Source of the DNA: Andalucia godoyi And28 | Lineage: Eukaryota > Protista > Jakobida | Length of the DNA: 64,000 bases | Direction: 5' to 3' | Assembly (NCBI GenBank): GCA_009859145.1 | Contig: VRVR01000023.1 | Coordinates: forward strand, 255,494-319,493 | In this document: one piece after another, positions 1 through 64,000 of the stretch | Layout of the letters: each line of letters opens with the position of its first letter | Position numbering within the stretch: position 1 is the stretch's first letter | The notes under the pieces: model-generated | The model's database searches: none | What the model was told of the DNA's origin: nothing | Seen by the model: only the letters and a program-made list of their open reading frames with translations | Position numbers and translations under genes: made by a program

Positions 1-3000
1 CAAGAAGCTTCATGATCTCACGAGCATCGCTTTTGTCCAAATGGATCCGGAGAGACACGCAGAGAGAGTACACTCCTGTTCTCAATACGTGAGCAAAAGA
101 TGGCGCACGAACGAGGTGCATCACGAGTGCCAGTGAATCATTCAGTATCCTTTCTGCACTCTCCTTGTCATCCACAATTAGCGGATCTGCGTTTCTCGTT
201 CTCGCCGAAGGGATGATCCGATCACCACGCTCGGTAATCGACACAATGTCTCGACGAGTCAGTTGTGATTTGAACTTCGTCGATGCAGAATCCGCGAGGC
301 GACGCTTTCCGGCCATGACGGCCTCCATCATAGGCAGAATCTCCTTTTGCATGCGACTCGCAAGAAAACCACCGTGATGCTGTACAAGGAACGAAAGAAG
401 GTGAATCGCAGCCTTCTGAACGGGGAGGGGGGCATCCGCCGACACGCAGCGACAAATGTGGGGCCACAGTTTGTGGAGTCGAGGATTGCACTCTAAAGGG
501 AAAGAAGTGAGAGCAATGCAACACTTCTGAATCAGCATCATGGTCGACACTCGAAGCGTGATATGCTCCACAACCAACAGATCGGGGACCTTTTCGAGAA
601 TCCGGGAAACGAACGCCAGTTCGCGAGGCACCGGCGCATTCTCATTGAGAACCTCTGCCATCGGATTTCTTTGAACTTCTGCGGGTGTTGGCACGGGCTG
701 GCACTTCTGGTTTGCAAGGAAACATTCATGCAATACTTCCACAGCCGTGATCATCATAGAAACACGAGCCACGTTGTGTTGCGGCTCGACGACTGCGACG
801 TCTTCAAGCACCAGTTCCAAAGAGTCTTGCAAAAACGACATCATCCATTGAAATGACCGCGCTTTCAAGACTGCGCGGAGCGTTCCCTCGAGAACCATGG
901 GTGCCTCGGGATACAACGCAGGATGCTTCATCTGTCGAGCGAGCGCATCCACAATGAGAGCCATGTGTGAAGACAGTAGCGTCATGGTGGGATCCACCGC
1001 AGGCGAGGGCGCTGAGGAGCGAACGCTAACCGCGATGACGCGAAGCGTTTCAAGAGCAACGGCGCGTACTTTCATGTTTGAATCGCAGATTTTGGCAAGA
1101 ACTTTGAACAGACAGAGACGAATTGGCAATCCGAGAAACGACTGCCCACAGGCCCTTGCAAGAGCACAAGTGATGTTGAACACGGACTGCAGAAGGATCT
1201 CAAAAGAGCTCTCAGAGAGTGAAAGTTCCTTGAAGGACTGCACACTGTGGGACATCCATCGAAGGCAGAAGATGTCATCGAACAATACAGAAAGGACGCG
1301 CAATGCCGAAACGGCATCCATGCTGGATCCATCCACAACATAGCGCAAAGCAAGTACGAGGGGGACAAGATGGCTCGTCGTTCTGGAGAGTTTGATATGA
1401 TCCAAAAGATCGGACACTAAGTGATGTCCTGCGTCTTTGGAACCCAGAGATCTGCACAAGCTATTTGCAACGTCCGCAGACAATCCTCGGAGAAATGCGA
1501 AAGCGCCGTGGGCTACAGAATCCAAACAATAAAGCTGATAAAGAGACTGTCGTATGGTGTCGATTGAGAAGTGCGATATCGCGGGGCCGAGATCCACATA
1601 CGCAGCAATTGTCTTCAGTTCGGCTTGCAGAGAAGCATCGTCCACGAAAGACCGCAGGAAGTGCGGCAAGCGCTTGCAACGGTCGTGTACCGTCTGCGCA
1701 AGAAAAGAGTTGAGCAAATTTGTGTCTGAATCGGTAAGCGCGATGCTCTCAAACAGCATGACTGCATTTCCAGAAACATCTGGATCCACATCGAGTCTCC
1801 TAAAAAGCACCAATTCCAGCATGCACGGAAAGCATGCGGATAAGGAACGGCGGCACTTTGATACAAGAGAGTGAACCATCTCCAACTGAGCTCGTCGTGC
1901 TTTTGCACTGCTGAACTCCAGAATGACGGACAGAACTGCCGACAGCCCGTCCTGAACATTCCTGCGGCTCGTATCGAACCACTCTGCACTTCGCTTCGGA
2001 AACAGGACGATTCGTGCTTGCTCGGAAAGTGACTGCGAGTCCGTTTCCGAGGGGGGTGCTCGCACAGGTGCGACAGACTCGGGATCGAAAGACAGCTCAT
2101 GCTTCGCGGCCGCAAGAGATCTCAGTCGATCCAACACCGCGGCAGCCGACGACCCCCCACCCGCCGTCTCCAAAGGCAGAAGGTCCTTACAGACATCATC
2201 CCTAAACACGGAACAGAGCAAAACTTCCATAATGGAGAAGCAGAGCGCATATACTCTCCCGCCTCTGCTTACACCCTGTCGCAAAGCTTTCACAAGCTTG
2301 GAAAACAGGCCCGGTAGATACACCAATGGAAAATCCCGAGAGGACGCCCCGAAAATGCAGATGTTCAGTACAACGTTCAGCAGTGCGAGACAGACAGGCT
2401 TCGACCTGGTCTCCGCATCAAAAGTCTCCTGCAGCATCCACATGATATTCGAGATGACAGTCCGAAGCTCAAACGACGCATCAATGGCGCCGGATCGCTG
2501 GAGCCTGTCAAAGACCATTGCCAAGTGATCACACGCGCTGATGACCAGTTCTTCCGAGGACGAGAACGATGGCGCTGTTACTGCTGATGGTGGCAGTGAG
2601 GATGAGTCTTCACCTTGCTGAAACGCCTCCATTGCCGAAGGTGCCAAGTGAGGATACGCTCTCAGCAAGCCGAACTGGCCGATTTTCAGCAGCCGAAGCG
2701 CATCATCACCAGCAACAGGCTGGCTGCATGTCCGCATGACAAGCACAAGGACCCCAAAACAGCGCTCGATCATCCGACGAGAGCATCGCTTGTTGTATAT
2801 GAGAGCCAGCACAGGAAGAAAGACAAGATCGCGGAGCCCAACTCCTGTAGAATGCTCAGACTTTCGCAGCAGTGCATGCAGCTCGTCCAGCACCGGCTCA
2901 ACCGCCGTCTCCATGTCCATCCTATCCAGCATCGAGCCGCTGCCACCAGAAGACGAGTTGATGATGGACGCCAGACGGAACGCAGTCGAACGGATCAAAT

Positions 3001-3010
3001 GCTCTCCCAT
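1..3010 (-). CDS. TTI1: TELO2-interacting protein 1 (TTT complex HEAT-repeat subunit), 3'-partial; runs off the window edge
   Basis: Manual translation: the minus frame from ATG at 3010 is open to position 2 (~1003 codons) and is absent from the ORF track because no stop lies in the window. Motifs DFPLVYLPGLFSKLVKAL, PRLHKLWPHI and HHGGFLASRMQKEILP resemble Tti1 signatures (FLPGxxSxL, LVHxxWP, GDFLxSRF). Confidence 0.72.
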   Translation of the reverse strand, partial: MGEHLIRSTAFRLASIINSSSGGSGSMLDRMDMETAVEPVLDELHALLRKSEHSTGVGLRDLVFLPVLALIYNKRCSRRMIERCFGVLVLVMRTCSQPVAGDDALRLLKIGQFGLLRAYPHLAPSAMEAFQQGEDSSSLPPSAVTAPSFSSSEELVISACDHLAMVFDRLQRSGAIDASFELRTVISNIMWMLQETFDAETRSKPVCLALLNVVLNICIFGASSRDFPLVYLPGLFSKLVKALRQGVSRGGRVYALCFSIMEVLLCSVFRDDVCKDLLPLETAGGGSSAAAVLDRLRSLAAAKHELSFDPESVAPVRAPPSETDSQSLSEQARIVLFPKRSAEWFDTSRRNVQDGLSAVLSVILEFSSAKARRAQLEMVHSLVSKCRRSLSACFPCMLELVLFRRLDVDPDVSGNAVMLFESIALTDSDTNLLNSFLAQTVHDRCKRLPHFLRSFVDDASLQAELKTIAAYVDLGPAISHFSIDTIRQSLYQLYCLDSVAHGAFAFLRGLSADVANSLCRSLGSKDAGHHLVSDLLDHIKLSRTTSHLVPLVLALRYVVDGSSMDAVSALRVLSVLFDDIFCLRWMSHSVQSFKELSLSESSFEILLQSVFNITCALARACGQSFLGLPIRLCLFKVLAKICDSNMKVRAVALETLRVIAVSVRSSAPSPAVDPTMTLLSSHMALIVDALARQMKHPALYPEAPMVLEGTLRAVLKARSFQWMMSFLQDSLELVLEDVAVVEPQHNVARVSMMITAVEVLHECFLANQKCQPVPTPAEVQRNPMAEVLNENAPVPRELAFVSRILEKVPDLLVVEHITLRVSTMMLIQKCCIALTSFPLECNPRLHKLWPHICRCVSADAPLPVQKAAIHLLSFLVQHHGGFLASRMQKEILPMMEAVMAGKRRLADSASTKFKSQLTRRDIVSITERGDRIIPSARTRNADPLIVDDKESAERILNDSLALVMHLVRAPSFAHVLRTGVYSLCVSLRIHLDKSDAREIMKLL

Positions 3011-3516
3011 TGCTCACATTGACCAGATTTCCCGATTCCACACTCACACACTTACGCTCTCTTTCGGTACTCTCACTGCTCAGAAGAAGAAGAAGAAGGA
3101 ACAAATAGAAAAGGAAGGAAAAGAAAAACGGGAAAAACCAAAAGCAGAAGAAGAAAGAACTGTAGTCACTGTCTTGGAGAACACGCGAGACATCCGTGTT
3201 AGACTCAAGTGACGACAAAAGCCTCACGTGTTCGAGTGCGAGTTTGCAAAAACGAACTCAGACGAGCTCGAGTGAGCCATTTCCAGAGTATTTTTTCTTT
3301 CTTTACAACGGCGAGGAAAGACGACTGCATTGGCTGTGCGAGTTTTTCCTTTTTGAGTGGATGACAGATTATGCGTGTATGCTGTAGAACATAGAGAACA
3401 AGCGAATTGAGCCCCCCCTACGGATGTACCAGATTGGAAAGGCCGAAAAAGTCGTTTAGTTAACACGTGTGCGATTTCGTTTCTTTTTGGCAGCGGATTG
3501 GCAAACAAAGAAGGGG

Positions 3517-5505
3517 ATGTCTACAGCAGGCGATTTTCAAGAAGACGACGGGCCGAGGCCACCGAGTCTGAAAGGAGCCAGAGAGGACATCCTGGTCTTG
3601 CTGCGGGACAAGACACCGGAGCAAGTGGAGGTGTTGGTAGAGGCTGTTTTGCCGTGCAAGTATGCACTCGAAAAACAAAAGTATCTGCTGTCGAAAACCG
3701 AAGTCGAGTTTGCGAGCACGGTGCCGTGGGAAGTGCGGTCGTGGCACGTGACGCGGTTCGTATCCGAGAAGTTTCTCGAGGCGTCTTCGGCAGGCGAGGT
3801 GATGCACGCCACAGAGGAGCGTGATCTTCTAAAGCGGTTTTTTGCGCCGGAAGAAGATGCGTGGTTCCTTCTGCCGTCTCTTCTGAAGCAGACCAGTGTC
3901 AATTTGGACTCTGAATCCGCGGTCAATCAGCACTTGTGGGAGTCGTGGACGTCGTTCCGATCGTTTCTTCTAAAGGAGAGACAAGATCGTCCTTCAGATC
4001 CCGTCATTTTGCATAATGTGGGAGTTGTGTGCGCCATGCTCGGGGATCTCTACACGGCATTTGAGGTCCTCAATGTCTTGATGTCTGCAGATCCCACAAA
4101 CTCGCGGTTTCTTGCTTCTGCAACGTATCTGTTTATGATTGCGGATGAAATGCCGCTGTGTGTTTCAGTGCTTCTCTCGCTGCTGAAAGTTATGCATCGT
4201 AGAATGCATGCGTGCCAGGGTGTTCAGCTGAATTCCACTCTGGACATTTACCCAGTCAAGTTCTTTGACGAAGTCTTCATTTTGGCAGCACGCATCTTGG
4301 CTGCGCTCGCGTCTCCCGACAGCGCCGCTCAGCATGCGACGTCAACTGCGCAGTCCATTCCAGAAATGCCGTCAATCATACGGTCCTTGCAGCTCGAGAA
4401 ACCGCTTCGTCGCATCACGCATTTGCTAAACACGGTGTATGGACGGATTCGTCAAACGCCGATTGGGAGGTCCTTGTTCCAGTCCATTGGTTCACTGGAT
4501 GTGGCCGCGAGAGATATGCCGTATGTTCTCTTGCGCCATGCTGTCAAGGCCCCCACCAAGGAGGCATATTTGCAATTTCTGCGCCACTCTGCCCCCGTCC
4601 CTGCCCCCGACACCGATCTGTCTTTCTTGTCGTCATGGACCGTCAAAGACTACCTTCGCAGAGCGGGATCTCATTTGTTTAATATCCGTCAGGAGAAGCT
4701 GGTGTCGGACAGTTGGTCCGCCTCCTCTCCACTATTTCGAGGATCGCCTGCGGGACTGTCTGCGAGATCGCAGTCGCAGCCGCAGCCATCAGGTTCACTG
4801 ATGTCGTGGAGCATTCTGGCATCCATCACCAACACCTCTGTGCCACCGTCAGTGACGTCTCTCTTCTCGTTCCTGGGGTTCGCGCTGCTGGTGCGTGCGA
4901 TAGCCGAGCGATTTCAGCCAAAAGCCGCCAATTCAGTGGATAGTGGAGCGTATGTGATTGCACGGCCTCTCCGGGCCCCATCCTCACGTCGAATGTCGCA
5001 TCGGTCAATACGCGACCGAGTAAAACTTGCGACCAATGGTCCAACGATTATCGATGACAGTTGTTCGAGCTCGAGCGATGACGAGGCTCTCGCGTCAGCT
5101 GCTGTTGCCAGCTCCCTGCCTCCCGCGAGAAGGATCCAGAAAGTGTCCTATGACAAACTCAAGAGTAGGATTGCAGCATTTGCTCCGTACCAGCTCGACA
5201 GTGAGACGCAGGACAAGCTGGTCGAGATCCAAGATTGGCAAACTCGCCGCGACATTACTAGCAGCGGAGCAAGGGACGCTAGTAGAGCCCGTTCTCGTGG
5301 TACTGTTGGATCGGAGCGAGTAGAAAACTCGTTCAACTCTAGGCTGTCCGATTCCCGTATGGCGTCGTCGTCCTTTTTCAAGCAGTTTGGAGCTCTCTCG
5401 AACCTGTCTTCCAACACGAATGTAATGGCGTCCAGCACTCGTGTGGGAAACATGTCTTCCGGCTCTGCCCGTGCGCGGCTTGCCAACATCCGTGCAGGCA
5501 TCTAA
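3517..5505 (+). CDS. Uncharacterised protein (~662 aa) with a TPR-like helical segment and Ser-rich C-terminus
   Basis: Long ORF; first ATG at 3517. VILHNVGVVCAMLGDLYTAFEVLNVLMSADPTN looks like one TPR. No family recognised. Confidence 0.7.
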   Translation: MSTAGDFQEDDGPRPPSLKGAREDILVLLRDKTPEQVEVLVEAVLPCKYALEKQKYLLSKTEVEFASTVPWEVRSWHVTRFVSEKFLEASSAGEVMHATEERDLLKRFFAPEEDAWFLLPSLLKQTSVNLDSESAVNQHLWESWTSFRSFLLKERQDRPSDPVILHNVGVVCAMLGDLYTAFEVLNVLMSADPTNSRFLASATYLFMIADEMPLCVSVLLSLLKVMHRRMHACQGVQLNSTLDIYPVKFFDEVFILAARILAALASPDSAAQHATSTAQSIPEMPSIIRSLQLEKPLRRITHLLNTVYGRIRQTPIGRSLFQSIGSLDVAARDMPYVLLRHAVKAPTKEAYLQFLRHSAPVPAPDTDLSFLSSWTVKDYLRRAGSHLFNIRQEKLVSDSWSASSPLFRGSPAGLSARSQSQPQPSGSLMSWSILASITNTSVPPSVTSLFSFLGFALLVRAIAERFQPKAANSVDSGAYVIARPLRAPSSRRMSHRSIRDRVKLATNGPTIIDDSCSSSSDDEALASAAVASSLPPARRIQKVSYDKLKSRIAAFAPYQLDSETQDKLVEIQDWQTRRDITSSGARDASRARSRGTVGSERVENSFNSRLSDSRMASSSFFKQFGALSNLSSNTNVMASSTRVGNMSSGSARARLANIRAGI

Positions 5506-5782
5506 AATGCACGCTGTTTTTGTATGCTTGATCCCCCCGTATCTTCCAGCGGTAGTGGACGTGGATGGATAAACACCAATCACGCCCTGTACCCTGTATC
5601 TACACCTCCCGTATTTTCTCCAACGCTGTTGTACACGTTTCGACTTTTTTCGCACGAGCGTCCTTTGCTGGGTGGTTTTCCTTTTCACTTTGCCTTTTTG
5701 CCTTGTTGTTGTTGCTGTTGTTGCTGTTGCTCAATTTCGTATATTTCACGTTTAGGTGCTTGATCGGGATCTCCAAAACTCA

Positions 5783-7078
5783 ATGTTTTCCGTTCGCCTG
5801 GCGTCGATTCTGCGCCCTGTAAAGAATACATGGCGATGTACATACTGCTGTTCTTTCGCGTCATCCAACAAGAATTCCCCCGGCGATGTGGATTCGAATT
5901 CGACGATACGATTGCCGCGCTCTCAGGACTTTGCGACCAGCAACAAACCGTCGCCGACAGCAGATAGCATGACCGCGGGATCTATTCCAAGAATAGACGA
6001 GTTTTCGGAAAAAGAGGTTTCGGAGATTCTAAAGGCTGTTGAAGACGGATCGGAAGAACATCTGGATCTACTGTTTCCGGGCGTCATTGACGATGTTTCG
6101 CATCTGACGACGTTGGATGAGCCATTCCTGTCCAAAGAAGACTCTTTCCCGATCAAGTACTTTACTGACCACGAGTCGCTGCAGAATCTGGATTCCTGTT
6201 TCGCAGAAACGTACAAGACAACGCCAAAGAGATATACGTTTTCTGTCATGCATTCGGATCCTGCAGAGGCCGGGCCGTTCCCCCCGCCGTGGAAATCGTT
6301 CGAGATCCCAGATCGAAACTCTCTCGGATTGAAATACAAGACCGTCACTCGAGAGGAGTTGGTGCAGTGGCTTGAGAAACTGCATCCTCTGTGGTCCCTG
6401 GAAAGAGTAGAGGTGTTCAAACAAGCGGCTGCGGGTGTGGTTCCGGGTGTGGTTGCTGAGGAATCGTCGGAAAAACGAGTGTCTGTCATACTTGTACGCC
6501 CGTTTCTGTTTATTACACAGGCAGCTGCAATGAGGTTTCGACAGGAATTGGCGGATTTCGCGCGGCAATCTCATATCCGCCCTGCAGAAGTGGTCATGTA
6601 TCGGCATGGGGCAGTGGTTACGGTGCGCCCACCAGACGACGCATCCATGTTTCTCGATGCAAACCTGGAACTCGCTTTCCAAGCGGATGCATTGTATCTG
6701 AAATGCTACGCACCAGCGTCCTTCACTCCTGAAATGGAAAGCTTTATTGGCCAGAAGATGCAGCCGCATCTTGATAGCATTACAGATGAGCAACTTGCAA
6801 ATTTAGATATCGAAAAGTACGAGCGGGAGTTGCGAGACGACGAGAAGAAGGAGATGGAAAAAATTAGAAAAGAAGCGGATGCCTACTACGAAAAGTTGGT
6901 TCGCACTGCAAAAAAGGCAGCAGTGGGTGCTGGGGGAGCTGCCGGTATGATAGGAGGGTTAGAAGGAGACGCAGAAGAGCCGTCTGATGTCTCGCAACTG
7001 AATGATATGGATCTCGGGTTCGGACCGGGAGTCTTTGGAGCCAATGCAGTATTCTCGGAAAACCCAGAAGATCAATAG
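5783..7078 (+). CDS. Uncharacterised protein (~431 aa), probably mitochondrion-targeted
   Basis: Long ORF; ATG at 5783 begins MFSVRLASILRPVKNTWR, an Arg/Ser-rich acid-free presequence-like peptide. Charged coiled coil near the C-terminus. Confidence 0.7.
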   Translation: MFSVRLASILRPVKNTWRCTYCCSFASSNKNSPGDVDSNSTIRLPRSQDFATSNKPSPTADSMTAGSIPRIDEFSEKEVSEILKAVEDGSEEHLDLLFPGVIDDVSHLTTLDEPFLSKEDSFPIKYFTDHESLQNLDSCFAETYKTTPKRYTFSVMHSDPAEAGPFPPPWKSFEIPDRNSLGLKYKTVTREELVQWLEKLHPLWSLERVEVFKQAAAGVVPGVVAEESSEKRVSVILVRPFLFITQAAAMRFRQELADFARQSHIRPAEVVMYRHGAVVTVRPPDDASMFLDANLELAFQADALYLKCYAPASFTPEMESFIGQKMQPHLDSITDEQLANLDIEKYERELRDDEKKEMEKIRKEADAYYEKLVRTAKKAAVGAGGAAGMIGGLEGDAEEPSDVSQLNDMDLGFGPGVFGANAVFSENPEDQ

Positions 7079-7125
7079 AGGCAAAGAGGACGCGGCGGCG
7101 ACGGCGGGGGGCGACTGTCTTCATT

Positions 7126-7152
7126 CTACGAGTTGTCGTCGGACGCGAACAA

Positions 7153-7186
<34 letters not shown>

Positions 7187-7998
7187 TCTGGCTGCTTTTT
7201 TGCATCGGCACGTTTATCGACGCTGCCCGTGAACGACTGGGACACAGGTTTTTGCGAAAAGAACACAGTGATTTCACTCTGCGCAGACTTTTCGGTAGAC
7301 GCACCACCCTTCCGTTGCTGCTCTCGCTTCCTTGCCTGTACTTTTTGTTCATTAAACGGCATTCGCAGGACATCGTAGATTCGCTTGGCCTTTTTCTCGC
7401 CGATTCCAGGACACATTGTCAATTCATCAAGTCCAGCATCGACGACGCCTCTCAAGTTGCCGAAACTGGACAGCAGAGTTTGTACATCTGTCTTGTTCAC
7501 ACTGCGAATGGTGCGCATTGTGTCGGTAACCTTGGCGACATAGTCGGATTCATCAATTTTTTCCATCAGCACATCCGGAGATTTGCTTTCAAAAAGCTTG
7601 AACGCTTCCAGATACCGTGCAACCTCCACGCTGGACCACGCCAGAATCAGCGTCATGTTGTTGTTAATGCACAGTTTCGCGACTTCTGCCAGCAACGCGT
7701 CCGCATCTTCTAAATCCACTTGCATCAGCAACACCCGCAAACGATACGTCTTCATCAGAGCCTGAATTCTCTCGAATATGTACTTTGGATGCAAATTGTG
7801 AAACCGGGCTGAGAGATACAGAACAGCCGTAGAAGCGTTCGGAAGATAATCAGGAACAATGTTTGCAAACTCGTACGGCACTTGGCGGATGTACTTCAGC
7901 ACCGGGTTCTGACGCTGGCGCTCCGAACAAATAATTGCATTAGGGTTCGCAGTAGGAGGCGCAACAAACGAAGGAGGCTCCTTCGCAAGCACAGACAT
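7126..7998 (-). CDS. ERCC1: DNA excision repair protein ERCC1/Rad10
   Basis: QRQNPVLKYIRQVPYEF..IVPDY..LYLSARFHNLHPKYI central domain; C-terminal HhH2 (IRSVNKTDVQTLLSSFG..CPGIGEKKAKRI); poly-Asp tail from a GAC repeat. Confidence 0.96.
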
Positions 7999-8350
7999 TG
8001 ACCCTACGTCTCTTCACTCACTCTCGCTCCCAACAACAACAACACACAAACGAAACGAAGCGAAGGAAAGCCTTTTTTTTTTCTCTTCTGGGAGTTGTGT
8101 GACAGCGGGGGCTTTTTTATGCCAACAAAGGAAAAAGCACCCGCTTGCGCCATTACGTCGACATCCGGCAATCAGTAGCATCGCTTGAGTCTGCGTCTTT
8201 TGCGGCGAAACTGGCGGGGGATTTTTTTCACCGATCCTCCCGACAGCGTTTATTCAAAGTTTTTGTTCACGCTTGCAAGTTTGGAAACGCAGTCTGCGGG
8301 ATCTTGACTTGGGCTATTGGGGCTATTGTGGCCGTATTTGTGCTGGAGAG

Positions 8351-9829
8351 ATGGATCACGAGTCATCATCAACTGAGTGCTGCTTCCATTCCGAGCAGCT
8401 CGTCGACCGAGTGGAGTATGTGGCAAAGTGCGTTGCCGAGTACGAGAAATCATGTCGTGTCTGCATCATTTGCAGTCATGAAAAGGCAGTTCGGCGAAAC
8501 TGGGCCGCATTGTTGGCGTCGCAATGGACTCCACAGAAACTTTCGGTATCGCTGTTGCATTCCGAGCGCAAACTTGCCGGTGCATCTCTTGAAGATGAAG
8601 ATGATGATGAAGATTGCGACGGTGGCCATAGGAGGCGGGCATGGGCATTTGTGATTCCGAGTAATGTTTTGGGTTCTAGCGTGTTTAGGGGCGCGTTGAC
8701 AAAGCACGGTGGTCGAGTATCGGGAATTTTCCGGCGCAGCACGTTTATATTTCTGGATGATTTTCCTTCTGGCTCGCTGGCCACGTTGAAACAACTGCTC
8801 GAATGCTCGCTGTATGGAGACACGCGGGTCCACGTCATGTCGTCTTTGCAGTCTGTGGAGGAGGTGGCGCGGTTCCGATCTCGAATTCTGGACTGCCCGG
8901 ATAGTCAGTCTCGATCGCTCGGGATCGTGGATCATTGTGCTGGGCAGCTCGAGCGGCAAATCGCAAATTTTCGAAAGTTGAATCGGCTGTTTAGATCATC
9001 ACAGTCTGCTGCCATGGTCGAAGTGCTGAAGGACCACCCGGCAATTTGGAAAGACTATCATGCAGAGTTTGAACGACGACGAAAAACATGGGACATCGAT
9101 CCCGCGCAAGCTATTGGGTATTACTTGGCAAAGAACTCTTCCAGGTTTCAGCTGCGAGACGACAGCGACAGCAGCAACTATTCGATTTTCGATTTCGGCG
9201 CGGGTGAGAGTCTTTTGCTGGAGAGAAGCTTCTTAGAGCATGCAGATTCGGACGTGCCAGTATCGCGGATCGTTGCAGTGGATTACTCCTGTTCGGACGC
9301 TGCACAGAGAATCAACAGCGAGTTTGCCGGGAGACGTCTGTGCGTGGCGCAGGTTGAGCCGTTTGCATTGGATGTTGCAGATACTCGGCAAATAGTGCAG
9401 CTCTGTGGTTCTGCTACATTTGCAGTATTCTGTCTTGCACTCTCGGGAATGAACACGGGTCACTACCTCAGGAGCGCTCTGTACGTTCTGCGCGCATCAG
9501 AATCCAGAGTAGTGCGGCTGGTGATATGCGAGGCTGCGTTCCGTTTCAGAAGGGATCATCCCACCACAATCGCATCGTTAGAGGCGTTTCTGCAGGCTGT
9601 GACTCTTGGCTCGGCCGACATTTCCGCCAAGGACTGCACACCCGAAATCGTATCCGCGTTTTGCAAGCACTCTGCCGCTGTTGTAGGTCCCAACCCCCAT
9701 CCTTCCTTTATGTACATTCTGATTTCCCTTTGCACTACAGAAGAACTGCAGCTCGCCCCCATCGACGACCAGATGTGGGATGTGTCAGACGCACACTTTT
9801 TTGCAACGAAAACCCCCCACCCAGCCTGA
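8351..9829 (+). CDS. SAM-dependent methyltransferase of the RRP8/nucleomethylin type with an unrelated N-terminal region
   Basis: WKDYHAEF..TWDIDP, motif I IFDFGAGE, AVFCLALSGMN and YLRSALYVLR..VICEAAFRF parallel the RRP8 motifs YHxGF..WPxxP, VADFGCG, AVFCLSLMGTN and EANRVL..AEVxSRF. First in-frame ATG is 8351; the frame is open back to 8189, so the start is uncertain. Confidence 0.7.
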   Translation: MDHESSSTECCFHSEQLVDRVEYVAKCVAEYEKSCRVCIICSHEKAVRRNWAALLASQWTPQKLSVSLLHSERKLAGASLEDEDDDEDCDGGHRRRAWAFVIPSNVLGSSVFRGALTKHGGRVSGIFRRSTFIFLDDFPSGSLATLKQLLECSLYGDTRVHVMSSLQSVEEVARFRSRILDCPDSQSRSLGIVDHCAGQLERQIANFRKLNRLFRSSQSAAMVEVLKDHPAIWKDYHAEFERRRKTWDIDPAQAIGYYLAKNSSRFQLRDDSDSSNYSIFDFGAGESLLLERSFLEHADSDVPVSRIVAVDYSCSDAAQRINSEFAGRRLCVAQVEPFALDVADTRQIVQLCGSATFAVFCLALSGMNTGHYLRSALYVLRASESRVVRLVICEAAFRFRRDHPTTIASLEAFLQAVTLGSADISAKDCTPEIVSAFCKHSAAVVGPNPHPSFMYILISLCTTEELQLAPIDDQMWDVSDAHFFATKTPHPA

Positions 9830-10326
9830 CAACTGCAGGCGATGACCAGGCGAATGCACTGCGTTATCTATGCACGGTATTTGGTTTTGTGTGTGCGCGT
9901 GTGCGTGTGTGTTTTTTGCGCACTGTAGATGTGCCAAACAGAAGTGTCTTTTAGCGAGACGTGATCAGGTTGTCCAAAATGCTTGAAGAGCACACCACAG
10001 AATGGTATCAAGTGACGCAAGCTTCCTATTAAACGGCGAGAACCCCGCCCAATTCCGTTCTTTTCTTTGTGCAACTCATCCTCCTTTTCGATGGTTGCAA
10101 AATTTTTCTCATGGAAGGAAACCTCATTGTTGTTGCGTGAAACTGCGCGACAACATGGATTTAATAACCGCTGGCTTATCAAAAATTCCAAGCATACTCG
10201 AAGCAACCACTTTTGTCTTGCAAATACTAAAGTAACTCAAAATTTTCAATTTCTTGCAGCTGTTGTTGTTGCTATTGTTGTTGCGGTCGTCGTTGTCGTT
10301 TTCTTCTCGGTTTCTTTCGATGTGCA

Positions 10327-12237
10327 ATGAGCGATGTATACAGTGATGATTCATTCGAGTCGATTGAGGAATCGGTGGCGTCTGCGCCCATTACTCCAAA
10401 GTCCGTGACGTCTGCGGCTTCGCATCGGCGTTCTGCGATTGACTTACGACTGGTTGCGCTTGCTTCGAGTGAGGCGCACAGCCCAGGCCCGTCGACTGCG
10501 CGCAGCCGAAGCGACCGGTACTCTCCAGTGGCTTCCGCTCGTGCGAATCGCCAGGAATCTCCGCTGCAGAGCCCATCATCCTCTGCATATCGGTTTACAG
10601 GACCACAACAGTCGTTGGCGACTTCAGAATCAGCGACGCCAAAGCCAGCTGCTGCTGGTGGTCAAGGTGGATCCCGCAGCGCAGACTCGGAGGTTGACAC
10701 GACACCACAAGCAGAAGCACAGTCCGTATTGTTTGCGCCGTACATTGACAAGATGATTCATTCTCAGCCATTGCGGTTCGCACATCACGCCGATTCCTCC
10801 AAGTTTCTTGACAAGGAAAACATCCTTGCGTACATGCATGAGATTCGAATGATGGACGAGTGCATTCTGGATCTTATCTGTGAGATGGCGTCTGCAGACT
10901 CCATGACGAATTCAGACCCGATTGATGCGGTGGTCGTTGCGAAACAGACGAGCATCAAGAACGCGGTGTTGACGGAGGATACGGAACGAAGAAGCAAGTA
11001 CCTCTCGCGAATTGGATCTCCATCGTTGGATGCTCCGGCGATGGTGGTGGATGTGGTGACAAATTTGCCCATGGTGCTTTCCGTGTCATTTGTTCGCTTG
11101 TTGTTTGTGCTTTCTGAACGACTCTGCAGCATGTTTGGCGCCTGGCATTCCAAGGACAGCGAAATGCTTCCACGCAATGAGAACAGTCAGCATGTCTCAT
11201 TTGGCCTTGCTGAAAGACAAGATCGCCTGTATTTGGCCCTACACTTGTCACTTTTGCATCAATGCTATCCGATGTCAAATCATGCCGCGTTGTTTGGGTT
11301 GCTGCATGAAGAAGTTGACTTTGCTCTGCTCTGCATTCTCGATTATCTTTTCGATCGTGTAGTTCCTGGGAAGCATGTGTGGAGGCCGAGGAGGGTGGAC
11401 GACGCTTCGTATGCATTTCATTGCGTTGCCGCCGTATCGCAGTTGAACGCGTCCATTTTGAGGAGTCTACGCCGAGACGACTGGGAAGATCGCCTGGCAT
11501 TCGGTAACGAATCCATGAAAGAATTTCAGGATGTCAACTATGAGCGTGTGTTTGAACTTGTCCCAGGATCACCCTCTGCCGCACGCCCTTCCAACTCATC
11601 CACAAAGAAGAAGACGGTTGATGCCGTCGTTACTGCATTGTCTGCAAGCATTGCAAGGGACTTTCCACTGGTTGCGCAAGCTGAAATCGAGGAAATTGTG
11701 CTGGAGTCTGCCAGTCGTCTTCTCCAGGATGAGGTCATTGCAGCGTCCATCCAACGTCGCGCAAGGAAACAAGTGGGGAAGATTGACTTGCAACAGCGCC
11801 AGTGCCGTCCTGCAGATGTATCGGAAACCGTACTTCCCAACGCAGCGGGAGTCGGCGGAAGTTCAAACAGCATGATGCCGGCTCCAAATGATGACAGAGC
11901 GAGCGTCGCTTCATCAGCCACCGATGCTGCGTCTGCTCTGTTTTTCGACTCGCACGCTTTTCCTCCTACAACGAGCTGCACGGATGCGGCATTCGAATCT
12001 CCTGCGGGGGATCTCTCTCATAGCCCCGAACCTCTAAGGAAAGGTCCTGTTGTGCAACCTGGCATGGATACTGGGGATGTCAAAAGAAAACGAAATCCCG
12101 TGAAAGGGACGTCCAAGGCTTCTTTCTCTTCTGCTTTATCAACGGTGAAAAAGACAACCACTCCACAGCGTCTTTCACCCACCCTAAACATGCCTGTTAT
12201 GCACGGGTCTCCTGACGGAGTTGGGTGGGGAGATTGA
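10327..12237 (+). CDS. Uncharacterised protein (636 aa) with low-complexity termini and a helical core
   Basis: Long ATG-initiated ORF flanked by AT-rich gaps; no family recognised. Confidence 0.72.
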   Translation: MSDVYSDDSFESIEESVASAPITPKSVTSAASHRRSAIDLRLVALASSEAHSPGPSTARSRSDRYSPVASARANRQESPLQSPSSSAYRFTGPQQSLATSESATPKPAAAGGQGGSRSADSEVDTTPQAEAQSVLFAPYIDKMIHSQPLRFAHHADSSKFLDKENILAYMHEIRMMDECILDLICEMASADSMTNSDPIDAVVVAKQTSIKNAVLTEDTERRSKYLSRIGSPSLDAPAMVVDVVTNLPMVLSVSFVRLLFVLSERLCSMFGAWHSKDSEMLPRNENSQHVSFGLAERQDRLYLALHLSLLHQCYPMSNHAALFGLLHEEVDFALLCILDYLFDRVVPGKHVWRPRRVDDASYAFHCVAAVSQLNASILRSLRRDDWEDRLAFGNESMKEFQDVNYERVFELVPGSPSAARPSNSSTKKKTVDAVVTALSASIARDFPLVAQAEIEEIVLESASRLLQDEVIAASIQRRARKQVGKIDLQQRQCRPADVSETVLPNAAGVGGSSNSMMPAPNDDRASVASSATDAASALFFDSHAFPPTTSCTDAAFESPAGDLSHSPEPLRKGPVVQPGMDTGDVKRKRNPVKGTSKASFSSALSTVKKTTTPQRLSPTLNMPVMHGSPDGVGWGD

Positions 12238-12323
12238 CAAACGTCAAATTGCAAAATCTGCAAAAATTAGCAAATTGCAAGTTACTTTTATTGGAACAAA
12301 AGCCGACTAGGGTCGCACGCGCG

Positions 12324-14144
12324 CTAGTGATGATGCGCAGAGGCTTCCACGTCTGTCGGTGGGTTTTTCAAAACCTCGTCCGCACAGTTGCAAATTTCCT
12401 TCCAGGCAGCCACGACATGTCGTTCTTTCGTGCATGGAACACCAACAGCAAACCTCAAGAACGTAGTCCCATGCACTACAGAATGCACAAGAAAGCATGT
12501 CCCCAGAGAGTTGAGTCGGTCCAGCACTGCGCGATTCGCGGCGTTCGTCGAATTCAGTCTGAAGCACACCAGGGACAGTACAGTGGGTTTGAAGAGGGAA
12601 AATCGTCGGGATGGGTCAGATGTCACGAGAGTGGAGAACACTTCAGCAAGTTCGCATGTCTATAGGAAAAGATGAGAAATCAGAAAAGGAAAACCAAACA
12701 TCCTGCAGCATATAAAAACAGGGGGGAAAGAAGGCAATAATAAAATTGAATTAAAATAATAAAATAGAGAAGAGAAATCTGGAGAAGCAATTGTTGCAGT
12801 AGAGGGGGGAAAAACCGGTGGACATACTTTCCGAATGTGCGAGCGAATGCCTTGCAGTCCATAGCACCGCAGCACAAGCCACAGCTTGATTGCGCGGAAC
12901 CTTCGTCCAAGAGGGATTTGCCAATCGCGATAGTCCGTTACGGTGCCAGACTCGGTCCACTTGTTGCGCAAGTACTCTGGAGTGATGGACAACACATCCA
13001 ACAGGGCGGATCTGTCCTTGACCCACATACACGAACAGTCAAAATTCACGAGCATCCACTTGTGTGCATTGAAGTTGAACGAATCTGCATATTCGACTCC
13101 ATTTAGCAATTTCCTGTACTCGGGGCAGATGCACGCAGAGCCAGCATACGCAGCATCCACGTGCAGCCACATTCCATTGCTATTGCAAAACCCTCCAATC
13201 TCGGTGAGGGGATCAAACGCACAAACCGATGTTGTACCAACGGTGGCGCAAACAAAGAAAGGAACAAGACCATTTGCAGTGTCTTGCATGACCATATCAA
13301 ACAACGCAACAGGAGAAAACGAGAAGGTTTTCGAGTCCGAGGGCAGCAATCGCAGGTTAGCACCGTCAATCCCCAGAATCTTGAATGCCTTTGTGATGGA
13401 AGAGTGCGCTTGGTCCGAGGCATATACCACAAACTTGGACGTCCAATCTTTTGCAAGCGCGCCAGATTCGCCGGTGCTCGCTAGAGTCGCGAGCTTGCGG
13501 TGTCGTGCCGCGAGCATGGCAACCAGCACGCTTTCCGAGGCTGTACCTTGGATGACCCCGCCTCCCTTTCCTGTCGACAAAAACTCTGCGGGCAGATCGA
13601 GCGCCCTTGCCAGCCAGTCCATCACCACGGTTTCAAGCTCCGTACACGCCGGCGAGTTGATCCATGAGAACCCAATGCAGTTGATCGCTGCGGACAGCAT
13701 TTCTCCCACAATTCCAGGAAACGACGAATTCGCTGGGAAATACGCGAAGAAGTTGGGAGACTGCCAGTGAGTCACACCAGGCATGACGAAGTGCTCAAAG
13801 TCTGCAAAAACGTCACGAAAGTCCTCTGCCTGCTCGGGTGCATTTTCCGGCAACAGCGTAGCCAAATATCCAGGTTTCACCGCCGACAGCACAGAGTACT
13901 TGGACTGGCCAACAGCACTAGAGCTCGCCAACGTGGAATAGTAATCCGCAATCCAGTCCACAACCGACTTTGCATGCACTCGAAATCCTTGTGCAGTCGT
14001 TATTGGCTCGGTCGGCGAGGTGGAGGACGGCGATGCACCAGCACCTGTGGCGTTCTGTCGCCGGCCAGAGTACAGCAGCATCAGCACTGCGGAGGCTCCA
14101 GCAGCAGCTCCAGCTGACACCAGCCATAGATCACGAAGCGACAT
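12324..14144 (-). CDS. DDC: PLP-dependent aromatic L-amino-acid decarboxylase (group II), 2 exons: join(12324..12659,12828..14144), ~550 aa
   Basis: PGVTHWQSPNFFAYFP, SPACTELE, GGGVIQGTASE, SDQAHSS, WLHVDAAYAG, NAHKW (PLP lysine), DWQIPLGRRFRAIKLW. Intron GTATGT..TAG joins IRK to TCELAEVF in phase 0 and restores the C-terminal domain. Confidence 0.93.
12660..12827 (-). other. Spliceosomal intron (168 nt) in DDC
   Basis: GTATGT donor, pyrimidine-rich tail ending CCTATAG; removal restores the reading frame. Confidence 0.88.
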
Positions 14145-14293
14145 TTTCTGTGCGTCTGTGCGAGTACGTGCGTGAAGATGTGTGTGCTCGAGGACTCCTC
14201 GCTTCAAAAATGATAGTAACAAAAACCATGCTTTTCTTTGGCGCGTTGGTGTGCTTGTGTGTGTGTGTGTGTGTGCACGCTGCTGCAGGTGAC

Positions 14294-14863
14294 CTACGAC
14301 TGCTGCCGCATGCTCCAGGCAATTGCGTCGGATCCTGGAACACGCAGCAGGAATTGAATGCGGTGGACGGGTACGGGTCGGCTGCAGGAGGCAAATATTA
14401 AACAGGTAAAGAAGAAGGAAGGATGCACTGCCGAGACTGCTGGAAGAGTTGGTGCGTTCACGCAAAAGGACTTCTTAATATGTTTTTCAAATCCAACAGT
14501 CGTTTTCTCGCCGGTACACTCCTTTGAGACGGTGAAGCCTCTCACAATATGATACTGTGCACGCTTCATCACGTCTACCGGTTGTGACGAACCACAGACC
14601 TGGAAGCTACGATTGCGGTTTCCGTTCAAATCCAACAGTTTTTGCATTTCAGCAGTCCTGCTCATGATGAAGAAGAAAATCTGCCAGGTCAGCATCGTGA
14701 CTTCCGATGCAGCCACTGCATCCAGCCGCTCGCCAAAACGTGAATCATTACTGATCATCGGCGTGCTCGTCTTTTGAAGAGCGACGCGACCCTTCTCTTG
14801 AGCATCCTCGGGATTGCGGTAAAAACAGTACTCCTCCATCGTTGCCGGATTGGCCGGTGTCAT
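14294..14863 (-). CDS. Hypothetical protein (~181-189 aa)
   Basis: Only long ORF in a GC-balanced stretch between the DDC 5' end and the AT-rich island at 15.05 kb; no motif recognised. Confidence 0.4.
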   Translation of the reverse strand: MTPANPATMEEYCFYRNPEDAQEKGRVALQKTSTPMISNDSRFGERLDAVAASEVTMLTWQIFFFIMSRTAEMQKLLDLNGNRNRSFQVCGSSQPVDVMKRAQYHIVRGFTVSKECTGEKTTVGFEKHIKKSFCVNAPTLPAVSAVHPSFFFTCLIFASCSRPVPVHRIQFLLRVPGSDAIAWSMRQQS

Positions 14864-15121
14864 CGTTTTGTTTGTGGAGAAAGACGCAGTTGTTGTAGGC
14901 CTGTTGTCGAAGACTTCATTCTAGACTGCGCGTTCCGGTTCTCTCCGCAGACGCGCTGACCAAAACAATCTTGCAAACCGGTGGGTTAGTCATGAGCATG
15001 GCCCCGAATTCTTTGGAATACCATAAGGTGTCAAATTATCCTCCATTTTTAATTAATACTTTTATTATTTTTATTGTTAAATTTAAAGTTCATTATTGAT
15101 ATTATTTTATTCATGAGAACT

Positions 15122-15785
15122 GGATGGCATTACGCCTACATTATACCCTGAGCATGCATGTCTACGAATAGACATGCATATTCAGTCTTGCATCCCGTTG
15201 TCGGGAAGGGGATAAGCCCCCCAACACGCCTCACAGCGTTCTTCAGATAGATGTTCCGCGCTCCGTTCCCAATCTCGATCAATCGGTGAGCCACTTTCTC
15301 AGCCTGACACGTGGTTTCTGAGAAGGGTGCATTTTGATTCTGACGGCCCTAGCAGCAGGCGTAGTGACATGTGGGTCTCTTAGGAGGTCTGCGGGACCTA
15401 GGAGGCCCTGTATCGGGCGGCGTAGGCGTAGGCGAATGCGTCGTCCCAGCGCGCTCACGCCCATATTTGAATTAATAAAGCGGAACCAACGAATGATAGA
15501 ACAGATGGCTACGGATGCTGCGTTAAAGAGTGTCGAAAATGCAGAGCCTGTGTCACCGGCTGAATTCTGGCCGAGCGTGCGTAAGCACGAATTCCCTATG
15601 AAGCAAACGTGCTAGTGTCGGCCAGTATCGACCGTGTCTGTTTATGGATACTTCCGTATGCATGCCAATGACGTGTCATTATTCACCAGTAGTCTATGTG
15701 TTGCATGTCAGGTTCGGAAAAACCAGGCAGGCCCGTGACGGTTGACGTTTTGACGTTTGAGATGGGGCACGGACAATCCTTTTTT
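15122..15785 (+). ncRNA. Candidate structured non-coding RNA of unknown class (core domain 15122-15446, possible second domain to 15785)
   Basis: A ~17-bp interrupted closing helix pairs 15122-15139 with 15428-15446. Internal stems 15148-15185 (11 perfect bp), 15197-15224, 15292-15329 and 15345-15407; GUAA-tetraloop hairpin at 15576-15589; AT-rich block upstream and T6 downstream; no credible ORF. Confidence 0.6.
15780..15785 (+). terminator. Possible RNA polymerase III terminator (T6)
   Basis: First run of six T after the structured region. Confidence 0.3.
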
Positions 15786-16066
15786 GGGTAGAACATTTGC
15801 CCGTTGTTTTTATCCGGGTTTTTTTTCGCACTTGATCTCCGTCGTCCTGGATCCTTTTGCGTCCTTCTCGTCCCCGTTTCCGTCTTTTGACAGCTCTGAT
15901 TTGCTGATTTACCGATTTACTGGTTTCTTTTTTTAGAAATTAATCATATACATACGTATATATTTTCTCCATCTTTTTTCTTCTTCTCCATTCTTCTTTC
16001 ACTTTTGTACGCACACATTCCTCTTCATTTTCATTGATTGACTGGATTCGAGTTGTTAGGGGATAA

Positions 16067-19000
16067 ATGGCTTCCGCGTCAGCGCCGACGATGCGAACCA
16101 CGGTTCCTGTCGCGTTTGAAGAGATGCGACAGTCGCTGGACATTGAAGGGCGCACTGCGATCTTGAATCGCATGCAGTGGAAGTTTGGTTCTATAGATAC
16201 GTCGGCGAGTTCTTCGAATGGGCGCATTGATGGACCGAGCAAACCGTCTGCTTCGGGTTCGGGTGCACGAGTGACTGCGCAGCCAAAGGATATTTTCGAG
16301 CACACGATGACGGTGGAGCAAATTTCCAAGCTCTTTGTTGTCGGGGTGGATCCGGACGATGTGGCGCAGTCGGATGGGCTGACGGAAGACGTGGCAGCAC
16401 AGCGATTGACGCAGTTTGGCAGAAATGCGCTCACTCCGCCCAAGAAGCAGCCTTTGGTGTTGCAGTTTCTTGGACACTGCACCGACCTGTTTTCCATCAT
16501 GTTGCTTGCTGCAGGCATTCTGTCGTTTGTGCTGCTGTCCTTGGATCCGTCTGCACTGGTGAACGTTTGGCTCGGAGTCGTGCTGTTCATTGTTGTATTT
16601 ATCAATGCGTGCATCGGATTTGTGCAGGAGCGGAAGTCGTCAAAGATCATGGATCAGTTCCAGAACATGTTGCCACAGGAGTGCACGCTCGTGAGAGCTC
16701 CAAAGGGAGAGCACAAGGGCTCTGCCAGCGATCTTGTGCCTGGCGATCTCGTTCACATCAAGGAGGGCGAGAAGATTCCGGCGGACTTGAGAATTGTTAA
16801 AACCATGATGTCGTTTAAAGTAGACAATGCATCTCTGACTGGCGAAGCGGAGCCGCAGGAACGCAATTCTGCAAAGGCCACAGCCGAAAATCCCCTCGAG
16901 GCTTCCAATCTTGTTTTCTATGGGACGTACGTGGCTTCCGGAGAAGCATACGGCGTTGTGATTCGCACTGGTGATGGAACCGTGATCGGGCAGCTCGCCA
17001 GAATCACATCCGCAGAAGAGAAGCAGCAGTCAACACTTTCCGTGGAAATCAATCGGTTTGTCAAGCGCATGGGCATCGTTGCTGTCATCTCTGCGATCGC
17101 TGTGTTCGTCTATGCAGTCGCCTATGGATTCCCGATTTTGTCGTCGTTTATTATCGCAATTGGAATGGTTGTCGCTTGGGTCCCTCAGGGCTTACCCGCA
17201 ACGGTTACCATGTTGCTTGCAATCGCTGCGAAGAAGATGGCGGAGAAGAAAGTGCTGGTCAAGGATTTGCAGGCTGTCGAAACACTGGGCAGCATTACGT
17301 GTCTGGCCAGTGACAAGACAGGAACTCTGACGCAAAATAAGATGACGGTAACCAACCTGTGGATTAACCGGAACCACTACTTTGTAAGCTCATCAGTTAT
17401 TGGACCGGCCAAGTCCGCGTACTTTGACGAAATTGAACCTCCAATGGTCGAGCTGGAATTTGAAGAAGACGGGGTTGCAGATCGAATTCGCCGATTCCCT
17501 GGTATTCAAAGCGTGCAAAACTCGGATACTTTGCTTCGATCGTGTTTAATTTGCAGTCGAGCCCAGTTTGATCCTTCCGAAAGTGCAAACGAATCTCGCT
17601 CAATTCCTCTCCAGGATCGCAAGGTCCTCGGTGATGCGACCGAAATTGGACTGTTTCGTTTCGCAATCGAGTTTTACGGAACATATTCGGGTCCTCTCCG
17701 AAGGGTGTTCGAGATTCCCTTTCACTCGGAGCGAAAATGGCAGCTTGCTGTGTTCAGATCCGTTATTGAACAGCCAAAGGTGGTCGAGCACGCGCAGACA
17801 CGCAGCCACCAGAAAGAGCAGTTTTCCAATGAGGCTCCAATCCTGCTGATCAAAGGAGCTCCAGAACGAATCTGGGACATGTGCAGCACATACATGGTAG
17901 ATGACGTTTGTGTGCCGATTGACAAGGAAGCAGGTCAGATGTTTATGAAGGCGTACGAACAGATTGCGGCACGAGGACTCCGAGTCTTGGGGTTTGCACA
18001 GATTCGATTGGAATCCCCAGAGTATCTCGATCCTGCATTTGAGTATCGATCGGATCCGCCGAACATTCCACTGAGCAATATGACTTTCATTGGTCTTTGC
18101 GGATTGATGGATCCGCCAAAGCCTGGTGTAAAGAAGGCCGTGTTGGAGGCAGTTGGTGCGGGAATCAAGGTAATGATGGTGACGGGCGATCATCCCATCA
18201 CTGCGCAAGCGATAGCATTGGACGTTGGAATTTTACGCCATCCTGTCACCACCATTGACGTATTGCGCCAGACCCCCATCTCGGAATCCTTGATTGAGAA
18301 GGGTATTGTCCTCCACGGATCGGTGATCCCGCAGCTCACGGACCGGGATTGGTTCCAAGTGCTGCAGTGTAAGGATGTCGTGTTTGCCCGAACCTCCCCG
18401 AAACAGAAGTTGGAGATCGTTCTTCGCAGCCAACTCCATGGACACGTCGTTGGTGTCACTGGAGATGGTGTGAACGATTCGCCGGCTCTCAAGCGAGCCG
18501 ATCTTGGTATCTCCATGGGTATTTCTGGATCAGATGTTTCGAAGGAGGCTGCGGCCATGATCCTGATGGACGATGACTTCTGCTCTGTCCTGGTCGGTAT
18601 CCGTGCTGGTAGATTAATTTTCGAGAATCTCAAAAAGTCAATCGCCTACACGCTGACGCACATCATTGTGGAAGTGATTCCGATCCTTTTGAATCTGTTC
18701 TTGCAATTTCCAATTCCGATTTTACCGCTGTGCATTCTCGTGGTGGATCTTGGTACAGAACTGTTTCCAGCTGCGACGTTTGCGTACGAAGACGAAGAGT
18801 CGAATCTTCTGGCTTTGGAGCCACGCGTGTCTGTCCTACCCTGCGGTCCGGATTCTGCTCGACGTTCCTTGCAAGACAAGGGAGAAAAGACTCCGCAGTC
18901 GAAAATCGCGATGGATATGGAATCGCAACTGCAGAGATCGCCAAGCTTGGGGGCTGGCGACATTGTCGATGCGAAGCCGACGATTGTTTCTCAAGTGAGA

Positions 19001-19567
19001 GATGAGCATGAGAAGCGCGAGCGATTGATTGACGTGCCGCTTGTCATTTACTCGTATATTTTTATGGGCCTGCTGGAGACCTGTGGTTGCGTGCTTTCGT
19101 ATTTCCTTGTCTTTTACGTAGACGCAGGGATCACCCCATCTGATCTGTTCCGTTCTGGCGGGAAATATTTTTCGACGACGACGACGGACGACTTTGTGAC
19201 GAATTCGGGTTCTCACCGATACACCCCTTCGGAACAATTGTCCATCTTGGCAAATGCTCAATCGGCATATTTCATCGGCCTGGTTCTGCTCCAGATCATC
19301 CATCTATTTCTTTCCAAGACCCGCCGCTCGACGTTGCGACTGCCGCACATTTTGCAAAAGCGCAATGCCATGTCGATGTGCTGCAGTGCCGCGATTTGTG
19401 TTGCCATTGTGTACATTCCAGTGTGCAACTGGATTGTTGGAACCGGGCCTGTGGGAGGAATGGCATGGGTGTATCCCCTTCCTTTTGGAGTTCTGATGAT
19501 CCTTGCGGATACGTTCCGCAAGATCTGTATTCGCAAGGGATGGAAGAAATCCTATTTCTTCTATTAG
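16067..19567 (+). CDS. P-type ATPase, type IIC (Na+/K+- or H+/K+-ATPase-like) alpha subunit with atypical ion-site residues
   Basis: KVDNASLTGEA, DKTGTLT phosphorylation motif, KGAPERI, MVTGDHPITA, FARTSPKQK, GDGVNDSPALKRADLGISMG, KKSIAYTLT; about 10 TM helices. Confidence 0.93.
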   Translation: MASASAPTMRTTVPVAFEEMRQSLDIEGRTAILNRMQWKFGSIDTSASSSNGRIDGPSKPSASGSGARVTAQPKDIFEHTMTVEQISKLFVVGVDPDDVAQSDGLTEDVAAQRLTQFGRNALTPPKKQPLVLQFLGHCTDLFSIMLLAAGILSFVLLSLDPSALVNVWLGVVLFIVVFINACIGFVQERKSSKIMDQFQNMLPQECTLVRAPKGEHKGSASDLVPGDLVHIKEGEKIPADLRIVKTMMSFKVDNASLTGEAEPQERNSAKATAENPLEASNLVFYGTYVASGEAYGVVIRTGDGTVIGQLARITSAEEKQQSTLSVEINRFVKRMGIVAVISAIAVFVYAVAYGFPILSSFIIAIGMVVAWVPQGLPATVTMLLAIAAKKMAEKKVLVKDLQAVETLGSITCLASDKTGTLTQNKMTVTNLWINRNHYFVSSSVIGPAKSAYFDEIEPPMVELEFEEDGVADRIRRFPGIQSVQNSDTLLRSCLICSRAQFDPSESANESRSIPLQDRKVLGDATEIGLFRFAIEFYGTYSGPLRRVFEIPFHSERKWQLAVFRSVIEQPKVVEHAQTRSHQKEQFSNEAPILLIKGAPERIWDMCSTYMVDDVCVPIDKEAGQMFMKAYEQIAARGLRVLGFAQIRLESPEYLDPAFEYRSDPPNIPLSNMTFIGLCGLMDPPKPGVKKAVLEAVGAGIKVMMVTGDHPITAQAIALDVGILRHPVTTIDVLRQTPISESLIEKGIVLHGSVIPQLTDRDWFQVLQCKDVVFARTSPKQKLEIVLRSQLHGHVVGVTGDGVNDSPALKRADLGISMGISGSDVSKEAAAMILMDDDFCSVLVGIRAGRLIFENLKKSIAYTLTHIIVEVIPILLNLFLQFPIPILPLCILVVDLGTELFPAATFAYEDEESNLLALEPRVSVLPCGPDSARRSLQDKGEKTPQSKIAMDMESQLQRSPSLGAGDIVDAKPTIVSQVRDEHEKRERLIDVPLVIYSYIFMGLLETCGCVLSYFLVFYVDAGITPSDLFRSGGKYFSTTTTDDFVTNSGSHRYTPSEQLSILANAQSAYFIGLVLLQIIHLFLSKTRRSTLRLPHILQKRNAMSMCCSAAICVAIVYIPVCNWIVGTGPVGGMAWVYPLPFGVLMILADTFRKICIRKGWKKSYFFY

Positions 19568-19673
19568 AATGCCGTAGAGATGCCGGCAGGTATCGGTAGT
19601 TTGAGAGGATAAAAGACGCAGACGACGTTCCAAACAAACAATGACACACGCACACATACAAGCTTTTCCATAC

Positions 19674-20348
19674 TTATTCGGTTCCCGTAGCAAGCGCCAA
19701 TCCTGGGTAGTACAGCAAGTCCATTTCCGGCGCATCGGCTCCATGTTGAGTGAGTGCTGTTGACACTTGGCCGCGATGGTGGGTGGAGTGATTGAAGACA
19801 TGGGCAAGAATATGCCATCGGATCTTCTCCATCTGCAAACCCTTTGTATTGCGGTATCGAAACGAAAGCAGCACGTCCGATTCGTCGTACTCTTCAACAA
19901 GCCGAACCCAGAGCTGCGACATCTTTCTCAGTTCATCTTTTAAATCATCGTAATCAGAGACCGCATTCCCCCAGGACCCTCGATCTGCACTCCAAAATGC
20001 GCTCAGTGCGTGCTGAATGTCAACCAACCCGTCCTCGCAGCCTCCATCATCACCATCTCTATCTCCACCGGCAATTGTCGAGTGCGTCGTCTCCTTGTTC
20101 AGCCGCACTGCAGCGAACCGAAACTTCCGAACAGAATCATTAGAAAATGGGTTCGTTGCGGTCATTCGAGCGTACCACAAGGCCTCGGAAAACAAAATAT
20201 GCACCAGTGTCCCGTGGATGGACGCAAAGAACAAACCGCCGTGCGCGCGTCGAGCTGTTTCAGGAAGCGCGTCGCACGACTCCAGCAACTTGTTTGTTGC
20301 CCACACATTGTATTGCGCCATCAAGCGCAAGTGCATCGCCAGAGTCAT
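19674..20348 (-). CDS. DinB/YfiT-superfamily protein (bacterial-type four-helix bundle, putative thiol transferase/metalloenzyme)
   Basis: YNVWATNKLLESC, GLFFASIHGTLVHIL and HVFNHSTHHRGQVSTALTQHG..MDL match the bacterial DinB pattern with its His triad. Confidence 0.85.
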   Translation of the reverse strand: MTLAMHLRLMAQYNVWATNKLLESCDALPETARRAHGGLFFASIHGTLVHILFSEALWYARMTATNPFSNDSVRKFRFAAVRLNKETTHSTIAGGDRDGDDGGCEDGLVDIQHALSAFWSADRGSWGNAVSDYDDLKDELRKMSQLWVRLVEEYDESDVLLSFRYRNTKGLQMEKIRWHILAHVFNHSTHHRGQVSTALTQHGADAPEMDLLYYPGLALATGTE

Positions 20349-20568
20349 TATGCTGTATGTGTGTGTGTGTGTTCTTCTGGTGGTGGAAAGACGTGGAAAG
20401 ATGCGTTGCCCAGATTTTGCAATGGTCTTTCATCGAAGAGCGTTTCCGAGTTTGGCGAGATTGCGTTGACAGCTGTCGATCGCGGTTCGCAAGAATCCTT
20501 TTTTGCTCTCCTAATCACGCTTCTCTCGTTGTTCTTCTTCGTTCTCCGACTCTTATCATCATCATCAA

Positions 20569-20619
<51 letters not shown>
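20569..20619. repeat. (TAG)17 microsatellite
   Basis: Direct read; lies between the divergent DinB and DNAAF4 starts. Confidence 0.95.
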
Positions 20620-20675
20620 CCGGCGTATTACGCATAGTTTTCCTTTTTTTGTTGTTGTTGTTTTGTTTTTTTGGG

Positions 20676-22805
20676 ATGCCTGTTTCTTGCAAGTACAGCT
20701 GGACAGAGTCGGAGAGCCATGTGGAGGTGGACGTGACACTTCCGAATGCATCGTGTGCGCGAGTGCTTGACTTGGAGATCTACGACTCGTTCATCACACT
20801 AAACAGTCCGCCGTATCTGTTGGACATTGATCTTTCGGGCGTTGTGGTTCCCCACGACTCGTCTGCGTCTGTCGAGTCGTTGGACACGGTGGTTTTTCGG
20901 TTGCAAAAGGCTCCCGAGTCTGTGGGAAAATGGGGTGTTCTCGAGTGGAAGGCAGGCGACAAGAAGACGCGCATGGAGCGTCGAAAAGAGGCCGTTTCTA
21001 GACGCGTGGCATATGAAGAGGATGCACAGAGAAGGAGAGTGGAAGAACGACGCAAATTGGAAAAGAAGGTGTTTGAAGAATCGTGGGAGCTCGAAAAACA
21101 AAAGAAGCAAACGGTCGAGGCTCAGAAGGGGAAAGAGCGGTCCGAGGCAGAAGTGGAAATTCAGGAGTTTGTGGACAAGTCGTCTGCAAAGAGGAACGAA
21201 GACCGCGAAGCGGAAGAGGAAGAGGAAGAAGAAGAAGAGGAAAATGTGGAGCATTCGCATACCCACCATCACGTGAGGTGGGCAGATGAAGAGGAAAGCG
21301 GTTCGGGGACGAGCGCAAGTCACAAAAGAGAAGCGGCAACAAAGAAGGAGATGTTTGATATGGAAGACGAGGTTACGACGGAAAAGAGTGCGCCGCTGCC
21401 CCCTATTCGAGACCACAGACCAGTTTCGGTATCCTTCACACCGTCGGCCTCGCATCTACCGGCTCGCGACAACTCGTCTCGGAGTGCTGAGCTCGACAGT
21501 GAATTCAAACCCCGAAAGGCAGTGGTGCAAAAGGAAAAGAACCCGAATTCTGGAGAAGTGGAGGAAAAGAACTCGCTGTGGCTCAAGGATCGAGGTGACT
21601 ACTTTTACAAGCTGAAAAACTACGAAAGTGCCATTCTACAGTACGATGTGGCCATTGAGCTGGATCCGCAGTACTATGATGCGCTGTCAAATCGCGCGTT
21701 ATGCCACTTCATGCAAGGGGACTACCACAAGTGTATAGGCGATTGTTCCACCTGCATTCAGATGTTCTTTTCTGGCCGAAAGGACGCTGTAGCGCCTTCA
21801 TCGGAGAGTGCCCGTCGAATTGCGAAGTGGTATGTTCGTCGAGGAACTGCATTGTTTTACAGCGCTTCCTATGCAGAAGCCTTCCGCGACTATCGACGTG
21901 CAGCCCAGCTTTGGCCGCAGGACATATCTCTTCAGTTGGATTTGCACGATATTCGACGTGCGGCACTGATGTCCGGCGCGTTGAAGAGAAGCGAGAAGGA
22001 CAGTGGCAACACCATGGATGTCGTTGGGGATGTCGTTTCCCCGAAATTCGATATGGAGGACGATGTTCTATGCGCTTCTGCGCGTGCTTTATTGGGCTTC
22101 TCGGAGGAATCGATGGAGACGAAGAAGAAGGCGGATGCGTTGTTCGCCGCTCACAAGCTTCCAGAGGCAATTACCGAGTACAGAAATTGCTTGAATTCCG
22201 ACCGCCGCAATTTGTATGCGTGGGGCAACATGACGGCCTGCTTGTTGAAAGCGGGCATGTATACGGAATGCGTAGCCGAGTGTACTGTGCTGATGGATAT
22301 TTGTGCGGATCTTATTGTCAAGACAGAGGGCAAGCCGCTTTCAGTGTTGTTCCTGAAGTCTGCTGCTCGAAGAGCGTTTGCGAACTTGCATCTCGGTCGG
22401 CTCGAGAACGCTCTCAAGGATATTGCGCACGCTTCCAGGATTGATCCCGCGAACCGCTTCTTGCGAGAGGATCATGATCTCATTTCGAACATCAATAAGC
22501 TGCACACGGATGCGAAGTTTGATCGAAATCGGGCTGTGTTCTTCATCAAGAGCGGGCAATGGAAGGAAGCAGAGAGTGCATATCGGGCTGCCATATCCAA
22601 GTGGCCGTGTGATCCGGTTGCGCTTGCCGGTATTGGAAAGTGTCTTTTGGAACTCGGACGACAAGATGAATCCAGGAAAGTCTTTGAGCAGGTTCTGCAG
22701 TTTGTGTCGGATCCGCTTGCAGAATCCTGTTTCGAGAAGGATGACCTTGCATCGGCGTTTTCAGATGCACGGAGCGCCGTTGCATTACCCGCGGTGTCGA
22801 CGTAG
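20676..22805 (+). CDS. DNAAF4: Dynein axonemal assembly factor 4 (DYX1C1)-like: CS/p23 domain, coiled coil and TPRs
   Basis: MPVSCKYSWTES..LNSPPYLLDIDL CS domain; P..RD...SVSFT linker; WLKDRGDYFYKLKNY..Y..AI TPR. First ATG after the microsatellite is at 20676 (709 aa). Confidence 0.85.
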   Translation: MPVSCKYSWTESESHVEVDVTLPNASCARVLDLEIYDSFITLNSPPYLLDIDLSGVVVPHDSSASVESLDTVVFRLQKAPESVGKWGVLEWKAGDKKTRMERRKEAVSRRVAYEEDAQRRRVEERRKLEKKVFEESWELEKQKKQTVEAQKGKERSEAEVEIQEFVDKSSAKRNEDREAEEEEEEEEEENVEHSHTHHHVRWADEEESGSGTSASHKREAATKKEMFDMEDEVTTEKSAPLPPIRDHRPVSVSFTPSASHLPARDNSSRSAELDSEFKPRKAVVQKEKNPNSGEVEEKNSLWLKDRGDYFYKLKNYESAILQYDVAIELDPQYYDALSNRALCHFMQGDYHKCIGDCSTCIQMFFSGRKDAVAPSSESARRIAKWYVRRGTALFYSASYAEAFRDYRRAAQLWPQDISLQLDLHDIRRAALMSGALKRSEKDSGNTMDVVGDVVSPKFDMEDDVLCASARALLGFSEESMETKKKADALFAAHKLPEAITEYRNCLNSDRRNLYAWGNMTACLLKAGMYTECVAECTVLMDICADLIVKTEGKPLSVLFLKSAARRAFANLHLGRLENALKDIAHASRIDPANRFLREDHDLISNINKLHTDAKFDRNRAVFFIKSGQWKEAESAYRAAISKWPCDPVALAGIGKCLLELGRQDESRKVFEQVLQFVSDPLAESCFEKDDLASAFSDARSAVALPAVST

Positions 22806-22920
22806 CACGTGCACCCCTAGGTGGATATCTGCACCGATAGTTGGATGTACGTGGAGAGCAACAATACTTTTACAGTTTCAGATATTACTGCACAAGATCA
22901 TTGGGAAACAATCATCATGA

Positions 22921-22968
22921 GAATAATGATAAAGATAATGATAAAGATAAAGATAATGATAAAGATAA
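22921..22968. repeat. Degenerate (GATAAW)n hexamer microsatellite
   Basis: Direct read; lies between convergent gene ends. Confidence 0.85.
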
Positions 22969-23008
22969 GAACAATCGGCACTCATACACAAGCTTCGCAA
23001 GAGCCTTT

Positions 23009-24291
23009 TCAATCTGACGCATCGCCAAGCGTCCGTTCGAACTCGGCCGATCTTTGCTGAAACTTTTCGTACTCTTTTCGGAACTGCTCTTCTGGATCCT
23101 CGTCGTCCTGTTCGCCATCCGCGCGCTTTGCCAGAGGAGAGTACGAATCGGAAGATCCGCCAGGCGAGACCTCCAGAGTGCTACCGGTGGACTCTCGTTT
23201 CGACTGCAACGGAGCGCTCCTTCCCAGCGGGTCGTCGAGGGCGTCGTGGTCCGTTCCATCCAACACAAGTGGATATGACTCCGGCTCTTCCCGAGGAACC
23301 GAGTCATTTCTCAGCACCGGCACAGAAGAGGAGCCCTCCAAGCTGGCATTCGAAGCTACTACTCGATCCAACATCCTTTGAAGATGCAAACACTCTGTCT
23401 GTGACGACGACAGCGCAATTTCCATCTGTCGAATGCGATTTTCCAAGGCCTCGTTTCTCTGTCGTTCTTTTGAAAAGGCAATTTTGAGATCTTCCAGCTC
23501 CACAGAAACCTGCTCCAGTCTCACTGCTGCAAGCTGACCACTTCGAAGCTGTTTGTTGCTCATATCCGAATTAGCAAGTTGGGAATTCGCCTGCGCCGCC
23601 GCCGCTGCAGCGGGCCGTGTGCTGGAGGCACTCCCGTTATTCCTCGACGATGAGGTGCTGCTTGTCTCGCGCGACTCTGCCAGCAGATCTTGAAACGTAA
23701 TGCCTGGTCGCGAAGAACCCGAGCCCGAGCCCGAGCCCGACATTGTCGACCCATGAGAGCCCACTCCTTCGAATCCAGAAGACGCCGTTCCGGAGGCTTC
23801 AAACATGCTGAAATGCGTTGGAGACTTTTTGTCTGAAATCCGAACTCGAAGGAACAGCGGAAGATTGGGAAGCTCTTCTGATTTTGGAAGCTTGTCGAAC
23901 GGCTCTGTTAGTTCCTTTGTCTTGACCTGCAGCAGCAGCAGCTTTGCATAATCATTCCGCGTCTTTTTCCAGGAAACATTCCTGACAGGCTCCTTCAGCT
24001 TCTCCATCCACTACAAAAGGCAGAAGTGCAAAGGAAACAAAAACGACACACACACACACACACACCCAAGCAAATAAGCATTTGATTTCATTATGGAGAA
24101 AAGCAGTAGTCAAGGAGAGAAAGGAGGAAACAAAAAAAGAAAAGAGAAAAAGAAAAAGAGAGGAAAACACAGCAGGATCTAAAACATACTTTTTGACAGC
24201 GGATCTGCAACGGTTTATCAAGCGAGGAAATCGAGGACTCGATGGCTTTTCTGTAGTGAAGAAATCGCTCGTCAATCGACACGGCATCCAT
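23009..24291 (-). CDS. DUF4485/CEP112-N-terminal-like domain plus coiled-coil protein, 2 exons: join(23009..24010,24190..24291), 367 aa
   Basis: Intron 24011-24189 (GTATGT..TTTTGTAG) joins IRCQK to WMEKL, giving IRCQKWMEKL..WKKTRNDYAKLLL..EPFDKLP..LPNLP, the DUF4485 pattern (RCxxWxxKL..RNxYAxLL..GPF..P..L). Confidence 0.78.
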
Positions 24292-24819
24292 GTTTCTCCG
24301 TTTCTGAATGCCACCTGCACAATTGAGACACCGGACGGGCAGAAAGGGAGGAATCACAACAGCACACGAGCCGAAAATAAAAATAAAAATATGGACAAAA
24401 AAAATAATAATAAATACATTATAATAACAAAATAGAAAAAAGGAAAGCCGTGATCGGTCTCCGTTTTCGACGCACGAGAGAGTTCGTTGACGAAGAGAAA
24501 AAAGAGTTATCGACATGTGTCGATCGGTAGCGGAATCTCTCTCGGACCTGTCAGTCTGTCCCACCTGTCAGAGAGTGTGTCAGTTCCCGCGCTGGTGTCT
24601 CCCATCTGGCGCCAGCGCCCAACTGAGAAACCCCCCTTTATTCCCAATTCTCACGCTTTTCATCGGAGTTTGGACATTCCCAGTCTTTTTATATATCTCA
24701 CGTTTCTTTCCTTTCTTCTTCCTTTCTTCTTCCTCTCTTCTTCTTCTCGCCTCTTCTCGCCTTCTTTCTATCCATTTTCTGAATTGTTTATTTTTTTCAA
24801 GGTTCTAGGAACTCACAAA

Positions 24820-27800
24820 ATGTCTAGAAGAAGCAACCGGGCAAAGCATTCAGAACCGGGAATGCCGCAATCCGAGACTAGTGTTCCGCAGCTAGTGAAT
24901 GTATGTTTATTATTATTATTATTATTATTTGCATTTCCTGCCTTCTTCTTCTCCGATACTAATTATTTTCTGTTTTTTCCTTCTCCTTCTTCGTTATTTT
25001 TTTTTATTGGTTGACATGAAATCTTTCACCCAGGAGATTCACGGCAAGCTGTTTCCTACGGATGCAAAGACACAGCCGGAATCGCCGAGTGCAGCCTACT
25101 TTGGGTCTTTGGTGCATTCGCGCATTCTGGGATCGTCGGCCGTGTCCGCGGAGTGCAGGGCCAAGTCGTTTGTTGTTCTGGCGGAAATCTTTCGCTTGTC
25201 CGCACCGAGTGTACCGTCGTTTGAAAATGATGCACATGCGATGTCCGCGTTTCGCTTGTTTGCAGTCGAGTTGACGCATATTCAACAGGAGGATTCGCCG
25301 TATTTTGAATTGTACTTCTCCGGACTGGAAAAGCTGGCGCTGTCCAAATGCTTCTCGCACGTGTTCGAAGCGTTGCATTCGCTGTTCCAGGAGTTGGTGG
25401 AGGCAGTTTTGGAATCTGCAAACCCCGGTTCGTCCGGAAAGATCGAGCAGTACTTGGCAGATTTACTCACAGCATTGTTTGAAAAATACACAGACGACGG
25501 AGAGGACATGGACACTGTTTTTGCATCCATCTTGGAAAAATTGATTGCATTCAAGGACAAGGATGGCAACATAGTGTTCCCCGGGGCGTACGGGGTCGTT
25601 TCGCGGATGCTGTTATCGTGCTCGGATGTTCTGCAGCATCCGATCTCGCGCATCATTTCTGATTCCGTCGTGAAAGGATCTTCGTCCATCAAGCTGTTCA
25701 AAGAGCGCAAAACGCTGCACGAGATTATTTTTCAGTTGAACCAAATATCCTCCAATCTTCTACTCTTTGCTCTACCTTCTATTGCGCAAGGTCTCGACGT
25801 GGAGGCTGACGATGCAAGGCTCGCAACCGTCACACTTCTGTGCAGAATGTTTTCTTCCGAGAAGTCTACCTTGTTTTCCGAGTACGAGGGGATGTTCCAG
25901 GCTTTGCTGAGCAGATTCACGGACCGCGCTGGGCATATTCGGTTGGCACTGACGCATTTTTCAAAGGTCATGTTGCTGCATCACCCAACATCTGCTGCGG
26001 CACTGAACAGTCATCTTCGAAATCGGACGCTGGACGTCGAAGACGGAGTGAGGCGTGCGGTTGTCAGCACAGTTCTTTCTGTTGCACAACAAGACCTCTC
26101 GCTCATTGACGAAGTGGTGTTGCGAGAGGTTGGGTCTCGTTGCCACGACAAGAAGCATGCTGTGCGATCAGTTGCTGTTGACGGCCTCGTAGCATTGTAT
26201 AAGCAGTACATTCGACGTGTTGTGAGCAAGTCCTTGCCGGCAGCGGAGTGCAAGAAACTGTCGTGGATTCCCGACGTCTTGCTGGCAGCCTACATGTCGA
26301 TGGACGAGGAGCTGAGAATGACGTCAGAACGGCTTTTGGACTCGATTCTGTCCTTTGGGGAGTCCATGGAGGAACGAGCAATCTTGTTTATTCATTTGAT
26401 CAGTAACTTGTCGGCCGCGGGGATGCAAATCTTCAAAACAATGTTGGACACCAAGAAAAAGTCTTCGGAACACTTGAGCACGATCGTCCAGCTCAATCAG
26501 CAGGGACTGGATTTCACGAATGAAAAAGTGAGACGACATGTCGATGCATTGGCTGGCATGTTTCCATCCAGCAGCCGTTCCATGATTTCCGATATTGTCG
26601 TCAAGATTTACGCGCAATGCCGATCGACAAAGTTCGCTGGCCGCATTTTGTCAATTACTCAGCCCGTGACAGAGCATGACGAAATGGTGGATCACATCAA
26701 ATCTCTTCTCAAGTCGACGAAGGATCTGTCACTTTCCGATGACCACGTTCCTTGGTATCATTTTCTTGTGCGTAGATGTTCGTATGCTTCGATTTGCTCC
26801 TCGGTGCTGGAAGCCGTTGCGTCCTTGGCGATCGCGAGCCCAGATCCCACTGCCGGAAGTGCCTCTCTCATCATCTTGAATATGATCGCCGACAGATTCC
26901 CTCTGGCGCTTGGAAATTGCATGTCATCCCTGGCCCAAGTTGTGACCGAATCCAAGGGCGAAACTGCAGCTGAAAGTGCCATGCGTGTTCTCAGCAAGTG
27001 CGGTGCAGGATTAGAATCTTCAAACCCGTCTCTGTACCGCACGCTGCGATCCAAGTTCGAGTCATTTTGCATCTCGAGCCGACCTCGGCTGTCCAAATAC
27101 TCGGTCCGTCTCGCGTCGATTGGTGCGACCAATCCTGACGTTCTGTTGTCTTCGTTGTCCAGAAAGCTGCAGGACAACTGTCGCGAAGGGGCGTATCTGG
27201 GAGCTGTCCTGAGCGGCGTCTCAGAAATGCAAAAGGTCTCCAAGTTTGTGTTTGACAACATGCAGGAGGATGTTCTGACGTTCATTACCAGTGTTGTTTT
27301 GTCCTCGAGCGTCCCCAAGAATCTCCCAGATTCCGTGTCAATTGAGCAGCCAAACTCCTTCTGCGTTACAAAAAAGTACGGTCTCAAAATCCTGTCGAGA
27401 CATCTCACGAAAACGTTTGATGGAGCCCTCTTCGAAGACTTTGCAAAGTTCGTCAATGCAGTTTTCGACCGAAAGTTCTCAGTACCGGGGCACACAAGTC
27501 AAGTCGCACTGGAATATTTTTCTGGACGCAGCGTTCTGCGTCTTTTGGCAGAACCCACCACAGAGGCCCACGTTCCATTGTCCCTGTTCTACAGCTGCAC
27601 CCGCAGCGTACTGTTGAACGAAGACTCGCAAGTTCGCCTCATGTTCCTCTCCAAGGCGTATGCTCTTGTTCGGCAACAGCGTCTGCCTGTCAAGTATTTT
27701 TCGCTCTTTGTCATTGGTTGTATTGACCCAGATGCATCCGTTGCTGAGCGTAGCCGTGAATGCCTTCGTGACGTGCTGTCCGTGTTTTTCCACATTGTGC

Positions 27801-28516
27801 AGCAGCACAGCGTCACCATGAATAAGGGGTTTGCGTATACCATCATGCCAGAATACGCCATCCCGCCGCTGGTTCATATTCTGGCGCACGTGACGGAGGA
27901 TGTAGACTACAATCTTGTCGCCCGTTGTTTGCAGGTGTATTTGGAAGAGCTTTTTGCAGACGGACGAGGCAGCGGAACGCTAGCCGCGCAGCTCTTTCAA
28001 TCGCTCAAGGCGTACGACGATACCATGTCGCCGAACTCGGATCGCTGTCGCGAGATCTGCGATATTGGATCACTCGTTTTGCAGCAGGTTTCAGAAGGCC
28101 GGGTCTTTACGATTACGGATTTGTCAGGAAAAATCCAAATCATCCCCAAGATGTTCTCCGCCGCTGCGGACCGCCGGAAGGCATCGAAGACGTATGTTCC
28201 GTCCAATTTCCAGGTTCCAAAACGGACCGTTAGCCACGGGAAGTCAAGAGAACTCGTCATGCCGTCGTCGCCCTTTGGGCCAAAAGCCGGCGTTGCAACG
28301 TCCCCCGAGACTCCCGCAACCTCATCCTCTGCGAGGAAGAATTCCAGGTCCTCGAGCGAACGAAAGCGCGCCCGGAGTTCGACTTCGAGCCGCAAGTCAA
28401 AGCGCCGTGTTCGCAGAACGACGTATGACGACGACGACGATGATGATGACGGGGAGGAAGATGTAGAAGAAGAACCCGACACGGAGAATGCTGGAGACGG
28501 CGACGAAGATATTTGA
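24820..28516 (+). CDS. PDS5: Sister chromatid cohesion protein PDS5, probably 2 exons: join(24820..24900,25034..28516)
   Basis: LAEIFRLSAPSVP, RLATVTLLCRMF, RTLDVEDGVR, RCHDKKHAVR, KLSWIPDVLL and MPEYAIPPLVHILAH fit PDS5 HEAT motifs. Intron 24901-25033 (GTATGT..TTGAC..CAG) is phase 0; without it the start is ATG 25016. Confidence 0.88.
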
Positions 28517-28581
28517 ACAAAGACAACGGTCATGAGAAGCGGTTCCGTTTGCAGTTCTTGCTGTTATGTAATGATGAATGG

Positions 28582-29061
28582 TCAAAGATGGTCTTTCGAG
28601 TCCAGCAGTTTGTAAAGTTTGTGTATCTCGACACGCAATGACGCAATTCTGCAGACAACCTGCAGGGCATGTGAAAACTGCGTTTCGCAACTTCGCAAAT
28701 CTGGATTCACCAGCACTCCAAACCACTGAAGAGGATTCTTTGAGAGCCTGCGAACATCCAGTTCTGACTCGGCATCCTCGGGATCATGTATCTGAACCGG
28801 TTCCTCCAGTCGCTTGTTTGCCACAATTCTGAATTCCACGGATCCATTGCTTCCGTGTTTCTCCACAGAGATCAGCTTCGTCGGCATGATCTCCTTGGGA
28901 ACAAGCTCCGTGCTCACACGAGTGTATCCCATCGTCTTGCGGGCCTTGGCAAGATCAAACCAGCCGGCCTTCAGCATTGCTGAAAGAGACTCTTGAAGCT
29001 CCATAAATTCACCCACTTTTGACACGTACTCTTCAAAGACTGAATCCTCTGTGCCCGTCAT
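28582..29061 (-). CDS. CCDC115: V-ATPase assembly factor Vma22/CCDC115
   Basis: LKAGWFDLAKARKTMG and KNPLQWFGVLVNPDLRSCETQF match the Vma22/CCDC115 signature; ATG at 29061 (159 aa). Confidence 0.88.
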   Translation of the reverse strand: MTGTEDSVFEEYVSKVGEFMELQESLSAMLKAGWFDLAKARKTMGYTRVSTELVPKEIMPTKLISVEKHGSNGSVEFRIVANKRLEEPVQIHDPEDAESELDVRRLSKNPLQWFGVLVNPDLRSCETQFSHALQVVCRIASLRVEIHKLYKLLDSKDHL

Positions 29062-29579
29062 TTCTCCACCCCTAGTACACGTACACAACTTCTCTCTCTG
29101 CCTCTTTCTCTCTCTCCCTCTTTGTCTCTCTGCCTCTTTGTCTCTCTGCCTCTTTGCGGCCACACACCAGAGAGCTACTGCGCACTGCGGAATGCGCGCA
29201 AGTTGGCATCAATTGATTACAAAAACACACTCGGCAACCGTAGTGCGTTGGCGCGCAAATCGAGCCTTTCTTTTTGCATTTCTTTTCGGACATCTTTCCC
29301 CTCTAAAAGACACGCCTCTTTTGCTTCGCTTCTTTGGTTGAACTTCTTGCTTTCCTTTTCGTTTTTCCCTCTTTTCTTACATGTTTTTCTTGTTTTCTTT
29401 TCTCTTTTGTTTTTTTCTCAATATTTAAATCTGCTGGCGCTCTTTCATCTATTCCTCGTTTCTTACATTATTATTTTTTTTAAATCTTATTTTTAATTTC
29501 TCCTTTTTTCTTCTTCTTTCTTTTTTCTTTTTGCGTGTGTGGTTTCTGTGCGCATACGTTGTGAGCGGAGAGAAAGGAA

Positions 29580-32500
29580 ATGTCGGACGCGGAAAGTGCA
29601 TCTTCAGCGGTGTCTGAGCGGTCTGCAAGCCCGGAGGCGACTGAGGAGGAGGAGCAGGAGCAGCTACAGGAACAACCGCAGGCAAATTCTCGTGCTGCGA
29701 AGAACGAGCGGCTTGCAGAATTGAAGCGCAAATTGGATGCAGACAAGTCCAAATCCGCAAAGGAGAGATTTCGGTTTTTGCTGCAGCAGTCTGAGATTTA
29801 CTCGCACTTTGTTACGGGAAACGGTTCAAAGGCTGAACAGTCCTTGTCGCCCAGAAAGGTGGCCAAAGGATCGTCTCGACGAGGGCGCATTACAGAAGCA
29901 GACGAGGACAGAGTGCTTGTGGAAGAAGCCTTGGACGACGAAAACAAGGACGAAGAAAAGCGCGAAGTTGTTGTTCACAGACTATTCGCGTCGCCGCCAT
30001 TCATTACTGGGAAAATGCGTGATTACCAGGTGGAAGGGGTCAACTGGCTAATCAAGCTGTATGATAGCGGGATTAATGGGATCTTGGCGGATGAAATGGG
30101 TCTCGGGAAGACACTGCAGACGATTGCGTTCCTGGGATATCTCAAGCACATGCGAGACGTTTCAGGGCCGCACTTGGTGGTGGTCCCCAAGTCCGTTCTT
30201 GGAAATTGGATGAGAGAATTCCAGCGTTGGTGCCCGTCAATGAAGGTGTTCCGATTCCACGGATCCCAGGAAGAAAGAGAGTCGCAACGCGAGGCAATGA
30301 TTCCGGGGGAGTTTGATGTGCTGGTCACAACGTTCGAGATGGTTTCGCGAGAGAAGTCGACCATTCGCAAGTTCTCGTGGAGATATGTCATTATGGACGA
30401 GGCACATCGCATCAAGAACGAAAAATCGCAGCTGGCAGTGGTGATGCGAACTTTCGATTCGCAGTATCGCTTGCTGCTGACGGGAACGCCGCTGCAGAAC
30501 AATCTGCACGAGCTGTGGGCGCTACTCAACTTCTTGCTGCCGGATATTTTTGATTCTTCCGAGGACTTCGACTCTTGGTTTCATGCGGAGAGCGGACAGG
30601 CAGAGACGGAAATCATTGAGCAACTGCACAAGGTTCTCAAGCCGTTTATGCTTCGTCGACTGAAGGTCGACGTCGAACAGTCCATCCCGCCAAAGAAAGA
30701 AGTGCTCGTCCATTGTGGTCTGTCGGAGGTTCAGAAAAAGCTGTACCGCAATATTTTGTTCAAGGACGTTGCTGCGATCAATGGCATTACTACTGACCGA
30801 GTGCGCTTGCTCAATATTGTCATGCAACTGCGAAAGTGTTGCAATCATCCGTATCTGTTCGAAGGAGTCGAGCCCGGTCCACCCTATACCACAGACATGC
30901 ATTTGATTACAGCCTCGGGCAAACTTGCGCTGCTGGATCGATTGTTGGCCAAGCTGAAAGCTCAAGGTTCACGAGTTCTCATATTCAGTCAAATGACCCG
31001 CGTTTTGGATATTTTGGAGGATTATCTTCTCTTCCGAGGCCATGAATATTGCCGCATTGACGGACAAACGGAAACGAATTCGCGGGAAGAATATATGGAC
31101 GAGTTCAACAAGGAGAATTCTTCAAAGTTTTGCTTCCTGCTGTCGACACGCGCTGGTGGCTTGGGAATCAATTTGGCGACGGCCGACGTTGTCATCTTGT
31201 TTGATTCGGACTGGAATCCTCAAGCGGATTTGCAAGCACAGGACCGTGCGCATCGAATCGGTCAGCGAAAGCCAGTTACTGTTCTTCGCCTCGTCACAGA
31301 AGGAACCGTGGAAGAAAAGGTTATCGAGCGAGCCATGAAGAAGTTGTTCTTGGATGCCATGGTCATTCAGCAAGGTCGTCTGGCAGATCAGACTTCGGCT
31401 GTTTCGAAAAATGAACTGATGTCCATGATTCGTTTCGGTGCGGAACAGATCTTCAAGTCGTCGGATTCAACCGTAACTGACGAAGACATTGACGTGTTGC
31501 TAGCCCAAGGTGAAGATCGGTTCAACAAGATGAATGCAAATTTCAAGCAAAACTGCACGAACAATTTGCTTGCCTTTTCGCTGACCGAAGACTCGTCGCT
31601 GTACACCTTTGAGGGTGTTGCCTTGTCGTCTGCTCCCACGGACACCGTTCGCATCTCTGGGTTGCCAGACGACGGGTCCGTCACAGTCGAGGATTTGTTG
31701 ACGGAATGCGACAAAAGCGGCACAATTTCTGGGTACAAGTACGATCCGACGAAGGGCTATGCCATGGTTCGTTTCGAATCCAAGGAAGGCGCCGTTTCCG
31801 CGGTGGAAGGCTTGAATGGGAAGTCGCCATTCAAGAGCGATATGCCGCTCGTTGTTGAGTTTACAAAGTCGAATGATTCCATCTTTTCCATCTCTCAGGT
31901 GAATGAATGGATGCCGAAGCGTGATCGTGGCCGGGCTGTCTATTCCGAAGATGCATATTACCGAGAAATCCTCTCCAATCGTCCCGTGGAGCCCGCACAG
32001 CCCAAAGGGCCTCGCATGCCCAAGCAGGTGACCGTGAATGATTTTCAGTTCATGAATAAGGCACGAATCGATGAACTGAACGAGAAAGAGCGCAACTTTG
32101 TTTTGGAGCACTTTGCTGCCAAAACGACAGCATCGCATCCGGATAACAAGCTTTCCGAAGCGGAACTGTCTGTGAAATACTCGCTGACTCCGGCGGAGGA
32201 AGAGGAGCGCAAGAAGTTGCTCAGTCAGGGGTTCCTCTCGTGGTCCAAGAAGGATTTTTATGCGTATGTTCGAGCGCTGGAAAAGTACGGCCGAAAGGAT
32301 GTTGAGGCTATTGCAAAGGATGTCGAAGGCAAAGGTGTAGACGAGGTTCGTCGGTACCATCGAGCTTTCTGGGAAAAGTATTCTGAGATTGCCGAGTACG
32401 ACAGGATTATCAAGCGAATCGAAAAGGCGGAAGCGCAGCTGGAGAAGAACAGCGCCATGCAAGCAGCACTGGAATGGAAGATCTCCCAGTATGAGAAGCC

Positions 32501-33029
32501 CTTTTTGGAGATGAACGTTCCGTACGGCACCAAGACGAAGTCGCCGTACACTGAAGACGAGGACCGATATCTGATCAGCATGACGGGCCAGGTTGGGTAT
32601 GGGAACTGGGAGACACTGAAGATCGAAATCCGAGCAGCATGGGAGCTTCGCTTCGACTGGTTCCTGAAATCCAGATCTCCTCAAGAGCTTGGGCGTCGGG
32701 TCGAGTCGCTGGTCCGACATATCCAGAAGGAGTATGAAGAGGAGCTTGCTCGGCAAGCAGAACAGAAGAAACGGTCCAAGACGCCAAACAAGAGGGAGCC
32801 AGCGGCTTCGGCGTCCGAGAGTACGCCAAGGAATTCGGCGAAGAAACGATCTGCTTCCGAGGATGATTTGACGAAGACGGGATCTGGGAAGAAGGGCGCA
32901 AAGCCGCCAGCATCTGCAAAGAAGGAAACGCCGAGCAAAGGATCCGCAAAGAAGCGGTCTGCTGCGGAAGCGGAGATCGAAGTGAGTGTCACGTCATCTG
33001 CGAAGAAGATTCGAAGGGCCAAAGAGTAA
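29580..33029 (+). CDS. ISWI: ISWI-family chromatin remodeller (SNF2H/SMARCA5-like) with an inserted RRM
   Basis: MRDYQVEGVNWL, ILADEMGLGKT, DEAHRIKN, LTGTPLQNNL, STRAGGLGINL, QAQDRAHRIGQ; HAND-SANT-SLIDE region (GFLSWSKKDF, YTEDEDRYL, DWFLKSRSPQEL). Confidence 0.96.
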   Translation: MSDAESASSAVSERSASPEATEEEEQEQLQEQPQANSRAAKNERLAELKRKLDADKSKSAKERFRFLLQQSEIYSHFVTGNGSKAEQSLSPRKVAKGSSRRGRITEADEDRVLVEEALDDENKDEEKREVVVHRLFASPPFITGKMRDYQVEGVNWLIKLYDSGINGILADEMGLGKTLQTIAFLGYLKHMRDVSGPHLVVVPKSVLGNWMREFQRWCPSMKVFRFHGSQEERESQREAMIPGEFDVLVTTFEMVSREKSTIRKFSWRYVIMDEAHRIKNEKSQLAVVMRTFDSQYRLLLTGTPLQNNLHELWALLNFLLPDIFDSSEDFDSWFHAESGQAETEIIEQLHKVLKPFMLRRLKVDVEQSIPPKKEVLVHCGLSEVQKKLYRNILFKDVAAINGITTDRVRLLNIVMQLRKCCNHPYLFEGVEPGPPYTTDMHLITASGKLALLDRLLAKLKAQGSRVLIFSQMTRVLDILEDYLLFRGHEYCRIDGQTETNSREEYMDEFNKENSSKFCFLLSTRAGGLGINLATADVVILFDSDWNPQADLQAQDRAHRIGQRKPVTVLRLVTEGTVEEKVIERAMKKLFLDAMVIQQGRLADQTSAVSKNELMSMIRFGAEQIFKSSDSTVTDEDIDVLLAQGEDRFNKMNANFKQNCTNNLLAFSLTEDSSLYTFEGVALSSAPTDTVRISGLPDDGSVTVEDLLTECDKSGTISGYKYDPTKGYAMVRFESKEGAVSAVEGLNGKSPFKSDMPLVVEFTKSNDSIFSISQVNEWMPKRDRGRAVYSEDAYYREILSNRPVEPAQPKGPRMPKQVTVNDFQFMNKARIDELNEKERNFVLEHFAAKTTASHPDNKLSEAELSVKYSLTPAEEEERKKLLSQGFLSWSKKDFYAYVRALEKYGRKDVEAIAKDVEGKGVDEVRRYHRAFWEKYSEIAEYDRIIKRIEKAEAQLEKNSAMQAALEWKISQYEKPFLEMNVPYGTKTKSPYTEDEDRYLISMTGQVGYGNWETLKIEIRAAWELRFDWFLKSRSPQELGRRVESLVRHIQKEYEEELARQAEQKKRSKTPNKREPAASASESTPRNSAKKRSASEDDLTKTGSGKKGAKPPASAKKETPSKGSAKKRSAAEAEIEVSVTSSAKKIRRAKE

Positions 33030-33097
33030 AATAGAAGGAAGTGTGTTCTTTCGTCCTCCGTGTGCTGTGGTTTATCATGTGATCACAAAAAGAAAAG

Positions 33098-33218
<121 letters not shown>

Positions 33219-33231
33219 CACCGCGACAGAG

Positions 33232-34179
33232 CTACGAAACAGAGCACTCGATACCGCAGTTCAAAAGCCTGATTTGCTGTCTGTACAGCACGGAAAACGA
33301 TATCATTTTGTGCAAAAACTCGGCATGTCGTTCATCTGCAGGGGAAACTCGGATGCACAAGAGCGAGGTCCCGGAGAGGATCCGCCATGGAAGACGCTCG
33401 GCGGTCGCCGGGCCTTGGTCATCGTCGAGACCGTGATTCCAGGACGGTTGCACCAAGAGCACACTCGACTCGCGAACCAATCTCAACTGGTTGTCGAAGT
33501 GTCGATAAACGTAGTCGACGGTGCTTTCGTCGTCGGTGCACTCTGGCGGGATACACACGATGCACACGGCAGGCAATTCCAGTGCAGATTCTCCGGGGTA
33601 ATTCACCTCCAACTGAACACTCACACCAGCACCCGCACCGTCTCTTAGCTGAATCCTGTGCGTTGTAACGAACCCTGAAGCAAACACCCTCGGATCCGTG
33701 CGAAATTCGCGAAACTCCGGGAAGCAAGAGAGCACCGACACAGCAGCCTCGCGATCCTGCGGCGTATGGCAAAGCAGTACCTTGAAAACAGGCAAAATCG
33801 TCCTTGCTGTTTGACGTCGTAAACTCGCACTTGCATTCAACGCATTGCAGCAAACGGCTCGGCTGGAAATCACAGATGGGTTCTTCGGCAGCAGAAAGTG
33901 CCCAACCAAGCCCATTGGCCCAACATGGTGCTCACATCGCATCCTCCAGTACACATCGAATTCGTCGCACGAAATCAACTGCTGAAAAAGCGAGTTTGTC
34001 AATCCGAGCTTCGCAACGCAGGTTACGTCGAGAAACGTCATGATGCGGACCAGTACGCCATTCGTCATTTCGTCCGGAAACAAGGATCTACCACTGTCCT
34101 CCACGCTCGGTTCAGACGACACCAGCTCGGTCTCGACCGCTTCCTCTGTGAAGCCGAAACACGCTCTAAAGTACTGCAT
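33232..34179 (-). CDS. F-box plus RWD-like domain protein (~315 aa)
   Basis: LFPDEMTNGVLVRIMTFLDVTCVAKLGLTNSLF..YWRMRC is F-box-like; EAAVSVLSCFPE..VQLEVNYPGES..P is RWD-like. First in-frame ATG at 34179. Confidence 0.65.
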   Translation of the reverse strand: MQYFRACFGFTEEAVETELVSSEPSVEDSGRSLFPDEMTNGVLVRIMTFLDVTCVAKLGLTNSLFQQLISCDEFDVYWRMRCEHHVGPMGLVGHFLLPKNPSVISSRAVCCNALNASASLRRQTARTILPVFKVLLCHTPQDREAAVSVLSCFPEFREFRTDPRVFASGFVTTHRIQLRDGAGAGVSVQLEVNYPGESALELPAVCIVCIPPECTDDESTVDYVYRHFDNQLRLVRESSVLLVQPSWNHGLDDDQGPATAERLPWRILSGTSLLCIRVSPADERHAEFLHKMISFSVLYRQQIRLLNCGIECSVS

Positions 34180-34532
34180 CCACCATACCTTTCTCCTCAC
34201 TCCGTTTCGTTTCCTCCGTCCGTTTTCATAAAAAAAACTAATTCGTGTGGTGCTTCGACTCGCATGACTTTCGGAGAGTCAAAATACTACGGGTGCCAGA
34301 TACCGGCACACTGCTAGGGGCAACTTCTGGACTTTATCTCTTTGGCAAAATGCTTGAAACCTAACGTAGAAGCATTTTTCTTTTCTTTCTCATCCGTTCA
34401 GAACCAAATATAAATGAAAGCCTCCCTTTTCTCTTCCACGATTCCGCCTTTTATTTGTTCTTATTTTCGCTTTGAGAGGCGGCCACTCTCTTGGAGGCAT
34501 GTGCAGCGGTAATAGATCGAGACTGGAGCCCC

Positions 34533-34771
34533 TACATCGTACGCTAATCCATGGATAATCATCGCTGATCACCCATAAGCAATGTTGCAACCCAACAACA
34601 TGCATAATGCCACGCGGCGGCGTGTTCATAGGGATTTCATGATCAAAATGGGAGGCGAAACGAATCGGGCATCGTGCGACGGAGTTGCCAAGATAGCAAA
34701 CGCATGCGCATGGAGCGTGGCAGTGTTTTTGTTTTACGTGCGCTTTAGATTGCTTCAGCATATCGCAATAA
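34533..34771 (+). repeat. Dispersed ~238-bp repeat, copy A
   Basis: Aligns with the reverse complement of 46370-46606; manual count 14 substitutions and 2 single-base indels (~93% identity). Confidence 0.92.
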
Positions 34772-35137
34772 ACGGCAGCGGCGCGCGCGATATTTATTTG
34801 AAGAACTCGGTGCGCATGCAGACGAGTGATTCAAAGGATCGGTTGCCATGCAGCATGGTAACAGTACCAGTTGGAGCCAATTCGCATTGATGCAGTGCAT
34901 CGCAGCCGTCCTTTCGCAAGACTGTATTGATACATATACATATATAATACATTGTCCAACGATCTACGCACGCTTTCAAAAATTTGAGAAGTAAGACGGG
35001 AACGAGTCAAAAAAGCAGCAGGAAGCATAGTAGCACACAAGCAGCAAACATATAGGAGTTGGCCATAGTGAACGAGGGATGAGAAGGGCACAGAAAAAAA
35101 GTAAAGAAGATAAAGAAAAAAAGAAAAAAAGAAAAGG

Positions 35138-36178
35138 CTAGACAGCCGAGAGTCCAAAGAGTCGCCTGAAAACCTCGAGGAGCGGGAGAGAGATCATGGA
35201 ATGCGGACCTAGCCGAGCAAAGTTTGGCAGCCAGCCGCGGAAGAGAGCTCTGGACCCATCGAATCGCACTGTCTTTAGCAAGCAATCGAGTGCCGAGCTG
35301 TACGCAACGGTCCTATTCATGTACCGAGTCTTTACGACGTCTGCTGGATTCGTCGCGGTTGTCGTGATGAGTGCCGCGAGCACCGCACAAGACAAGTGCA
35401 GCTGGAACCCTTCCTGCATCCATCCGTGGTCCAGGATCGCGTGTTTGATATGGTCATAACTCGCCAGCTGGGCGGAGGTCAGGATTGCCGCGCGCACGAC
35501 AGTTGGCCCGAGCCCACGATACAACCCTCGGAACCCTCCCTCGTGCCTGTACACATAGAGGAACCCACCGAACGTCGATCCCGAGTATGGCAGCGGCGCA
35601 TTCGGACGCTCTGCCTGCATTCGGATCTTCACAATATCCGTCGGATTCGCGACCGCCGATCCAATCGCGCCCGACAGCAGCCCCGCCGCGATTTTTCCCC
35701 CAAGCGTTGCATGATTACTGTTAGCATTGTTCGTGGTGCTGCTGTTGCTGTTCAACAATGACGGTGTTGTCGTCGTGTTCGATTTCGGTGACGAAGACGA
35801 CGACGACGAAGAAGACGAAGCACGGGAAGTTGCGAAAAATGGAATATTCGCGAGCATGTGTTTGATGGGGTCATATGCTCCCATTCGTATGGAGGAATAG
35901 ATGATTTCACGAAGACAGGACGCCGCAAGTCCGCGAGTCCAGAGCGTAAGGACGCCTTCTGACCGAACGATTTCTCGGATCGCAGAAGAAAATGACAACG
36001 TCGGTCGGTGGCCATGCTGCAAGGTAGCTGTTGTGGCAAGCTCATTGGTCGTCACCATGCGGACCTTGACGAGATCCGCGGGGTTCAGAAGCGCAGAACA
36101 CAGCGCACATGAAAGTCCGCCAGCTGCAAACTTTAGCACCACTGATTCATTTGTACCGGCAGTGCTGTTGCTGGACAT
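35138..36178 (-). CDS. Mitochondrial carrier (SLC25), UCP/dicarboxylate/oxoglutarate subgroup
   Basis: Three Px[DE]xx[KR]xR motifs (PADLVKVRM, PTDIVKIRM, PADVVKTRY); LREIIYSSIRMGAYD, QLASYD, RLGPH; ATG at 36178. Confidence 0.93.
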   Translation of the reverse strand: MSSNSTAGTNESVVLKFAAGGLSCALCSALLNPADLVKVRMVTTNELATTATLQHGHRPTLSFSSAIREIVRSEGVLTLWTRGLAASCLREIIYSSIRMGAYDPIKHMLANIPFFATSRASSSSSSSSSSPKSNTTTTPSLLNSNSSTTNNANSNHATLGGKIAAGLLSGAIGSAVANPTDIVKIRMQAERPNAPLPYSGSTFGGFLYVYRHEGGFRGLYRGLGPTVVRAAILTSAQLASYDHIKHAILDHGWMQEGFQLHLSCAVLAALITTTATNPADVVKTRYMNRTVAYSSALDCLLKTVRFDGSRALFRGWLPNFARLGPHSMISLPLLEVFRRLFGLSAV

Positions 36179-37176
36179 CGCCACTCTGCACAGCGCCTCC
36201 CAGATCAAGCAAGCACACAACAACACCCAATCCCCTCTCGAAATAATACTGTAAAAAAACAAAACAGAATAATAGTGATGTAGCTTTTGCTATCCGTCCC
36301 ATCTGCCATTCGCCACTCTCTCTCCAGCAAGCAAGCATCAAGCCGCAAGCACAATGTTGAGGAATTTCATTTTTTCTTTCTTTAAATGAAACGTTTGTGA
36401 ACCGACATGATGATAATCATGATGATGATGATGATGGATAATAATAATAATAATAATAAGCATCCTGGCTTTTCCTTGCTTCCTTCTTCGTGGGCTTGTT
36501 TCTTGCTTCATGTTGGCGATGTTGACACTGCCGTCAGAATCTTGCCTTTTTCGTATTCCATCAATGCTTCGTTTCTTGCAGGCGTGATCGTTTCCACACC
36601 ATACATGAAAGATCCCGGATGAAGGTGAAACATGATGGAGGAAAAAAAAACATAGCACAAACAACAGCGGAGTGTCGATCACGACGCACATTCACTGCTT
36701 GACTGTTTCGTAATTGGCAACCTCGTGAAAAAAGCCATATTTGTTTTCCATCCATCTATTGCGTGTCTTTTTTCCTCTGTCTCCTTTCTTCCTTTCCCCT
36801 CCACTCGGCTTTGATACCAGCGACTCTGGCTACAAAAAGCCCAACTAACAAGAGTGGTGCGTGGGACGATGCAGTATAACAGGCGATGCGAGATGATGAT
36901 GATACATGTATGAATCATAGATGGAGTGCGAAAAAGAAAAAAAAGAAAGTGCAAAGTGCAAGTTGACGTTTCCTTGACGTCCGAAAGTCCTCATCCACTC
37001 CAAATCCATCATCTTCTTACAAACTGTGTATATATATATATATATTTCTTCTTTCTTCGTTCCCTTTGCCGTTTCCTTTCCTTTCCTTCCTTCCTTTTTC
37101 TTTTCATTTATTACATATTTATATATATATTTGACGCACACTGCATACGAGAGAGAGAGAGAGAGAGTAGTGGAAA

Positions 37177-38471
37177 ATGTCGCACCCCAACTCTGAGCTT
37201 GTTCCGATTACAAGGGACTTTTTTTGCGAAAGTTTTATGAATCGTATCCCGTTCCATCGTACGTCAATGGCGATGAAGTGTATCAAACCCTGCTACTGGA
37301 CTCGCTGAATGCAATGGATGCGATTGTGCAGTCCCCAGCGTGCCCAGAGTCTATCAAGCACAAGCTTCTTCGCGAGATTCCGAAAAAGATTGACGAAAAC
37401 TTCTTTAGAATGCGACAGCAATTTGAATGGATTTCACTGCTTACAAAGGAGTATGCAAATCAGGCTGGGCATCCGCTGTCGGCAGTTTCGCAGCTTGCAG
37501 CAGAGTGTCTTGAGCGTGTTCATAAGCACCAGGAAGCAACGGCAGCGGCGGTGACAACTCAGGTCCAGAAATTGCTTCCGAATGACTGGAGGATGTCGAT
37601 CATGAAGAAGAAGCGTACGCAAAAGGAGCACAAGAACCAGAAGGATCTGGAGGAGATGATGAAGAAGCCGTCTTACACCTTGGATACAAAGTATGATTTG
37701 CTGTGGCAACAGCAGATGGAACGCAGAGAGTCGTTGGCCGAGCTTGGAAATTCATCTGGCATCAAGAAATTCTTGATTCAAAAGGTTGGCGGTGTGCCGC
37801 AAGTCCTGCTGGACTTTGTCAAACAGATCAATCATGCAGAGGGTCCAATGGAGGAAATGCGCATCAAGTATGGCCCACGTGTTTACTCGTTTACAAAACT
37901 AGCAAACGCACTGCACATCCAAGCAGCCGTGTTGGCCTCGACAGATGCAACATTGTCGTCTGCAGTTGATCAGGAGCGCATCGCGCATTCCATGAAGGTC
38001 CTTCACCAGGAGATCCATTCCTTTATGGATTTCATGTACAATCTGTTTGAAAAGTCGCCGTTCTTTATTTCTGCAGCAGATGCGCGGGAAGCCTCGGGCC
38101 AGCATCCTCTAGCCGAACATGGAATTGCCGCTCGGGAAGTCTACGACGAACATGTCGAAGTGGCTTCAGATGACATCCAGCACGGCGCCACGCTATCCGT
38201 GCGGTTCCACGTGGATCACAAGGACATCAAATTTGGAATCTGGCTCGGGGATGTGGAGGTCGTTTCATCGCGTTCTGTGGATCACAAGGAGGGCGAGGTG
38301 AATGTCGAGTACAAGCCCGTCAAAGCAGGGACGTACATCATTCGCTGGGATAATACCTATTCCCGCATGACATCCAAGTTGATCCACTATGACATCCAGC
38401 TGACAAGCAAGCAGTCCGAACAGTCTGGACAATCCGTGCAGACAATGCAGCCGACACCAGTCTCTGCGTGA
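37177..38471 (+). CDS. Helical-domain plus C-terminal GOLD-domain protein; contains an apparent -1 frameshift at 37219-37225
   Basis: C-terminal GOLD domain (DIKFGI..KAGTYIIRWDNTYSRMTSK). ATG 37177 gives MSHPNSELVPITRDF, which continues as LRKFYESYP only after a frame change at a T7 run. The junction recalls the N-terminus of plant At5g01010-like GOLD proteins (LxPITRxFLxxYYxxYP). Confidence 0.75.
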
Positions 38472-38666
38472 TTTGTCAAGAGAGGATCAGCATTGCGGCT
38501 TCTTCACACGTGTATTAAAAAGTAAATAAAAATACATAAAAACAAGCATACATTCACCACAAAAAAAAAAAAAAGGAGAGAGAAAGAGGGGAAAGGAAAA
38601 GGAAAGAAAGAAAAAAGATCGAATAACGGAAGGAAGCGGGGCGGTGGGCGGAGAGCATTTCCAAAA

Positions 38667-40019
38667 TTACAGAGACAACTTCCAAGCCGACGATCCCAAC
38701 GCTTGAATCTTGCTCAAAGACCTTCGGACAAGGAAAATGTACAGCAGCACCCCAAACGATAGACAAATGATGGAAATGACGTTGAAACCGTCATGAATGT
38801 TTGTGCACTCCGGCGGAGCGAGCCCGTCGGCCGACTCGATGCAGAATTTGACTGTCAAATAGTCGGCGAGCCACAGTGTAAAATACTTTGGCCAAGTGCC
38901 GCCGAGATTGGAAACCGTGTTGAGGAACGTCAAATAAGTCCCTCCAATCGACGCGTCTGAGATTTTTGCAAAAAACGCACCCTGCGAGACAAACATGAAC
39001 TCCGTTGGCAGCGCGTACATCAACAGCGACGCAAACAGCACATACACAGGAACCGGATACCACTTCACAAGCATAAAGCCGGCAGCGGCAGACACGAGTC
39101 GAAGCCCATAGCCGATGATCCACGGTCGAAGTGGCTTGTTTGGATCACTGGATGCAAATCGTCCAGCGTAGATGGAGAACGCGAACTCGAACGGAAACTC
39201 CAGCAAAACCAATGAAGCCATGTCCGTCATCTTGAACCCTTTCTCGATGAGCTTCAAAGAATTCAAGCTGTCCGCGGCGGAAAACGCGACTTTGGAAATC
39301 AGCAATACTGCGCAGAGTCTTCGGATGCTGGGAAGCTTCAGTAGCTTCCACATCGCCGTGTATGTGGACCGGAGGCCCAGTGAATCTGCCCCATTGCACT
39401 CGCGGACAAACATCAAAACAACCGACAGTGCGATATTCGCAACACCGATAAACAATGCAAATGCTTCGAACGTCACATATCCATATTCTCGCAGACCCAG
39501 AAACACGGTGAATGAAATGAAGTATCCGAGAGACAGGCCCACTGACTGACAGGTCCCGGCATGGGAAACGTTGGCGGGTGACAGCAGAGTCAGTCCCCAT
39601 CCATCCACGGCAATGTCTTGTGTTGCAACAAAGAACACGATCAGGAACGATTTCCATGCAAGCGACGCAGCGGAATCCTCGGACATGAATCCAGGAACCC
39701 AAAAGAGGAACATGAGACCCACAATCGCCTGCACTGGAACGATCCAAGACTTGCGTCTCCCGAACGACTCGACATACATGCTATCCACAATCGGGCTCCA
39801 CAGCAGCTTGAGCGAGTACGGATACGAAGCGAGCGAGATGGTTGCTAAATCGCTGTAGGAAAACCGAGGTTGCAGAAGGAACGGAAGCGCACCCGTGATC
39901 AGTCCCATCGGAAGACCTTGCACAAAATACATCGTAGCAAGCAGGAACACTTGGCGCCACTCCTCTCGTAGCCGCGACCCACCAACCGACCGCTTTTTAT
40001 GCTCCGTCTCCGATGTCAT
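38667..40019 (-). CDS. SLC33A1: Acetyl-CoA transporter 1 (MFS)
   Basis: YFVQGLPMGL, YPYSLKLLWSPIVDS..GRRKSWIVPVQ, ATQDIAVDGWGLTLL, IGGTYLTFLNTVSNLGGTWP. Confidence 0.93.
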   Translation of the reverse strand: MTSETEHKKRSVGGSRLREEWRQVFLLATMYFVQGLPMGLITGALPFLLQPRFSYSDLATISLASYPYSLKLLWSPIVDSMYVESFGRRKSWIVPVQAIVGLMFLFWVPGFMSEDSAASLAWKSFLIVFFVATQDIAVDGWGLTLLSPANVSHAGTCQSVGLSLGYFISFTVFLGLREYGYVTFEAFALFIGVANIALSVVLMFVRECNGADSLGLRSTYTAMWKLLKLPSIRRLCAVLLISKVAFSAADSLNSLKLIEKGFKMTDMASLVLLEFPFEFAFSIYAGRFASSDPNKPLRPWIIGYGLRLVSAAAGFMLVKWYPVPVYVLFASLLMYALPTEFMFVSQGAFFAKISDASIGGTYLTFLNTVSNLGGTWPKYFTLWLADYLTVKFCIESADGLAPPECTNIHDGFNVISIICLSFGVLLYIFLVRRSLSKIQALGSSAWKLSL

Positions 40020-40491
40020 TTTCTTCGTTCGCAGTTCTCAGAAGTCACAGAAACACCATTTGTGCAGAAATGTCGCGCGGGAAAAAGCGAGAGAACGCGG
40101 AAGAATCGTGCAAGCGGACTCCGGCGTTTCCCCCTCTGTTTTTTCCGATATATATGTATATACAACTGGTGTTTTTTTATTACGGCAGGCAAGGTTCCTG
40201 CTGGAAGAGCTCGCACGGATGACAGCCCAGGGGCAGTTCAAGGACGGTTGTTACAATATTCAACTCGAAGACATGAACCGCACATGAAACCGTGGCAGCA
40301 GCATACAAGAAACGGACCAGGAGGAACTGGACGACGTACTTGTTTCCTTTGTCGTGGGTTGAAATACTGCACGCGCCTCTTGTTTCGGGGTTCATCCTTC
40401 TTTTGTTTTTTTCATCTGTACTTTAATTTAAACACACCCAACACACAGCAATAACGGTAAGAGGAATATAATTTCGGAGAATACTCAAAAA

Positions 40492-41562
40492 ATGGCTGGG
40501 ACTGACGTGAAGGAGAGTGAGGGAATGGTCGTTGCAGATACCAGCAAGTTTGTGCTGAACGACAATGAGATGCGTCGTCCGACGCTAAATGTAGGCCGTC
40601 GGGTGTCGAACATCATCAATTCGATCCAGAACAAGGCAAAGATGGCTGCCGACTCGATCAAGGAGCATCAGGAGTTGCCGCAAGTCGGCTCTCGAGCCAA
40701 CACGCTGAATGCCCAGTACGACATTCAGGAAGCCGCCGACGAAGTGACGCTGAACTTGCAGCGACCTGCCGCCAGCCAGCAGGATTCGTCTGCCGCAGAC
40801 GAGTCTCGTAATGCAGACGGGAATTGGACTGCAGATTCGCGTTCATTGATCGATATTCACGACGAGAAGGTTGCCAATTACAGCGCCGATCAGAAGCTGC
40901 CTTTGTATGACAGAATTGCAAAGGAGATGTACCGCGTGTTGTCCACCCGATCATTGCAGTCGATGGGATGGGCAATGCATCATGTTCAGTATGCAATCCA
41001 GTTTGCGATTGCATCGTACGAAGCGATTGTGGAGAAGTGGCAACGAGCATGCCGCCAGGCGGATGGAGTTGAGGAAGCTGCGCCTGGACAGAAACGAATG
41101 CTTCTTGCGCGCATTCTCCCTCCTCGTCACAAGCGTCAGATGATGCTGATTCATTTGCAAGAAGCCGTTATCATTGCAATCTCCGTTGCAATTGCGCGCC
41201 GAATTGTCCTTCGCCTCTTTTTCCGCCGGTCAAAGGGTCTGACCGCAAGCGGCGGACATGAGCAGTTCATGGGAATCATGGGGAAAGTCCGGCTCGCTTT
41301 GATTGTTGCGGCAATTCGAGCGGCGGTGTCCGAGTTTGTAGAAGAGAGCTTTGAGCCCGAAAAGAAGGCGGGGGTCTCACTTGCATCGATTGCCAAGAGT
41401 CTCAAGAATGCGGACTCCATCTCGGACAACGTCGCCAGCAAGGTAGGGTCGTCACTGTTTCCAGATACCGCAGACACAGACACCCCAGTGAGCAACGAGC
41501 GGAAATTTGAAAAACTCCCTCCCCCTTCGTCTTCTCCCTCTTTGGACTCCGCCGCTCTCTAA
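40492..41562 (+). CDS. Uncharacterised protein (356 aa) with two hydrophobic/amphipathic C-terminal helices
   Basis: ATG-initiated ORF with AAAATG context; no family recognised. Confidence 0.7.
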   Translation: MAGTDVKESEGMVVADTSKFVLNDNEMRRPTLNVGRRVSNIINSIQNKAKMAADSIKEHQELPQVGSRANTLNAQYDIQEAADEVTLNLQRPAASQQDSSAADESRNADGNWTADSRSLIDIHDEKVANYSADQKLPLYDRIAKEMYRVLSTRSLQSMGWAMHHVQYAIQFAIASYEAIVEKWQRACRQADGVEEAAPGQKRMLLARILPPRHKRQMMLIHLQEAVIIAISVAIARRIVLRLFFRRSKGLTASGGHEQFMGIMGKVRLALIVAAIRAAVSEFVEESFEPEKKAGVSLASIAKSLKNADSISDNVASKVGSSLFPDTADTDTPVSNERKFEKLPPPSSSPSLDSAAL

Positions 41563-41870
41563 ATTTATATCTGAAATCCCAAACACAGGTTTGGTGAAGA
41601 AAAATCGTTTGTACAAAAAAAATATATAAAAAAAGTGAATAATCTGCTGTAGACGTTTCCCGCCGTCAAAGCGCGTTTTCGTGTTTGCGCTCCGAAATTC
41701 AAATCGGAGGAGGTTTAACAATCCTACGTTTTCCCCCTTCCAACATTCAAAAAAAGTCTCTTTCCGCTTCATTTCCGTTCATTTTCTTTCCTACCGAAAT
41801 CTCAACTCTCAGCTCTCAATTTTCATTCTGCGAATCTGCGAATCTCTCTTTTCTTACAAGGCAGTGCAGA

Positions 41871-43562
41871 ATGTTCTTCTCGACGAATGTGCTGACCAAG
41901 AAGGGTCCGTTAGCGAGGATCTGGATTGCAGCATTTGAAGCTCGGTCTCTGAAGCGTCCAGAGATCACGAGTACTGACATTGAAGAATCCGTCGAGTCGA
42001 TTATGAATCCAGACGTTCCTATTGCGCTGCGTACTTCCGGCCACTTGTTGCTTGGAGTAGTTCGTATCCACTCGAAGAAGATCGACTTTCTGTTGCAAGA
42101 CGCAGTCGATGCAAAATTGAAAGTCCAGATTTCAGTGGTCCGTGTTGCTTCGTCTGCAATGACTGCGCTCTCGCTCTCGAAAACAACTTCCAAACGAGCC
42201 GCAGTGACTTTGGCGTTGCAGGAACTGCCAGCATCCTTTGCGACCTGGGATGTCGATATCACCGCGCTTCCTGCATTCGCCTTGCATGACCATTCCGAGG
42301 TTTTGATGAACAGTTCAACAAGCCAAGCGACGGCCGCAGGAGCAGCAGGAGCATTGCACCAGAAGAATGTCTCGTTTGTAGGGTTTGGAGCTGAAAGTGT
42401 AGACAGGAGTTTCGAGGACGAGCATCTGAGTGTGTACGATACGTCCAGACAGTCACTAACAGAGCAAGAAGCAACGCAATCCATGGGCATTCGGTATGAC
42501 ACGGGGGGCTTCACAGACATTGAGGAGCCAGAAATGCTCCGTGCTGGTGAAGTTGAGATGGCAAGGTTTGATGGGGGAGCCGAAGAACTCGGCTTTGGAA
42601 TGGACGAAGACTTTGCACCCAATCCGATTGCCAAGGATGCAGCGGAATCCATTCCCGATTTCGACACATCCATGCACGACCTATCGATTCAAGGTCCCAC
42701 CAGTAGCAGTGTGGTGGGTGGAATCCGAGGGAGTTCCGCTCCTGCAGCTGTCGCTCCTCATCCTCCATCGTCTGCTTCTGGAATTACGGAGCGAAGAAAA
42801 TTGGCTTCAAAGCGGAAGCGCAACGTTCCAGACTCCGTCACAGAATTGGACTCCAAGAGAATGAGAGATATGATCAAAGACCCGTCGGCTCTCGTGAGAA
42901 CATTCACAATACAAGATGTACTTGGTGAGTCCGACAGGGCCGTCAAGCGCAGACGTCTGGACGCATTGCCGAGCGTGGATGCGATGGCGATTTCTGGCTC
43001 CATCCTTTTGCAGCAAGAACTTGCAAAAATGATGAGGTTATCTGCTGTTTCAAGCGCCGTTTCCATTGACGGTGACGTGTCCACTCGCTTGGACGAATCT
43101 GTGGAGGAATTCCGCGGAGAACACATTACTGAGTCTGTCATGGTTCCCAGCTCCCCTGGCGTCCATCCGCCAGACACGTCAAAGGACGCTGCAGTCGAAT
43201 TCCAGGAGTCGCAAGACATTTCGCATGACGATCGTCCGTCTGCGCTGAGCTTTGTCGACGAGGAGCTAGGGTTTGGAATGGAAGATGAAAGTGCATCTGC
43301 ATTCCGCCATTCTCCATCCAATACTGTACAGTACGAGTCCCTCTCTGCATTGCTTAATGCAAAGTCTCTTGATGACAGTATTGATTTCGCGAATGCTGTT
43401 TCCAAGATCGGAACACCGGCATCCAGACGAGCTCGAGCAGCCAAGGCGTTTTACCACATGCTAATCCTGCAGTCGCAGGGTGTGATTGAGACCCGTCAGG
43501 CTCATGTTTTTGGCAACATTTCCATGCGTCGTGTGCGTGCCGTTCCAGAAGTGAGTGCCTGA
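41871..43562 (+). CDS. RAD21: Cohesin alpha-kleisin RAD21/SCC1 (Rec8 not excluded)
   Basis: MFFSTNVLTKKGPLARIWIAA..IALRTSGHLLLGVVRIHSKK N-terminal domain; C-terminal winged helix RRARAAKAFYHMLIL..GVIETRQAHVFGNI; ATG at 41871. Confidence 0.9.
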   Translation: MFFSTNVLTKKGPLARIWIAAFEARSLKRPEITSTDIEESVESIMNPDVPIALRTSGHLLLGVVRIHSKKIDFLLQDAVDAKLKVQISVVRVASSAMTALSLSKTTSKRAAVTLALQELPASFATWDVDITALPAFALHDHSEVLMNSSTSQATAAGAAGALHQKNVSFVGFGAESVDRSFEDEHLSVYDTSRQSLTEQEATQSMGIRYDTGGFTDIEEPEMLRAGEVEMARFDGGAEELGFGMDEDFAPNPIAKDAAESIPDFDTSMHDLSIQGPTSSSVVGGIRGSSAPAAVAPHPPSSASGITERRKLASKRKRNVPDSVTELDSKRMRDMIKDPSALVRTFTIQDVLGESDRAVKRRRLDALPSVDAMAISGSILLQQELAKMMRLSAVSSAVSIDGDVSTRLDESVEEFRGEHITESVMVPSSPGVHPPDTSKDAAVEFQESQDISHDDRPSALSFVDEELGFGMEDESASAFRHSPSNTVQYESLSALLNAKSLDDSIDFANAVSKIGTPASRRARAAKAFYHMLILQSQGVIETRQAHVFGNISMRRVRAVPEVSA

Positions 43563-43716
43563 GATGAAAGGCAAGTCAAGACAGGGACAGAACAGCGCAA
43601 AATATGCTCCCGAAAAAATGATAATATCAGCATGTTTTCTTAATTATTGAAGTGAAATTGGACAACAACAAAACCGATAGCGATAATATTTTCCGACGTG
43701 TTTCTTTCCTTGTTTA

Positions 43717-46233
43717 TTACAAGTCTATTTGGTCTCCTGCAGCCGGGGTCCTCAAAATCTTGGTTCGGGATCCAAAAGCGCCGGCATACTCCGCGAGGGG
43801 ATCCGAACCAATGTTGTTCCCGGAAGACTGGAGCTTCTCGAGAGCTTTTCGCGACGGTTGGGGGGCTCCCGAAACCGGTTGACGAGCAGCAGTCGCCTGA
43901 GCCGGACCAGAAGATGACGGCGGCGCGGCGCGAGAACGAGCGTCACCACCATTTTGTCTAGGAGTGGACGGTCTGACCGGCGGCCGATCCCCAGAGCGCA
44001 CAGATACGGTGGAATTCACACGAGACACCGATGTTCCTGCAAACTCCTTCAGAAGCTCCTCACCCTGGACTTCGTCGGCAACGGGCTGCAATGTTTCATC
44101 TTCATCATCATCAAACTCGTCATACTCTCCTTCTCGAACCAATTCGCTGTCTTCCGCCGTGTCATCGGCTGCGTCGTCATCGTCGTCGTACTGCTCTTGA
44201 TTCTCCGTCGGCGCATTCTTGTCCTCCAGTTCGAGTTGCTGCAGGACGTATTCCAGCTGCTGCTGCTGATGATCATCGCCACGATCCATCAGCAGCGACA
44301 GCAAATCTCCCAGCCCGAGACCCCGGGCGCGTTCACGAATGGACCCGACAGTCAAAATAGAGTACAGCATCCCATTGACATATGTGCGAACCTGAGGGTT
44401 GTCGTACTCCAGTAGATCCATCAGCGTCAACAGAAGTCCGTCTCCGACTTCGTCGCACTTCCGCTTACCGTCAAAACGAAGCGCAAGATTCATCAGCAGC
44501 GCCGTCGCGTACTCAACCGAGTATTCGGAGAGATTTTCAGTGTTCTTCAGGAACCCGACGAGCCACTTGATCACATCTCGTCGTACCATCTCTGCTTGTG
44601 CACGGCGACGTAGCGAGCACTTCTGCAGAGCGCCTAAGGCATTTCTCAACAACGGCGTCTCGCTGTCTTGTGCTTTCAGAATTCGACACAGCTCGACAAT
44701 GAGGGGCAAAGGAGGCATTTCGGGTTCTGCGCCTCTGACATTTTTCACCACCGCTGAAAAGACAAGGTACAAGCGGCCTGCAGAATGGCACGAGACCACG
44801 TTGATGAAGCGAACGAGAGACTCTACGAGAATGGGCGAGCTTGACCGCAGCAGTTCCACAATAAGGCGTCGTGGCTTTGTCGCCGCGGTCTCTCCAGGAG
44901 GCGCACCTTGAACAGACACGCGGTCAATGACGTTCACGCCCAGAACATCCTGTTGCAGCATTCCAAGAAAGATGTGTCTTCTGTCGTGGCCAGGTCTGGC
45001 CGCCATGATGCGCCATCGCAGAGCCTGAAGCAGCAGAGCAATTTCTCGATCCAAGCCCTTTCGAAATCGCAGATGGACCGCTTCAAAATTAATGGAAAAC
45101 GCTGCCTGCGGAGGTGCCCCTCCCGTCACGACAGAGCGGTAGCTCTGCCGATCGCCTCCGGAGCCATTGGAAAAGGAAGAAGCCGCACTGCTTGCAGCCA
45201 TGCCTGCGCCAACTCCCGAGCTTGCCGCACCAGACGAGGAACCACTGGCGACAGGGGCGGTGGCACTGCTTGCGGATGCTGGAACAGGAACACCGCGCTG
45301 CTCAATGAGCCGGAGTCGAAGAATGAAGTCGTCCACCGTTGATCTCCCGACTAGCGTCCCCTTCGAAGCCTTGTCCAACTGCGCAATCAGATCGTGTGCG
45401 ATGGACAGGATTTTCTCCATTTTATCATGATCAACAGCAGCAGAGTGCGACGGAGAGAGAGAACTGCTCGCGGTAGCAGTCGTGGTAATCGAACTTCCCA
45501 TTCCGTTGCCGCCGCTTCCTTTGGAGTCCATGACAGGAGAAGACGACCTTGATGGTGCCGGTGAGCGCTTGGCATGGGATTGCTGCACTTGCCAGCCTGT
45601 GAAGCATGCGTGCAATGTTGGTTCCGGCTCTGTCGATTTCTTGTCCAAATTTTCAGAAATAAATTGCTCCAGTAACGATCGAAGAGCCGACAGCCATTCT
45701 GGCTGAAACAGCCTTGAGAAAGATGGGTGGGACCTCGGATTGCTGACAAACGGCAGCGCAAAATACGGCAGCAGCTCGGCATTCGACACAAACTTTGATG
45801 AATATTGCTCGATGAAATGTCGAAACTGCCCCATGCAGATTGCCATGGACCTGGTGCTCGTTGTGTCGTCATCCAAGAGAGGCTGTATTGCGAAGTAGGC
45901 GTGCAGCTCAATAAGCAATTTCCACGGAACCTTTGAGGACGCCAGTCCAACGTTTGGATAGAGAAAGAGAGAGTCGAAGAGGAAGAAGAAGGAGCTGGCG
46001 TCGCCGCGCTCGAAGCTCTCCATCATTTGCTGCTTTTGAATCTCAGAAAGCGAGCCAAGCGCCAGGACTCCAGGGGACGGCACAATGTCGGCCTTTTCCG
46101 CAACCTCTTCCGAAAACACCTTCGAAGCCTTTACGTAGTTGTGGAAGTTCAAATACTCGAGAACAATGGAATTGATTTGTCGGCGCAGACCCATTGGCGA
46201 CTCTAGTCGCAGAGGGCTCGTAGAACTATCCAT
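43717..46233 (-). CDS. ARMC9: LisH and armadillo-repeat protein ARMC9
   Basis: LisH INSIVLEYLNFHNYVKASKVFSEE; LPYFALPFVSNPRSHPSF, LLQALRWRI, ALGALQKCSLRRRAQ, EYATALLMNLALR, YVNGMLYSIL. Confidence 0.9.
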   Translation of the reverse strand: MDSSTSPLRLESPMGLRRQINSIVLEYLNFHNYVKASKVFSEEVAEKADIVPSPGVLALGSLSEIQKQQMMESFERGDASSFFFLFDSLFLYPNVGLASSKVPWKLLIELHAYFAIQPLLDDDTTSTRSMAICMGQFRHFIEQYSSKFVSNAELLPYFALPFVSNPRSHPSFSRLFQPEWLSALRSLLEQFISENLDKKSTEPEPTLHACFTGWQVQQSHAKRSPAPSRSSSPVMDSKGSGGNGMGSSITTTATASSSLSPSHSAAVDHDKMEKILSIAHDLIAQLDKASKGTLVGRSTVDDFILRLRLIEQRGVPVPASASSATAPVASGSSSGAASSGVGAGMAASSAASSFSNGSGGDRQSYRSVVTGGAPPQAAFSINFEAVHLRFRKGLDREIALLLQALRWRIMAARPGHDRRHIFLGMLQQDVLGVNVIDRVSVQGAPPGETAATKPRRLIVELLRSSSPILVESLVRFINVVSCHSAGRLYLVFSAVVKNVRGAEPEMPPLPLIVELCRILKAQDSETPLLRNALGALQKCSLRRRAQAEMVRRDVIKWLVGFLKNTENLSEYSVEYATALLMNLALRFDGKRKCDEVGDGLLLTLMDLLEYDNPQVRTYVNGMLYSILTVGSIRERARGLGLGDLLSLLMDRGDDHQQQQLEYVLQQLELEDKNAPTENQEQYDDDDDAADDTAEDSELVREGEYDEFDDDEDETLQPVADEVQGEELLKEFAGTSVSRVNSTVSVRSGDRPPVRPSTPRQNGGDARSRAAPPSSSGPAQATAARQPVSGAPQPSRKALEKLQSSGNNIGSDPLAEYAGAFGSRTKILRTPAAGDQIDL

Positions 46234-46369
46234 CCCAGGCAGCAAACAAAAAAGCACGATCGGTCGCTCGAGTGAATATTATAGAAGAAGCAGAAGAAAG
46301 AAGAAAGAAGAAGAAGAAGAAGAAGTAAGAAGATGAAGATGGGAAAACAAAAGAATCGGCCGTTGCAAC

Positions 46370-46606
46370 TTATTGCGATATGCTGAAGCAATCTAAAGCG
46401 CACGTAAACAAAACCACTGCCACGCTCCATGCGCATGCGTTTGCTATCTTGGCAACTCCGTCGCGCGATGCCCGATTCGTTTCGCCTCCCATTTTGATCA
46501 TGAAAGCCTTATACATACGCCGCCGCGTTGCATTACGCATGTTGTTGGGTTGCAACATCGATTATGGGTGATCAGCGTTGATTATCCATGGTTAGTGTAC
46601 AATGTA
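46370..46606 (-). repeat. Dispersed ~238-bp repeat, copy B (inverted relative to copy A)
   Basis: Reverse complement matches 34533-34771 at ~93%. Confidence 0.92.
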
Positions 46607-47024
46607 AGCGTGCAAAGTTTTGACCGCAATTAAAACGCAAAAAACATTTGATCGCACAGCTTTAACGGAAAAAATGCTCCAGCATTCAATCGATTGGGAA
46701 GGGTGCTTTGAGTTCCGACAAGTTTATTAAATTAATAAAATAAAATAAAATTATGTGATTGCAGAAGAGGGCTTTGCATCCACGAGACACAGGCCCGCAA
46801 TAAAGTCAGTATTGCAGCAATGCACGAGGAAGCAAACCCCCCTCCCCCCAATGGTATCAGCCGCCAAAATAAAAATAAAAAACAGTCGGGAGGGGATAGT
46901 TGCAGTTTTCCTGCGCACACACACGATACGTTGCAGGGCCGAAACATCCACACACCCACGGAGACACACATATCGGTAAAAATCAATGGGGCACATGCTA
47001 TTCAAGAACGCTTCTGGGCGGGCA

Positions 47025-47915
47025 TCACGTTGCAATTTTGTCTAGAAACGCGCGAAAATGGTTCGAGAAATCTTCATCACTCAGCTTCTCGAGAGCATGC
47101 ACGACTTGCGGGTGCGCAAGATGGCCGACCAGAAACTCCAGTTTTGACATTTGGGCATTCGTTCTTGGAGAGGTCTTGGGAGTGGCGCCATCCGGTCGCA
47201 TGAGCGCGGGAGCCGTCTCGACAGGCTCAGCGGAGACCCTTGAGAGACTTGGTCTTCGAGGCGGGAGAGTCAGCGGGGGAGGATTGCTGAACGGCCTGGC
47301 GGGTTTGTCAGCAGTATTCGGATGGCTTGGAGGGCGCGGATCAAAGAAAGAGGCGCCATGTTGCTGTTGCCCCGTCGCTGAGACCGGAACTGCCGCTGCC
47401 ACTGCCACTGGACCTGGAATCGTGGCTGCCGAAACACTTGAATCGGTGTGCATGAGATCACGAAGCATGAGTTCCTTGGCAAGTGCTTCATATTCCTTGC
47501 GGAGAGCATGCAGCGTGCTCGTTGTCTGGTCTCTGAATACCTTGGCGGCAGCCAGCTTCTTGTGAAGATCAATCATGTCTTCTTCGAGTTCCGCGATCAT
47601 ATCGAATGACCGGACACAGCGCTGCTGGAGATGCTGGACGTGTTCCAGGTGTTCTGCAATCCAAGACTTCAGCGGCGTTACTTCCGCGCAGTCTTTCCGA
47701 GTAAAGCACAACAGTCGCGATGTCTGAAGAAAGTCGTGGCAGCCTCCGGTGCTGGGAAACTGGCACTCAGGTTCCAGAACAAGGGTCTCGCATCGATGGG
47801 TGTCCATGGAAATGCCCAGCAGGTCTGCGCAGCTCGATTCCTCCGCAAAATGAACCTCAGGAATACGCTCAAAGCGCACGGCCCACACATACTCGAAGGA
47901 GGGCTGCAAACTCAT
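47025..47915 (-). CDS. Uncharacterised coiled-coil protein with a Pro-rich linker and small C-terminal helical domain (~296 aa)
   Basis: The ORF extends to 48296 but its upstream part crosses A-rich low-complexity sequence; ATG 47915 is the likely start. Confidence 0.62.
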   Translation of the reverse strand: MSLQPSFEYVWAVRFERIPEVHFAEESSCADLLGISMDTHRCETLVLEPECQFPSTGGCHDFLQTSRLLCFTRKDCAEVTPLKSWIAEHLEHVQHLQQRCVRSFDMIAELEEDMIDLHKKLAAAKVFRDQTTSTLHALRKEYEALAKELMLRDLMHTDSSVSAATIPGPVAVAAAVPVSATGQQQHGASFFDPRPPSHPNTADKPARPFSNPPPLTLPPRRPSLSRVSAEPVETAPALMRPDGATPKTSPRTNAQMSKLEFLVGHLAHPQVVHALEKLSDEDFSNHFRAFLDKIAT

Positions 47916-48295
47916 GGTTCTCGGCTGCGTATCGGGACCTTCTTCTTCTTTTTCTTTTCCTTCTTTATTGTTATAATAATAATTAATGATGTCATCTTTT
48001 TTTTTTTGCTGTTTCACGGAAAGAAACTCCGCAGTCCTCGGACTCAACGACCAACATCTGCAAAAGTCCGGCGAGAGAAGTACGACCGCCATCCATTTTT
48101 CAGGCAGATCCTCGATCCGCATGGATCGCACACTGTTCTTCGGAAGACTCGGCACGCAGCGAGTCCCGGAAGAGCAGGGAAGAAGAGTCAACTTTCCACC
48201 GCAACGCTGGTGCGAAAGAAAATCGGTTGGTCTAGCACAAACTCTCCCGCCCTGCGAACTCCGGGAGTAGAATATGGACAACGCGTCACATACCA

Positions 48296-48367
48296 AATAA
48301 GAATAAGAATAAGAATAAGAATAAGAATAATGATAATGATAATGATAATGATAATGATAATAGTAAT
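48296..48367. repeat. Compound hexamer microsatellite (AATAAG)5 / (GATAAT)5
   Basis: Direct read. Confidence 0.9.
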
Positions 48368-48599
48368 ATAAAATAAGTACATAAACACAAGCGACACCTT
48401 GTTAGCTACGCAAAAATGACAATCCGAAAATAACAAATTTACTTGCCACGCTGTAGACGTTGGTGCATGACGACGAGCTCTTCCAGAGACGAATGATGAT
48501 GGGCCGGATTCTTCACCGGGTTTCTTTTAGCGTTGGGATTTTTTTCAGCATTTCGATTTTCCATTCCTGGCAACCTGCGTCGTCGTGTGCCCACTGAAT

Positions 48600-49205
48600 A
48601 TGATTCCAGTTGCAGTTCCTGCAGCACTGTCCAACTATGTGTTCATGCGTCCTGTTTCGGCTCCCGAGGCCTCCCGAGAAGCATGGGGCGCAGCGATGCG
48701 CACGTGCATTGCTCCGGTAATCTCGCATTTGAAACTCTTTTCCGTTTTCCACAAATGCCAAGCCTTGAACGCATGCGGGGCCAAACACTATACATTTCTG
48801 GCAAATCAAGTCAGGATGATGTTTCCCGTATTTTCGTTCTCGGATGCGTCCTTCCTTGCGTTTCTGGGCGACTTGTGCACTCCCCACGATCCTCGCTCCC
48901 TCTATCACCGACTCGCTGGGGATCTGTTCTACATTGACAACGATAGATTGGTAGAAAACTGTCTCACACCCATTCTGGCGACCGATGCCGAAATCACGTC
49001 TGCTGTCCGTGCGTATCTTGTGTTGTGCCGCCACGCATTGCTTGACATTGGATTTGCGGAGAACACAACATGCACGACACGTTCTGCAAAACTAAAGCCA
49101 TATCTTGGCATCGTGATTGACATTATTGCAGAGAGGCTGAAGGCTCTGAAATGCGATCTTTCTGTTGATTTGGACGGGACGCTCTCTCTTCGGATTTCGT
49201 CCTAG
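48600..49205 (+). CDS. Hypothetical protein (~201 aa); start uncertain
   Basis: Longest ORF in the interval with globular-looking composition; first in-frame ATG at 48600. Confidence 0.55.
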   Translation: MIPVAVPAALSNYVFMRPVSAPEASREAWGAAMRTCIAPVISHLKLFSVFHKCQALNACGAKHYTFLANQVRMMFPVFSFSDASFLAFLGDLCTPHDPRSLYHRLAGDLFYIDNDRLVENCLTPILATDAEITSAVRAYLVLCRHALLDIGFAENTTCTTRSAKLKPYLGIVIDIIAERLKALKCDLSVDLDGTLSLRISS

Positions 49206-49592
49206 TGTCAGAACAGAGTGGCTGCATTTTTCCCCCTCCCCCTCCTTCTCACTCTCGCTCTCATGTACGTTTCGGAGACCGCCATCGCGCTCGTGTTGGG
49301 GAAGCGACTTTCGCAGAAAGCATCCTGCTGCAGGCACACCGTCCCCTGCGCAGAATATGGACATGGAGAGCCACGAAGAGACTGCACAAACACGCCATTG
49401 GACACAAGAGAAAGGGAAACAAACAAACAAACACCGCAGTTGTGCTATGAATGCCACAATGTTGTTTACAGATACGTACGAAAATCCAATACACGCAATT
49501 CCACGTCCAATCACTGAGGGCACCATTATCTTTTCTAATTCCGATTGGCGAACAATCCTGGGTTCGGTTCGGATCGGTTCTGCTGTTTGGAT

Positions 49593-50201
49593 CTACAGAA
49601 TCGAGCGCATTGCCTTGATGGTGGCGGATTCCTCGGACTCGCCAGACGGCTTGCACTTGGAAAGGATGATCTGGGGGAGGGTGAAGACGGAAACTGGCAG
49701 AGAGTCAAGCGGCTTGAACGAGACGTAGTCAACCTGCACAGAAAACACAAGGGCGTGGTCAACCTCACGGACGGGGACGGGCTTGGCTCCCTGAGTGTTC
49801 CAGAAGTCAGTCTGAGAAGACGAGCTGTCCGTCCATGACCAATGGTCGCAGGTCTGTCCAGAAATGACATCCGTGCCGACATATGCGGCATTCGAGGGGA
49901 CGGCAAGCGGGGCCAACTTTCCAGAGAGAGCACGAGTCGAGCACTCAAAGAACTTCACAATGTACTCGACACCGGTATCGTACCGCTGGATGATGGTAAG
50001 GCCTTCGTCCGGATAGCGGACGAGGTAGCGCTGGTTGGTGTAGTCGTTTGCATTCTCAAACGCAAGAAATTCCCCAGACACGGTGTTCTTCCAAGTCAGC
50101 GTTGCGTTGTAAACGGGTGCAAACACGGGAGGCGAGGGAGCTGCATATACAGAGGCGGCGGCGAGGCCAAGGATAACAGCAAGAGCAGTGAAGGTACGCA
50201 T
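49593..50201 (-). CDS. Secreted ependymin-related (EPDR/LolA-fold-like) protein, 202 aa
   Basis: Signal peptide MRTFTALAVILGLAAASVYA; NDYTNQRY, YDTGVEY..C, VPSNAAYVG..CDHW and C-terminal F..P..C spacing resemble ependymin-related proteins. Confidence 0.62.
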   Translation of the reverse strand: MRTFTALAVILGLAAASVYAAPSPPVFAPVYNATLTWKNTVSGEFLAFENANDYTNQRYLVRYPDEGLTIIQRYDTGVEYIVKFFECSTRALSGKLAPLAVPSNAAYVGTDVISGQTCDHWSWTDSSSSQTDFWNTQGAKPVPVREVDHALVFSVQVDYVSFKPLDSLPVSVFTLPQIILSKCKPSGESEESATIKAMRSIL

Positions 50202-50501
50202 TGTCGGTGATAAAGCGAAACGAATCCAAAGAAGAAAGAAAAAGAAAAGCGGAGAAGGAAAAAGAAAAGCGGAGAAAGAAAAAAAAAAAAATGGAGGACG
50301 GATGGAGAAAGGAAAAGAAAAATGGGCGGAACGAGAAAACAAACGACCTGCACGGAGGAGGCCATTTTTAAAAAGTCTGCCAGAGAGAGGGGCAATTTCC
50401 CGATAGCCTTCCATAACCTCATTAGATGTGTACCGGCTAATCCCACTGCGAAATCCCAAAAAAAAACGAAAACAGACATGCCTACAACAGGCAATTACAT
50501 T

Positions 50502-51222
50502 TCACACAATTGTGTGGATCCAATGAATGACATCCTGAGGATTCAGTGCGATGTCGATATTCTGTTTCCATGAGTTGTTGTTTGGAAACGCGAGGGAATC
50601 CACATTGAGCACATCATAAACGACTACGTCGTGACTGGCAGCCACGGGCGACTCCCATTTGGATATGAACACACACACAGGAATCTTACATTCTGTTTTT
50701 GCAATCAAGTCACGGAATTCAACACAAGCAACTGAAAAATCACTGGGATTTGCAGAATCTACTACGAAAATAATGCCCTTGGCACTCGAAAGATAGGTGT
50801 GCCACAACATCAGAAACGAGCCGCCGACTTCCCGGAGAGCAACGGTGGCTCCTTTCTTCAGCACAACATGCTCAATGTCCACACCGATCGTTGGCTGAGT
50901 GTCTGGAAGCTGGAACCGAGCAGGACCATGCTGCGTCTTCTTTCGGTCTTGCGCTGCAAGCTCTATTTTTCTCTTCCATCATTTGGTTCAAACAAACAAC
51001 GAAACAAAACAAAAAAAACCAATAAACGGAAACACAACCGTAGCAATACAAGGATGACAAACACAAAAGAGATCCGCGGAGGAAAACAAAAAAATGAGCA
51101 ATCGAATTCTTTCAAAACGCGGGGGATACTGGCCAAAAAACTCATCACAACATACCCTTGATTTGGAGAACCAGCGTGGATTTCCCAGAAAAAGAGCTTC
51201 CAAGAACCAGTACTTCAGACAT
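50502..51222 (-). CDS. ARL16: ADP-ribosylation-factor-like GTPase ARL16, 2 exons: join(50502..50962,51156..51222), 175 aa
   Basis: Exon 1 (found manually) encodes the P-loop MSEVLVLGSSFSGKST; phase-1 intron 50963-51155 (GTATGT..TAG; an acceptor 9 nt further on is also in phase). Exon 2 has TQPTIGV, LREVGGS..W..Y and IIFVVDSAN, typical of ARL16. Confidence 0.82.
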
Positions 51223-51507
51223 TACTGCATATTCTCTTCCAATGATTCGCCGTGCCAAAAAACCACGTTCAAAACCATTTAAGCACGGCAGAAGAAGGAG
51301 GAAAAAAAAAAATTGGAAGGGGAAAAGAGATGCGGTCGATGTGTGTCGACACCATGGTCATCCGACAACAGTCCCATCATTGGCTCGGCAATGATCGACT
51401 ATCACGCAGTCGAAAAACAGCATGGGTGCTCCGCCACATGACCAGTTCGTTCTGCTGCAGACGAGTTGGCGCACTGACACCCCGAACGTGTAGGAGTACT
51501 TGCAGAG

Positions 51508-54500
51508 ATGACGGAAAATCACACAGCACTGCGCTCAGAAGATGTTGTCAACCTCTGTCTGAACCTCAACACGTCCTCCCGAAATTGCGATGGTGTTCTG
51601 GCGCTACGACAAAAGGTAGTCTGTGCGGAGATGCGGTCCGCTGAGAAGTTTCGAGAAAGTGCTCTTTCGTATCTTGATTCGCTTTGGAAGATTGAGGTTA
51701 TTAATGAAAAGGAGCCTGCGGATGCTCCTTCCGTTTCTGCTAATCCCACGATCCGGTACGGTGACAGCGTTCGTCTTATCCACCATATTCGAGAGCGAGC
51801 ACTGTGTCTCAGTCGCGACTGCGCCGATGACAAGACCGGACAGCTGCTGCCGTTTGTCGAAGATAACGAGTCTGCGTCGTCTTCAAAGAATAGTGCTTCG
51901 TGTGTCTGGGTTGTGCAGCCTGGATTTCGGACGCGCACAGTAGGAGATGCTGTGATGCCGAATGATGCTGTTGTTTTGTTCCATCCCTTCACGCAGTACT
52001 ACATCATTTTCCCAGAGGTATACGATGCCATCCGGGACGGATGTTGTCCAAAATTAGTGGGTTCTCCGCTACCTCGCTGTTCGTGGAGGATAGTGTTTCA
52101 CTCGACGAATGCACATTCGCGATGGACGATGGGACAAGTCTCCAAGATTGTGCACTGCGAATCAAAACGGGTATTATGTACGACTCCCCAAATTTTGGAA
52201 GAGAGAGTTTCTGATGGCCAAAATGCAAGTCATCAAGATGGTGTGAAAATTGGAAATTCTCTGCTCAATCCTTTCACATCCGTTTCCAATTTGATTTCTG
52301 ATTCGCTTTGCTATCGGCATCGCGTGGCCTCCGATTCCATGGACAATCCGTTGTTTTCGTCGCAGCTGTGGATTATCGAGCCGCTGGATCCGTTGCGAAC
52401 TGGGACAGACATTCGATTTGGAGACGAGGTCCGTTTCAGGCACCTTCCTACGCAAACCTGGCTGTCGCTTGACAAGTCTCAGTCAGTGTTTGCACCTGAA
52501 GACCGCGATGAGTTGAATATCACCGTTTTGGAAACAGGAGGAGCACGTGGCACAGGAGGCACAGGAGGCACAGGAGACACAGGAGGAACAGGGGGGAATG
52601 GAGCAGTCGAAGAAAAGAAATCGATTTTGAGCCTGTTGAAATTGTTCCGCAGCGCTACTGCTGCACAAGAGTCCGCAGAAGCGGGAGGCAAGGCCGCTGG
52701 ATCTTCCAATGTTTCAGTCCCGCAGTCCAGACCTCTTTATCTGACTCCAGAGACAGGAGATGTCTTTGTAATTTCACCGCTGGAGCTTCTGTCATCTGTT
52801 CCGCTTATGCACTCCTCTTATTTTTGCATCGTGCACAAGAAGTCCGGGAGGAGTCTGTGCATGAGTGTGAACGGAGTTCCAGTTCTTCGACACGAGCGCG
52901 ATATTTCCAATGCATATCGTTTTTCTTCTGTCGATTCTTCAAGCCTGAGCGCATTGGTCGACGCGGTGAATGCGCTGGACGTCCTTTTGGACGGGTCCAT
53001 GGCTGCATGGAACTCGTTCATCTTTGCTTCGAAGCTGGAGCAAAATTCGTTTGTATCCTTACACGGGCTTCAGTACATTCTTTGGAAGCTACGGAAAATC
53101 CGACACGACATTGACGACGACTCGGATTCAGATGCAGAGGATACAGAATCCGCAAACCCACTTTCTACCTCATCTGCGACGAAGACACCGAAGAACGTGA
53201 GACATTGTCCTGCGTTGCAGTCGCTTCTGCGTTTTTTGAGGTTGGTGTGCGAGGATAACGAGGATGCATGCAGTTCCTTGGATTCCAGCGCAATATCTCT
53301 TATCATGAGTTTTGCAAGAGAGTTTTCGTTCGAGTATTCTCGCACCGCAGTTGAAGCGCTGACGACGATTTTCCTTTCTTCTTTCTTTCAGCGAAACTCC
53401 TTGGATTCCGATGATTTTGTCGATTTTTTCGAGTTGTATTCTGCAGCGGCGGAGCTTCCGAGCTTCCGGATTCTACTGTTGAATTTATTGTCGGCCCTGT
53501 GCTTCAATTGTCCTCGAAACAGAGCAGCAATCGGGTTAGTGCTTCCGAAATCGATATGTCATGTTTATTCTATCTCGGAACTCGATCGGTCTGTGACGGT
53601 TTTGCAAATTGGTTCAAGCTCTCCTCGTTTGCCCTTCGCATCTGCTCTGCAGAGGGGTGAGACCGAGCCTCTGCACCTCGCGTTTTTGCGCTTCGCCATT
53701 GTTCTTTGCGATTCCGAACAAACCAGGGAAAAGAAGGGGTTTGTTCAGCCCGTTTTACAGCAGTGTCTGCCTTTGTTTCTCATAACACGAGTAATTGCCG
53801 AGGCTCCCACGCATGTTGAATTGCGCATTTCTCTTCTAAGATTGATTCGTTTACTCTACGTTGAGTACGATGCAATGCATTTTTCTGTCGAATTCGTTCG
53901 TCCGATACTGGCGAGTGGCTCCGCAGATGCATCGGCAGGCTTCACCTCTGAATCGCCGAATGACTCTCGTGTTACGGAATTGATGCATACCAGCGGAACC
54001 ATGCAAAAGGCGGGGGAGGAGGGCTTCTTGGCGCTTCGAAATTTATTGAAGACCCTCGTAAGCGACCCAAATATTTCGTATCAGTTATTGCATGAAATTT
54101 TGCAAGTTGTTGCGTCATATATACGATTTCGGACATTTGAAAATCGTACGTTTCCAGCTCCCGAAGTGCGAGACATGTTTGTTCCTCTGTTTTCGATTCT
54201 AGTCACATTTTGCGACATCCCGATTGCTGCAGAGGCCGGGGGCGCCAAGGACGAAGCTTCGCGACTGTCTTTAAACATGCGAAGAAGAACGGCACAATCA
54301 GCGCAGGAAACAGAGTTGCGGACAACGAAGATTCCCTTGTCGATCCTCGAAATACTGCAAATTGCGCAACAGGTCTTTCTTGACAGACGCCTTGGAATGC
54401 TGCACAACATGTATGAACGGTCTTCTTCCGAAGATGTCTTTTCTTCTTCTGCAGAAGTCTTCGAGGTCTCGCTTTCTGCGCTTTTGGAAGAGTACGAATT

Positions 54501-57500
54501 GCGCGAAGCATTCAAAAGTGTGATGGTTCATTTATTTTCCACTGATACGAATGCGCATGATATCGGTGCACTTGCATTGCACATTATGGATCATGAAGAA
54601 AGACTCGAACACGTGACGCTTGCCTACTTTTTTAGCTGCAGAGTTGTATCCCTTGCTGTCCGAAACGTGAACCTTTCCGAGATTAAGTCGTTTGTTTGGA
54701 GCAACCTGAAATCACTGTCACTGGTGCTATTGAGCCCAGCAATACTGATTGATAATCTATCATTAGTTGCGCTTCCGGCTTTGGATGCGCTCTGTCTGGT
54801 TCTGGATTCCAGCTATGCACCCATTGCTCGAGAATACATGTGCGTTTGGGACCTTCCTGCTGCTTTGCTTCCTATTTTCACGCCATTGTTCACGTCTCAG
54901 TACGCAGAGAATCTTCGAGAGGTGTATGTGCGTGCCTATGATCTGGTGACAAAATTTGTTTCCGGCCACGGGGATGCAGCCTCGAGAATCGTAGCGCGTG
55001 CTCCTATCTATCGCGATTCAACGCGCCGTTTGGTCAAGTATTATCCAAAGGAGGTCACGAACCTTTGGAGCCAGGCTGTCGTTGCCAATCCCCAAGCTGT
55101 GTGGTCCTTCATTTTGGATGAAGCGAGCATCAAGGAGATTTGCGCGTCACCAATTCAGCAAATTGCAGCCTTTCTTGTTTCGCTGACGACTCACGAGGAA
55201 ACCCCAAAATGGTATTTCACGGTTGCGCTGCGGTCTCTCTTGGAATGTAATGCGAGCATGGATTCCTTCAAGAAGGGTTTCGCGCCGACTTCCATACTAG
55301 AACCAGTTGTTGTCGGGGTTTTGGCAGCGTTGTCCAGTTGCAGGGACCCAGTTGTGGAACGAACATGTCGATCTCTGATCCCGCTGAAGGTTCTGAGAAG
55401 CCATGTGGATGAGTCCGTTGAATATATGACATTTTTTGTGAACCTCTTTTTACGATCCATGTTCGGAGATGATCTGTCCGAGTCCGCTGAATGCTCTCTG
55501 CTTCCTGCAATATTTCGATTCTTGTCGGAGAAAGTACAGGCAGTTTTGAGCGATCATGGCAGGCTGGAGTCCGAGAAACTAGAGTTGTTTCGAAACGTAT
55601 ATCTATCTCCGTTTATTGCTTTTTTGGAATCCCTGTTTGCAGCAGGGGATCGCGCAAACGTGCCCCAGTGGATGGAGATTGTCCGCATGGAAATTTGCGC
55701 GTCATTTTCGCTGTGGAATACGGTTTCTGGACAGTTTTCGTCGCAGCTATTGAAAGAGCGCATTACGTACTTGTTTACGTTGAATCAGCAAATCGAAGAG
55801 CGAAACAACAAGGTGTCTCTGAAGGACAGGCTCAAGAACTCCGTATCGCGGCATAAGTCAACTGCGAGCGGGAAAGCGTTCGCCGCCAGCGATGCAATGT
55901 CGGATGCAGATCACGAGGATGTCCCCATGCTGGACGTCGAAAGTGAAGGATCGGATATGACTGACGCTTCTTCGGAAGGTACGACCAACAGTTCAAATGG
56001 AGATGAAATCGTGGAGGATGCTTTCAAGGTCTTTCAGCGAGACGTGCTGAGTGAATTTTCCTCTGCACTCGATGAGCAACGAGAAAACCGACACATATTC
56101 CTCCAAAATTTGCCGACTGAAACGCTGCGACGTTTTCTGAATTTCATTGGTTCGAGCCCGGAGTGGTTTACGTCTTCCGAGAAACAAATGTGGATCCGAT
56201 ATTGGCTATCCCTGATTCGCGATTTTTCGGGCCGGTCCATGGACAATCAGTCCCGTCTTGATGACGCTGGGGCGACTATCCGCATTCTGGAGACGCTTAG
56301 AGACAGTCGTTTGCTTCCCAGAGCAGATCGGCTTCTGTATCAAGCCGAAGCCCTGCAAACGCTGATGTTCTTGGCGAAGAATGGTAACACTTCGGTGCAG
56401 AGGACAATTCTGAATTTTGTGGAAACCGTTGATGGATTCTTGATTGATTTGCTATTAGAGGTTCTGCGAAATGCAAAATTTGGACAGCATGCTTCCGACG
56501 CTTCTTTGGAAGTGTTGCTGGCCTCCCCGAACCCGTTCAAAGAACATGTCACCTCCTTCATTGACAAGCCTTTTGATGATGGATTGCCATCCGCAGAGAG
56601 GTCTTTCGTCTCTGTGACAGAACCGCTGATGATCGTCCTTGGCTTGATTCAACAGCTGTGTGAAGGCCACAATTTAAGAGCGCAGATTGCGCTAGGCTCT
56701 CTCGTTGAGCCGTTGTTGCAGCTGTTCCTATTGTTTTTCAGGCCGGACCGGCTCACATCGCGTCTTCCAACAGTATGGACCCAAGTCTTGCGGACGCTTT
56801 CGGAGCTTGTCCAGGGTCCTTGCGCACAGAATCAGACGGCGTTCTTGTTATTCGTCACCAAGCACGATGTGCTGCAGCAGATTGCGTCTTTCAGGCCTCG
56901 CATTCTTGAGATCCTTGCGGACAGGATGCCAGAAAAGAGTCTGAAGAAGTACCACAAGAAGTATGTGCGAATCAACAACAAGAAACTACGGACGAATGCA
57001 CTTGACGAATTCGGCGACGCCGGTGACGGTGTTTTTGAGCGAGATGACGACGAAGAGGACGACGATGGTTTTGAAGCTGCATGGGTGGTTCCCATGTTGG
57101 CATCCACAAAGAATGAGTGGCAATTTCTGTCAGAGTTTGTGACGCTCATTCGTTCGCTGCTGGAAGGAGGTCAGTATTTGCAACAGATCAACGCGCTCTC
57201 TCTGATCCTGCTCCCGTCTTACTGGCTTGTTCAGAGTCTCCGCATGTACTTCTTGTATCGCCACCTAAGACGTGGCGATCCGGTTTCGGCGGAAAATTTG
57301 CTCGTCAATTGCATCGCGCCGTGCTATCTGTTGTATCGCTCGATATCACTGAGTTCCGACCAAGCACGCATTCCGCCGTTGGACAGGTACATTGGCTGTG
57401 TGGAGATTACGTACCCAGATGGCTTTGTTGGCCCTTACACGTATCTCAAACCAATTTGGAACGTCCAACTTCGTAGTGCAGATCGAAAGCTTGTCGTTTT

Positions 57501-58860
57501 CAATGTGGATCGATCTTCCCCGATCGACAAGGTTTCATCACTGGTTGAAACGTCCAAGGAGTGGTCGCCGATTTTGAAAACCAGAGAAAAGATCTTCAAG
57601 GCAAATCCGCTGGCTCCTCATTCCAGGCAGATATTTTCTGTTCTCCGTATCATCACGAATCTCTTGATCATTCTTTTCAATGTTGGTGTGGTCATCAACT
57701 GGCCATTCACTCTTGAAGAGAAGTCAACGGGCGTTGTCGCATTGTCATCAATTTGCGTCGCCTTGCTTGTCTGCAGAGTCGGACACTTTTTCATTCTTGA
57801 CTTTGCGGATTACGTTTCCAAACCTTGGCGAGGGCTCGTTCCGTTTTCTTATTTGCTGTTCTTGGTTGCGATGAATGTTCTTGCGCTGACTGTCCACAAA
57901 TTCTTTTATGCCGCGCTCCTTGTGGATTTGGTTCTTCAGTCGGAAATCATGCGATCCGTGTTCATGAGCATCACGAAGAACGGTATTGCCATCCTGCTTA
58001 CGCTGTTGTTCATTGTGATTGTGTTGTATTTCTTTTCGCTGTATGCGTTTGCGACGGTTTCCGACCGGTTTGTGGATGCCGATGGTAATTCTACTTGTAC
58101 GTCTGTTCCACGGTGTTTTGCGAATTTGTTGACGAGCTTTCCCTCCAATGGTGATAAGGTTTCGAGCGTGATGGATCTAGCACGCAGGCCGTCCAATTTT
58201 ATCTTTTTCGTTCTTTTCTGGCTTTGCATCATGGTGTTTTTGCTGAATATTCTCTTCGGTTTGATCGTTGATGCTTTTGGTTCCGAAAGAGAAGCAAAAC
58301 AAGAAGTGGTAGACGACTGTTACGAACGATGTTTTATCTGTGCCATCGAGTCTGCTCGGTTGGATCGTGAGCGGCAGCCGATTGGTTTCCGAGGACACAT
58401 CAAACAGGAGCATAACATGTGGGATTACTTCTTTTTGGTCGCCCAAGTTCTGGATAAGGTCCACTTTGTTGGTGAGACAGAATTGAACGGGGTTGAGACT
58501 CTCATATTGCGCGGACTGAGTGATGGTCGATGCGGGTTTTTCCCCCTGCACCGATCATTCTGGCTGGAGCAGCATGGCATGCGGAGCAGCAGCGAGCCAG
58601 TACCGCAGTTGGTTGGATCCAAAACAGAAGTTCAGGACGGTGCTGTGCAAGATGCTTCAGATGTTTCGTTTCTGCAGGTTGTTGATGATACTATTCGAGA
58701 TTTGCTGGAGCGAGTTTCCGTAGTGGAACGTGAAAACGCGGCCAAAGCAGAACGCCTCGAGAGCATTCAAATGGCTCTCCAGGCGCAGATGGTGGCATTG
58801 CAGCAGTCTCATGATTCGCTGGCGAGTTCTGTTTCTCAAGCCGAGGTTATTCCAGGATGA
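51508..58860 (+). CDS. Inositol-1,4,5-trisphosphate/ryanodine receptor family Ca2+-release channel (2450 aa)
   Basis: MIR-like repeats (IRYGDSVRLIH, IRFGDEVRFRHLPTQTWL), RIH-associated segments (LIQQLCEGHN, LSELVQGPCAQNQ), six-TM region ending ILFGLIVDAFG, and CFIC..HIKQEHNMWDY zinc site. Confidence 0.9.
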   Translation: MTENHTALRSEDVVNLCLNLNTSSRNCDGVLALRQKVVCAEMRSAEKFRESALSYLDSLWKIEVINEKEPADAPSVSANPTIRYGDSVRLIHHIRERALCLSRDCADDKTGQLLPFVEDNESASSSKNSASCVWVVQPGFRTRTVGDAVMPNDAVVLFHPFTQYYIIFPEVYDAIRDGCCPKLVGSPLPRCSWRIVFHSTNAHSRWTMGQVSKIVHCESKRVLCTTPQILEERVSDGQNASHQDGVKIGNSLLNPFTSVSNLISDSLCYRHRVASDSMDNPLFSSQLWIIEPLDPLRTGTDIRFGDEVRFRHLPTQTWLSLDKSQSVFAPEDRDELNITVLETGGARGTGGTGGTGDTGGTGGNGAVEEKKSILSLLKLFRSATAAQESAEAGGKAAGSSNVSVPQSRPLYLTPETGDVFVISPLELLSSVPLMHSSYFCIVHKKSGRSLCMSVNGVPVLRHERDISNAYRFSSVDSSSLSALVDAVNALDVLLDGSMAAWNSFIFASKLEQNSFVSLHGLQYILWKLRKIRHDIDDDSDSDAEDTESANPLSTSSATKTPKNVRHCPALQSLLRFLRLVCEDNEDACSSLDSSAISLIMSFAREFSFEYSRTAVEALTTIFLSSFFQRNSLDSDDFVDFFELYSAAAELPSFRILLLNLLSALCFNCPRNRAAIGLVLPKSICHVYSISELDRSVTVLQIGSSSPRLPFASALQRGETEPLHLAFLRFAIVLCDSEQTREKKGFVQPVLQQCLPLFLITRVIAEAPTHVELRISLLRLIRLLYVEYDAMHFSVEFVRPILASGSADASAGFTSESPNDSRVTELMHTSGTMQKAGEEGFLALRNLLKTLVSDPNISYQLLHEILQVVASYIRFRTFENRTFPAPEVRDMFVPLFSILVTFCDIPIAAEAGGAKDEASRLSLNMRRRTAQSAQETELRTTKIPLSILEILQIAQQVFLDRRLGMLHNMYERSSSEDVFSSSAEVFEVSLSALLEEYELREAFKSVMVHLFSTDTNAHDIGALALHIMDHEERLEHVTLAYFFSCRVVSLAVRNVNLSEIKSFVWSNLKSLSLVLLSPAILIDNLSLVALPALDALCLVLDSSYAPIAREYMCVWDLPAALLPIFTPLFTSQYAENLREVYVRAYDLVTKFVSGHGDAASRIVARAPIYRDSTRRLVKYYPKEVTNLWSQAVVANPQAVWSFILDEASIKEICASPIQQIAAFLVSLTTHEETPKWYFTVALRSLLECNASMDSFKKGFAPTSILEPVVVGVLAALSSCRDPVVERTCRSLIPLKVLRSHVDESVEYMTFFVNLFLRSMFGDDLSESAECSLLPAIFRFLSEKVQAVLSDHGRLESEKLELFRNVYLSPFIAFLESLFAAGDRANVPQWMEIVRMEICASFSLWNTVSGQFSSQLLKERITYLFTLNQQIEERNNKVSLKDRLKNSVSRHKSTASGKAFAASDAMSDADHEDVPMLDVESEGSDMTDASSEGTTNSSNGDEIVEDAFKVFQRDVLSEFSSALDEQRENRHIFLQNLPTETLRRFLNFIGSSPEWFTSSEKQMWIRYWLSLIRDFSGRSMDNQSRLDDAGATIRILETLRDSRLLPRADRLLYQAEALQTLMFLAKNGNTSVQRTILNFVETVDGFLIDLLLEVLRNAKFGQHASDASLEVLLASPNPFKEHVTSFIDKPFDDGLPSAERSFVSVTEPLMIVLGLIQQLCEGHNLRAQIALGSLVEPLLQLFLLFFRPDRLTSRLPTVWTQVLRTLSELVQGPCAQNQTAFLLFVTKHDVLQQIASFRPRILEILADRMPEKSLKKYHKKYVRINNKKLRTNALDEFGDAGDGVFERDDDEEDDDGFEAAWVVPMLASTKNEWQFLSEFVTLIRSLLEGGQYLQQINALSLILLPSYWLVQSLRMYFLYRHLRRGDPVSAENLLVNCIAPCYLLYRSISLSSDQARIPPLDRYIGCVEITYPDGFVGPYTYLKPIWNVQLRSADRKLVVFNVDRSSPIDKVSSLVETSKEWSPILKTREKIFKANPLAPHSRQIFSVLRIITNLLIILFNVGVVINWPFTLEEKSTGVVALSSICVALLVCRVGHFFILDFADYVSKPWRGLVPFSYLLFLVAMNVLALTVHKFFYAALLVDLVLQSEIMRSVFMSITKNGIAILLTLLFIVIVLYFFSLYAFATVSDRFVDADGNSTCTSVPRCFANLLTSFPSNGDKVSSVMDLARRPSNFIFFVLFWLCIMVFLLNILFGLIVDAFGSEREAKQEVVDDCYERCFICAIESARLDRERQPIGFRGHIKQEHNMWDYFFLVAQVLDKVHFVGETELNGVETLILRGLSDGRCGFFPLHRSFWLEQHGMRSSSEPVPQLVGSKTEVQDGAVQDASDVSFLQVVDDTIRDLLERVSVVERENAAKAERLESIQMALQAQMVALQQSHDSLASSVSQAEVIPG

Positions 58861-58951
58861 GGAAAAGGAGAGAGGTGGAAAGGAAAAATGATGTTTCATT
58901 GTTTCATTAATAAAATTATTTGCAACCACCACCCCACAACAGCACGAGCTG

Positions 58952-59972
58952 TCATCTTCTGGCGCTGGTTCCCAGCGAGGAGGAGGAAGATGAAGAAGAG
59001 TGCAAGCGTGTCTGTGCGGAGGCAACCCACTGCTGCACCTCGGACTTCAGATCGTCATTGCTCTGTCGAAGCCGCGTGTTTTCCTCCAGCAATTGCGCTA
59101 TCATCGCATCCTTCGTGACCACAATCTTTTTGAATTTTTCATACGCATCCGCTCGGGCTTTCATTTCCCGCATCTCACGCGGAAACATCATCAACTCTTC
59201 CGGAGTTGCTCCGATGGAGGAGGAAGAGAATACAGGGACCGTTCTTCGAGAGAGCAAGTCGCACTCTCGCTTTAAATCATCAGCAGAATTCACAAACTGC
59301 AGCATATCCGTCTGTTTGGAACATGGCCCTGTGACTCTTGATATGAATTTGTGGATCTCGTCCTGGCGGTGTGAAATATCCGTCAGTCGATGCTCGATAC
59401 CAGACGATTTTTTTCTGAACTCGAGCTCAAGACGATCCAGCATATCTTGGCAGTCATACTGCGTCTCTCTGACAATATCCTCTTTTCGTGTTCGTAGTTG
59501 ATGGAGCAAAGCATCTCCTTGTGTCCTGGAAACATTGAGAGTGTCCGTCACAGGCATGAGAGCAAGATTCATGTGATTCACGATAATTTCGAGTTTCTGT
59601 CGATAAGCTTCCACAACGGGGATCAGTTGTCCTGCGACGGGGCCTTGTACCATTAACGTAGGTTCTGGAATCCCAGGGGATGCGGCGTCAGCGGGAGGTG
59701 CCGGCGCTGTGTCTTCCTTTGACTTCTCAGGCTTCTTTTCCTTTTCCTTTTTATCCTTTCCCTTCTCCTTCACGTCCTTGGGCTTTTTATCATCTGGGTG
59801 GCCATTCCGATGGAATTAGTATTCTCTGAAATTGTTGCATGTGGTTGCCATCGCGCTTTCTCTGTTGAGAAGAAAAAGAGCATCGGCGTTGGAAGCATAG
59901 AATCATACCTTTTGTTTTCTTGTCATCCTTCTTCTTGTCGTCCTTCTTCTTCTCCTTTGTCTTGTCTGCCAT
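58952..59972 (-). CDS. Coiled-coil protein with a Lys/Asp/Glu-rich N-terminus, 2 exons: join(58952..59793,59909..59972), 301 aa
   Basis: Phase-1 intron 59794-59908 (GTATGA..TACTAAT..CAG) joins the 59972 ATG exon to the GTG-initiated ORF seamlessly (KKTK-D-DKKPKD). Confidence 0.75.
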
Positions 59973-60389
59973 CTTCCCCGTTCTCCCTTCTCTCTACCAT
60001 GCGAGCTGTGCAGCGGAAGTTGGTTCTGGCAGTTTTTCTTCCAGCGGCAGGAACAGGAGAACGACAAAAAACCCGCAAGAAAAAGAAAAGAAAAAGAAAA
60101 ATAAAAAAAAGAGGCACGAGAATGCAAAAAGTAACGGGTGGCGACAGCATCACTTGATCCAGCTATCAGCAGCAAAACATCACTATGAACTGTGGGAGCC
60201 GGAATTCATCCACAGTCGTTTGCTTAATTTTTGCGTCCTTGGAGCATTTCTTCCCTTCTTACTCCGTTCCTCATTCACTGTCCTCCGCACGGCTACACTT
60301 ATTCATCATCAACGGTATTTTTTCCTCTCTCCTCTCTTTTCTCAAGGCGCTCCAAACAACGGCTGCACACCGCATGTCTTACCGATTCC

Positions 60390-63173
60390 ATGAGTTCTAG
60401 CAATCGGTCTGCATTCAGTTTGACCGAAAGTCAACGGCACGCCCTGGCCACGATACATCCCTTGAATTTGGAAGTTTTTCTGGAGCTACCCGCCGATGCG
60501 GTTCCGATTCCGTTACTGAGCCCCGGGGAGTTGCTTGATCGACATTATGAAACCCTTATTTCTAACAATCCAGGCTCAGAATCCGCCATCACGCAGTGTT
60601 TTAAGGCAAATCTCGAAGCATGCAAAGCATTCAGCAGTGGCAACGCAGCTATTGTCATATCGTCACTGGAAAAGGTAATCAAGATTCGCAGATTAGTTTT
60701 CGAGCCTTCTGATCCAGAATTCCTGGATGCACTGCGGTTGCTGCTCGTGACTCTGAACGACTTTTCAATTGATCTGATTCGAAGCGAGCAATATGCCCAA
60801 GCCTATCACATGCTTGAAACTATGCGATCGTATGCAGAAAAGTTTCTTTCTGGTGTGGAACGAGACATGTTTCGTTGCATTCATAGCCAGAATGTTGCAG
60901 TGTATTTCATTCGCAAGAAGCAGTATGCTGCTGCCCAGCGGTCTTTGCATAAGTCCCTGCATTTGTTCTCGATACTTGGGCTGGAGGCATGGCTGTTTCT
61001 TGGCTCTGTGAGAATGTCCGCGATTTTATTGGAAATGGGCAAACATGAAGATGTGAAAGCGTTACTGATGGACTGCATCGCCATGATGGATGCCATTGAA
61101 CGGAGCATGGCTGCTCCTTCCGGGACGAACAATGGGTCAGGCTCCAATAGTATGGAGGGATCTGCGTCTGCTCATTCTTCTCACGAGTTCACGTCATCGT
61201 CTCCTACAACAAGCTCTACTACGGGCACCCCGTCTGCTCTTTCGAGTTCGACTGGGGCGTTCCCGATTTTTGCCAAAGTGTTGAACATGCCTCACCAGCT
61301 GCGCTGGGTCTCTGAAATCGTCCGAACATTGGATTTGTTTACAGCCTCGCGCGTTGCCGCATACCATAATCTTGCAGTTTGGGAGCTTAACCAGCGAAGA
61401 TTTGCAGATGCTGTGGTACATGTTCGTCAAGCAAAAGATCTTGGGAGATCCTACTTAGGAACTGGGCATCGTTGGATGCGAATCATGGACAAAACAGACC
61501 ATACTGCATCGCAAATGCTATTTGATGCCGAAGCATATCGCAAAATTTCTGGCTACGGTGATGTGGGGCGTGCGCAAAGCAGCAATCGTTTGCTGTCTTC
61601 TGCGAATCTGTCGACCCTGCACCCTGGAAAGACCGCTGCCGACGGACATGGATTTTTGGGAAAGTCGAACGCCCAGAGAGTAGACATGTCTCTTGCAGAT
61701 GAACTGGAGCAAATAGGGTTTCTGTCGGCAGAGAATGACGCGACGTCCAAAGCACGTCTCTCGAAATCGCCATATGTGTCAAAGTCGACTGTGCCTTTGC
61801 TTCATTCAGTCCCTTCATTATCTCCTCAGCCGCCACTCATACAAACAATGCGTTCTCTGTCTTCCTCGTTGATCCAGTCAAGGTCACCTCGTGCTGGAAG
61901 AAGTGGTAGTAGTTCTCACCGGGCAGTAACTGCCAGAGAGGATGCAAAAACCCGATTGGTGTCGTATGTTGGACGCGTGCGAAATTTGACTGATACTATG
62001 GAAATGGTTGAAGAAGGGAAGCTTCTCAAGAAGACAGAGCCCCAGAATAACAGGAAGATGCAGGCGAACATGCCAAGGCAAGCTGCCCCCACGCCGCATC
62101 GTCCTCTTCTCAAACCATCAACCTCCGCAAAAACAACACCACGATCCCAGTCGACGTCTGTCAAAAGAGCTTCTGTGGTCATGCAGAGACAACCTGAGCA
62201 ACAGAATGTTATCCCCAAGTCTGCTCCGCATGGAAAGTCGAATAAGAAAGACGGATCCAATCATCGATCATTAGCAACCGTCGTTCGTAAATCCGCTCCC
62301 ATTGCGGCTTCTCGACGCAGCAAAAGTGTTCCAAAAAGCATCCATGTTTCGTCTTCATCGTCAATCACGATTCCGAAATCTGCGCCGGTATATGATGAGT
62401 CTTCTGGGTACGAGGATGATGAATTTGAGCAAATCATGGAAGATGCATCTTCCGGCTTCTCGTCCATCTCTGTATCGTCTGAAACTCCGCAACAAAAGGT
62501 TCTGAAGGAAGTGTCGACGGAAACACTGTCTTTTGAAGAACTGGTTCTAGAACACATGAAACTGCTTCGGTACATTGGTGATTCTGACGGGGCGACGGGA
62601 AAGGGACATCCATTTGACTCGTTGCAGGTGTCACCAGAGCCTGAGCCCGTCTCGTTTCGCACGTCAAGCGATGCCCCTGCAAGCAATTTGCAGGCAGAAA
62701 ACGTCGATCGCGCGGTTCGTCGGAGCGTCAGATCGGCTGGCACGCTTGCCGAGACAGGTAGTGTGCCGCTCTCTTCGTTAGAGGCACAGCGTGTTGAAGA
62801 TGCGTTTCTGGATTCTCTTTCAGCGCAGTCCTCTCCGGAGCGGCTCAGCTACTCTATGGACCGGTTACGTCCTTCGGTTCAACCTAATCTGCATGGAGAC
62901 TCTTTTGACGACAAGTCACAACGAAGTGGTGGTCAGCAACCGTTACCCCTGTCAGGCGGCAACATGGTAGTGGCCGTTGAAGGCGCGTTTGTCTCCAATG
63001 TTCAATCTCCACGCCCTTCATCTCGTCAGAGACCCAAGAATTCGCGGATGGTTGTTCTTGACACTCCATCGCCTGCGTCCTTTGATGATCGCCGATCTGA
63101 CATATTTGACCTGAGTTCTCCTTCTCATCTGGATTCGAATGACGACATGAACTATGAAGAATTCTCAACATGA
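60390..63173 (+). CDS. TPR-containing protein with a long disordered Ser/Pro-rich C-terminus (~927 aa)
   Basis: HSQNVAVYFIRKKQYAAAQRSLHKSL and AYHNLAVWELNQRRFADAVVHVRQA are TPR-like; first ATG at 60390. Confidence 0.75.
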   Translation: MSSSNRSAFSLTESQRHALATIHPLNLEVFLELPADAVPIPLLSPGELLDRHYETLISNNPGSESAITQCFKANLEACKAFSSGNAAIVISSLEKVIKIRRLVFEPSDPEFLDALRLLLVTLNDFSIDLIRSEQYAQAYHMLETMRSYAEKFLSGVERDMFRCIHSQNVAVYFIRKKQYAAAQRSLHKSLHLFSILGLEAWLFLGSVRMSAILLEMGKHEDVKALLMDCIAMMDAIERSMAAPSGTNNGSGSNSMEGSASAHSSHEFTSSSPTTSSTTGTPSALSSSTGAFPIFAKVLNMPHQLRWVSEIVRTLDLFTASRVAAYHNLAVWELNQRRFADAVVHVRQAKDLGRSYLGTGHRWMRIMDKTDHTASQMLFDAEAYRKISGYGDVGRAQSSNRLLSSANLSTLHPGKTAADGHGFLGKSNAQRVDMSLADELEQIGFLSAENDATSKARLSKSPYVSKSTVPLLHSVPSLSPQPPLIQTMRSLSSSLIQSRSPRAGRSGSSSHRAVTAREDAKTRLVSYVGRVRNLTDTMEMVEEGKLLKKTEPQNNRKMQANMPRQAAPTPHRPLLKPSTSAKTTPRSQSTSVKRASVVMQRQPEQQNVIPKSAPHGKSNKKDGSNHRSLATVVRKSAPIAASRRSKSVPKSIHVSSSSSITIPKSAPVYDESSGYEDDEFEQIMEDASSGFSSISVSSETPQQKVLKEVSTETLSFEELVLEHMKLLRYIGDSDGATGKGHPFDSLQVSPEPEPVSFRTSSDAPASNLQAENVDRAVRRSVRSAGTLAETGSVPLSSLEAQRVEDAFLDSLSAQSSPERLSYSMDRLRPSVQPNLHGDSFDDKSQRSGGQQPLPLSGGNMVVAVEGAFVSNVQSPRPSSRQRPKNSRMVVLDTPSPASFDDRRSDIFDLSSPSHLDSNDDMNYEEFST

Positions 63174-63371
63174 TTGGCAATGTACAGCGTTTTCCCTTCC
63201 TGAATAGTTTTTTATTCGCATTTATTGACAACATTTGTTTGTGTGAACGAAACTCTTCAAAACGGAATGGGAGGAGGAACAAAAACAACATAAAAATCAT
63301 CAATCTAATCAAACTCACGAAGTCAACAATGTCTCGCTGTCTTCTTCCAGCCTTTGCGGTCGTTGCATGGA

Positions 63372-63884
63372 TCACAAAGTGCAAGTAACGGAAACGTTGG
63401 AAGCACGAGTCTGGAGAATCAGACCAGTGATGAGTCCGTACAGTCCAAGAGCTTCTGCGAAAATCAGGATCAGGATCATACCGACATAAAGCTTCGGCTG
63501 TTGAGCAGTCGCACGAACTCCAGCGTCACCAACGATGCCAATGGCCATACCTGCTGCTAGCGCAGAAAGACCGACGGCAAGACCGGCAGCCAAATGTGCA
63601 TATCCCTTGAACGCAGAGTACTTGTCCGGGGAATCCACATTCGTTCCGATCAAAACGGCCATGATCAGCCCGTAGATACCGAGAACACCAGCCATAACGA
63701 CGGGAACGATCGACTTCATCACAAGTTCCGGACGCATGACACCCATCGATGCAACTCCCACACCAGATTTGGCGGTTCCGTACGCGGCTCCAAGGTTCGC
63801 GAAAACGAGTGCAGATGCGCATCCAATCATTCCGAAGAATGCTGCCGACGCAGGGCAGAGGTTGTAGTTGATGTTTGACGACAT
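63372..63884 (-). CDS. ATP6V0C: V-type ATPase 16-kDa proteolipid subunit c
   Basis: [63 protein letters not shown] with the conserved proton-binding Glu. Confidence 0.97.
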
Positions 63885-63963
63885 TTCTATTTGTTAGCGG
63901 TGATCAAAGACGGGGCACGGCAGAAGTGATTAAAAGAAAAGACGGAAAGGGAAAAGGGAAAAG

Positions 63964-63965
<2 letters not shown>

Positions 63966-64000
<35 letters not shown>
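63966..64000. repeat. (GA)n microsatellite, truncated by the window edge
   Basis: Direct read. Confidence 0.9.

Follow-up and report, generated by a model that had tools for sequence, protein, structure and literature searches.

The window analysed here, a 64,000-nt stretch of the Andalucia godoyi genome, carries a complete gene for an ISWI-type Snf2 ATPase on the forward strand. Its reading frame runs for 3450 bases without interruption and is laid out as follows (window coordinates).

29580..33029, plus strand: complete single-exon ISWI-type Snf2 ATPase gene, 1149 aa (open reading frame and Pfam SNF2-rel_dom, Helicase_C, RRM_1, HAND and SLIDE)
29871..29912, plus strand: AutoN-like basic/acidic motif SSRRGRITEADEDR, aa 98-111 (read from the sequence)
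30024..30857, plus strand: SNF2-related ATPase lobe 1, aa 149-426 (Pfam PF00176, 342.7 bits)
30921..31262, plus strand: Helicase_C ATPase lobe 2, aa 448-561 (Pfam PF00271, 100.9 bits)
31377..31619, plus strand: NegC/post-ATPase region with SSLYTFEG at its end, aa 600-680 (alignment to human SNF2H 636-717)
31641..31865, plus strand: RRM-fold insert, aa 688-762 (Pfam RRM_1, AlphaFold2 secondary structure and pLDDT, Foldseek matches)
31647..31664, plus strand: RNP2-like hexamer VRISGL, with a non-aromatic Arg at position 2 (sequence)
31752..31775, plus strand: RNP1-like octamer KGYAMVRF, with Tyr at position 3 and Met at position 5 (sequence)
31866..31904, plus strand: post-RRM segment KSNDSIFSISQVN, with an Asp invariant in a seven-sequence alignment and a short predicted helix
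31917..31934, plus strand: basic motif KRDRGR, aa 780-785, counterpart of the acidic-patch-binding motif KRERK of SNF2H (alignment to 735-739)
31950..32213, plus strand: HAND domain, aa 791-878 (Pfam PF09110, 43.6 bits)
32400..32735, plus strand: SLIDE domain, aa 941-1052 (Pfam PF09111, 119.2 bits)

Both ATPase lobes, HAND and SLIDE score far over their Pfam cut-offs. For the SANT domain, Pfam gives no match on the 1149-aa protein; the region where SANT would start (GFLSWSKKDF) can be aligned to SNF2H as far as residue 856, and also to the Drosophila ISWI HSS (1ofc). Near the N-terminus, SSRRGRITEADEDR appears to resemble the ISWI AutoN motif. With ATPase lobes, NegC, basic motif and HAND-SLIDE all present, as they are in SNF2H/SMARCA5, Drosophila ISWI and plant CHR11/17, the product is, as judged from its sequence, a bona fide ISWI. 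A 418-aa antisense reading frame overlapping the gene (31500..32756) was regarded as a by-product of the mechanical listing of open reading frames and finds no support.

The surrounding locus is compact, with ~ 50% GC and long single-exon genes on both strands, one of the genes in the window being the ciliary gene ARMC9. A scan of the whole 64,000-nt window against Rfam gave no match. The A. godoyi genome as a whole has been described as ~ 20 Mb in size, with mostly intron-less genes tightly packed in both orientations (Gray et al. 2020, PMC7050145), and the style of the locus agrees with this description. The mixed-strand, compact arrangement of the locus means that it does not form a polycistronic array of the trypanosomatid style.

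The A. godoyi protein departs from canonical ISWIs in the hinge between NegC and HAND. In canonical members among the protein matches (e.g. P0002 and P0003), the stretch FEG.DYREKQK....WIEPPKRERK spans ~ 20 aa, whereas ~ 99 aa separate FEG from KRDR in A. godoyi, where the landmarks SSLYTFEG and EWMPKRDRGR lie at aa 672-679 and 776-785. A phmmer comparison with PDB sequences pairs aa 600-680 with SNF2H 636-717, and aa 775-899 with SNF2H 728-856. These two blocks leave 94 residues in the A. godoyi protein in place of 10 in human SNF2H, and the ~ 10-residue connection of SNF2H, Drosophila and plant ISWIs harbors no RRM. The original prediction had located a ~ 75-aa in-frame insert between SSLYTFEG and EWMPKRDR, and bases 31641-31865 indeed translate exactly to the peptide it quoted.

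The same phmmer alignment fixes the position of the insert relative to a functional landmark, pairing EWMPKRDR with EWIEPPKRER and KRDR (aa 780-783) with K735-R738 of the SNF2H KRERK motif. In SNF2H, KRERK is the motif that binds the nucleosomal acidic patch, with R736 and the adjacent conserved Y742 named specifically (PMC8115915, PMC11185735). As KRDR is aligned to this anchor, the last strand of the RRM ends ~ 18 residues upstream of it. Part of the intervening sequence is the segment KSNDSIFSISQVN, in which an Asp is invariant in a seven-sequence alignment of the insert (A1, position D106), and for which AlphaFold2 predicts a short helix at model residues 108-111 with a pLDDT of about 60. 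An Asn-Asp-x-Phe pattern following strand beta4 is common to heterolobosean and A. godoyi ISWIs and is not kept in Euglenozoa. On either flank of the RRM, pLDDT values drop below 50, so that the domain would be strung like a bead between two linkers in the NegC-to-HSS hinge that are probably flexible.

Several lines of evidence point at the RRM identity of the insert. The original prediction had proposed checking residues ~ 688-762 against the RRM_1 profile and by AlphaFold, and both checks came out in favor of an RRM. A 127-aa excerpt matches Pfam RRM_1 with 29.2 bits (E 8.6e-7), and the whole 1149-aa protein does so with 23.7 bits at aa 701-749, both above the curated gathering cut-off of 20.7 bits (PF00076). 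The best matches of the excerpt among PDB sequences are all RRMs (Pab1, TIA-1, HuC, Npl3, Rna15). The AlphaFold2 model, for which alignment A1 served as input, displays DSSP elements in the exact RRM order beta-alpha-beta-beta-alpha-beta (beta1 689-693, alpha1 703-711, beta2 716-722, beta3 727-732, alpha2 735-745, beta4 758-762), with pLDDT values of 75-87 in the core. Comparison of this model with the PDB by Foldseek returned 602 chains at E <= 0.001, the best 50 of which are all RRM entries. Solved RRMs are matched with a probability of 1.00 and a TM-score of up to 0.80 on the target, examples being Rna15 (2x1a, E 5.2e-7, target TM 0.78), U1A, HuR and PABPC1.

The wider family behaves in the same manner. 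RRM_1 is matched individually by 9 of 13 orthologous insert excerpts (best E 2.1e-11), and five of the 13 also match Pfam RRM_occluded; weak matches to RRM_occluded and RRM_PARP14_3 appear in several RRM-carrying ISWIs. A profile built from the inserts additionally pulls ordinary multi-RRM proteins out of 1.8 billion sequences, with E-values down to 1e-21, and Pfam found RRM_1 in four such proteins. Together with the SNF2H alignment, the profile scores, the predicted fold and the structural matches uphold the proposed placement of an RRM between the ATPase/NegC part and HAND, and aa 688-762 are, on sequence and model grounds, a genuine RRM-fold domain in frame at this point. We also considered a U2AF-homology motif (UHM), a protein-binding type of RRM marked by Arg-X-Phe between alpha2 and beta4 and by an acidic alpha1; the alpha2-beta4 loop reads K-S-P-F rather than Arg-X-Phe, and inspection by eye of a 24-sequence alignment reveals no family-wide retention of the motif, so this assignment was rejected.

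An RRM within an ISWI is not a new architecture. The original prediction had regarded it as unprecedented, but a 75-aa RRM-containing region was published in 2020 for the ISWIs of Trypanosoma cruzi and T. brucei and described as exclusive to trypanosomatids (Díaz-Olmos et al. 2020, PMC7233268). Among the papers covered by a full-text search, this is the only one to mention it. The prediction had itself let an architecture already common in databases count against it, and the arrangement is indeed present in public protein sets, namely those of three Heterolobosea with named genera (Naegleria, Willaertia and Acrasis), of Heterolobosea sp. BB2, of Ploeotia, Namystynia and Flectonema, and of many metagenomic contigs. 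What goes beyond the literature is a distribution wider than published, the exact placement of the domain beside the acidic-patch motif, and the non-conserved nature of its RNA-contact residues.

Searching with the whole protein recovered a 1243-aa relative from Logan assembly SRR15116022 (P0004; 58% identity, RRM_1 in its precomputed Pfam list), along with ISWIs of Naegleria fowleri, Acrasis kona, Willaertia magna and several JGI and Logan entries that carry an insert at the same place. The insert itself was followed by an exhaustive HMMER search of 1.8 billion proteins with the A1 profile, which held no euglenozoan sequence. This search matched ISWI fragments across flank, RRM and flank in one stretch, including those of Heterolobosea sp. 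BB2, the euglenid Ploeotia vitrea (E 2.6e-23) and the diplonemids Namystynia karyoxenos (1.1e-11) and Flectonema neradi (1.0e-8). Many metagenomic proteins also carry a homologous insert. The combination of SNF2, Helicase_C, RRM_1 and SLIDE was confirmed by Pfam in Namystynia and in the metagenomic protein P0206. Searches of a word index were nearly empty (no match for a 171-aa excerpt, a single 95-aa fragment for a 13-sequence insert alignment), but such an index is insensitive to short divergent queries, and these results therefore say nothing about rarity. A search for contigs encoding the A. godoyi ISWI protein found none on record.

Alignment of 24 of these sequences reveals a single insertion point, bordered by LY.FEG.DYS..PT on its N-terminal side and by the basic motif on its C-terminal side, with one hydrophobic pattern shared throughout. 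The ..PT.. lead-in to beta1 is shared, its Thr being nearly invariant. At the same time, the inserts of other lineages are only 21-36% identical to the A. godoyi copy. We read this as one insertion event of ancient date, from which the RRMs of Heterolobosea, Euglenozoa and the A. godoyi lineage all descend, rather than as convergence. For the trypanosomatids, same-site homology rests on the published coordinates (726-801) together with the diplonemid and euglenid intermediates. Being orthologous to the inserts of Heterolobosea, euglenids, diplonemids and trypanosomatids, the A. godoyi RRM is therefore an inherited lineage feature and not a private gain.

Comparison with the individual groups adds detail. 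Like the A. godoyi protein, TcISWI and TbISWI have, by the published description, an RRM region of ~ 75 aa between the ATPase and HAND, and both size and relative position agree (726-801 in TcISWI, 688-762 in A. godoyi). In other respects, A. godoyi ISWI is not trypanosomatid-like. It is ~ 55-59% identical to plant ISWIs (in best local alignments covering ~ 55% of the protein, mainly its ATPase half), it resides in a mixed-strand compact locus, and in a neighbour-joining tree of ISWIs it forms a clade of its own with P0004, apart from Heterolobosea and diplonemids. The heterolobosean ISWIs (N. fowleri FDP41_010836, A. kona, W. magna and BB2) share with A. godoyi the insertion point and the beta-alpha-beta-beta-alpha-beta pattern. 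In contrast to A. godoyi, with its Tyr at RNP1 position 3, their RNP1 reads KKSxxLYF without an aromatic residue at positions 3 or 5, in most of them the basic motif no longer reads W..P.KRER, and RRM_1 is absent from their precomputed Pfam lists.

The residues that contact RNA in classical RRMs follow a different conservation pattern from the core. The A. godoyi copy retains one of the three classical surface aromatics (Tyr727 at RNP1-3), with Arg at RNP2-2 and Met at RNP1-5. Across the 24 RRM-ISWI sequences, RNP1-3 is aromatic in the A. godoyi copy alone, RNP1-5 in one sequence and RNP2-2 in seven, all of the latter from Euglenozoa. At RNP2-4, an acidic residue (Asp or Glu) is found in 15 of the 24, and family members differ in the net charge of their RRM, with values between - 8 and + 3 and a value of - 5 in A. 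godoyi. The A. godoyi RNP1 is nevertheless the most canonical of the family, and its sheet carries Lys725, Tyr727 and Arg731 on beta3 and Arg691 on beta1. As far as the aligned sequences tell, what the family conserves is the core of the domain, not the classical RNA platform. Across the family, this speaks against RNA binding of the textbook kind.

These observations can be best explained by an inherited RRM-fold domain that is flexibly tethered in the ISWI hinge and acts as a non-canonical interaction or regulatory module, a reading to which we assign a probability of roughly 0.6 as a whole. The mechanistic part, a non-canonical RRM working as a tethered module beside the acidic-patch anchor, is more tentative, and we put it at slightly short of even odds. 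In this mechanism, the RRM would bind a partner near the nucleosome face, be it an accessory protein, a histone surface or a structured nucleic acid, and the partner-bound domain would modulate how the acidic-patch anchor and the HSS are engaged. Recognition of single-stranded RNA by the classical aromatic platform would have no part in it. We favor a non-canonical interaction module because the RNA platform is not conserved, because RRM_occluded is matched by 5/13 of the inserts, and because of the Asn-Asp-x-Phe segment after beta4. Chromatin proteins with non-canonical RRMs include Set1/SETD1, SPEN/SHARP and PARP14, and occluded or extended RRMs also exist. The likeness of these RRMs to that of ISWI is a functional analogy only, with no specific sequence relationship.

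The alternative that survives best is a canonical RNA-binding RRM, in which nascent or non-coding RNA bound on the beta-sheet would recruit or gate ISWI, giving RNA-guided or RNA-regulated remodelling. We consider it rather unlikely, despite the clear RRM_1 homology and the RRM fold that it shares with the preferred explanation. The stacking aromatics are missing in most orthologues, RNP2-4 is predominantly acidic, and the domain is net acidic, whereas a function kept over such evolutionary distances should also keep its binding surface. Canonical binding of single-stranded RNA is more plausible for the A. godoyi copy than for most relatives, as beta3 reads K-G-Y-A-M-V-R-F and beta1 carries an Arg, and these basic residues together with the Tyr make direct RNA binding by this copy possible. 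Many functional RRMs bind RNA despite an incomplete aromatic set. In addition, a pull-down of T. cruzi ISWI recovered RNA-metabolism proteins, and its authors raise a link to RNA (PMC7233268).

An inert or mainly structural spacer, that is, an RRM captured anciently, drifting since and only lengthening the NegC-HSS linker, is improbable in our view. It would account for the low identity between lineages, for loop expansions specific to Willaertia and BB2, and for an apparent internal deletion in Acrasis, although this last gap could be an error of the gene model. It agrees poorly with the fact that Heterolobosea, Euglenozoa and the A. godoyi lineage all retain the insertion site and the hydrophobic pattern that defines the fold, which suggests long-lasting purifying selection. 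Still less probable, to the point that we give it little weight, is the separate insertion of RRMs at the ISWI hinge in several lineages. Such independent origins would be in line with the permissive nature of the hinge loop and with the low identity between lineages, but a profile free of euglenozoan sequences retrieves euglenid and diplonemid ISWIs through both flanks and the RRM between them, and the motif preceding beta1 is shared at an identical insertion point. The possibility that the segment lies outside the protein, as an overlooked intron or through a chimeric assembly, can be dismissed, since the frame is continuous over the whole gene as originally claimed, the segment encodes a domain above the Pfam threshold, the public EukProt protein model is identical to the 1149-aa translation, the insert recurs in Trinity transcript-derived proteins of four species, confirming its exonic nature, and P0004 carries it in an independent, intron-free genomic contig.

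Building on the preferred reading of a tethered interaction module, a bolder version can be drawn, which we regard as a long shot. Here, the RRM would be an ancient add-on to the ISWI hinge, Discoba-wide or older, that gates the acidic-patch anchor, with RNA or a lineage-specific histone surface on the RRM deciding whether the basic motif engages the nucleosome. If true, the gating RRM would allow RNA or histone variants to switch nucleosome spacing. Nucleosomes of T. brucei have been reported to possess an atypical acidic patch that is "refractory to known binders" (PMC10450195). More speculatively still, the gating RRM may have co-evolved with this atypical patch.

The current picture of ISWI regulation was built on work in opisthokonts and centres on four elements, namely AutoN, NegC, the HSS and the acidic-patch motif. 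A folded domain placed right before the acidic-patch anchor across a whole branch of eukaryotes amounts to a natural experiment on this hinge. As the insert also occurs in Heterolobosea, euglenids, diplonemids and the A. godoyi lineage, it is open to study in non-pathogenic, tractable protists.

The RRM_1 domain is missing from the precomputed Pfam lists of the window ISWI as well as from those of the Naegleria, Acrasis and Willaertia ISWIs, and for P0004, an RRM-bearing ISWI from the Logan assembly SRR15116022, the list carries it as no more than a 'faint' match. A domain-architecture query relying on such lists would therefore undercount proteins that combine ISWI with an RRM, and this undercounting may explain why the architecture seems unknown.

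Within the RRM itself, several lineages display changes of their own. The RRM of the Acrasis kona ISWI (P0008) lacks the beta3-alpha2 stretch, reflecting either a deletion or an error in the gene model. In the Willaertia magna ISWI (P0082), beta1 is followed by an Asn-rich low-complexity insertion of ~35 aa, and in that of Heterolobosea sp. BB2 (P0272) the loop between alpha2 and beta4 is enlarged by ~25 aa rich in Glu, Ala and Pro. The closest relative, P0004, is encoded on a 12.9-kb contig (L001) with 58.6% GC. This contig is intron-free and gene-dense, with MIF4G, PAXNEB and DEAD-box helicase genes as neighbors of P0004, and over its 12.9 kb it displays no synteny with the window.

The surroundings of the ISWI gene in the window contain the following features.

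24899-28516, + strand: PDS5 (Pfam, 446 bits)
29093-29156: 16-bp tandem repeat, 4 copies, TCTCTCTGCCTCTTTG
41685-43562, + strand: Rad21/Rec8, with N- and C-terminal domains
43717-46257, - strand: ARMC9 homologue, with CTLH-like and ARM domains
51508-58860, + strand: single-exon ORF of 2450 aa, with an identical model in EukProt

Two cohesin-related genes, PDS5 and Rad21/Rec8, flank the ISWI gene within ~17 kb, forming a cluster of three chromatin genes; their closeness is probably a coincidence. In the PDS5 ORF, the opening 39 codons (24899-25015; MYVYYYYYYYLHF...) have the look of a TAT-repeat leader, not of coding sequence. When the ORF is begun at Met40 instead, it likewise has no exact match among public models, indicating that the annotated PDS5 start lies elsewhere.

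At 33100-33216, 70 bases past the ISWI stop codon, (AC)24.5 runs straight into (AG)34.5, forming a perfect compound microsatellite that gives rise to the THTH.../RERE... run of a spurious ORF. The 16-bp tandem repeat is located at the 5' end of a Vma22/CCDC115-like ORF (28582-29163, minus strand), where it encodes the Arg/Glu/Lys-rich N-terminus of the predicted protein.

As ARMC9 is a ciliary protein, the presence of its homologue implies a flagellated source organism. The proteins of the window are found in EukProt only and are absent from NCBI and UniRef. The locus consists of compact, intron-poor genes on both strands with ~50% GC, a style that agrees with the published account of the genome of the jakobid Andalucia godoyi (PMC7050145).
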